Assembly: GCA_973895155.1 (NCBI GenBank)
Contig: OZ316895.1
Location: 11,554,858 to 11,618,857 of the forward strand
DNA from: Marsupella aquatica
Lineage: Eukaryota > Plantae > Marchantiophyta
Direction of reading: 5' to 3'
Length of the DNA: 64,000 nucleotides
Positions 1 through 64,000 of the stretch are shown here, in pieces. Below the pieces are notes generated by a model. That model saw only the letters and a program-made list of their open reading frames with translations. It did no database searches and was not told the origin of the DNA. The position numbers and the translations under genes were made by a program. Every line of letters begins with the position of its first letter. The first letter of the stretch is position 1.

Positions 1-2389
1 TATCTAGGAAAGATGATACCTACCCAAATACAAGTCCCACAAGAATGCCTTCTGTCAAGACAGGAGCAGATCAGAATGAAAAGTAAACATCTTATCTTTG
101 AGGACACTCAAAATCACATTGGCAAAGTGGAACAATGCAAAATAATTTGAGAAACTCTATCTTTGTCCTTCTGATCAAACTCAGCCCAAGGTAGCATGGC
201 TTCTTGCCCTAAACCATCCCATAGTGCAACTTACAATTTGTTGTGCTGACAATATTGAACTTGGAGATGTCCTTTGAAACAAATGAAGGACGGTGTGCAT
301 AGTTGGTTTTGAAAGGAATAATATGTTCCCAAAAGGATTATTAGACAGGCTAATCCAATGGGTGGAACGGGGAAGCAAACCCTAAAGCTATTGTGTTGTT
401 CCGAACAGCTCATTTTCCATCTCTCTCAAATTTGGCGGCTTTGGCTTTTGTAGTAAGCTCTTCAAAATCTGTCACATTTAGTGATTAAAACAGGCTCAGT
501 CAGATCACCAGTGAATTATGATAACTTTAGTCGAGCAATTTTGGTTGTCATATAGGGTGTCAAAGTTTGGGGTTCCACTTTTGCACATGTTGTGATTGGG
601 CATGTGCAACTCACATTCAAACAGGTATGTCATGAACTATTGGGAATACATCATCCACTTCCGGCATAGCCTAAGCATTCAAGGCCTTTGAATATGTACC
701 CCGGCCCATGATTTTATTGTGTAGCTAGGTGATGCAGGGTATCCAGATTGGATAGGATGTGGGTCTGATCATTGAGAAGCCTCAGCCTGGCTATGATTTT
801 GCCTAGATAGGAATTATATGATTTCAAATTGATGGACTATGGTTGAACTTGTTTTGTAAACACTTTTCAACATAATGTGCATTTGGTTTACAATAAGAAA
901 AGCAAGGCAGGTCCACCAAACTGGGCAGTATTATCATCTTCAGCTGGCTACTGTTCAGTAGCAATCACCCAAGTAAGTACAAGACTGAAAACATTATATA
1001 TTGAACATTGCGTGCCATTCTTAGCATGCTGGAGAGATTGAGGCTCATAATGTGCTCAGTCCTTAAACGGCAATATGCTCAGCTATGCAAAATAGGCTCT
1101 TACTTGCCACATGAGTACGAGACAGCATCTAGATCCACTCACATGATTGCTCTCAAAGAAAATTCTAGTTTTGAACTCTCACATAGTTGGGCTTCGTGCT
1201 CTCAGTAAACTATACGCAATTGAGGGTCTTTCCTACTAGTGCTTGGTGCTGCACAAGATGCTCTCAATCTGTGAGTTCTGCAGGGCCTCTGCACAATGTT
1301 GATGCTGCAACAAAACACCCTAGGGCAATGTCAGCTGGATTTATCACAAACATTTGTTGTTGAGTTCTGTTTGAGGGCCAGGCATGATTCATCACGGCAT
1401 TGGTGCTTCAGTGACAGCAAACTAGAAAAGCGTGTTTGTAAGAAGTACCTGAACTTCGATGAATCCTTGTTCTATCCCAGCCTAGCACGAGCATGTCCTC
1501 TCTACTTGTCGATGCTCTCTCCGGCCAGCATGGCTCACAGCTCGTCCTTCTGCTCTCGGAGTTCACATATAAAAGAGTGCTACAAGTGCAAACTCAGCGC
1601 ACGGGTGCCTCAGCACTCACAAGCTACTGTCCACGATGTTTGAATAGCATTTGGATCTAAAGTTAACAGAACATGGTTAAGGTTATTACTGGTTAAGTGT
1701 TGAGCTTGTTTGCTTACAGGAAAAGAAAAAATAGCTCCTGCAATTATATAAGCGTTCCTATCAGTCTCGAGTTAGAGTCAAACGTTATCTTGGTATCATC
1801 GAGTATTGATACTTCCTAATGATACCTCATGAATTTTTGGTTCATCTCACAAGTTTTGTGCTTCCTTCCTCAGCCTTGCTGTGGCAGCTTAGCTTCCAGT
1901 AATGAAAAGCTAGTCTAGAAGACCTAGGACTATGCTACCATAAATCAGTTAGGTTTGAAGCCAGAATCTACGTCGCCTGAGCTGAGCGTGTCCACCCAAC
2001 TGTGTTGTAGTTGCCTTGCAATGATTCCATAGTTTGATGTACGTCATACACAATTCACCTACAACCATGAAGTCTACCGGGTAGAATTCTGCACTCAAGT
2101 AGAATTCATGGCAGAATTCATGCCGGTAGGTATCTTTCTTCTTCCTGGTCATTTAGCCGCCTCTAAATTTTGCAATTTGTTCGGCTTCGTTGCGTTGCGT
2201 CTGCCTACGAATCTGTAGTTTTTCACATCTGCCAGCTCGCTTCAGCACCGAGGTTGATATGAAAGACTCCGCCGATTCCAAGGCGGACAACGAAGTCGAA
2301 GCCCAACAAATTGCAGACGAAATCTACAAGACCAATGACCAGGAACAAAAACAACACGAAATGGGCAAACATGCTGCAAGAGGCCCATT

Positions 2390-5300
2390 TCAGCCGATAC
2401 CATTTCCACTGCTGCCGCTGTCGATCGACGAGGACTTCAGGGTGACGATTTGGTGATGCAAATTGGGTGTGCTCACCACTTTCGACGCGGCCCGCTGTTT
2501 CACTAATGGGACAAGGGACTGAACGACGTCTGTCATTAACGGTCTATAATCTGCTTCTGGCTGAACGCACATGGCAGCTATTGCTCCAACCTGCAATCAT
2601 TAATGGCAACGATCACTACGTACTCCAGGCGAAATGGAGCAGCAGCCATGCTCTATACCCTGGAATAATTGAAACAGAAAGTGGAGCTCAGCATTTCAGA
2701 AACACCCCGGAATTCCTATTACCTGAATGAGTTCTTTGATAGCAAATTGCCCTTGCAACACGGGATCGAGCATCTCTGTCAATTTCTCCCTATCTGTTAG
2801 TCTGGGTAAGGCCTGCGCATCAATTAAATAACCATGAGCACACAGGAGCTACAAGAAGGAGCCAGCCCATATCAAACCGACAATTAAAATAGTAACCTCT
2901 GGCCCTCGAAACTAAGAGCCTAGCGTTTGCCATTTCGTCACATTGACATGGAAAGAAGAATCTCACCCAAGACACAAGAACGCCCTGACCAGGGGGTCTC
3001 TTCATATCTACGGGTACTCGACCGGTGAGAAGCTCCAACAGCACAACACCATAGCTATACACGTCTGACTTTGTTGTCAAATGTCCCGTCAATGCATACC
3101 TGCGGCAACATTGGCCCATCATGGTAAGAAGTGTTTCTTGGGTGGTCGTCGTCAAACTGTCTAAATGGCTTGGTTGATTCTTCCCTCAGTTGCGTAAATG
3201 GAGGGTCAAAGTTCAAACACAACTTCCATGCCTTTCCATCCATATCTCGGGTTTGTAATTTTCGTTGGCGGGAATGCTCTACGACTTCATTCTGTTGAGA
3301 CATACTGCAAAGAAGCGCCTTCAAAACAGGTCCCATCAATAGACTTCGTGAGGGAAAGAGTACTCACTCTGGGGCGACGTATCCGTGAGTGCCGAGAACT
3401 CTAGTAGAGACATAGCCTCCAGCCTTCTCGGATCCGAGCTTCGCTAATCCAAAATCGGACACCTTGGCGTTGAAGTTCTCGTCCAACAGTGTGTTACTGC
3501 TTTTGAAATCACGATGAATGATGGGAGGGCAGACGAGTTCATGCAAATATTCCAGGCCCCGAGCTGCATCAAGAGCTATGCGGAGCCTTGTTCCCCAGTC
3601 AAGCAAGGGCGGGTTGCCTGATGAACCTGTGAGGACGCGACAGATCCTGTGAGGACAGAGAAGTCCAGACGGAGGCACATACTGGTGTCCAACGAGTAAA
3701 ACCTCCCAGAAGAGCAACAGAAGCTTGACTAGGCCATCACTGAGAAAGCACATTGCAGTGGATGCCATGCTATTGTAATACAACTTACCGTCGGAGTACA
3801 GGTGCTCCTGGAGACTTCCATTTGGCATGTATTCATAAACGAGTAGGCGGTGGTCTTGATCAGCGCAGTATCCGTGCAATTCCAGCAGATATTGAGAGTG
3901 TAATCGACTCAACATATCCACCTGCGTCATAACAAAGCAAGGTTAGTGTAACAGCATAGTGATTAAGGTGTGCTCGTACCTTCTGCTTGCAACTACTGTC
4001 CGGATTGGTTTCTCTCGTGAATGAACAAGACTTCCTACATTTGACAGAAGCCTGGATAAAACCATCAGACATTGCAATAATCCTATACTGAAACAAGCTG
4101 GCCTTCCACTGGAGTCCTGAAGGTGAGCTGTGCGAGAAGTTCATTACAATCTTCACACGCGGTGATGAAACGTTGGGGTTCGAAGACTGATTCAAATCCA
4201 AAGATCAGAAGAATCGTTGGGAGATGGACAAAGGACTGCGTACCTCCACCCTGAACTCATGCTCTCCTTGCTTTCCAGCCCGATCCAGCTGCTTGATTGC
4301 CGCAAGCCGCCCATCTGCAAGAACTGCTCGGTAAACAGAACCGAACCCACCATGTCCGACGACATTGACGGTGCTGAAATTGTTGGTGGCATGCTGCAAT
4401 TGCTTGTATGTGAAAACCTGCGCAGCTGCCTTCACTGTGGCCTTGGTGATCGGTTGGACATACTCGACCGGTTTCTGCTTTAGAGCTGAACTCGAGACAA
4501 TCCGACCAAAGTAATTGAGAGTTGGTATATGAGAAGTTTTGAACACGTCGCCTCAGGGTGAGATGCATACGGACGTCTATTTTGCAACTCTGTTTCTCCG
4601 ACACTATCATTGACATTTGTTACACGACCATAGCGAGTAACGGTATTTAGACCCTCAATCCCCAGCTTCTCGCTGTCCCGAGAATCTAAGTCCGATTCAA
4701 GACACCTCCAGTAATTATGCGAGAATCTTTTAAGTATTTAGTCAGCATCCTTGAGTGCCTTGCAGACATTACACATCGATAGATGTCAGCACCTTAGGTG
4801 GTGAGACTATCTTCGCAGCCTGTAAGATTGCAATCCCCCTACCGATCGATCTACGGGCCAACGAGCAATGTACGTAATACTCATGGTGCATGGCTACTGA
4901 TTTCCGAACTACTAACTGCACGCCCTGCTCGTTTGGGTCTAAGTGAACTTTAGAGACCAACCTCTCAATCACTTCTAATGTCACTCTAGTCGCCCGGATG
5001 AACCTAGCTTCTGAGTTCTTTCCCACGGTACACTAAAACAGTGCAAGAAAGGAACCAGTGCCGCCGTTGCGCTGTTAATAGTTAGACAAAGGAATTCGAC
5101 GCAAGTTCGAGCGTTATGGAAGTCATTGACACATGTCTAAGATCAAATGTCGGCGACAAGGACCACTTCTAAATTAAGACGCGAAGCCATATGAATGAGA
5201 TAGGCAATGGTTTTGTGAAATGCTAGTGCCAGGTGGGAGAAAACCATTTGAGACATGTAAATCACTGAATCTAGTCCAGCATACTCATTAAACACACATT

Positions 5301-5601
5301 CAAGGCTCCTGAAGACGAACCACAGCAGGAATGATATCACCTAAAGTTTGATAGGTAAGGGCAGGGACTCACGGCGTTGGTAGGCAGCACGTCGACCTTT
5401 TCGTCGAATGTGGCAAAAGTACATGAAAATAGCGATGAGAGTGGTGAGGGCCATCGCTGCGACGACTGCCACAACGACGATGATAATGTTATTGATTCGT
5501 GCATGGTTACTGGAAGGCGATTGTAGTTGCTTCTGAGGATCTGTGCCAGAAACGTTTTGGGGCGCCCTAGCCGATCCAGAATCTTGTGCAGCACTTCTCA
5601 T
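2390..5601 (-). CDS. Membrane-anchored receptor-like Ser/Thr kinase (RLK/Pelle, resembles the Arabidopsis At3g58690/extensin-like subfamily); 7 exons: 5601-5373, 4485-4244, 3921-3789, 3626-3368, 3099-2967, 2812-2723, 2590-2390
   Basis: Exons join in frame across GT-AG introns. TM helix [25 protein letters not shown] followed by basic HIRRKGRR; [99 protein letters not shown]. The ATG at 5601 is my choice of start. Confidence 0.93.
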
Positions 5602-7949
5602 TGCAGCCAACTGTCTTGGCAAAGCATTCCAACTCGGGAAAAAGGTACTTCCCACAGTAAGTGGATCAACTGCACCGTCACTTCGGAACTCAATCTGTCA
5701 TGGCCTGGCCTGTTCGACGAACATTAATGACCATCTCTCGCTCACCGCTTTTCTCCTGACATCGGAACAGTCAGATAGCCAAAACTTCGGCAAATAACTG
5801 TCACAGAGACACGTCCAAACCGATATTTGCTCCGAAGGCATGCACTTCGTCCCGTTGAGTCTAGTCAAGTCAAGACGAGTGGTGCTGGAGCGATCCCACT
5901 GAACCGATCTTTGGAGGGCAGTGTCGTCACCTTCCGTTACGTAGTATGTGTATGGATGGAGTCACACAAACTAAATGGGAACAAAAGCACAGACAAACAA
6001 TGACAGACAGAAAATAACAGAGTCAGAATAACTTGTAGAAAACGGATTGATCGCGAAGGGGATTTATAATCCCAAACAACAATGTCTCTCCCACCAGAAT
6101 CATTGGCGAAAGTTATGTCCTCATCACATCTCTACTGTACAGCTAATCCAAAGCTTGAATTTAACAAGCTGAGTACTCCAAGGTGGAAACCAGCTACAGC
6201 CGCAAAGCTAGACGTCTGAAACAATCAGGCCAACAGCCGAAGACGCCATCAGCTGAAATGCAGCTAGAAGGCGAGGCGCATACACTATGTGTGTACATGA
6301 TAGCTAGCCAGCTAATAGACGTCTAAACCCAATCCACATTGCCCTCGCCTTATCAGCGCAGGACATCGAAGAGCAATGCTTGATGGCAGCATATTATGGA
6401 CGGACAAGGAATGTCGAACCAACAAGTACAGGTGCAATTAAAGTTTTCACTACGAAAAAGGTGACAGGTCGCTGCTCACATTGCGCCTCAGACCGACGTC
6501 CTCGCATTGAACATGCTGATGGTGTGATAATACTCAATCAATGCACTGCGGTCCACAATGTATCGTTCTTCTACACACCAAGTGTCGCTGCCCCTCGCTA
6601 TCTCGTCTTCGTTACCAACTTGACCGGCTCAACTCCAAATCATACGAACGATGTGTTTCTATTCACATATCTATCAGCAGTCAACTGTTAACTTTTCGAC
6701 CCCAGAAAAGTGAGATCAACAGTAATGCGCCAGCCACCCAACAATCAAACGTCATCCCTGCGCGTCACAGACCACGAAGAGCGCCTTCCCAGTTGCAATG
6801 CAATCCTTCCTTCCCGGGCAATGTCCTGACAGAGCTCAACTTGCAGCAGAGAACCTTTTGCACTCCTCCCCAGACTTCTCCGTCTCGATCACTCTCGCAA
6901 ACTGCCCACAAAAATCAACCCACCAAACCGAATGATATCAAAACTATTCTTGACAAAGTCAGACATCTTCCCTGCTGCTGGAAGCTTCATCTGCGCAACC
7001 TGCTCGACTCTCGCACTACATTCCTCGATCCAAAACCCATAGTCGAGAATCAACTAAAGTACTGGTTTACTCGATGCAGCAGATGAGAAATCTGATGGCG
7101 CAATTCTCCGAGGACAAGTGCTGACTAGGCTGCTTACGAGAAAAAATCCCATAAGCTGCACCAGCCTGCAACTGCAACTCTGCAAGCTATGCTGATTTGC
7201 AAGGGAGTGAGTTCTCATCCTCAGGTTCAACGAAACTGTTTACGTATGCATTGACTGGCCCGAACCCGGTTCCTTGGCACTTTGGCAGTCCAAAGAAACC
7301 CTTGCAACTACCATAACTTCATCAGGGATTTCATTAAATCCTTTCCCCTTCAGTTTACAACAGTGGATTGTCCTGAATTAATGTATGTAGAGGTAGACAA
7401 AGCAGCAGAGACAAACGTGCAGATATCTTTGAATCTTCCATCCTTCCCGTCCATCTTGTAATAAGTAAGACAAAGGAGAGAATGATACCCGTAGATATGG
7501 TCACATTTTTGCCCGACGAGTTGGGCAAGGTAAAGGAAACAAAATCAAATGAAAGCAGTGCCTTGTCCCCCTTTGGACAGCACTACTCATCAAGCCCAAG
7601 CAATCCGCACTGTATCGTTCAAAAGAACACTGCCACTCACTGACGATCATTATGAGATCAACGGCAATGATGATCATCACTTCCCGAACACTGAGGACTA
7701 CTCCACCATTCAATGCTAACATTCATTAATATTGCGGCAGTGCCCCAGTGGAGAAAGTGTTGCCTGCTTGCACTATCATCAAGCACATGGTTCACATAAT
7801 AAGAATACTCCGTAATACCGTACTTATAAATGCTTGCCTTTCCAATTTTCAAAGAAAACGCTGTCTCAACCGGAAATTTAATGCACACAAAAACTACAAT
7901 TTAAATTGCAATTTTCCCTCCATCACTTTGCCAGTTTGCCTTAACAATC

Positions 7950-8112
7950 AACATCACGATCACAATTGTCCTGCCTCTCAATGCGCCGCTTCCACCACCA
8001 TCAGGATCATAGTTTTCCCTCCTTCGAGCCCCTGACCGCACCACCAGCATTACGATCACAATTGTCGCTCTCTCAAAAGAGGCACCCATGATGCCACCAC
8101 CATCACAATTGG
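7950..8112. repeat. Degenerate minisatellite-like repeat (CACCAYCAYGATCACAATTGTC-like unit, about 4 copies)
   Basis: Related units near 7951, 7994, 8042 and 8096. Confidence 0.5.
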
Positions 8113-11100
8113 ATAAATTGAAAAGGCATATTTAGGGTGGATTAAAGTTCAAAGCAATCTATACTAATCTATACTGCTCTCGCAAAATTGTTGCCTCTGC
8201 TTGCGTTGAATATTTGCTACAGTGGCAAGGGGGGCAAACATTTAGACCCTTTTGCAGATATTCCCATGTGCCCCGTCCATCACACTTGGTCCGCGGTCTC
8301 TGTTCACTGTCCCTGTTGCTTTTGTCTGACCTTGCTTCCTCACTGTAGTTGGTGATATATGCGCCCATGTGCATATATGGAAAGTTCCATGCACACAATC
8401 TGGCCAAGAAACACCAAAGGAACTCCAACGTCCTGTAGTTTAACAAGGTATCTAGATCCTAAGAATTTGTCTGGAATTGTTGCTTTGAGTATTCGATCTG
8501 TATTCCCTAGTAGACTCCTAAGCCTGTCATATTTGATTACATCTGTTTGCAGGATTGCAGGATACCGTTCACGAGAACCTTCACTTGTGCTCAACGTGAT
8601 TATTATTTTTGCCTTGAAAATCGATAGGGGCCATCTAACACAGGATAGACATCCTGTTGGAGCATGCATTTCTATGTAAGGTAGCCACAAGAGGATAATA
8701 CCTAGGGATCCGAGAGGAACCCAGACCAAGAAGGAGAGAGGATTAAACCAAAACCCCAAAGCAGGCAACCAGAGGTTGAGGGGATAATCAATACTCCCAT
8801 CACTACACTACACCCCACCCACACATACATATACCTTCCACACCCCTTGCGTGTTAAGGGAATGTTGAACCTGGGACCTCTCAGTTTTAGGCTCATCCTC
8901 TGGCCAACTAACCAAAACCTGTTGTTTTGACTTGATTATTTTGTTGACTATTAGTTAAGAGTTTTCTCTTTGTCTCACCAAACTCCCCTCCTTCCGAGTT
9001 TCCTGTCCATACTTTTCTCATCGATTGGTAGGCTCGATTGCATGAGCTATATGAGAATAAGTTCCTCAAATGTCAAAATATCTTATCTTTATGATATTAC
9101 GGTGATTACCATACCATTACTATTTGTCACATTGAGATAGTTACTCTACGTGATTGTCTTGTGCTGAGTCTTTGGCAGAGTGAAACATCAAACATTAAAA
9201 ATTGCAGTATAAGGCAATTGAGTACGGTACTGTAGATACTTTTCAGAACCACTCGGAACCGTCACGAGAAACCGAGGCGAGCTCCTTTTTGGAGTTGAAT
9301 AAATGGGCCTAGCACATGGCCCTGCATACATTCAGACATACAGTAGTACATAAAAGTTTGTTGACCAATATCATGAATAGTTACACAGAAATACTCTATG
9401 GCATCTTCCAAGTTACCGCGTAACTCCAGGTTTAACCTGATGGACAAGTTGACGGTTTGACGGGTATGTAAAATCATTAAATGACTATCCCAAAATGGTT
9501 AGTTTGACGTATATTCTTTGATATTCTCCTGGACTCCCCTGGACTCCCCACCCGGCCTGACTCCCAACCCGACCTGGCCCCCTACCCGCCCGTGACCCGG
9601 CCCAGACCAAGTCTCCCAAACCCATCCCAAACCCCTCCCGAACCCCTTAAATAACTGGCCCGGGCCAGCCAGTTTGACCCTCACACCCAGACCGACCCCG
9701 AGTCTGGGAGACCGGGCGACCGGGTTGACGGGTTTGTGTGTGTTTATAGGGAAAATTGGCCACTTTCACTGGAAAATTCAAACCTGGGCGTAACTAAACA
9801 AGTAAAAGAGTCACGCAGAAGTCGATTCGATGTGATTCTCTGATGAGGGACTAGCCCCTACATGCCCTCCTATCAATGCCAACACGTCAATTTTGAAATA
9901 CTGTACTCCACTGAAGTAGATACAGTTCGACAGCAGAACACTTGTAGCGATTTTTTCCATCCCTACGATGCGATCTGTCCAAAGATTTAGATCGCGGAGT
10001 ACTGGACTGTACCAAAAGAGAACCCATGAATTCGATGTGAGTTTGTGACTGCTGACGCTGCTACAGCAGGAAGTTGCCAAGTTGGGGAGCCGACGTTGCA
10101 TTGCATTGCATTGCATGCAGCACAATATTTCCTACTGTAGACAGAAAGATTGTCAGCCTGAGCCCTGAGGCAATCTTGCACATGCTTTGTTTCCGTAGTC
10201 CCTGGTCACATGTCTCTTGCTGTTGTGGTACTGACTTTATATTTCCCAATGAGCAGTCTGCGATTGGTGGGTCCTGACTCCTGACTCCTCAGCTACGGAT
10301 TGCAGTCCTCGAGCTGCCGGTTTCTGCCCTGGGTGCACATACACAGATACACTGCATACTAGGTTTGGTGGCTTCCACACTCAGTCAAAATGAAAACGAT
10401 TTAGTTTCCTGTTAACATTACGAACCTGAATGCCACCTTTGAAAATTAATGAAAATGATAACAAAAATCTCATCTTCTTTAAAGTCACATCAATTTTGGT
10501 GAGGCCCTAGAGTTACTTTTTAGATATTTCACTCAAAAACCCTAGACCCGAACTCTAGCTTCTCATGGACATTAGTTATATAAATAAAGAGTAATTTTTG
10601 CAACAGATTAGCATGGGGGGAGTTATATAGTGGCGACTACAGTAGTTACTGTAGATAGATAAAGAGTAAGTTCTGCAAAACATAGCACTTGACAACTAAC
10701 TCTTTAAAACTTGATGCTTCGATGGATCACCATATTTGACCTACCATGGCTTACCTAAGCACATGATTGTGGGAAAGTTCTGACACCACAGGGGTCCATC
10801 CTTTTCTTTGCACTACAGGCAGCAAGATCATAGGTCCTAATTGATGTCATGAAGCATGTTACTCTTCAGGCTGTTGCTGAGACATAGTACACATGTGGGC
10901 GCATGATTGCCCCCATGAATTTGCCGAGTCCTCCGTCACAGAGATTATGTGTTGATCTTACCATTGTCCGATATGGTTGTCATACCTTGGCTCATGTTGT
11001 GGTGGCCAACCTTGCACATCAGGACATCATCATAGGAGTGGCAGAGGCAGGAGCAGCAACCACATGAGAGACAACCAAATAGAGACAAAATATGACACAC

Positions 11101-12148
11101 AAACTTCATCAGATAACCACAAACCTACTGTAGGTGTGTATCAGGGCTTCATTTTCCATTTCAATGGGTACTTTTTGTGTTTTAGTAGCAAACTGTCTTT
11201 GGATGTTTTATGTAGAGCACTATAATGTAGGTGACCCTCTTATGCGTGAATTGTTGGAGTACTAGATATTTTGAGGTTTCTCTCAAGAACTTTTTGCGCG
11301 ACAAAGGCTTTATGATGAGTGAAGACTGAGAAACAAAAAAGCGAATGTGCGCAGAGCCAACACCATGTTTTTGACACTTCGCTACTTCCCTAGCTTGAGG
11401 TGCGCATAGTCAAATGACAGTACCATATGCTTTGCATTGTTTTTTACAGTTGCTCCTCATAATGAAGCCTTTGACTTACTATTTTCCAGATCTGACTCGT
11501 AACCACTGTACATCTCTAATTAATTTGTCGCTCTTACTTCAGCTATGGCAATAACTGTCCCCTGTGAAAATCTTGCAGTACAGTACGTACAAAAATAAAC
11601 TAATCTTGAATGGCAGGGTGAGTCTGATTTGCACAGAGGTTCCGAGGGAGGTGGCGCGCACACACGTCAACCTACAGAGTCGAACGATCTCGGGCTTCTT
11701 TCAATTTCTTTCCCCGGTGGACTGTAAGTCTGCACATCAGATGCAATCCGGTGGAGAATACGAAGCAAAGATTAGATTAGACTGGCAAGCAAGATTTTGA
11801 AGGATGTTGCTCTCGAACTCGCGTTGGAGGGAGGGGAGAACGAAAAGAAGAGGTAATAATACTCTCAAAGATTCTTCTATGTAAGCAGTGTCTTTAGCGC
11901 AGTTCCTGTGATATTCAGGGAAAAAAATAAGTTGGAGAGAGGCTACATGTAAGTTCCACGACCTTGCTCAAGAATCATGCATGGCATGTTGTGAAAACAA
12001 CATTGATCCGTCAGTATTTACAAGTGGTCCGAGTCTCTTCAGCCACGGAGCGACACTTGCAGTCAAAACTGTCATCGATGATTGTGCCATGACCAAAATC
12101 TTGTCCCAGCACTTCGACCATATTAGCCTTTTTGGCACTTAATTAGCG

Positions 12149-12253
12149 TTCAGTATCCTGGACATTTAGAACGCAGTACAGTGTAACCAAAGTTTCAGTT
12201 CTTCCATCACTTTGGTTACACTGTACTGCGTACTAAATGTCCAGGATTCTGAA
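12149..12253. repeat. Near-perfect inverted repeat (45-bp arms, 15-nt loop)
   Basis: 12149-12193 ttcagtatcctggacatttagaacgcagtacagtgtaaccaaagt is the reverse complement of 12209-12253 with 2 mismatches. Confidence 0.9.
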
Positions 12254-12631
12254 GCGAGAAAACAGGAAAAGTCTCCCCTGCATGAGTCTCTCAATCTCCG
12301 GAGCTTCGAAGCGAGGAGAGTAGCCTGTTGAGTGAAGAAAATTATCTATCGAACTGTAAGACGTGGGACGACTTATCAGCGAAAACTTCGAGCCAGATGT
12401 CCAATTGGATCGCCCCCAATTGTCCGGGAGATTGATCTGAATCCCTTACTTGTCGTTTCAATTTGTGAGCTTCACGTGCTAATTGACACAACATGTTCTT
12501 CTTAGTTACGTACGTAGTCTGTAACGAAGGATTAAGTTGAACTTGAGGGATCGAGGAAAACACCTTCAATCTAAGTATGCTCTTCTTTAAGTTAGTTGGT
12601 ATGCAGTAAACTACAGTAGTAATGAAGAATT

Positions 12632-12773
12632 TGTTATACCCTAACTAGACTCTATGGTTACCTTAACCATAGTTACCATATAGGATAACTCGGACGGAGA
12701 CTATATATAGAGATGCACCCATTCATTCTATAGAGAGGAATCTCATTATCATTTCCCGCATCATTCCTCAACA
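12632..12773 (+). repeat. 5' LTR (142 bp)
   Basis: tgttataccc...cctcaaca, identical by eye to 16145-16286. Confidence 0.95.
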
Positions 12774-15700
12774 CGTTATCAGCACGACTCTAGACCAGCT
12801 GAGCTTGATCATGATTTTTTTTAGGAATTTCCCTATGGCTATGATGAATGAATGTTCTCTTAAGGATTTCCAAGTTATGGAGGAGAATTGAATTGGGAGT
12901 GAGAAGGCTAGTAGTTTGAACCACCAAGAGAACATGAGTCACGTTGAGGCAACGACAGGATGTAGCATTGTGGTCGCGCTGAGAGCAAGCTTATGAAGGC
13001 TGTGATATGATCAAAAGAAATTTTGTTTTGAAGGGTGATTCTGAAGATCGTGTGGGAAAGCAGTATTCAAGGCAATGATTTGAGTCAAGTGGAAAGCTAT
13101 GGCTGAGGCAAGAGAGATCGAGTTCAGCCGCGCTGCTTCCTTCTACCCAACCAGGCCAGATCCACCTAAATCACTCGAGGCGATGAGTTGAAACCGGGTG
13201 GATCGAGAGCAAATCAGGACCTGATCGGGATCATAAGAAATTTTTTCAAAACCCTAACCTCATAAGGGACGAACGCAAGCGCCTTCTCTTTCCCTGAATT
13301 TCACAATGTTTTTCAACCGTTGACAGTTTCTTGTTGGTCGATCTGCGAGCCATAAAGGATGAAAGGAAATGCCCATTACACACGGTCGAGTGAAGTACAG
13401 GCATTACAAGAGGCCAAACATGGATGTTGAATTGGTCGTTTGCTGATTCAATGAAGATTCCAATAAGAGCCATTTGATACAGTCGTATCAAATTGGAGAA
13501 GATAGAAGCAAATGTCATGGAGGAAGAACATCTTGGCTTTGGTTGTGAACGTACGGGAGATGGCATCCAGCGAAAGAAACAAATCATTGTTGTGGGGTCT
13601 AGATCTGATTGCATTTTCTGAATCCTAAATATGGAATGTTGTGCTTGTCCAAGAATGAGCCTGAGAAGCTGATCGCAATCAAAGAATGAGCCAAAGCGAC
13701 AATTGAGATTTCACGAGACACACATGAGTGACTTAAACATGCAACATTCGATCTCAAAATCCTCGAGAAAAACTCGAACACCAGATAAGTGCAACCCTCA
13801 TTAAATGCACTAGTAAAGAGTTTCTGAAATACAAATGCTTGGGTGCACTTATCCAAAGACAAGAGAATCCCATGTGTTTCAGTGCAAAATCTTCATTTTT
13901 GAAAAACTATCCATATATGCACATATTAACAAAGAAAATCTTGTTGACAACGGATGTTTTGCACTTATGGATAAACAAATGAAATGGAAAATGATAAGTG
14001 CACATTGCAAATTTACACAGCAATTTACACAGTTTACACATATAAACACATCAACTGGTTTAGGGAAATTACATGTCACTTGTTGAATTTGCATACATTA
14101 ACATGCCTTACATGTGCAACACATGCTTTACATGCATTTGACATATTTACAAATCCTACCACCCTTACTTGACTTTGCACATTGGAAATAATGGTTTTAT
14201 ACCAAATACCTCTACTTTCCATTTACAAAGTGGATGTTACATCCATTTCAATCACAAAATGGTTTTTACAACATTTTACACCCCTAGTTTACACCTAATG
14301 ATACCATTCTAGATTAAACCTCATGACACCAGTTTACACTGGTGTATGTCTTATCATTGTATAATCCCATGTTTGACATTGGGTTTATACTTGTTTACAC
14401 TGGTTACACCAGATTACACTTGCTTATAGCATTTACACTGGTTTACACCAATTTACACCATCAGGGGGAGTAAACTTTGGTCCATACACTTTTTGTGTGT
14501 AAATTGACCATTTACAACTTTTACACCAATTGACATGGGCTTACACCCATTTACACCCTACATTAGGGCAATATCTTACTTAAGGGCCTTATCCTCATGG
14601 TCTTTACACCATAAACAACTCAAACGAGAGCTTTTATAGCCATCGTTTGGTGGGATGATAGTTTTTAAGTATGGAACTAATACCATACCTTTAACCATGC
14701 TCTATGACCTAGTTTTTGAGGTATTTTGGTAAGGTATAGATTTTCTGAGATCCAGTGATCGATGACAGATATGTCTCTCACGAAAGATCCAGAATAATCT
14801 AAGGTACAGTACTTCAGGTTAGTTCCATGACCTTAGTTTCCAGCCATATCCAAAAGCGGATAATCAATAACCCTTTAGGGGTTTAACTGCGAATATTTAG
14901 AAACCCAAAGTAAACTCAAATCAGAATGAGTAATGAGGGGTTAATATGGGCAAACCCCATAACTTTGTCCAGTCCAACTTAATTCTAGCTTTCAACTATA
15001 ATATATGCATAAAATGCATATCTAGGGGGAGAAAGTTTATTTTCTCAAACCGCAATCACACTTGATTTACCCACTACGAGTACATTTTGGTACTTGGTCA
15101 TTAAATGGGATCTTTTGACTATCACTAGCTCTAAACTATTCTTATGCGGAGTTGTTTGACGTTTATGAATATCACTTTACCTCCGCAAGATAGCGAATCA
15201 TTTTGAGCTAGCATTTTTCTGTGCTATGACACACATAGACGTTCGACTGAATGTTTGGACTCCACAGGGTTATTTGTGAAGTTACATTGACTTGACACTT
15301 TCTGTCAAAATATGAGAACTGCAGACGTGTAGGGCAGACGTGCCATATTATACACACACCCGCTGGTGTTGTGAATGCACACCCTTTGGTGCTGCAGATT
15401 ATTTTTCATATAAAAACTATTTGATACTACATGTTTTTGAAATCTAAGATTGAGAGATTTCTTTGTGTGTCGACTACACACGCTTGCGAATTGTGCATTT
15501 TGCACAAGAACCCTCTATTTAAGAATCTAATTAGGAGTCCTTGAACTCTAAGGGAGAGTTTCGATATTTGAGTTTTACGAGAATAATATATTCCTTGAAA
15601 CCTTGTTTTGAGGGGGAGATCATATTTTTTGGACTTTTTACATCCCATACTTTACACACTCAGTTGCACGAGATGACATTATTTATTATTATACTTTACA

Positions 15701-16144
15701 CTTTGCGCAGATGAGCCACGGACAAGTGATTTTATGATAATAACTTAATTACTAATCATTTTTTCATATATGTTTTAATTTGTATTTGATGCGAGGATGT
15801 ATGTGCGGATGTATGCGCAATGGTGAGCGATTTGGAGACGTCGCGTTGTTGTTGAGTCGTTGAGCATACGACAACTTGTTCATTTTGACGGAGTGGAGTT
15901 GTTGCTGTTAACTCCACATACCACCGGATTCACTTGAGGACCGACAGGGCTGTACTCTTTTTCCTTTAGAGCCGAGATATTTTTTTTTCTCTATTACCTT
16001 GATAGAGTTTTTTAGAGCTGTTAAAGGTTTTAACGAGGCAGTACCTTCCTCATTTGTACTCAAATCATGCCATGTTTATAAGCATGATAATCTAGTTAGA
16101 AGACTTTTTGTCTACATAGTTATCACTATATAGCCAAGGGGGAG

Positions 16145-16286
16145 TGTTATACCCTAACTAGACTCTATGGTTACCTTAACCATAGTTACCATATAGGATA
16201 ACTCGGACGGAGACTATATATAGAGATGCACCCATTCATTCTATAGAGAGGAATCTCATTATCATTTCCCGCATCATTCCTCAACA
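16145..16286 (+). repeat. 3' LTR (142 bp)
   Basis: Identical copy of 12632-12773, preceded by the PPT and followed by TSD GAATT. Confidence 0.95.
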
Positions 16287-19038
16287 GAATTACCTTTAAA
16301 TTTCAAAGAAAAATCCATCGATTTGCCCCTACTCCACACTCCACAATACCTTAATATAGCTATCGCTAACAATGAGTTGAGCTTGACAGTGTTGAGACCA
16401 TCACTTAGTCCGGGTTTGGGCAAAGGCGATGACAATTTCAAGCGGGCACAAAATCAGTACAGTTTAGGCTTCAAGCAAAGCTTTACCCCAAGTACGAACT
16501 AGCAAAGCCATGTGGGAAGGACTCTTTTCTGATAATTATAATGTTATGTTTAGGGTGAGCTTTATGTCCCTTATGCCATTTTGAGATATGCCATATTACG
16601 CATAGAAATGCAAGTGTGTGTAATAATTGCAATAACCACCCTAACCTTGGGCCAAGATTAACCAGAAGGGAGTCAGACTCTGTAAGCCAAGGGTTTAGGG
16701 TTTACAGTTTATGGTTTGGAATCAAATGAATTGAGTATAACTAAATTGGTAGTGTTTATTGCCACAAACATGTTATATATTATATTTAAATATGTCTGAT
16801 CATGATTCAATTTTGTTTAATATGAATGCAACAAGAACCAGGGCTATCAACTACTAACAAAAGCCAATGAAAGGGAAAACGTCAAAGAGTAAATTAGAAA
16901 TGAACAATAAAAACCTTGTTTCAGTTGAATGATATGAAGATGTAAGGTAATAGTGTCTCCATGTAAAGTAATCACTACATTTTCTTTTTGCATTTTGTCC
17001 AAAGTCCAAGTCCACTAATACCCAACTCTGACTTGCACTACAAAACCAGCCCACCAAATATTTATGGGGGACACTCTTTGTCATAAAATGCAAATTGCAT
17101 ACATAAAAATCTTCAGTTTGGGAAGACCCTAGGCCCACTTCATTCACCAATTTAAGGGCCCACTGATTGGTAGGTAGGATCAGTAAATTGCAAGCAAAAG
17201 ACATGGATGTATGAGTTTAGGGTTAAATATACCCTACCACAGTGCTGCAAGACAATACATTGTTTTCATTGGCTTAGTTTCATTTCAGCGGGAGTAGTTT
17301 TTGCTCACCCATGCCGTGCAGGCGGGGGTGAATGGCCAAGACTGGTGGGTCAAAGACATTGTGGAGATTGTCTTCAGATAACACTTAGCAAGGGAATTTT
17401 TGGTTAACCCATGTTGTTTTGGTGGGGGTGAATGATCAACACTGGTGGTTTTTTTGAAGACATTGTGAACATTATCTTCAGATGGCACATAGCATTTTTT
17501 TCAGCAAGAATAACTTTTGCTCACCCGTGCCATTTGGGCAGGTCAGGGGTGAATGGTTGGAATTGGTGGGTTTGGAGTATATTGTGGACATTTTCTTTCC
17601 GGATGACTTTCTTAGCATTTTTTTCAGCAAGAGTAGTTTTTGCAAAAACAGGCCTCAAAAAACTCTATTGGGAGGAAATTGCCAAAACAAGGAATGATGT
17701 CCATGAAACAGAAGACATCATTCATGTGCATGTCTTCACTAATCTTGTAGTTTGGGCAGCGCGGAAATGAGGTGCCTGTCCCAAGAAGACTGCGATGACC
17801 AGCCCTATTCAACCCTTGTAGTTTGACCTTTGTGCAGTCACATCAAAACTGGGAAAAGTTCATAATATGGGCCTGCAGTCACTATTGACCAAGTGTAGTC
17901 CTAGTATACCTGAATCTGGATTTAGGAGATTCAACATCTACAAGAACATCCTATATGGCTCATTAAGAGGGGGTTGATCAGGGTGAGGGGGGCTGATCAA
18001 GCAAAGTTTTCGTGTTTATGGGTCCACCAAGCATATCCCTCCTCCTTTGCCAGAATCTAAGTATCATCCTTAGTTAGATTTATGGAGATCTCACAATCAG
18101 AAGTTAATATAAGAAAATTAGATAAAGCATATTCCCGAGCCCATTTCTAGCATCTTCTTCTTGACACAAGGTTACAGCCTGACTCTTTTGCCCAAATCTA
18201 ACTGTAATTCTTAGATTTATGGAGATATGACTATCAGAAGATAACTTAAGCAAATTACATGAAGAACATTCCTATCATCTTTTTGTTCACACAAGGTTAC
18301 ATTTGGACCGCAACAAAAAAATAGAATAATGTCTTGGTTAGAGGGAATTGTGCGATATCATAGCCCCCCAAAAGAGGGTGGTAGCCCAAGTTTTGAGGGG
18401 TTGTATTCTCACAATTCCAGTAACAAGAAAATTAACATAGATGAAATTAAACTTGAGTGATATTTTGGGAACAGACAAGAAAAAGTAACCCTATAAAATG
18501 GATGGAAAAAGTAAGAGGACCATGCAACAATGCTGGCAAGCAATTGATTCAAATCCTGGAAAATCTTGGAAATTATAGGGCCATCAATATTTTGGATCCT
18601 TGCTGGGTACAATCTCCCTTACTTAAGACATATGGTAAAGTATTTTCTATCCATTCCTGAAAAGAACGGGACCGAGGCATAATGGAAAGTAAAGCAAGGA
18701 TGGACCGAGGGCTCCCATGGATTTCCTAAGCTGGGATGGATTGACTCAAAACATCAAAATTTGCTCGGATATCCCTCTTTATAGTTTTGACTCAATCATA
18801 TGTGAACTATAAGTCTTAGCTCACACAAACTACTCAGGGCTTCCTTCATAAAAGTGAGGTGTCCTTTCTCAAAGTGGTAAGTTGATGCTCGTGCCCAAGT
18901 ACTGAGGGCAATAGTGAAGCATTTGTTGACGGTCAATTTATAATATATGACCATCTTTGCACTCATTGGCAATGGAATAAATGATTTCAGAAAAAAATTG
19001 AAACTTTGTCAGCAAATAGATTGGACATCGGAGAATAT

Positions 19039-19370
19039 TGTTAAGGATTGCTCTTAGTCTTGTGACTCAAAGGTTATGGTACTTAGGCTAACCACAGTTA
19101 GGGTCTTAGCTGAGGTTAGGTTAGTCGTGTGTGACCTTGCATATACTAGGGCTAGTGTAAGTCGCTAGTGTGTGGTGCTTACTCATTGTCACGGAGCAAC
19201 TTGAGGAAGAGGGAGAGCATGTGTGTTCATCTACTCTTGAAATAAAGCTTGAGTGTTCGTGTGGACGTAGCCTTGGAGAAGAAGTGAACCACGTAGAGAT
19301 TGTGTCGACTACGTGTGCATGGAATGAATAATGATTGGATCGTCATGAAAGAAGACATCATAGTTTAACA
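19039..19370 (+). mobile_element. Solo LTR (family shared with 47227, 49345, 49991)
   Basis: TGTTA...TAACA ends, TSD AATAT on both sides; shares ctcattgtcacggagc and gtggacgtagcc...gtgaaccacgta blocks with the other copies. Confidence 0.88.
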
Positions 19371-22300
19371 AATATGCTAAAATTTTTTGAACTGAAACAT
19401 AGATCTGTAAGTATTTAAAATAAATCCACTAGTTTGTGGAAATTAGTATTTCACAATTATCCAAACACCTGGAAAAACTACTAGGGGGGGTCCTTCCCAA
19501 AGTGAAGCGTACCTATTAAGATATCCTGATAATGTGTATAGTGAAAAGTGAAATAAATTGTGTGAGGGCAAAACACACCCTTGGATCCATGCTTAACTTT
19601 AGGCATAATGGGAAATTTAATGCCTTGTAAAATACAAAATACAGCCAGAAAAATCACTTCAGTCCTTAGAAATAAAAGCATTCACGTTGAACCTTAGCGA
19701 AGGCTACAGTAGTCGAGTACTACGGTCGAGCCAGCGATAGTCCGATAAAGACTGTCGCACCAGAGCATAGCATGACATAGCGTTTAGGGTGGGGGCCACC
19801 CAGTAACAGGTCTCAAGTGACCGGCAGTCTAGGGAGCTTACGTGGTAGAATCCGGTCCGGGTAAATGGGAGCGACCGTAGTAGTGGTAGTACCGTACCAC
19901 AGACTGTCGTACTGTGCAGTTTAGCATTGGGTACTCTACCCGTACGCTAGGCGTGGTTGACTGTTGTTCACCCCGGTTACAGTACCCACTACCCAGTTCC
20001 CAGGTTCCAAATTTCCCATTCTGTACAGTAATTAGCGTTGTGGGTGGGTTAATTACGCGTAACTGGATTAATGTCTTAGTGTCTTACAGTACGGTGATTT
20101 ACTGATTTGAGAGGTACTAGTAATTAACGATATCGTGAGAGTGGCCAGTGGTCCCCAATGGCCCAATCCAATGGATTATCCAAGAGTCGGTTGCTAGAAT
20201 AATCAATGAATAATTAATCCAACTCGGTTGCTAGAATAATTAATGAATAATTAATACTTCTTAATGAATGTCTCAGTACCAGCTTAACTGCTTAAATTTC
20301 CCAAGCTTTTCATTCAGTCGTGGTAGGGAGTGTCCCCTTGTGTGCAGTAGAAGATACTATGAGATTATTTCTGATCACGTTAGTCGAGATTTGAGGATAA
20401 TTACAAGGTTTTGTGGCTAGCTGGGAAATTGACCATCGGAAGAAAAACACAAGCATGGTTTGCCAAAAGTGCCCCAAATTTTTTAGATGTGAAGTCTAGT
20501 GAATTTTCACGACTCAGAAAACACTGCTCAGTACCATTAGCTTAGGCATTTAGAGAATACAATCTACGTTGTGCATGATCCCATCAGCAAAGGCTTTGTT
20601 AGAGGCCACTGAGCTGTAAAAGGCTACTGGATATAAGTAATCTAGTAAGAATAGAGGAGTATTAGCTATCTGTTTTGCTAATAGAGGAGTATTAGCTATC
20701 TGTTTTGCCTACATAAGTTTTTGATCCTTAGATCTCTGTAGATTTATAGACAACCATCAGATTTTGGCAAAGGGGGTTATTCACTCTGTGGGAAATTGGC
20801 TAATTGGATACACCTAGTCTAGCCAAATTTGTGACCAACGGGCTATGTCACTAGGTGAGAAATTGACTAATCTATATAACTAATTGTGAACAGAATCTAG
20901 AGTTGGGGTCTAGACTTCTAGAGTGAAGTCTCTAGACACTACTCTAGATAAAGACAAAACTAATAAGGAAAAAACTGAAAATCAAATGCATACCAAAACC
21001 AAGGATGAAACAAATTAAGACAAAGAGGAAACATCATAGATTTCCTTTGCAAGCCTTTTTTTGCATAATCTTTATTTGGGGATCAAGGTAATGACTAGGG
21101 TGAAACCTCTAGACCATGACTATAGGACCCCACTAAAATTTATGTGGAAAGGAGTATGGGATATTATACATGTCACAAATATGAATATCATGCATGATAA
21201 TGATTACAGCATTTTGGGTCGTGGGATACAAGTAATCTAGCCAAGTGGGAAAAACTTTTGGGGAGGTGTAATGGCAAAATTTCACTCTCTTTGGCTATCT
21301 TGTCTCATTCAATTGATCAGAATGTATTATTATGTTAATCTGGCCTAGTCTAGGCTTTAGCCATGTAATATTAGAATTTAATCATTTCTGGCAACCCTTT
21401 TTTAGGGTTTATAGATTTATCTGGTTCCCTATATTTTAGGTATCATTTTGAGGGGCATATTTTCCTACTTGCATGATTAGACCCTTCAACCAAGCAACTG
21501 GAATCCTGATAATTGCATCTTATATTCCATTGGTTTCAAAATTTACATTGTTCATGGTTTATTGATCAACAAGTGTCACCTAAATAGACAGCCCCACCAA
21601 GTAGAGGAGAAAATTAAAAAAGGAGAAAATTAGAGTTATTCATACCTATATAGATACATTAAGTAGTATACTCCAATTCATACACTTGCCTTAAAGTATT
21701 GTAATTCTCATTTTATTAACTTTCTTATAATCATTCTTTCAATACTTTTTTTTTAATCAACTATTCACACATGAACTCTTTCATAAAGTGGTCACACATG
21801 AACTCTGATGATTGTTTTAATTCTTTTGGATAAGTAAAAACAGGCATGTATTAGGATAAACATGCCATATGGCGAAATTTCGCATTAAAGGTAGGCTGGC
21901 CCATTACTTATTACTTGAGGTCCTATGGCTTCCCCACCGCCTACTGCGATGCCATCCCCTTATTATCTATCCTCTATTCCCTACAGATTGGGGCCATGAT
22001 AGCCTTCCCCATCACTGGCAGCCGACGTGAAGTTTGTGTCGTAAATTCTCGTTTCTGTTTATGATCGCGATCCTCTCTGCCTCTGCCACATTTTTGATCC
22101 TCGTGCAGCGCATGCTCCTAGATCTCATGTCTAGTTCTATCTCTGAGCACAGATTCGTGGTCAGACTACCGTTGCGTAGTTTTCTGTGCTCGCTATTCCC
22201 GACTCCCGAGCCCCTCCATAGCTCCCATCTTCGGATCTTCCACTGCGAATCCTCAGACCTCAGAGGAAGACATTCGTTAATTAATACTTTTCACTTGAGT

Positions 22301-23136
22301 TTGTTAACCATCTTGCGGCTCCCGAGGGTTGATAATTCTGAGGAGTCGTTGAGATTTTGAATTACTTGATTCACTGGACGGTGAAGGGCCCACTCTGTTT
22401 CTACAGAAGAGCCTGAGAGGAACCCCATGCTGCGAAAGTAAGCTGTTGGTGCGTGCGCGAATTGATTCAGGTAGTCCATTAATTGTGCCTCTCGTGGGGC
22501 ATCTGCCGCTCCATGCCTCCATAAGATAGAGTTGATATTATATGCAATGCAATGTTTATATAATGTGGAGATGCTTGTAGTTGGAAGGATTTTAGTTGAG
22601 CTGGACAATTAGTTCATCGCCACCGTTAGATTTTGGTCCGGTTAAATCGTTGATCCTTGGCTTACTACTAGTTTGTATTGTGTTGCCTCTGCGTTAGTTG
22701 TGTTCTATTGATTAGTCAAACTATCTTATTTTTCTACATTTCCAACTTAGTTTTGCTAGCCCTCAGTCTCGCTCTCTCCTTTTCACGGAGACTTGTCTAT
22801 AGGCCTCGGTCTGGCCCTCCATGATTTCCTGATCTATGATTTTATCGGCTTGCATTGCTGTGGTAATCGGGTCTCTCATGGTGGTGAAGGTTGTTTTGGT
22901 CGGCTTCTTCACAACTGTCGATCCTGATTCGTTCCGGGCTAGGATGAGGGAGAGATTCCGAGTATTGGTGCACACCCCGAGCAGTTCTCGCAATTGAAAC
23001 CTTCGATTAACTGTCCTCTTCCTCCTCCTCTCTCTATATCTCGCTCCCGCCATCAGATTTCTCGCTTGTCAGGGAATTATTCTGCTTTTCTCTTCAATTT
23101 TCTTTCCCTAAATTTGACAAAAAAAGGGTTTACGCC

Positions 23137-23965
23137 ATGAATCTACCCGGGTTCTCTTCTGCTCTTCAAGCCCCTTCCATGTCGTTCACATTTCCTTCCT
23201 ACAGTTCAATTCCTCCATCTACGTCTTCTTCAGTATCTAGATCCTACTCTTCATGCAATTCAAGGTGCCCCTTTTCTGCCTCTAGCACGCACGGATTCGG
23301 ATCTGCATCTCCCACAATTCAACCGACAGACAATGAAGGAAATAAATATGTCAGATCTCGTAGTTGTGGGCCTCTGAAGACGATGAGCATGAGATGTGCT
23401 GCCGTAGGAAGCGGAGGCGATGGGGAACCAGATGTGAGCAATGTGGCAGGAGGGGAATTGGTAGTCACCGGCATTGAAAACAAGGACAACCTTTTGGTTT
23501 CTGGTAGCCCAATTGTAATTGTAGAAGCCCCTGTAATGTTGAAAACAGCGGAGCCCATGCCAATGATGCGTCCCAACAGAGGTGTTTTAAAATCTGGAGA
23601 TGCTGGCAGGTAAACCTATAGCCGACATAGTTTGAAACCCTAATTTTATGAATTCTTCCTAAAGTCATTTCTCTCTCGCACTGTCTGTGTTGAGAACAAC
23701 AAATCGGGTTAAAGGCATGATATTTTTGACGTGCCTTGCTTCCCCTGTGGTGTGTATGACTAGGGATGACAGAGGCGGAATGGATTTGAGAAATTAAGTT
23801 CCCTTTTCGATCTGGAAAGTGGTTCATCAATTTGCTCGCAATTAACTTGAGTTTTCCCCTGTTTGCAGGGTCATTGACAGGAGACCGAAGGGTTTGTGGG
23901 CTGTTAGGTTTGCGGTGGGGGCATATCTTATCGAACGCAAGTGCTTCGAGCCTCTGGACGTCTAA
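23137..23965 (+). CDS. CRR42: Chloroplast-targeted DUF3148 / SipA-like protein (chlororespiratory reduction 42-like); exons 23137-23609 and 23869-23965
   Basis: Ser-rich N-terminal transit peptide. The spliced C-terminus IVIVEAPVMLKTAEPMPMMRPNRGVLKSGDAGRVIDRRPKGLWAVRFAVGAYLIERKCFEPLDV* matches the LKTAxPMPMLRP...G...RRP..WAVRF..G..LI signature; the GT-AG intron is in frame. Confidence 0.88.
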
Positions 23966-25160
23966 TGATGCATTTGTCTTCAAATCTGTCTGTCGAAGAT
24001 TCATGGTCCCTCACGAAAATGTCAATGAAACCGACCATTGCAGATGTCCATTAGAAATTACAGACAGATCAGATATTCCTACAGATGACATGAGCAGCCT
24101 GTTTTATTGGACTCTCGCATCTGTATGCTGAGATATTTTTGTCTAGAAGAATTGGAGAATTATCATCCCTTGCTGTCTCGTACGTGCTGTCATGAGGTTG
24201 CTATCAATTGATGGCTACAGAGATTTTCTTTTCTTAGATTTGAGATTTACCTGAAGACTGTGGAGGATAGATACGTTATTAAAGGCACGATGTTTCCTCT
24301 CCCACATTATCTCCCACATTAGTTCATTACCTCTTGGACAAAGGTAATGTTTCCTGTTTAGTGAAACATCTGAAAATCAAGTAATTGTAATTTTCCTCTC
24401 TAAAACTAACGTGAGGTGCCATATTTCCTGTTCGTGAAACATCTCAGACATTTTCGCATGGTAGGAAATTGCCGATTCCTAAGTGATTACGGTGGAAGCG
24501 GTAATCTTCTATCTGATAGAGACAATCCCCATGTCCAGGAAAATTCCAGATATCATTAAACCTTGGGTAGGCAATGGAACACTTTATGAAAGTTTTTGTC
24601 TTTGGGCAGATACTCTAGGACTACGCATGGATGAGGAGAGTTTATGCATAAAAGTAAGATAGTAGGTCGTTAGGTTTGTTAGGCCCAGTGTACATGTTTT
24701 ACGTTCAGTTGGACAAACTTAGAAATGACACACTCCAGGTTAGTGGTCGCAATTAGACCAAGAGGTGAAAGAATGCAGTAGGTAGGGGCTAGGCACGCAC
24801 CATCGTTACTAGGCATGAGGGATTATAGTTTGACTCGACACTTAGGCAGCCGCCTGTAGCAAAGAGGCTGCCACTCAATGTCTAGAGTCTTATAAGCTCT
24901 CAATGAAATATACCGCATTCCACACTTTTGAATTCTTGAAAATAGTGACATATGGAAGGTGTGTTGACCCCGCAAGACCCTACTCATGTTACTCGTAAAT
25001 AAAAAATTTACGGGACTTCCAGCACAAATGCGTTTCTACATTCCGATAATGTCGAGGACATCTTCTGAACTTAATTCGTCGTGTTGGAGTGAAGTCTGTT
25101 TCGGGCGGAAGAAACCGGCTTGCTGTTAAGTGGATCTGGATGATGAGTGGAGTTTCACGC

Positions 25161-25270
25161 TTATCAATCAATTCTTTGAATAATATTCATTCCAAAAAAT
25201 TGACAGAACTTCTACAAAATGCAATTCCATCTATTGTTATATCGTCAATCGGAATATCAATTGCTTTTTC
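25161..25270 (+). other. Possible nuclear plastid DNA fragment (ndhF C-terminal region)
   Basis: AT-rich patch translating LSINSLNNIHSKKLTELLQNAIPSIVISSIGISIAF, resembling NdhF ...SIN...EFL.NAI.SVSIA..GI.IAF; short and recognised from memory. Confidence 0.45.
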
Positions 25271-26733
25271 GAGACACTGATAAGGTACGATTCGCCAGTA
25301 AAATAGATTTTTCATAAAATAATTTAATTTTACTACAGGAAAAAAGCATATAAATTTTTTCATTTTCTCAATTTTCTAAGAAAAAACTAACTTAATCGAA
25401 TGTCTTTTAAATAAGTGCTCCACAGATTATTGATGATACTGCGGGGTGTTGAAAGAATGACGATCGAGCTCGCTTTGGTTTTCAATCTTTGGGTCTGGTC
25501 CTCCTGGACGAGACAGATATGGCTGTGAATTTCAGCTGTCCAGTTGATGGTAGAAGCTTTGTAGACCCAGGCAACAGTTGAATTTAAGATGCCCATTGCA
25601 CACTCTTTTGCGAACTGCCCTTGGCTGGTTTAGAATTGTAGTATTGAGCATTTCCGTGCATTCTGAGACGAGGATCGTCAAGGAGAGACAAACTGTAAAG
25701 TTAACTCGAATCCACATTTCAGAGTCAGAAAGATCATAAATTTTGAATTAGTAGCACCGCGGTCTAAGGGAATGATCATCTTCTCACTCTTACTCCAGAG
25801 AATCTGAGAGTCTCCCATAACTTACTGATTCAGAGATTTCAACTGTGGACCAGGTGCGCTTGCCTGTCTATCATTTTGTGCACGTAACCAACTCACACAG
25901 GTACGGTTTCAATTCGGACAGATTGTTAAGTTTCATCCGCGGATGGTCGTGGATCGAGTGCCGTTAAAAACTTGTCCTCTTGCCGCCGGATAACCTTAGC
26001 TTCTGCCAGTAAAGTTATCAGGTGAAATGATGCATACGACTATCTGTACGAAGATTCGGTCATAATCCAATCAAATGACAGGTTCCATATCCAGTCCACA
26101 TAATTGAGTTTTTGCTAAGATCTAAAGATAGATGCTGGCCATGGTTGCGGGCCCGGTTGCGGGCTGGACAGAGAGCTGTACAACCTACGCAGCGATCATG
26201 CAGACAATCCTAGGGAAATGTATCTGGGCTCGATCTGAGGTTGATGCAGGATTGGCAAAAAGCTCTGAAACGAACATGAGTGATCATCATAGATCTAGTT
26301 TAGTCTATCTATATAGGCATAATTGGTTACAATCTAACCCAACCCTCATGGCTCATGCTTTGAAAGTGCGCATGCCGCTGACTACTGTCGTCCTGAGCTT
26401 AGCAAGGTCAAGATAATATGTCCCAACATCCGTAGTGAAGCCCCATTCTCATAGCCTACGAGCTTCGCTGCCCAAAAGCAAAATTGAAGGCCCTCAGGCC
26501 GCTACGCGCCATGCCTCAATCTGCAATAAGGTTAACATCCCCAAAGTCTGTTTACCAAATTTATTTGCACAGATCGAGAATGATGTCCCTTTCCCGGGCA
26601 CAAAAAGTCAAGGGGGCTCCATTAAGTACAATGTAGATATACGGTGAGGGTCTCGAAGGTGGAGTTGGTGGAAACTGGAGTGGATCGAGCCGGGGGATCG
26701 AGGCACACCGTTGGAGGATCACCCCGAGGATCA

Positions 26734-27465
26734 CTAATGAGAATATATGGGAGTCTGAACTCGCTGAACCTCCATGGCAGGATGCCTCCGGAGTTGCGAG
26801 TTCTTGAAATTTGTTGCCGGTAACCAACATTTACTGAATGTCTCGTTCCAAGTTTCACTCCAGACTGATGCTATCGGGGATGCTATTTCACTTTCCCGGT
26901 CCCAATCATTACGTTGCAGAGATCTTTTACAAGTTTTTCGAGGTATCATGAAGTCTGCGCTTCGGGGTACGTAGGGGATGCCAGCGACCACAACGCCGGC
27001 AACAGCGATGGCAGCTTTCCAGCTATTTCCCGGCCTAGCGTCTGCGCTTCAGAGCTACTGGCCAGGGAGTTCATTTTCTCCAATCATGGCATGGAAATGA
27101 TTAGAGAGAAAGCAGCTTCGGCCAACAAAAAGTCCTACAGTAGGTAGTGTAATAACCTCTAGGTCTGTAGTAGCTACAGAGCGCGTCAGCGCTGAACTTT
27201 CGGCGAAACTGCATTTCATGTGGTAAAGCTTGAATCCCCATGACTCTCGACAGCCTACTATAGCACAGCCTTTCATCATGAAAAACTCGCCATTGAGTAC
27301 AATTCCTGGAGCCAGGTTGGTAGTATTGTCCGACCCTACTGAACAGATTCTATACGTGGTGCACTAGTCTCCAGCTTTATCCACGTATTCTCCAATATAT
27401 CTCTTGCACCCAACTAGTGGTAGTACTTGAACTTGAAAGTTGATGCTTGAGGGATCAATGTCCAC
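26734..27465 (-). pseudogene. Possible decayed coding segment of unknown family
   Basis: One minus-strand frame runs about 240 codons from an AG acceptor at about 27466 with only three internal stops (includes ORFs 27055-27279 and 26734-26991); no family recognised. Confidence 0.3.
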
Positions 27466-29718
27466 CTAGAATTGACATTGTGGGACTTTCGCAATCATGC
27501 TTTACTATCGTAGCTCTTCTTTTCTCGGTTTAAAGATTGTCGGATGTAACTGAAGTTTTTGTAGTTCAATTGAGTTAGTGCCATTTGTAATGCGTGACTG
27601 GATCGGGTCACTCTGAGTGATTGATATTCTCTCATCTCTTCGTTATGTATCGACAACAACTTCTCCTAAATCATTAGATCCTGCATATGACTTGTGTTGA
27701 TCCAACATGGGCCGACCCCAAAATCTTTCGGATCCATTTGCAAAAGATCATGAGAAGTGGAGGATGGCCTGGGTGAGGGTATCCTGGGATTGTCGTGGAA
27801 GTCACACAGAATAGAAATCATTCTAGCAGGTGGAACATTATTTGGTCTAATTTGTTGGTCCCAAGCTGTATACCGTAGATATGTCTGGACATTTCTGAAT
27901 TCGTTCAGTTAAACCACCACTGCCCATATATAAGGGGTACACGGGAGTGTCCAAAGACTTATCCATTTTTCCACATTCCACCCCTTCTTCCTTCTAATAG
28001 GGGTGGCACATTGCTCCACTATTTTGGGAAAAATTACTCTTAGTAGTGAAATTTGGATGCTACTGATAATCCCTAGCTGTTGATGGGGCAACTGTGATTT
28101 AGGGCCATCTTGCATGCGTGTGTCTTCAAAATATCGACCCTTTTAAGTGATCAAGTGACACCTTTGGAATCAGCCAGAGTTTCCTGCTTCACGCCCATCT
28201 TGAGCCAGTCCTCAGGGCTATACTAGCTCTTGTGGAGTTTCAAGGTGAGGTCAAATCCTTTGAAATCAGATAAAACAGACAGCAGTGACAACAAATGACA
28301 AAAAAACACAGACAAGGAAAGGACTTTGCACCTCACACATAGCACTCCACAAGAGAATACATCCAGCAATTTAGGGAGTGCAAAAGGCCAAATTTTAAAG
28401 ACCTCGAACATGCAAGACAACCCTTAATTATGTCTCGCAGAGTCTTAGGGGAGCTGTGATTTAAGTAGTAGCTTGTCAAGGCAACTTCTGAAAGTCGCTT
28501 TGTAGAACTATTTGAACGAGAATTGCAGAGCAACCATAGAAAGGGATGCAACTCAACTTGACGACCCAGAAATTTCTGACTCAAAAATTGCCTATCCGAC
28601 GAGTTGGGCTCTGTAAGCCTCCACATGAGACTGAGAGCCTCCTGCTGGCTTGAGAAACATTGGAGTCTCCGTGTTGATCTCTGGAAGCTGAGATTTTAGC
28701 TGTCTGAAACCGCATTGCTCGTTTTCGACAGAATCGTTGGGTGATGGCAAAATTTATCGTGGCAATCCTTCCCAGGGAGAAACAGCTGAATTGACTGGCT
28801 GGAGACAAATGGAGTTTTGCTTCCGCTTCGTCGTCGTCTGCTTCCATTGCTGTTGCGTTGATGGAGAACTGAAATCGATGCCTTCCCAGTATATTGGTGC
28901 TTGCAGGTAATTTCAATTTTGCTTCATGAACCTTAGGGGAGGGAATTATATAAGGTACTTTTTGAATGCAGAACAGTATAATAAATTAGGCTCCTATTCG
29001 CTGAGATGCGTCTCTGCTTCCAAGGCTCTGTCTCTTTGATTTTCTTCTGATCCCATGTCTTAGCCTCCGATTTTATCATGCTCTCTGTTCTAAATGCGTG
29101 GGACCTTTTCCTATATAAATTGAATTTTCATCTGTCTTTGTAAGGTTAACGAACTACTGGTCGATTTATAACATGAATGCACGCTCAAAGGGATGCTGAG
29201 CTCTCTGTCTAAGGTATGGTATCTCTAAGTTATATACAGTAAGCAACGTCCGTAAGCATTCTCCACTACTTCCTCCATATTTCCTCCTTGGCAATAACTA
29301 GAGTAGACGTTTTCCTCCCTATGTCCCCCCGAAATTCGACCTTTTCTATGCCTGACAACTTTGATAACATTATCGCCTTGAACAACGTCCTCTTCTATAT
29401 ATTCTGTCGCCATACAGTCGCTGTTAGCCTACCCTTTCCTTTCTTTCTTTCTTTCGTTCTTTCTTTTATAAGCTATCTGTCTTGCTTTCTTGCATTCCGG
29501 TCGTTCTGACGTCCCTGCTCCTTGGCAATAACCCTAGTACAGCATCCGTCTGGCCAGAGACGTCACGTCGGAATGTTGTTAGTGCAGGAGGCAATTTAGT
29601 GCTGCAGGCAAAGAGAGAGGAGCAAGACCTTGACGTCTTGTTGTGGGCGAGGGGAGAGGAGAAGAGGAGAGACTTCACATCGTGTTGTTGGAGGAGGAGA
29701 CGAAGTGTTGTGGGCAAA

Positions 29719-31237
29719 ATGGGAAGCGGAAGGGAGAGACCGATGACGAAGCAGGAGCCTCCTGTTGAAGAGAAGTGGTATCCACTCAAATTGGGGCAGA
29801 CTTGTTTCGACGATGCGACCTCTCGATTCTATTCGTTACGATGTATGTCTGTGAGCTTGGCTCCTCAGTTCTTTGTTTGGAGTTAGTGATGGGAAACCGA
29901 ATTGTGATGCGAAAGTCTGTAGGCTGCTGTTGATTTTTTTTTGGATGGGGAATTTTAGTGAATTTGCGTCTTGGAGTTTGATGAAATTGATACTGAAAAT
30001 TTTGGCCTTTTGTCGATGGTGCAGATGAGTTTAAACCGGCATCAATCGATACCAGCAGGCCAGGGTCCCTACACAGCAGCAGTGACAACAAAGTCACGGT
30101 GGAGTATTTCAATAACCAGGCCGGGAAACCTAAAATGGCATTCGAGGGCAATGTTGGCGATTATCAGGAATTGGACGCAGTGTTGCTCTTTGATGGACAG
30201 TCTTTTCGGCTGGAGCGCATGCACCGGGCTGTGAAGAGCCTCCGGCACATCAGAATGCCAGGAGAGTCGTCAGCCGGGGTCTCTAATGCAGCAAATGCCG
30301 CTCAGAAGGGAGCAGGAGCAGCAGAACCTGGGTCCCCACAAGATGGCAACAGCAACCAGGTTGAGAGAATCTCATCGGTGCAACCTGCCGAGAAGTCTGT
30401 TAAGAGACCTGCTGGCCCGGTGAGGAGCCGTTTTTCTTGCCTCAGTATCATTGGGAACCTCTTTATGGTGATTTTTTAGTTGATTCAACGCTGTCGAGAT
30501 TCATTCTTTCTTGGATAACTTTAATGTTGTGGGACGTTATGCTAAGGGGGGCGCTAATTATGGCTGTTGTATAGGCGGTACGAAGTGAAAAAATAGAGGC
30601 TTTAGTGGCTCCAGAGATAACCAAGCCTGATCCACCAGGTGAGCTCTTTTTCCTTCTGTCCCGTTGCGTCCTATTCCATTCTGTGAGCAGCTCGTGAAAC
30701 CCTCTTCGAGAACTGGATCTGTCGCTCTGAATTTTGAGGAATAAATTGGTGCTATCTACTCATGCAACAGGGAAAAATAAAGGCAATAAGACGACTCCCA
30801 TAGTTCCTAAAGGCCCTAAAGGCCAGAAGGCTTCAACCCCAGTACCTCCTACATCTCCTGTGGATCTAAAGAGGAAGAGGGAGGCTTCCCCTGTTATTGT
30901 CGAGATAGGTGACGAGGTAGAGGAGGCATCGCCATCAAAACAGGCCAATGTGGAGGACGAGCAGGTTGAAATAGAGGAAGTAGTGGAGGAAATCGAGGAG
31001 GTAAGTGATTATGAGGAGGTGGATATCAGTGACGATGAGGATGTAGACAAGACGGGTGTAGATCAAACTGCTGCAACCTTGAGAGCGCAGGTAGCTGCAG
31101 GGCTTTCAGAAGCGAAGGTGAGCTCGAGCTCCAGCAGCAGTGGGAGTGGGAGTTCTGGAAGTGGAAGTAGCAGTAGTGACAGTGGTAGTGATGAAGAAGA
31201 CACCGCAAGTTCTGCAGATGACGCGGATGATATTTAA
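29719..31237 (+). CDS. EAF: ELL-associated factor (EAF family, Pol II elongation); exons 29719-29842, 30025-30419, 30575-30638, 30771-31237
   Basis: EAF domain WYPLKLG...FYSLRYEFKPASID...VTVEYFNNQAGKPKMAFEG...DAVLLFDGQSFRLERMHRAVKSLRH; acidic/Ser-rich tail; all three introns are GT-AG and in frame. Confidence 0.92.
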
Positions 31238-32211
31238 GTCTGATCATCTCTACTTATGTTTCGAATTCACGAGTAGGTTTTCTATTGGGTTGCCTTTGCT
31301 TTGCTGGACTTTGCAAGGGGCAACCTCAGAGAAAAGCTGCTCCTGAATATGATACTTTGTCATTTCTTTTTACGGATACATTGATCAAGATTTGTATCGA
31401 GGGTCGTTTAAAGCAAGTTACTACTGGCTGTTCTCCGTCTCAAGAAATCCCTTAGATGTTACTTAGTCATACAGTAGGAGCGGTTCAACGTTTGGGGCTT
31501 CTGTATTGTAAAGTGGGGGCTTCTGTATTGTAAAGTGGCCACACATATGTACTGTAAAAACATAAGGCATGGAATGGAGCCAAAGACGACTTGATACAAT
31601 TAATGGAAGTAGAATGCATCAATAGAAGAATCTTGAGACGAAATTGTGGCAAAAATTAAGCGAGTCACTATGGAACACAGAGAAATGTGTATGAATCGAA
31701 ATGCCAATTTCCCTGTCCGTTCTCGAGTGTTGACCGTCCGTTGATCAAAACCATCAATTGGATTGATATCTTTGAGAGAGAAATTGTGAATAGTCCACCG
31801 TCAAAATCACCTGTGTCTCTGTTCGACAATCATCGACGACAGATCAATCTAGTTCTGAGAATTTTATCATAGGCAACCTGGTTGGATTATGTGATACAGT
31901 AGATTGAAGACTGCCTATCCAAAGACTCAATACACATTGATGCATCACGAGTGTGCTGCTGACGGACACTGGGACGAGTTGGATAAGACTATGCAATGGC
32001 ATCATTTCCTTTGCCGGAATCTGAATCCAGGACAAATTGTTCTGGTCTCATGCAAGGCAATGGCAGTGACCATGTGTCACTCAATGACTTCTTTGGGCAT
32101 CAATTAGATGACGGAGCTCGAATTTAATGTGCAATTGCAACACGCAATCTTGGCACGGCAGTAGAAAGGGAAGGGGTAATTTGAAGAGTTTTCCCAAGTC
32201 ACGATGTCTCT

Positions 32212-33252
32212 CTATTGGGTCTTAGCTACTATCTGAGGAAACGCCTCCACCAGTTTTCGCCAACTCCTTTCCGCCCTCGTTGCATGCTCCTCAGGCACCT
32301 GCGCACCCTTCTCTTCCAACGTCCTTGAGAAAAGCTCGAAGCTCACCCATCCTCTATACCCCAGCCCCTCAAACAACGCCCTGCAAATATCCAATATCGG
32401 CAGATACGCACCCCTCTCCTTCTCAAACGCGAAGACCCTGGCATTCCGACTCCAACTCAATCGAGTCGGCTGTGAAGCGTCATGCCAAGGATGCTCCGGC
32501 GAGATCGGCGGTGAGACTTGTTCCGCATCCTCCACCTGAATTATGAAAATCTTCTCCCTATCGACACACTCCACCATCCTCCTCAAGCTATCTGCCAGCG
32601 CTACCTCCCCGTCCTTCGTCTTTCCATCGGCTGATGCTGGGTCCCCATACAAACGTCCTGCGATGTTGAACGTATCAAAACAATATCCGAAATTCCACCG
32701 ATTGACCGCCGAGACGACTGCGTGCACCCCCTCCCACGTATCAATGTGGGTACCCCAGGCGAGATTCTCGTAAGCCAAGCAGATGGGAGGGTTCTCCTGC
32801 GCCGCGAGGTCTGCCAATTCAGTCATGTCCCGCACGATGGTCGTCAAGTCGGAAGTGCACTCGCTTGCAGGAAGCATGCTCGACGAGATAAGGACGACAC
32901 TGGTTCCGAGGACAGTGGCGAGTTGGAACCATAGTTTCGCTCTCTCGACTGCCTTCTCGTGCTCCGTGCGCGATAGGAGACCTTCGTATGGAGAGAAAGG
33001 CTGAAGGTCGACGATGGTTAAGGCCAAAGACTCCGCTAAAGTGCGGATCTGGTGCGCGGCAGCAAGGGGGTTCGTTGAGGTTGGGCCACCGGGGAGATGG
33101 GAAGCGAGGGCGTCAAGGTCTTCGAACATAAGCTCGATGCCGGTGAAGCCGTGCGAGGCTGCGGCTTCGAGCTTTGTTTTGAGGTCGTGGCCGGCGTAGT
33201 GGCGGCCGAGGGAGTGAGAGCATACTGCCGGAAGGCAGCAGCGGTCTGGCAT
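32212..33252 (-). CDS. qutC: Fungal-type 3-dehydroshikimate dehydratase (QutC/Qa-4-like; xylose-isomerase-like TIM barrel), intronless, 346 aa
   Basis: Intact ORF with PAVCSHSLGR..AGH.L..KL.AA...GF.GIELMFEDL, LQPF..YEGL, YENLAWGTHIDTW, DTFNIAGRLYGDP, IQVEDAE, RLSWSRNARVF, GYRGWVSFELF. These are motifs of ascomycete DHS dehydratases, including the E/D/Q/E metal ligands. Exact substrate is inferred from family. Confidence 0.85.
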   Translation of the reverse strand: MPDRCCLPAVCSHSLGRHYAGHDLKTKLEAAASHGFTGIELMFEDLDALASHLPGGPTSTNPLAAAHQIRTLAESLALTIVDLQPFSPYEGLLSRTEHEKAVERAKLWFQLATVLGTSVVLISSSMLPASECTSDLTTIVRDMTELADLAAQENPPICLAYENLAWGTHIDTWEGVHAVVSAVNRWNFGYCFDTFNIAGRLYGDPASADGKTKDGEVALADSLRRMVECVDREKIFIIQVEDAEQVSPPISPEHPWHDASQPTRLSWSRNARVFAFEKERGAYLPILDICRALFEGLGYRGWVSFELFSRTLEEKGAQVPEEHATRAERSWRKLVEAFPQIVAKTQ

Positions 33253-34074
33253 TGTGGCGAAATGTTCAGTTCGTGATGACTACAGCCTTCCTATCCATTT
33301 TTGCGAGCTTTGATATTGCTGTTCAGTCACCTGCTGAGGGAGGCAAGGATTGTACTTTCGCAATTATGTATTTGTCAGGTCTAGAACACTTGAACACTTG
33401 TGAATTCGAGAGTGGGGTGATTGATTTGACGGCCCGGCTGAGCAGGAATCAATCCATGTATCACACATGAGCTGAAGCTCGATCACAATGTGTATGAAAT
33501 AAATGGAGGCAATCTTTGCACCGAAGTCCGTCATAGAGACGTACACGTTGCTTGCATGCAGAGTGACAGGCGCTGATGTCTCCTGTTAGAAACTATGCCA
33601 CTTGGCAGATTGAGATGAATTCATGCGCAAATCGCGGTGCAGTGTCATGCCACATCAAGCGTCACACCAGAAGTGGTACGGTGAGTCGATATCTGAAGTC
33701 GAGCAAAATGGTGGAGTGAGTCGAGAGTGAAGCTCCCGGCACATACTCACGCCATTCATGACTGTAAACTCGTAACAATTCCAGCTTTTTTCTGAACGGT
33801 TTTTAGCGCAGGACAGAGTGATCGATCCGCATCGGTCCCGTTCCGATGTAACGACTTTCGGATGTATTCATCACACAAATTGTAGTAAAACTGAAACCCA
33901 GCCATAACAAAAACCTGCGAGTGACCATGACATTGTGGGTTGGACTGGCTATCCATAGCTCTTATCTTTGAGTCCATTTAAAGAACCAGGGTATATATAC
34001 TTCTAATCGATTAGAAACCGACCGTATTTCGTGTATATTTTCGATTCCAGAATTCTTTGAGGGAGGCTTAATTA

Positions 34075-34995
34075 CGTTGTAACAGTTGTGCCTTCATGTG
34101 CAAAATTCTCTTCCCTACCAATTGTCCGATTGATGTGAGAAAGATCCGTTTGAAGTGTATAGAGTTAAGCTACAAGTTTAAGTTCAGATGTGCCCCCTTC
34201 TGGACAGTGTTCACAGTTGACTTCATTTGCAGTAATTACTGAACCAACCGATATCAATGTGTCGAACAAACGAGACTATGAATTACAACGAGAGCGGGAC
34301 TCTGATCCAAATTAGTTGAGTTTCGTGGGCTTAGGGTAATAGGCAGGAGCTGAATAAAATCGAAGCCAGGACCTGATATATTTCAATCTCTTGATCCACT
34401 CGGCCAATTGCTTTCTATCACTCTAGAACATGACAGAAAGAGTCACTAACTCGAGGCCAAAGGGATCGGCGTTGTGTACAGAACTTCATTTTTGCAAGAA
34501 TTGATTTCGGATCCCGTGCGAAAGCAAAACTTAGATGACAATTTTCATAAATAATTTTCCACTGTTGGAATCCTGCATTAATTACTCTAGAAATGTTCCT
34601 GACCATTCTGCTCGACTTATAAGTGGATTGAGTTCTATCGTCTGCTCAATTGAAATTCCAATCCGGATGAAATTCTTAGCAAGATCTAGTCCATGGACAA
34701 TATTGTAGAGCAAAATGGACCTTAAATTCACGCCTGTAGACGCAGTGGTTTCCATTATCCTCTAGTTGACGTGTGCTGATCGAAGGACTGCTTTGCCTCC
34801 AAAAATAAAAAGAAAGCGACTTATAAGACAATTTAAGGCATTGAAACTCATTAATCTAGCATCCCTTAACGTACCTCTTTTGGCGAGAGCATCAAGTAAA
34901 GGATTATAGTGTGCCAACCCCCTCAGCGTTAACAAGAGGGCCCGTTCCATCTACACAAAGTCAGGCACGGGTGAACAAACAAAACTGATCACGAA
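34075..34995 (-). pseudogene. Truncated and internally deleted GH1 beta-glucosidase relic
   Basis: Exon-5 copy 34950-34875 (GTGPLVNAEG/LAHYNPLLDALAKR) with a 1-bp insertion; 3' tip of exon 7 (VYRREF, about 34724-34742); introns homologous to 40660-40780 and 39150-39730. Confidence 0.85.
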
Positions 34996-36417
34996 AAAGG
35001 GGAAAAAAAAAATGGTCTTTGGGTTGACTGTTGCGGTGGGGGCAGTTTAGCCATGTACGGTTCCTTAAAAGGATGTGCCTGACAAAAGCGTAAATTAATA
35101 ATCTAGTGGCCTCTCCATAGCTTGGGTTTCCCAGATTTTTTGTTTATTTTTCACTCTTACTTTATATGGTTTTGGACCTTTCGGGTCATGGCCTTTTGTT
35201 CCCTTTGCACTTCTACATTCATTTTTCCATAGGCCCTAATTACATGTCTTGATTGTTTTAGATGCACTTCTTTTCAGTTTCTGGCTAGCGTACTTTTCAA
35301 GACACAATGACACAAGGCTGCAATGACAACCATGCATTGCACTGGCATTTTGACAACTGTGGGCTAGCTGATGAGAAATGAGTTAAATTGCTATAGATTC
35401 CCATACCATGATCATAGGAAGACTCAAAAGGGGTATCAGGGAGTGGCAAAGTTTACATAACGGGACCATAGATGAGTGGAGTGATGCAGTGCACTCACAA
35501 CCCAGCGCTTGCCAAAGATGTGCCGACACAATCTGTACTTGTTTTGTCCTGAGGAGAGGCATAGCAGTTCTCTGCATTTCATCAAAAATGCTCAAGGACA
35601 TTTCCTCTTCTACAAGTCATGGGCCACTATTGTTTTTACATCACATAAACGTGTCAAACATCAGGACGTAATTTAGCGGAAAAGTCACCTATTCCATACC
35701 GGCCACATGTTTGAGTAATTTTGTGCTGGCCACTACATCCATCATGCGAATTTATAATTTTTGTCTTTGCCCTCTTGTTCCATCAACTGAGGGGTTTGTT
35801 TCGAGGGACGGAGAAATGTTTTATCAAGACTCTCCACCACTGTTTACTGCTCAAAGAGTGGCGCACATTTTGTCACATATTTTAAGACAGGTCGATAAGC
35901 AATTTCTTGCACAAAAGTCACAATGATGTTCGTAATTTATGTAGACACTTACGGTAGCTCGCTGGCCACACAGAATAGAATTTTTCATATCTCTCTAATT
36001 CAAGACATTAGACACCTGGCCACATGGTAGAGAAATTCATTTCTGAGAAATTTGAGAAACTTTTCAACGATGAGGATGCAATAGTAATCAAGCTCACAAA
36101 ACATGCGTGATACTATTACACTGTGAATAAATGATTGAATGATCATCAAAACATTCATATCATATATATCTCATCGTGCGCTCCAGGAAATCAATGAATG
36201 AACGAATGATCATCAAGACATTTTTCTCACCTACCGCTCCAGTAATTCGGTTACATCGTTGCATAACGAAATTACAGCGAATGTCGCTGGCTCTGGCATA
36301 TCGTCAAACAATCAATCAATGTGTGCCAGCTTCTGAACTCAAGGATGGCACACTTAATTTCCACAATGGGCATTGCATATAGGGTTCTAACCCATCAAAA
36401 GTAAATATTCAATCGGC

Positions 36418-36562
36418 TCATGCGTCTTGAGTGTCCCTGTTGAAGGACTTGCGAAAGCCACCGGCAGGAATGCTTTGGGTAGCGCTTCACATCCCCAATA
36501 CTGCGTTACATGCAATGTCACACCAATCCAAAGTGAAGGTAATTAAGTGACTAAACATAGTT
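36418..36562 (-). pseudogene. Degenerate tandem duplicate of the terminal GH1 exon
   Basis: Minus strand reads VKRYPKHSCRWLSQVLQQGH, paralleling VKRYPRDSARWFSHVLQRGH in the true last exon immediately upstream. Confidence 0.75.
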
Positions 36563-36572
36563 GCCAATTTGC

Positions 36573-42977
<6,405 letters not shown>

Positions 42978-45900
42978 GGTTTGAATTCGACTTCCAGCTT
43001 CCCTTTGTGACGCAGCACCGCCAAAACTCGTGTAAATCTGACAATGTCCGCACTTTCAGAAAATCTAGAAGGGAAGCACATTAGTCAGCCTCTGTATCGT
43101 AACATTGGCAAGAACGGTACAATGCAAACGAGTACGGATATGCCTATTTGGCTAAGTCGCTCCCTCGCTACGTTTGAAATAACCAGTTATTAGACTACCT
43201 CCTGCGAGGGCAGATATCATCAATCCTGGAATTTCTGTGAGATACCCATCAGAATTTTGCTCAACAGCAATGAATCCGGGACACTGTTACCATTCGCCGC
43301 TTCATCTCTAGCAAGCAAACTCACTCATCTAAAAGCATCGGACAGTGACAGCTAATACTGTACAATCCTCCAAATCCTACTAAAACATTGGGGATCTCTA
43401 CGCATTCAGCCTCTAGACGGAGGAACTCAAACATCACATATGCTAATTCAAACCATTGTGTAGCTTTCGGAACGGATGAAATCTGCAATAGAGGGCGAAG
43501 TAAAATTTCACTCAAACAGGCTCACATTGTCTCCAACGCTACAGCCTACACACCGCTACTGTGCCATTACAGGAATCGTACCAGAGGCTCTTTCGACAGA
43601 CTCTGTTTCCCTTCACGGCTTCACGGCTCCTGAACTGCATTGGCAACGAACTGGCATGCAAGCCGAGAATTCCATCCAGGTCGAGCACCGGCAGATAAGT
43701 ATTCCGGGTTGATGTCGATATATAAAACTTGTGTGGTTCTTCCCATTTGCAACAAGTTGATTTTACACTTGACTGCTTGGAAAGCGGATTTCCTGGAACC
43801 ACAGCACAGCCCAGCCGAGCACCGGATCCGAGCACCGAGCACTGGGCCCCGCCCCTCCTCGGAGACAGAATGAGGTAAATGTCTCAATTTCAACTACAAC
43901 TCAGCATAATTAATACGGCATTTGGCTCCCGGTCACCCGGAGTGCTCAGTGCACTTTGGGTCCCACTTTTTGCTAACAGTCATCCGGCAGCTCCGCCCCT
44001 GCGCGGCGTCAGATTCCAATTCACGCCTTCTCACTTTCTCAGAGTGATCCTAGCTGCAGAACCTACGTGTTCAACACAGTGTCGTTCAAATAGCTTCCGG
44101 CCATCCGCCAACTGCATCACTGCGGTGGATCTGTCATAAAGACACAGCTATGGGCTTCGTGACATAGATATTCTCATATTCCACTGTAAGGACGCGCGTG
44201 GCAAGCTCGGGGCGAGGAGATCGAGAACTGTATGACTGTAAAAATATCGTCGATCTGCTAACTGCGGAGTCCCGGTGCCAGGATGGTTATAATCCTCAGC
44301 ACTCTCAGCTCCACGCGTGAGTAATGCTCGGGACGATGCACAATTCGTCTCGTGCAGCCATGGCGTGCAGGGTTAATTAAGCAAACAAGCACCGCACACA
44401 GGTGTGTAGTAAGTCTGCGCCATCACCGCCATGCCTAAATAATTGCCTGCGCTCGGAGTTTGTGTATTGTGCAGCCGTGCAGGACTGCAGGGCATCATTA
44501 GGAACCTTTTTTCACTTTTTTGTATTGAATGATCGGAAGGATTTGGGAGGATTTGGGGCGCAGTTCATTTTCTTCCCTCCGACAAAGAAGGTGCTTTGTG
44601 CCAGACATAATTATGCAGTCGTCCACGTGCCCAACTGGACTGTGGGTAACTGCATTCCGTGGATAACTGCGGGCCAGTCATGTGGATCCCCTAATATTAC
44701 CGGAACCTTTTGTCGTTGCCAGAAAATGTTCATAAGTGGATTTGGGCCTTCACTATATAAGTGCATGCTGTAAGTGTGCAAATGCATTTATCGGTTAGTT
44801 AGTGAAAGAGATCACACAAAATATTCCTGTTGATCATCAGAGGTAATAAGTTTCAAGGATTACATATGGTATTTACATGCACTTATCCAGTTGGTAGAGG
44901 GTCGTCCCATGATGAGGGTTTAGAGAAAGACGAGTCAAGGGTGTAGGACCTGGTTACATATGGTCTTTATCACAGGCAATTATTCAGTTGATAAAGAGTT
45001 GTCTCCGGGTTGTCTCATGATCAGGGTTTAGGGGTTTAGGTTTAAGAGGACTCTCAAACACGATGAGGTTTTGCTTATTGGTACAGTAATGTATACATAG
45101 CCTAGAGATATACTTAGTGGACCTCCAAATGCCTAACAATGTCTTTTGGGTACAATTTGATGGATCTTAACTCACTAGTTATGGACACAAGTTAGTGACT
45201 ACAAAACTCTCTAGTCCATAAATTGTTGCCATAAGGATGTCTTAATGTCAATACCATTAGTCACCATAGAGGCAGGGCCAGTGACTGAAATTTCAAAGAA
45301 ATTTACATAACCTTGTGAAAAATTATGACAGTTTCTTTCTTTATAATAAAATGTTCTCGTACGTAACTTTGAGACTCCTTATTAAATAGTATATTGAGTT
45401 CACTCTACATCAAGACTACCATTTTGATGTGATAGTCTTCTGAATATGCAAGGCTCCAAAAGTAAAGAATCTGACAAAGAGAATGAATAAAAAAAAAATT
45501 ACCTTTAGAGTGAAGAAAGAGTGACAGTGTTTTTCCAAGCAAGAAAAGGAAACTGTCAAATATGCACAAGAATCAATTCACAAGAATCAAGTCACCATCC
45601 ATGCATATAAATTGCTCCTTATCTCCCTCTATCATTCTTTACCACTATAATACCTATCCCCAATTGTCCCTTTACAAACTATAAAAAAACCCAATCTTGA
45701 CCCTTCATCAAAACATTGTTTTTTAACATGGTCAAATATATAATTGCAAACCATCTAGAATATATATTTTCCAAAACTGTACTTTAATTAGCCTGCCCGT
45801 ACTTTAATTAGCCTGCCCGCACCTACCCAGGCAAGATAAAAAACTTAATATTTATATTTAAATTGGAAATTTGGGAAAACAGCTTGCCCGACAACTTGGA

Positions 45901-46139
45901 CATATTTTAAAATTACAAAAAACATTTTTCTCTCTCAAAATGTAAAAAAAAATTTAAATCGTATTTTTTCTGTCATTTGAATGTGTTTGGATTCTATGAT
46001 GTGGCCGGTGGCGGCTATCTCGCATCTCTGATTTCTATGTGCAACGCATGAGTTATTGAACGTGACCACAAAAGTTTATGGTTGGGATCACAAATAACAT
46101 GTATCAATAATTACATTGCAAAGCTTATAATTTTTTGCC

Positions 46140-46610
46140 TTGTCTTGATATCTTTTCTTGCCTTGACCCCGGCCTTGACATATTTTTTCTAATCTTTACA
46201 CATTTATCTCTCCTCAACATCTTGTCCTTGCCTTGCCATCGTCGGGGCATCGTTTTCACATCTCACTATCTTTTTTCACATTAAAATCTGTAATATCTCA
46301 CCATTACTTTTTTCTCACCCTCTACATCTTTTCTCTCCTTGACATCTCTTCTCTCCTTGACATCTTTTTTCAACTTGACATCTTTTACTCACCTTAACAT
46401 CTTTGTCTCACCACAATTTCCCTCGCCCTTGACATCTTTTCACCTTGACATATTTTCCTCATCTTGACATATTTTTCTCACCGCACCACCTTTTCTCTCC
46501 TCGAAATATTTTTCTTACCAGGTTTCTTACCTCAACTTCATTTCCTCACCTCAACAGTTTTTACCCCGTTAACATATTTTTTCACCTCAACATCTTTTGT
46601 GCAATGCATA
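46140..46610. repeat. Degenerate CTTGACATCTTTTTCTCAC-type tandem array
   Basis: More than 10 imperfect copies of ccttgacatctttt. Confidence 0.75.
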
Positions 46611-47226
46611 GTTAAATTAGGCCCAAGTTTGTACTTAACAACATGTTTGACTAAAAACTTTGCTACAAAGGGGAGCGTCAAACGGAAATGATGATAATTT
46701 CTCAACATTTCTTGGATGCGTTGGAAATCTCTTGAGGAGGACCACATCCTACTGAGCTCAGCTAGGTCTAGGGGTGCCTTTGATTCTCAAGGTTTTTTGG
46801 CTCTCTTGCTCGCTTGCCAAATCCTATCAAAATAGTAGCCACTTGAGCCGTGTTCACTTTCCCACGGGAGCTTGCGTTGGGGAGGCAATGCAGAGTAGGC
46901 ATGGGTGTTGAGGTCCAAATGAATTTTCCCCTAGACTCTCAGTTGAGTTGGAGCCTTATGGTTGCTAGATCTCGTGCTAGATCCGAGGCCAAACTGGTCT
47001 TGTTTGGGACAAGCTAGCTACTAGGGTCATGAACATGTTTTGAACGTAGAGCGATCAGCCAATGATGAATAGAAAGTGGGAAATTTTGGACGACACCCGA
47101 TAGAGAGGCTATTTTGAACCTACAGTGGGTTTTGACCTTAGCTTTAGCTTATGGCAAGGCCACTCGAGCCAGGGAGGTGCTATTCACTTACCTACTTACT
47201 AACTATTGCTAAGCGTGAGGCAAGAC

Positions 47227-47556
47227 TGTTGAGCATAGATGACAATCGTAATGGCAAGCCCGACCATGAACCATGCACCGCACAGGTATTGACACTGAGA
47301 GATATGTGGTTCACCTCCACATGAGGCTACGCCATACACACAAGAACTTTATTGCACTCTAGGCTGACTGGGCATACCAAGCATCCATAGCACAAGCCTG
47401 TTACAATGAGCCTTTGATCAGGAGTTCCTACTCTCCAAGCAAACACCGCTTGAGTATAGTGTGTGTGCAGCATGACTAACCTAACCTAGTCTACGACTAA
47501 GGTTAGCCCTAACTGTGGTACAGTTGTAACTCTAGACCTATGAGTAAATCCTAACA
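47227..47556 (-). mobile_element. Solo LTR, reverse orientation
   Basis: tgtt...aaca ends, TSD AAGAC (47222-47226 and 47557-47561); reverse complement aligns with 49345-49690. Confidence 0.88.
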
Positions 47557-48019
47557 AAGACAATGGTCTTGGGATCCTAGATCATGACGGGTTACTTACC
47601 AATGTGTTTGGTTGTTTGTGCAGGCAATGAGGGCCGTTGAGCAATTGTATATTAGGGAGCAAGTGTAGTTGGTGGTGATAGAGACACCGAGTTGTTTGTT
47701 CAAGGAGTTTTGTGTAGGCGTTTGGGCACCAAGGGTACTTAGGCAAGAGTATTGGGATTGGTGAGGGCGTTGGGTGCTTGGCTGGGTGGCAAGGTCCACC
47801 ACTGTGGAGGACCAATGTTGCTTCTTTTTATATTGGAGAGACTTTCCCTAGAAGTGACTTTACTGCCCTTCTGGGACCCGCCATTTACTGCCCAACACTT
47901 GTCACCAACTTTGCACAATAGAGGGCTGATGAAGAACAGAAGAGCCTACAATCCAAAGGTCCCAAATTCAATCCCTCGGCGAGGGTGTGGAGGGCCCCGT
48001 GGAGGGTACACAAGATGTA

Positions 48020-48655
48020 CCACTACATCTTGGGCGACACAAAATTTTGGGAAAATGACATTTTGCATTAACATCTTTTTATTTCATGACATCTTTCACA
48101 TAACAACATCTTGTACAGCACAACATCTTTTCTCTTAATAACATCTTGGGCCCCACAACATTTTTTCCTTGACAATATCTTGGCCAACACGACATAGTTT
48201 TCTTTTAAAGACATCTTGGGTGCCATGACATCTCTTTTCTTAACAACATTTTGGACGACACGATATCTTTTTTTCTTAACCACATTTTGGGCGACACGGC
48301 ATCTTTTTTTCTTAACGACATGCATCTTGGGCAACACGACATTGATTTTCTTAACAACATCTTGGGAGACACAACATGATCTTTTTTCTTCATGACATCT
48401 TGGGCAACATGACACCTTTTTCTTCACAACATCAATATTGCGCTACAACACAACACAACATCTTTGTTCTTAACGACATCTTGGAAGACACAACATCTTT
48501 TCTTTTAATACATTACATCTTGAGTGACACAACATTTTTTTTCTTAACGACATCTTGGACGACAAACATCTTTTTTCTTAACAATATATTGGGCGACCTG
48601 ACATCTTTTTTCTTCATGATGACATCTTTGGTGCAATGCACGGGTGTTGAGCTAG
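48020..48655 (+). mobile_element. Helitron-like 3' end preceded by a minisatellite (unit about ACATCTTGGGCGACACAACATCTTTTTTCTTAAC)
   Basis: More than 12 imperfect repeat units, then palindrome GTGCAATGCAC (48631-48641) and CTAG|T at 48652-48656; 5' end not defined. Confidence 0.55.
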
Positions 48656-49344
48656 TAGTTATCATAGCCAATTGAAAATCAACCACAGCCTCCTATTTTA
48701 AGCAACCCCAGCCTCCTATTTTGAGTTCACTCTACATAGCTATCATGGCCAACTAAAAAGCAACCTCAACTTTGTTGGGAGAGTTCTCCTAAGTGGTAGG
48801 TATGAGAATCTGACTTCTCTAGATTGAAATCTAAGAAATCCAAGGACCAAACTCAGTACAAAGTCAGCTATAATGTAATTTCTTCCATACACACATCCAA
48901 TAACCAAAAAACAACTTTCCTGGAACCCTCATGGTGGTCCAGGAGTGGGTTAGACGGGACTTTTTTGCATTTTCTTTAATGAGTGTGATCAACACCCTGT
49001 TACATTTAACAAACCCCAGTAGGGTTTGGAGATGCTCAACAGGGTGTGGGACCTGATCAGATATGGTATTTACATGCAATTATATTGATGGTAGAGGGTA
49101 GTGTCACTATAGGCATGCCCGGACCTGCCAGCAGGTTATAGCCATGACATCACAATTCCAGATTGTGAAGCCAAACCCCATACTCTAAGTGATTGAGAGG
49201 GCAACACATTGGGAATTGAAGCCAAACTTAGGGTGGGGCTGATCAAACTGCATGGGTTGCACCTCTGTAATCATGCACACCAAAAGTGCATAAACTTAAC
49301 TTCCAGCAGTTACCAATTAAACTAACTTAGGCATCATTCATTGG

Positions 49345-49690
49345 TGTTAGATATTGCTCTTAGTCTTGTTGACTCATGAGCTAACTACAGTTAGTCTAAC
49401 TTGGGTTAGGACTTAGCTAATGTTAGCGGTAGTGCTGTTATGCATATAGCCAGGGCTGATGCCAGACCCTGGTGGAACTTAGGCTCATTGTTACGGAGCT
49501 AGTTGAGAGATAGGGAGAGGTTGTGCTGTGGATGTTTAGTATGGCCGGTCGGCCTAGAGTGCAGTAAAGCTCTTGTGTGTTCCCGTGGACGTAGCCTCAT
49601 GTGGAGGTGAACCACGTATCTCTCTGTGTCGACTCTTGTGCGTTGGATGATTCATGGGCTTGCCGTTACGAATGTCGTCTATGCTCAACA
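49345..49690 (+). mobile_element. Solo LTR
   Basis: TGTTAG...TCAACA ends, TSD ATTGG (49340-49344 and 49691-49695). Confidence 0.9.
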
Positions 49691-49990
49691 ATTGGGTAGT
49701 GAATATATAGTCAATAAATTAATGCAAGCTTGGTGTGTTTTCCCTCAGCCTGGACGTAAACCTCACGTAACCATGGTAGACTCTATAGATGTTGTTTGAT
49801 CGTTCTAAATTAAATCCAAAACAGATCAACTGGCTCCTCATCAAGGGGGTATATCTATAGCAATGTAGACTGCTCATCCTAAGTGTGTGCACTGTCCCTT
49901 GCACTGTTCGTCGGAGAGAAGGTGACAAATATAGAACAACGCCATGCTCCAATAGGAGCTCTTGGATTTGGAAACTACGGGAGTCTGTTG

Positions 49991-50459
49991 TGTTAGGCAT
50001 TTACTCTTAAGTCTAGGGTTACAATTGCAGTTAGAGTCAAAGTTTACTCAAGTTAAGAGTAAATGTTGTAACCAAGTTGGTTTACTCTTAAGTCGCCAAC
50101 TTGGTTACAGTTGGCGACTTAAGAGTCTAGGGTTACAATTTGCAGTTAGAGTCAAAGTTAACATTATTTAGTTGCCAACTGGTTAGGTGTGCTACACACT
50201 ATATCCCAAGCGGTGTTCGCTTGGTTAAAAGGAACTTAGGCTCATTGTTACGGAGCCAGTTGAGAAAAATGGGAGAACTTGTATTGCGGAGATTCGGTAC
50301 AACTGATGGGCCTAGAGTGCAGCGAGGAGGGTAGCAAGGCACTTGTGTGTTTTCATGGATGTAGCCTCAGTTGAGTTAAATCACGTATCTCTTTGTGTCG
50401 ACTACTAATGCGTTGCATGATCATGGGCAAGCCATTGTGAATGTTGTCTTTGCTGAACA
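49991..50459 (+). mobile_element. Solo LTR with internal duplications
   Basis: TGTTAG...GAACA ends, TSD TGTTG/CGTTG (one transition); shares ggaacttaggctcattgttacggagc with the 49345 copy. Confidence 0.82.
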
Positions 50460-50589
50460 CGTTGGATTTACTATGAAGGAATTCAAGGGCCCCAAAGCCA
50501 AAAAAAGCCAGGGCTATGCATTTCGATTCAATCCCCCTGTTGAATTATTATTATTGTTGGTTTATTATTTCCCAACCCATTCACAAAAG

Positions 50590-50700
50590 CCCCACTCAAC
50601 TATTCCTTAGATTTAATGATTGCATTAATGAATCCCCACTTTTGGCCATTCAATGGTCTTGAATGATTAATCATTAAATCTAAGGAATAGTTGAGTGGGG
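50590..50700. repeat. Perfect 32-bp inverted repeat (MITE-like/hairpin)
   Basis: ccccactcaactattccttagatttaatgatt (50590-50621) is the reverse complement of 50669-50700. Confidence 0.88.
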
Positions 50701-50893
50701 TTGAGGGATGGAGGATGGGTGGGGCAAAGGAAAGGGTGGCTTCACTGGTGATTATCTCAAGATTTTGTGCGTATACACTGTGTTAAATTCCCAACATTCC
50801 TCTGGCACCACACAGAACATAGCGTAAACACATTTTTATCCCTTAAACCATAAACCCCACCCCCAATACCCTAAAATTGGCAGCATAAAATAT

Positions 50894-51178
50894 AAATCAA
50901 TCCATACTATTATGTCATAGTTTGTATTGTACTCCACCTCCAAAGATACATTGTAAAATGCAAGGTAAAATGACCATTTATGTTGTCAGATCTTCCGCTC
51001 TGTGCAACTTACTTTGCATATATATCACAGTGTCAAAAGGCAAAAAATGCCAAACCGGGAGACAAGATCCCAAAGGCAAAACAACCCAAAGAAGGGGAGT
51101 AAAAGAGGAGAAAGGGCCCCAAGGAAAAACAAACCAAGGGTCCAGACATGTTGCAGACGTAATAGTATGGATTGATTT
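50894..51178. mobile_element. MITE-like unit with 23-bp terminal inverted repeats
   Basis: aaatcaatccatactattatgtc versus gacgtaatagtatggattgattt (1 mismatch); TSD not evident. Confidence 0.6.
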
Positions 51179-52051
51179 GTGACATCCGGGAGTGGTACTT
51201 TGCCAGCCCCGATAAAACGTTACTGCACAGTTTACAATGTCTATGATGACATTAAAATTGATAACAAAGCATCCTAAGACTCCCCTTATGTTGTCCCGTC
51301 AGTGGGCATATAGGGCATATAGCTGGCGCATTCTAAGCCACACCCTATTTTAACATTCACAATAAAGTCTAATCTAAATGTAACTAGTTTATAAAACACA
51401 AGCTATCATATTTTATTCAAGAATATTGAAACAATGATTATAAAAAGTAAAATGAAATAAACATATCATTAAAGTGAATAGATAACGGTACTCTCTGGGT
51501 GAAACACAAGTACAATTCAATGTACCTTGTTGTAGATATAGTATTTTGTGATTGAAAGCGAAGCAAACTAAGTTTGTACCTTTCTAAATTTTTGGGGGCT
51601 CTCTTTTTAGGTGGGGCTTCTCTGTTTAGGTGACACCAATTGACCTATAAACCATAATTATTGTAATTCTTTTAAACAATAGACATATAAGCTACCGGGC
51701 ATGGTTGGATTGTGTCCTAGTTGCCTGGTTGAGTTTGGAGAGTGTTTGAAGAGTTATATAGTATCAAGAAATTCTCATGAAAATGAGGAGTGCTTATTGC
51801 ATAAATACACAATAAAACTAGAGGGATAACATAAATTATTATACTAAAAAGATTAAAAGAAGTTTTAGCATGTCTACTTAAAACTAAGTACTTGAAAAAA
51901 TTACAGGGGTTGAAAGAAATTATTAAAATCAGAAAAATACAAAGTAAAAGCATAGAATAGACCAAATTGACATAAAAATATATAACAAACAATACTATTA
52001 AGACAAGGTAACCAAAGTGTGTCCTGCCATATATTACATCATTCTAGTGCA

Positions 52052-52169
52052 TATCTACTTTCAGGCCGACAATAGTTTATTTTAATGTACTTGGAAAAGA
52101 ACTGCCATTTTATCTACTTTCAGGCCGACAGTAGTTTAGTTTAATGTACTTGGAAAAGAACTGCCATTT
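52052..52169. repeat. 59-bp tandem duplication
   Basis: tatctactttcaggccgaca...ggaaaagaactgccattt occurs twice (52052 and 52111). Confidence 0.9.
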
Positions 52170-52522
52170 TGACAACATTCAAGAATGTCATATAAGGCGC
52201 CATTAGAAATGAGCCCTGATTTACGTTCTTTCGATGACTTTCACAGATGACGTAAAAGCGGTCCTGAAATGACATGTCAAACAACATAAAAAGCTGAAAA
52301 ATGTAGTTGTGATATACATGGAATCAATTGGAGTGGGGCCCAAATGCCAAAATATGGGGAGAGTTGTCGGTCCCATATTTTAGACCACCTCTCTTGGAGG
52401 TCTCTTCATCTGGTAGTTTGGTCCATTCCTATTTTGAGTCTTCTACATGAAAGCAGACCCACATCCCCTCATCAGATTTCTTTTGTCAAAACAAGAAGAG
52501 CCCCTAAACCATGTCCTGTTCA

Positions 52523-55500
52523 CGTAATCTAGGTCGACCTTATGGGTTACCGGTGGGTAGAGTGATTAGGGCATGATCGTTATTTACGTTATATCCAGCC
52601 CTGACACGTAAGGAATCCCGTTATTCATGCACCTGACACAACTGGGGTCCATAATGGGCCCTCCTGAATGTCATGACTCACTCAGTCCTGACACAACTAA
52701 GGCACATAAGTTAGGGCCCTGACACAAGAATATGAGGCGCTCCTTTACAAAATTTGTATATTCCTTTCATTTTTTTTGTTTCACACCACACAATGTGTTT
52801 CCGTGAAAATATTACACTTTATAGAATGTCATTTTTTGTTTCACACCATACAATGTTTCCGTGGAAACAATACACTTTATAGAATAAAAGAAAATATTGC
52901 ACTTTATTCAGCGGGGATCCTGAATGATCGACCCTGAAAACTTGATACTGAAAATTCAGCAGGGGATGGGAACTCATCAACTCTGAAAGCTTACTGCTTA
53001 GAATTCAACTTTGAATGGGCCTGTGATAGCTTGAAAAGCTTTAAGTACAATCCAATGATCTTCGATGAGTATATTCGGTCCTCAACTATTGGTGTAACTA
53101 CACTATCATACTTGTATTCTCTGTCTAAATTCCTAGCTAGAAGCTGCACTAAATCTAACTCACTTTTCGGCCACTGCATCACTTGGGGACTCCTTCTCTT
53201 TGTCCTTGGCTTGAACAATCTTGATAGTTAGGTTGCAATTCTGGAACGAATTGTTAGCCAAGCTGTTTGCAATTGAGACGGTTGATGCATCCCCTTTCAG
53301 ATACGTCAGTTGGCTATTCCCTGATTTGACAGACTTTCCTTGTCCCAATCAATCAAATCCAAATCATTCAGGAAGGCTTTGCTCTTCTCAAGAATATCAC
53401 TTGCCACCAACACATCACCCTTCCCATCAGGGATATTCTATGCCACAGACAATACACTGATGTCAAATGTTACCTGAACCATGAGCCATACATTACATCA
53501 AAGACCAAACTGAACAGTGAAGCACATAAACAGTGTTGTACCTGTTATGCTCTGGGAGCTAATGCCAACTACAATGTACATATTTCCCGCACCCTCTCAA
53601 CTAGAGGTGTCACAACATTGGAGTTCCCTGTGGATTCGGCAGCTATCTCACTTGTCCTCCCAATGAGAGGAACCATTGTATTCGGAACTGATGAAGAGCA
53701 AGTAGGTCTTGCACCCTCTCCAATAGTCAAGCATGATGTCAATGGATTCAAACTCGCTGAAGATCCCACAACCTGCTCCTCTACAAATTTATTGGACATT
53801 TCAAGCAAGGTAGACTTATAACTCAACATGGGATTTGACGCAACAAGAGTGGCAGCTTCCATCTTTACTGCTTTAGTTCAATCGTACCTCAAGTACACGC
53901 TCTTAGTATGATGCCCCGAAAAAAGCATTCCAACTTCATCTAGGACTCCCCTTGCTGCCATGCGTGTGATCAGAGTCGCTCGTCCAGACCGATTGCTGAA
54001 AAGATCTGTAGGCAAACCAACTAACTTTAGCATGTTCACAAGCCATCGACTGGTTCTCTCCTTCTAAACTTTATGTACCTTATTGTACCAGATATTGCTC
54101 ACTGGATTAATGATTGAACCCATAAACAAGTCAGGCTTTGCCCCTTCCTCAAGCGGAGGCATGTGTGCAGGTATTGCTTCACTGTAAGCACAAAATCAGC
54201 CTCAAAGCTGTGAAAAACGTTTTGAAACTGCTCTTCATTGTATCGCTCGAGAGTATAGGAGTTGTTCTTGCTCTGCCTCTCCTCAAAACTGCAGACCATC
54301 ACCTTGAACAGATCCATTAGTAAAATAGAGACCTCATGTTAACCAAATTCAAAGTAAAACTAAATGAGTCAAAAGCAATCAAATCTTTATGCTCACCGAA
54401 CATAGTCTTGCCCTTCCTTGTCTTGCCAGATATTGACATCATCACAATGCAGATCCTACAACTCTTGTCCTCCGCAAATTCCCAGCCTCACCAGGAAGAA
54501 AAATGCTAGGCGCTTCTGACAGCCAAGGGAGAAGTTAATTTGATGATCCATGTCAATTAGAATTGCATTCTCCATCTCCTCTGTAAGGGTCGCAACCTGT
54601 AAACAGAAGAAATTGTTAGGTTCAGACCGACAGCAGAAACTACTGATGCAAAGATTCATGTCTTACAACAACTGACCTTCTTTGTCTTCTTATTCACTCC
54701 ATCCTTCACACTCTTGCGAATGGCAGCTTTCAGAACCAAACGAGTTTTTGTAAAACTTGCATGCTTGCAGATGTTAAAATCTCTATCAACAAGGTTCCCT
54801 TCTCCTTTCAAAGCCCTCATCTCACTTGCATGTCTAATGACACAGTTCGAAGTATTCATCAGGCCCATTAGCGTGGATGAAGGGTACTGTTGGCCATCAA
54901 GTTTCACAACTCGAGAAAAAACATTGCTCAGAAGCTCATCTAACATCACCAAAGACAAATCTCCAAGTGGAATACTCATATCCCACTGTAATGCCTCCCG
55001 TAGTAGATTAGCTCGATTCGTAGCCCACCGATCATTGTGCTCAGAGCCCCGCTTCTCCTTCCCTTTCCTCGCATCAAACAACAACGGGTCAGCGACAACT
55101 CTAAATCCTTGAACCTGTACTTCGACCTGCATTGGCTCCCCAGGCGGCACAACATTCGCCTCATTATGAGGCACGATTGCATCACATGAGGATTCTTCGA
55201 TCGAAGGGCATTCATCAACAAAAGAGCACTGTCCGACAGATGTTGTCTCATCAAAAACACTCGACAATTCAGATCCGGAAAAGTCATAGGGTTGGCTAAG
55301 CTCATTCAAGAACAGGATGTCGAGGTCTCCTCCAACTTCCTCTCCCTCTACAAACATCAACTCTCCATCACTGCAATCTCCCATCCTTTGACCACGAACT
55401 ACTTTGCAACCAGGCAACATTGAGCGCACAGAGTTAGTGATAGCAGAAAATGACCCCACTACTTCGACACACTGACCCATACCCTAAAAGTCATGGATCA

Positions 55501-56378
55501 GTTTGTAAGCTTATACTGAATAAGAAACATAGACAGATCACACGGATTTTGTTGCAACTTTTGAGCCAGTCAAGTTGCTCAAGTAACGCCATTGATACTC
55601 CCAATCCCCGCTTCCAGCATTCAAAATCCAAGAGATGGGAAGAAACACAAATTTAAATTACTCCCGCTTCCATTCAGTTGCGCAGATAAGTTGAGTAGTC
55701 ATCAATCCTTCACATCAAGTAGTTGCCCACCGCGCCTCCCGTTCTGCAAGCACCATTCAAAACCCCATGTTACATCGAGTACTTCCGACCGCGCCTTGCA
55801 GAAGCTTAAAAAAGCACGTGAAAAAGACTGACAAGAACATTGCGATGAAAAGCTTCTCAAGAAACTACAACAGAACTGCAAGAGGATTGCTGATCCAACT
55901 GAGATAGGAAACTTTGGTAGAAAGCAATATAAGGAACCACAAGAAACTGTGACAAAACTGCAATAGAAATGCCACCGCCCTCACGAAGTCCTCTGGCATC
56001 CAACAACTGCAGTAGAAATGAAATTGCGCCAAGATCTCCTCTGCCAAAGCTGCATCTATGAAGTGCAAACAATCAATCAAACTGCAGCAAAAAGGCGATT
56101 TGAGTATTCAAAACTACAACAAACTGCGATACAAACTGTCGTCCCTTGCTGAACTGGTTCGACGACAAGTGAAGCTATCCCGCTCGATATCTCCTTCCGC
56201 AAATGGGGCATTGACAAACAATCGGTCCACAATCGCACCGCCTTTTCCATTACAAACCTAAAATGGAGACGAGATCGCATATCCCGCTTGTTTACCCCCC
56301 CTCCCCGAGTGGTCGTCCTTTACTGCTGATTTGTCGCACCGTCAGTAGCCGGTAACCCATCGATTGACCTAGATTACG
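52523..56378 (-). mobile_element. Crypton-like tyrosine-recombinase DNA transposon (decayed), about 3.86 kb
   Basis: Imperfect inverted repeats cgtaatctaggtc-N6-atgggttaccgg (52523-52553) and ccggtaacccat-N5-gacctagattacg (56349-56378) enclose a DUF3504-type YR pseudogene; no RT, gag or DDE sequence seen. Confidence 0.75.
53160..55480 (-). pseudogene. Intron-containing tyrosine recombinase pseudogene (Crypton/DUF3504, related to ZMYM/QRICH1/KCTD1-type domesticated Cryptons)
   Basis: Spliced reading: LDELLSNVFSRVVKLDGQQYPSSTL...FNICKHASFTKTRLVL...KK/VATLTEEME...FFFLVRLGI[C]GGQEL*DL...YVRFEERQSKNN...(frameshift)...WYNKVHKV*...LVGLPTDLFSNRSGRATLITRMAARGVLDEVGMLFSGHHTKSVYLRYD*, plus a C-terminal FQNCNLTI; GT-AG introns 54676-54597 and about 54396-54289. 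Confidence 0.85.
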
Positions 56379-58078
56379 CACATTAACTCACATCTAGGCC
56401 GTCCGTTACCACCCCATACCCGGGGCACCCCGTTACAGGCCAGTAAGGGCCACCTAGAGGTGAGTTATCCTACACTAACCTCTACACTGGAGTTCCTTTT
56501 GGTAACTATACTGGCTATGCAAGCCAGTGCAAATCTTGGAGGGAATTCTTTCACTCCCTCCGGATTGATGAATACAGCAAGAGAGCTCAGAAATCTGCGG
56601 CAATGTACCCAAGAGGATGCAGACCGTCATTGCACGCAGCAGCAGGGTTTTTGAGAACGAGGGAGTCTCTACAATGCGGCAAAATTGCTCGGTCAAATGC
56701 AGCTGGAATGCTCAGTAACAAGTTTTAAGAACTGTTCATATTGTTTGGAAATTGGAAGTGCTTCAAGAAGGCTTTAATTAAGAGAGAGCCGGAGAAGCAG
56801 AATGTACTTGAGAACCTGGAGGAGGCGTGAGGAGGCATCCTCTGTTGCATTTGACACTAAAATTAAAACTTTGGACACCTCTAAATGAAAGCCTTCAAGA
56901 AGGCGGTAATCAATGAGACCTTTAGCAAGGAGAACCCCTCCTGGTAGGCCTTTACTTGCACTTCGAGAGTTCCAAAGAGGTTTACCTTACACATTAAAAC
57001 GGGACGGTATAATTGCCGCCCTCCGACTTCAGGGCTCCAAACATTCAATAATCACTCACAATTTGCCAATGTTGGTGGAAGCAGGCAGGGGATGGGCCAA
57101 TTGTCAAGGATGGTTTGCCTTACATGTGTTTACGACATTTACCCCTCACAGAAAATTGAACATCTCTTTTCATGAACTTGCTACTCACGGTTCGAGTGAA
57201 CAGAACACCGAATGAAAATTCTCGAAGGTCCACAAAAAGAGAACTTATAATACCAAAGGGATGGACGTCCTCAACACTCCGAACAGACATGTTATGCTTT
57301 TACTTTCAGCACATCGGCCAGGTGTTGTGTACCAAAAACAAGGACTTGGTGTATTGAAAAAACATAACCCAAAAACCTGTTGTGTTCAATCCTCGGAGAG
57401 TATCGTCGTGCACCAAATCAATTCTATCCATCACCAAGGATGAAGTCCTGAGAAAGCAACTTGTGTTGTATTTATCACCGAAATGGGTATGTCCGGGAGC
57501 AAATCTATTACCAGAGTGGTATGTGCGGAAGACAATAGCCTCTTTTTCCTCGGGAAGCAGAAATTTCGGTGTCTAAAACCGGACAACACAAATATATCTT
57601 CTGCGGGTCTTCACAAACATCAACTGGACAGGGTACTGTTCAAAGATTGACTCACATTTCAATCATATTCACGCGTTTTGGTAATACTTTTGCACAAAAG
57701 CGGATGTTTGTAATCTAGATTGACATTCAGATTCCTGACCACATCGAAACATTCATTTCTCGTAACTGAGAAGCTTTCTTCAACAATGAGGTACAAATAA
57801 TCAAGCTCAACTTAAACATGCGTAATCGACGACAGTGAATGAATGAATGGATGAATGAATAATGAATGAATATACATCATCTACACAATGATACATCTCG
57901 TATCGCTAGACATTACGTTGGATGCTATAACTAATATTAAGTCTAATTTCATTGAATGGAATATCGTCCTCCGCTGGACACTATTTACAGTAACTATTTG
58001 TGAAAGCGTCTGAAGGATTTCACATTTGAATTTCACTATGGCCTTTGCACGCCATTAAAATAGTTAATATCTATCTGG

Positions 58079-61000
58079 TCATGAGTCTGAAATTCTCCGT
58101 TGAAGAACCTGCGAAAACCATCGTGCAGAGTCCTTTGGGTAGCGCTTCAAATTGTCATTGTGGTCTATGTAGACGAGTCCAAAATTTGAGTCAAATCCAC
58201 GATCCCACTCCAAATTGTCGGTGAGTGACCAGGCAAAGTAGCCACGTACGTTTACCCCGTCCCTGCAATTCAATCAACAAATTTTATAGGTATCCAACTT
58301 CGGCCGATAAATTAATCATAAGAACATATCCACGCAGGACCTACATATGACCAGTCCTACACATTGCAAGTTGCCTTCACCACAGAAGAAATTCCAGGTC
58401 ATTTACGACTCCATATAGTGAAGTGTCTGTGACGTTTCTTACCTGACAGCTTCAAGTAGTGCAGATAAATAATTGTCGTAAAATTCGATCCTTACTGTGT
58501 CATGCAATGAATCCTCCATGGACAAAGAGAACTTAGAATCCATCCCTACAATTAACGTAACAGTCCGACAGAAATGTCAATTTCAATAAGACATGCTCGT
58601 TATGACACAGTCAAATGAGTTAAAGAAATGTTTGGCTATGTAATCATTCTTTCATGGACATGTTTCACCCAGCTACAAATTGGAAAACGATGAACTCTTC
58701 GGAACATTGGGATCAAGTCCATCTTCAGTTCAGCAAGAAACGTCAGGGTGATCAGTGTGGATACCATCTTCAGTGACAAACAGGGGTGTCTCGTATCGTT
58801 GCCAGGTCCATTTGAGAAGGTTGCGTATTCCCCAGGGGACCACCACCAACCAAGGAGAAGCCGCCTGCAAACACAAACAACTACAAAGTTAGTCCAATAT
58901 ACATAGAAATGGAGAAACATTATTTGCTAGAAAGACGCGTGGTAGAGTCGGGCACGGTACGGTTATAACTCAATGATACCGAACGGTCCCTCGCTAACAT
59001 TCTGAACCAAATAGCTTTTGGAAAAGCTTTCGAGACAATATGCTTTCAACCCCAACAAGCTGTGAAGGGACGGACTTCATAGTCCGAAATGATCGCAACT
59101 TGGAGTGGATCTTCCTTCGTTCAGTCCTTCCATATACTATCCAAGATTGAAAGGATGACTATAACAATTTAAGTTGACAGAAAGACATGAAACAGAAAAG
59201 TTGATGGAAATGCCAGTACCCGTGGTCCAATTTCGATGCCATCCTTTGACGCTGCGCAACAAAGAACCTTAAGAGTCAAAACTGTCTGTTAAATCAATGA
59301 GCACACCACCAAAAATGAACTCGCTAAACACTGATATGCTATCAGTACGAAACGCAAAACCTGAACTGAGTACCCAACAACGAGCACTCTTTAGCTCCCG
59401 TGGACCATAGAGGTATTGATTCATTCCTGTTTCCCCAACAGGAGAAGTTCTATCTACATGGGTTGCCAGAAGAGTTCCCACATCAAATTTGGATTCGAAA
59501 GCGGTTTAGGGGATCAAATGTCGTATGAAACGCACCACAACAAATCCATCTAACAGATTGTGAGAGTCGCAAAGCATGGGATGCCAGAGTACCTGGCCCG
59601 AAATTCTTTCAATTAACTAATATTAGATATTCATCGTTAAAGGGTACAGATCGATGAATTACTTAAGGTGCTGATATGTTGATCAAGTGCCGGAGTCGGT
59701 TCCTCATTGGGGGAAGGACCAGGTCCAGATGTGACCCAACGAGAAGTATAATAATTGAGCCCAATAAAATCCAGCGATCCTTTGATGAGGGAAACTTGCT
59801 CGTCGGAAAATGTTGGGAGCCGAAGACCCACAAGCTCTCGCATTATGACTGGATAATCACCAAAGATCAAGGGATCCAGAAACCTGCAAAGAGTTAAGCA
59901 GTGACATTTTATTTGGTGTCAAGCCAAGTGAAGTGACGATTAAATGCTCCCAGCTTGTCAAATGACCCTCAATTTGTTCAATTGATAAGCTGACTTGAAA
60001 TTTTTTGAAAATTGAAAGATTTCGAAGTAGGCAAGAAAACGAAAGACAGTCGACTTTCGTTCAAAGTTTACACTCATGAATGAAACAAATTGTCTCCAAT
60101 CCAACGTAGAGGTTCTCCAGGTTCACCGGGACCACTTACCAGCCAAGTTGGAAGATGCCATTTCTGAGGGCTGCTTTAGTGTCTTCTACCGAATCGGTTA
60201 GAGGTTCTCCCCATATGCAATCCACTGTAAATCCGATCTCTCCTTTCTGCTTTGTCTGCAATATCGAGTCCCAACAAACATCGGATTCTTGTCATTTTAA
60301 ACTGATTTGTTGAATTACGGAAGTAGTATCATTGTGAGGACAATACTCGAGAACATGTCAGTCCCTAAGTTGTAGCAGTTCTATGTTATGAAATTTATGA
60401 AATGGATAAATTCTTCTTCAATACCAATTATCCAATTGATGACGGCAAAGATCAGTCTGATGTACATATTTAAAGCTACAGATTTAGTTTTGATATCCCG
60501 GTTCAGTGTATGTAAACGAACCCGAAATTCACACTATGAGTGGACCCCCCACCATGTGGTCCAAGTTGGTCCCGTATATAAGTCAAGCAAAGGGACGCTC
60601 ACACCTACATACTGAGGAGGGAGTCGCGGACTCCAACTTAGAGATTCGTGGGCTAATTGATGCAGACGCACTACTATCGTAAAGCAGACATGAATGGAAT
60701 CGATGGAAGCCAGGATTTGAAATCTTTCGTACTGGACTTAGACTGGACAGATTGATTCTAACCGGTCTACGCAATAAGACAGAAAGTCACCAACTTAGTT
60801 TCTTGGATGAGCATTGCAGAGAAACTTCATCGCTGCAAGTAATGATCTCACCAATACCACGATTTTTATGCATTATCTTTCACCATTGGGAGTTGTCTTT
60901 TTTTTGTGTGTGTGTGTGGGGGGGGGGGGGGTGTTAAACTAAAATTTTCTAGTGTGATTCTACTTGGAACTTTAGTAGTTCATTGGGTTTTCTCCAATGC

Positions 61001-62102
61001 TCTTGAATTTCTTAGTAAAACCAAGTTCCTAGACGATTTTGTAGAGCACACTGTACCTGAAATTCACGCCTGTAGACGTCCACAGCTGCTGCGTGAGACA
61101 GGAGTACATGATGGGCAGCAATGTACGGTGCAGTGGATGGGTTTGAAGTAATCCCCGGCGGAACGTCACCGCCAGTCCCATAGCCCTGTAGAAACTGCTG
61201 TGGTTCATTAAACGTCGTCCAAAGCGTTACTCGATCTCCAAATGCTTCGAAGCAAACTTTTGCATACGCTGCAAAGTCGACCCTGAATTGAACACCCACC
61301 CCCTCCAAAGAATTAGGATCGTTGACGGGGAACCCCGGCTCTGTCCGAGCCGCTGTTTTCGAGTATTCTGAAATAGACTGTAATATTAACTCATACCTTC
61401 AATGTAATACCCCTGGCTTACATGGGTAGACAGTATGCCAGGTGGTGCGTTTGCTAAATTGAAAGAACGATAGTAAATTACGTTTCTTGCACTGTTCAGA
61501 TATCTCTTCTCATTGTTCATGTCTACGTTTTCGGAGAAAATGTCATCCGAATACTTCATATTCCTAGTCTAATTCAGAGCAAACGATAGAATACTGCTTT
61601 AGCCTAGTATGGTACAATTTAAACCTAACATAGTCCTCAGCTTTGCTTAGTCTGGTTCTCATATGCTAAGAAGAGAAACTGAAATGCACTTACACAATCT
61701 TGGGGCTCAACCACCCTTCATAGGAGTCCTGGAGGCCTTGCGGAAGGTCCCAATGATACAACGTCACGAATGGCTTCAAACCTTCAAGACATAACAAATG
61801 TAGCAAACTTAAGAAATATGTCGGCCAAAAGCCAAGGGATGTTAGTAGTAAACAGAACGAAGTGGCTCTCCTGCTGTATTTACCATAACCCATTATCATG
61901 GTAGAATCTTCAATATTCCACAGTTATCAAATTATTTTCTACTTAGACGTGTCCTGAAAGACTGTTTTGCGTTCATAAAATTGAAAAGAATCATGCAAAG
62001 TGACTAATCTACCATCCCTTCACATACCTCTTTTGATGACAGCGTCAATTACGCGATTGTAGTATGCAACGCCCTCAGCGTTAACAACAGGGCCCGTCCC
62101 AT
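58079..62102 (-). CDS. BGLU: Second GH1 beta-glucosidase (GH1-B), exons 5-13; exons 1-4 not found in the window
   Basis: [66 protein letters not shown]...FGLVYID; same exon boundaries and homologous introns as GH1-A; stop at 58079-58081. Confidence 0.88.
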
Positions 62103-64000
62103 CTACGCATAGTCAGGTACACATAAGCCTAGAAGAATTGATCGCGAGATCTATCTTGTGATCAATTTCGGCTGGTTTCATGACCAGCCTGAAATGACGA
62201 ATCTCAAAACAGATAAACATCGAAAGACACGATCACGAAGATCCCTCTGTTGTCCATTTACACGCACAAAACTGTTTTCTTGAAGATGCGCAGTACGCAA
62301 ACAACAATCCGAGGGTATGATCTTGAAGACCACACCACTATTGCTTCCCGGGAGCCTAGCCCACATTAGTACCGGGAGCCTAGCCCATCATGCTATTCAT
62401 GGGAGCAACAAATCTCAGTTACGGTGAGTAGGTAATTGACGGAAAACGGAAATAAGATTAGCCATCTGTTTTGACACAAGCTGACATCTCTATCTGTCAC
62501 ACCTGGTCATTGGATACCTGGCAGTCTGGCTTTAAGATCACTGGTCATTTTATTAGACGCCGTCTACAGTAGTTAGTAAGGCTGACGTCATAACAAGGGA
62601 GCAATAGGTAGAGTTCAGATTGCCACCACAACTCATCCGACTCATTTCCGTGCACGTTCTCGCGACTGTAAAGGTTTGAATAAAGTACTGAAAGTAGTGA
62701 GGAGTTGCGAAGTTCAAAGGAACTACGAAGGACTACAGAGTGGAAATGAAGAGGTTTCCAATTTCACCAAATTGGACGAGGACATACGCATTAGAGGATC
62801 TTCAACCCTTACTGCGAAGGGTTTTGACCCAAACTCGTACCTAAAATGCAAAAAGCCATGTCTAAACCCATTTCTGTAGCAGCTATCCTATTGGGTTTTT
62901 TGGTTATGGGAGAGAAGACAATATACAGTTTAGACTTTTACTGGGTTTAGCCGTTGGGTTTTCAAGATTTTAATCTAAGGTGATGTGAAACTGATTTTTA
63001 GAGTGGTGTAAAATTTTACACTAAGGATTTGAGCATGACAGCTACGTACAATAAACTAAAAACAGGGTGTTGTCAGATTGGGTATATATTTCTTACAGCA
63101 ACCAAATCCAGGTATTGTCAGACTGCATAATTCGTCTTTACAAAACCAAACCTTGGAGATGGTCCAAAGACTGGAAGATATCCAGTTCGATCTTAACCTA
63201 GATCCCGCTCTTGGAGGATTAAAATTTTCTCTTTCAATCATAAAGAGTATCGTAGGACAATGCAAATTCTATTAAAACATGATCAATGGACGCAGGAGAA
63301 AAAAATAGCTGCCGAACGAGACCGCCAGATACAGTGCGGCAGCGCTTCAAACAACAAGTAGTTAGAGTCCCATTGATTTTGAACTGTTCGTAATTGGATT
63401 ACTCCGTCCGTTTCGTTTTGTAAAACAAGTACTAAAACTACTTAGGTTCTTCTGCAGGAAGTACTGTACTAGGATGACACCGACCCAACCTGATTCTTCA
63501 TTCATGCGTACGACTGTCTGCTGCTTCTGACAGGTTTTGCCGCATATGTCACATGTGATAACTAAAACGTGCATAACGGGATGTCCTGTTCAGTTATTTG
63601 AATCCGTATGATCGCGCAGCGGTACAGTTTTCGACCGGAGCGGCGGAGCTGGAGGCAGCTCATAGCCCGGGGCGTCACGCCATGGGTATCCTACAGAGTT
63701 CAGGTTCATGCAGGCGTTCCAAACTGAATCTCGGAAACTAAAACGCGAGAACTTGCAAGTCTACACTCGACACCACACTCAATGTTCCTCTCGGCCTTGC
63801 CCTGGACCATCAATTGGTCGACCTCGTGGACCTTCACGGAAACTTTAAGCCGGACTTTTAACGATTTTTAAAGCTCAGCAAGACACTACTCTATTGTTCG
63901 TCCAGAAACAAGTTTGACCAGGTATAGCCGCCCAGGTCAAACCCCAAAACTCCCATTGGAACGCAACCACTACCAGAAAGAGGAACCATTGGAAAGTCTT

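Follow-up and report, generated by a model that had tools for sequence, protein, structure and literature searches.

A probable ascomycete-derived gene for a predicted cytosolic 3-dehydroshikimate dehydratase in the liverwort Marsupella aquatica

An intact QutC/Qa-4-like gene was identified in a 64,000-nucleotide stretch of Marsupella aquatica contig OZ316895.1 (assembly GCA_973895155.1, positions 11,554,858 to 11,618,857), which is referred to as the window and whose position numbers are used throughout. The gene was probably acquired from an ascomycete before its host and Calypogeia split, and its product is predicted to act in the cytosol, converting 3-dehydroshikimate to protocatechuate. 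Judging from the comparative analysis, dehydratase activity of this copy is likely.

32212..33252, minus strand: dehydroshikimate dehydratase gene (QutC/Qa-4-like, fungal-type), single exon, 346 aa (ORF, PF01261, AlphaFold model, homologues)

The first-pass annotation described a single-exon, undisrupted, GC-richer ORF of 346 aa, and this description was borne out. The ORF runs from ATG to TAG with 0 stops or frameshifts, is longer than any other of the window's 24 ATG ORFs of at least 100 aa, and has a GC content of 0.569 compared with 0.430 for the window, ranking at the top of 1260 sliding 1041-base segments. Its GC3 is 0.66, compared with 0.48 in host exon stretches (2916 bases pooled); the composition of the fungal loci examined ranges from 0.44 to 0.85, and therefore composition names no donor. 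The single-exon structure is no sign of retro-insertion, since stops are likewise absent from the matching region in 21 of the 22 fungal loci examined. Neither another copy nor a remnant of the dehydratase gene was found in the window, and the surroundings of the ORF show no notable target-site or terminal repeats, the short pairs there all looking like chance. The listed sequence motifs were found in the stated form, apart from the first one, which reads SLGRHYAGH (SLGR-HY-AGH).

The same annotation placed the ORF between intron-containing plant genes, tail-to-tail with EAF, which was confirmed by Pfam and tblastn, with a GH1 gene on the other side.

29743..31237, plus strand: host EAF gene, intron-split, tail-to-tail with the ORF (PF09816; exons by tblastn)
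36576..43055, minus strand: host glycoside hydrolase family 1 (GH1) gene, many introns, upstream neighbor (six PF00232 stretches in order)
23137..23613, plus strand: CRR42-like gene (chloroplast NDH assembly family), plant marker 9 kb off (PF11347, E 2.6e-11)

EAF and the dehydratase ORF are spaced by 974 bases. EAF exon 2 is 82% identical to that of Calypogeia fissa, 64% to Marchantia polymorpha, and 62% to Riccia sorocarpa, followed by ferns, Sphagnum, and seed plants; by these identities the EAF neighbor is a liverwort gene, and it marks the host as a leafy liverwort. A protein kinase gene is also present in the window, farther from the ORF than EAF and GH1. Fungal cluster genes (quinate dehydrogenase, permease, regulators) were not found by Pfam in the 276 stop-free stretches scanned, out of 429 of at least 55 codons each that were counted in the window. 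Spanning of the EAF-ORF-GH1 junctions had been proposed as a check, and one 14,436-base short-read contig of run X1, which may be the sample behind the window's own assembly, matches 31174-40000 with 0 differences and reaches from the last 64 coding bases of EAF through the ORF to GH1 exons. Runs X3 and X5, which carry a second organism label and come from two other studies, contain diverged copies of the ORF, including pieces matching 31969-33269 with 20 other letters, 31691-32519 with 32, and 32547-32856 with one; none of the pieces listed extends from the ORF into a plant exon.

Several other features of the locus were observed. A second GH1 gene at about 58050-62120 (minus strand) shows 65-85% DNA likeness to the first over several pieces, by which the two minus-strand GH1 genes are a tandem duplication. 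A functional link between GH1 and the dehydratase, with protocatechuate freed from glucosides, was considered and set aside, adjacency being its sole ground. A dispersed repeat lies at 34104-34995, between the upstream region of the ORF and GH1, and its copies (39162-39755, 40660-40904, 60993-61078, and 61997-62120) sit in GH1 introns. The form present in X3 and X5 skips 34045-36074 (2028 bases), so that this segment, which begins about 0.8 kb from the dehydratase gene on its upstream side, resembles an insertion polymorphism. The summed contig depth of X1, which is not a measure of copy number, is about 17-59 over 26000-31200, with many diverged contigs, and flat at 16-18 over 31600-36300; there may be a second, diverged EAF-side copy with no matching dehydratase copy. 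A 274-aa ORF at 54656-55480 (minus strand) has no Pfam match and is possibly transposon-derived.

The ORF protein matches PF01261 (E 6.7e-26), and the NCBIfam QuiC model (NF042435) matches its N-terminal part with 83.9 bits against a cut-off of 1200. Its sole PDB sequence match is 5HMQ, which is QuiC1 (PMC9324987, PMC7442255). An AlphaFold model built from 138 sequences reached a pLDDT of 97.3 and replaced a 6-sequence model (pLDDT 52.8). The best fold match of this model is again 5HMQ (E 3.9e-19, TM 0.71-0.72 by query length), and the fold is a single xylose-isomerase-type (TIM) barrel without an HPPD-like domain. The putative metal site is made up of the following residues, the Glu/Asp/Glu ligands being common to AsbF, QsuB, and Qa-4 (PMC9324987).

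32767..32769, minus strand: Glu162, metal ligand (QuiC1/QsuB Glu134); 5HMQ alignment and residue list of PMC7442255; in 163/163 non-liverwort rows
32674..32676, minus strand: Asp193, metal ligand (Asp165); 5HMQ alignment and PMC7442255 list; 163/163 rows
32536..32538, minus strand: Gln239 (Gln191); equivalence deduced from where the motif lies; not within the stretch that HMMER aligned
32335..32337, minus strand: Glu306, metal ligand (Glu239); weak second stretch of the 5HMQ alignment and PMC7442255 list; 163/163 rows

In full, QuiC1/QsuB E134, L136, D165, Q191, S206, R210, and E239 correspond to E162, L164, D193, Q239, S268, R272, and E306 of the Marsupella protein. The place of QuiC1 H168 is taken by Asn196, which is Asn in all 163 non-liverwort fungal-type rows, and QuiC1 R64 is not kept, that place being variable in fungal-type rows. 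Among the columns conserved in at least 95% of the 163 non-liverwort rows, the Marsupella protein keeps 78 of 88, and the ten changed ones include V241E, P123S, F126M, G150A, and L192F. Glu241 lies two residues past Gln239, beside the metal site, where the other rows have Val (156), Ala (6), or Ile (1); V241E is unique to the Marsupella protein, while P123S, F126M, G150A, and L192F are common to it and Calypogeia B, with A keeping the fungal residue. The proposed identity as a fungal QutC/Qa-4-type dehydratase is therefore supported by sequence and structural model, in view of the PF01261 match, the 5HMQ fold, the metal ligands, and the fungal relatives.

The closest relatives are five gene models of Calypogeia fissa, a leafy liverwort of the Jungermanniales, of which the four long ones are 73-78% identical to the Marsupella protein.

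CAM6089254 and CAM6089256, Calypogeia fissa, 34.3-Mb contig: 73-75% identity
CAM6095670, Calypogeia fissa, 20.2-Mb contig: 73-75% identity
CAM6089619, Calypogeia fissa, 34.3-Mb contig: 77-78% identity over aligned columns
CAM6096033, Calypogeia fissa, 20.2-Mb contig: partial model

The A and B models are spaced by 365 accession numbers on the 34.3-Mb contig and by 363 on the 20.2-Mb contig, suggesting that the two contigs are collinear duplicated chromosomes. Calypogeia fissa is probably polyploid. Microsynteny of EAF and the dehydratase with Calypogeia was not supported, the EAF cluster being on a 24.1-Mb contig and not on the 34.3-Mb one. The A models P0001 and P0122 carry a C-terminal extension of ~70 residues (about 345-414; Kyte-Doolittle 1.5 over 19 residues), possibly a membrane anchor or a gene-model error, and P0121, the tandem copy, ends differently, in a tail that looks frame-shifted. 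The Marsupella protein and four Calypogeia models have two adjacent cysteines at residues 5-6 (33232-33252 region), conceivable from their sequence as a lipid-attachment site.

Next after the Calypogeia models comes protein P0003 (61% identity), then ascomycete proteins at about 50-53%, while two named basidiomycete rows are at 34-35% and bacterial relatives (one pattern scan, 27 loci) at 27-32%. Of 891 homologue matches the best 120 were listed, and 55 of these were organism-named: two Calypogeia, one Quercus suber, and 52 fungi, all presumably Pezizomycotina. A profile search with the liverwort clade gave no further plant among the best 120 of 1113 matches. Marchantia, Riccia, mosses (Sphagnum), ferns, and seed plants, though in the database, gave no match among the best 120 of either search; within that scope the enzyme is outside the standard land-plant gene set, as had been claimed, with only Calypogeia comparable. 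The Quercus suber protein P0004 (POF13296.1), annotated as an oak dehydroshikimate dehydratase and containing a duplicated domain, was considered as a second plant case and rejected; with 58-65% identity to fungal-type rows and 43% to the Marsupella protein, it is likely fungal contamination by its sequence. Among 17 long-flanked fungal metagenome loci (of 52 fetched, with 90 of 134 listed ORFs scanned), ten have, within 6 kb, a gene with a shikimate/quinate dehydrogenase domain and seven do not, and several have QutA/QutR-like regulators. The nearest fungal relatives thus include true quinate-cluster genes.

Phylogenetic trees were built with FastTree (211 rows), IQ-TREE under LG+G4 (66 rows), and LG+C20 (38 rows). 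For FastTree, 210 of 271 rows were kept, with matches below 85% coverage and P0004 left out; the partial P0186 was left out of the trees, and 28 rows were dropped for the LG+C20 tree. In all trees the Marsupella protein, Calypogeia, and P0003 form a clade (100 in FastTree, 100/100 under LG+G4, 100/99 under LG+C20), in which the Marsupella protein is sister to Calypogeia B (100/99). Because of this position within the joint clade, the A/B duplication is, on the trees, older than the split of the host and Calypogeia. Grouping with fungal-type rather than bacterial sequences was recovered with bacterial outgroups at 100/100 and 100/99. The stem of the liverwort clade is long (0.33-0.49) and the end branch of the Marsupella protein is short (0.10, LG+G4). 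With a bacterial root, LG+G4 placed the liverwort clade inside a 44-row Pezizomycotina-type group (96/92) and rejected a constraint holding all 51 fungal-type rows together with liverworts outside (p-AU 0.0005). With LG+C20, the backbone of the fungal part collapses, and the constraint, here on 30 rows, was not rejected (p-AU 0.184). The nesting within Ascomycota that had been expected of a maximum-likelihood phylogeny was thus obtained under LG+G4 but not forced under LG+C20. On these sequences, the fungal affinity of the liverwort clade is firm and its nesting inside fungi is probable, with no donor class nameable. Horizontal transfer from a fungus to liverworts is very probable, as first proposed; however, it was not an event of one genome, being old, common to Calypogeia, and followed by duplication. 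According to previous work, Calypogeia fissa and other Jungermanniales are hosts of ascomycete symbionts (PMC7062687).

Such associations might also bring a fungal contaminant, such as a rhizoid endophyte, into a plant assembly by mis-assembly. Ascomycetes live in leafy liverworts (PMC7062687), the GC3 of the ORF is above that of host exons (0.66 vs 0.48), and the Quercus suber match looks like such a case. However, the X1 contig runs without a difference from the EAF end through the ORF into GH1 exons, the 276 stop-free stretches scanned include no fungal neighbors, orthologues and paralogues lie on chromosome-scale Calypogeia contigs, and no fungal protein exceeds about 53% over the full length. 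Contamination is very unlikely, to the point of being hardly credible, because the X1 contig is joined by the diverged X3/X5 copies and the five Calypogeia models. An ancient vertical eukaryotic gene lost in all other plants, or a non-ascomycete donor, is also highly improbable: vertical descent would require the gene to have been lost from all other plant lineages represented, Marchantia, Riccia, mosses, ferns, and seed plants gave no match among the best 120 of either search, ascomycetes are closer than basidiomycetes (about 50-53% vs 34-35%), and the corresponding topology was rejected under LG+G4. The LG+C20 AU test, in contrast, is compatible with liverworts as sister to all fungal rows (p-AU 0.184), the stem is long (0.33-0.49), and P0003 (61%) could be from a fungus close to the donor.

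Two further alternatives accept the transfer and differ on function. The B copy may have changed its substrate or lost most of its dehydratase activity while A keeps the ancestral reaction, which we consider unlikely. The four substitutions P123S, F126M, G150A, and L192F, common to the Marsupella protein and Calypogeia B and not found in A, together with V241E in the Marsupella protein alone, would fit such a shift; one Calypogeia B model is short by ~40 residues and the other is scrambled, by decay or bad gene calling. However, all metal ligands and S268/R272 are retained, the end branch is short (0.10), and a 310-base ORF piece of X5 differs by one letter, compared with 32-62 in 460-880 for longer, non-coding-rich pieces, as purifying selection would give, in one small piece and not as a dN/dS estimate. 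That the dehydratase is active but silent, or that an undetected upstream exon routes it to the plastid or elsewhere in the cell, is quite improbable. Engineered QsuB does work from plastids, the pathway's location (PMC6680230); against such routing, the ORF protein starts in alignment at the same Met as four Calypogeia models and fungal proteins, its acidic N-terminus is unlike a transit peptide, and its C-terminus has no -SKL-like end.

The absence of a transit peptide had been noticed from the start and held up on inspection, the first 50 residues having 10% Ser+Thr and 7 acidic residues, compared with 42% and 0 in the plastid-type CRR42-like ORF. A peroxisomal -SKL-like C-terminus is likewise absent from the ORF protein. 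Because the start Met is aligned, the N-terminus acidic, and the peroxisomal tail missing, a cytosolic location is taken as the default from the sequence. Plant shikimate enzymes are plastidial, and cytosolic isoforms and a cytosolic dehydroshikimate pool are debated (PMC8945279). Since HCT, which is conserved in Marchantia, needs cytosolic shikimate (PMC8945279) and shikimate dehydrogenases can run in reverse (PMC4892741), a cytosolic dehydroshikimate pool in liverworts is plausible.

We therefore favor a retained, active dehydratase of ascomycete origin, for which the following course is proposed. An ascomycete gene would have been gained before the Marsupella-type host and Calypogeia separated, and the dehydratase gene alone, without the quinate cluster, would have been retained at the locus. 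Duplication would then have produced subfamily A (three Calypogeia models, with the C-terminal extension) and subfamily B (the Marsupella protein and two Calypogeia models). In the predicted reaction, a divalent metal held by E162, D193, Q239, and E306 would bind the substrate, and water would be eliminated, as in Qa-4, QsuB, and QuiC1, to give an aromatic catechol acid. The substrate would be dehydroshikimate from cytosolic shikimate/quinate oxidation or from plastid leakage, and the product would be retained as a phenolic (defence, antioxidant, metal binding) and not burnt for carbon as in fungi. We infer that an enzyme with a high Km would serve as an overflow valve and not as a competitor of aromatic amino-acid synthesis; Qa-4 was reported to be Mg2+-preferring, with a Km of about 0.6 mM and a kcat of about 220 per second (PMC9324987). 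Protocatechuate is present in mosses too (PMC13467868), and therefore the compound alone would not point to a dehydratase gene.

Fungal transfers into liverworts are frequent and well known, and a bryophyte species has on average 229 transferred gene families (PMC12513842), so an event of this kind is not surprising. The literature search found no paper linking dehydroshikimate dehydratase to liverworts. A survey of 123 bryophyte genomes does not mention the enzyme in its main text, and the 1,809 transferred families of that survey may include it (PMC12513842). If active, the Marsupella enzyme would be the first dehydroshikimate dehydratase native to a plant that our searches found, would lead from a core pathway to a catechol acid in a single step that bypasses phenylalanine, and would offer a plant-adapted enzyme for protocatechuate or low-lignin engineering. 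The gene may also serve as a marker by which gene flow from ascomycetes to leafy liverworts can be dated, and as a probe for cytosolic dehydroshikimate. A broader reading, offered as a tentative speculation, is that leafy liverworts evolved the engineers' protocatechuate shunt from a fungal gene, in the cytosol and with two subfamilies doing different jobs, turning a catabolic enzyme into a first committed phenolic step that reports on the disputed cytosolic shikimate pool.

Like Qa-4 of Neurospora crassa and QutC, the Marsupella protein is a single barrel of ~345 aa with the same three acidic metal ligands (PMC9324987, PMC7442255). It is ~50% identical to ascomycete members, a value that does not come from direct alignment with the characterised Qa-4, and shares with the 163/163 fungal-type rows the Asn at the place of QuiC1 His168. 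It differs in lying in a plant chromosome, outside a quinate cluster, and in having 17 clade-specific residues. Compared with QuiC1 of Pseudomonas putida (5HMQ) and QsuB of Corynebacterium glutamicum, the seven active-site equivalents are retained, whereas the C-terminal HPPD-like domain is absent, the identity is 24%, and R64 and H168 are not kept. Engineering work with QsuB reportedly also exists for switchgrass, poplar, and maize. In Arabidopsis, plastid-targeted QsuB was engineered to drain dehydroshikimate to protocatechuate, the same reaction as predicted here, and led to conjugated protocatechuate and less lignin (PMC6680230). The Marsupella gene differs in being natural, fungal-type, without a transit peptide, and in a liverwort. 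The fungus-derived bryophyte genes RDS1, YANB, EUPF, and FBT lectin (PMC12513842) and NAS (PMC12454661) are also microbial metabolic genes and resemble the present one in their few or no introns, plant-gene flanks, and patchy distribution across bryophytes, whereas the dehydratase would tap an intermediate of a primary pathway directly.
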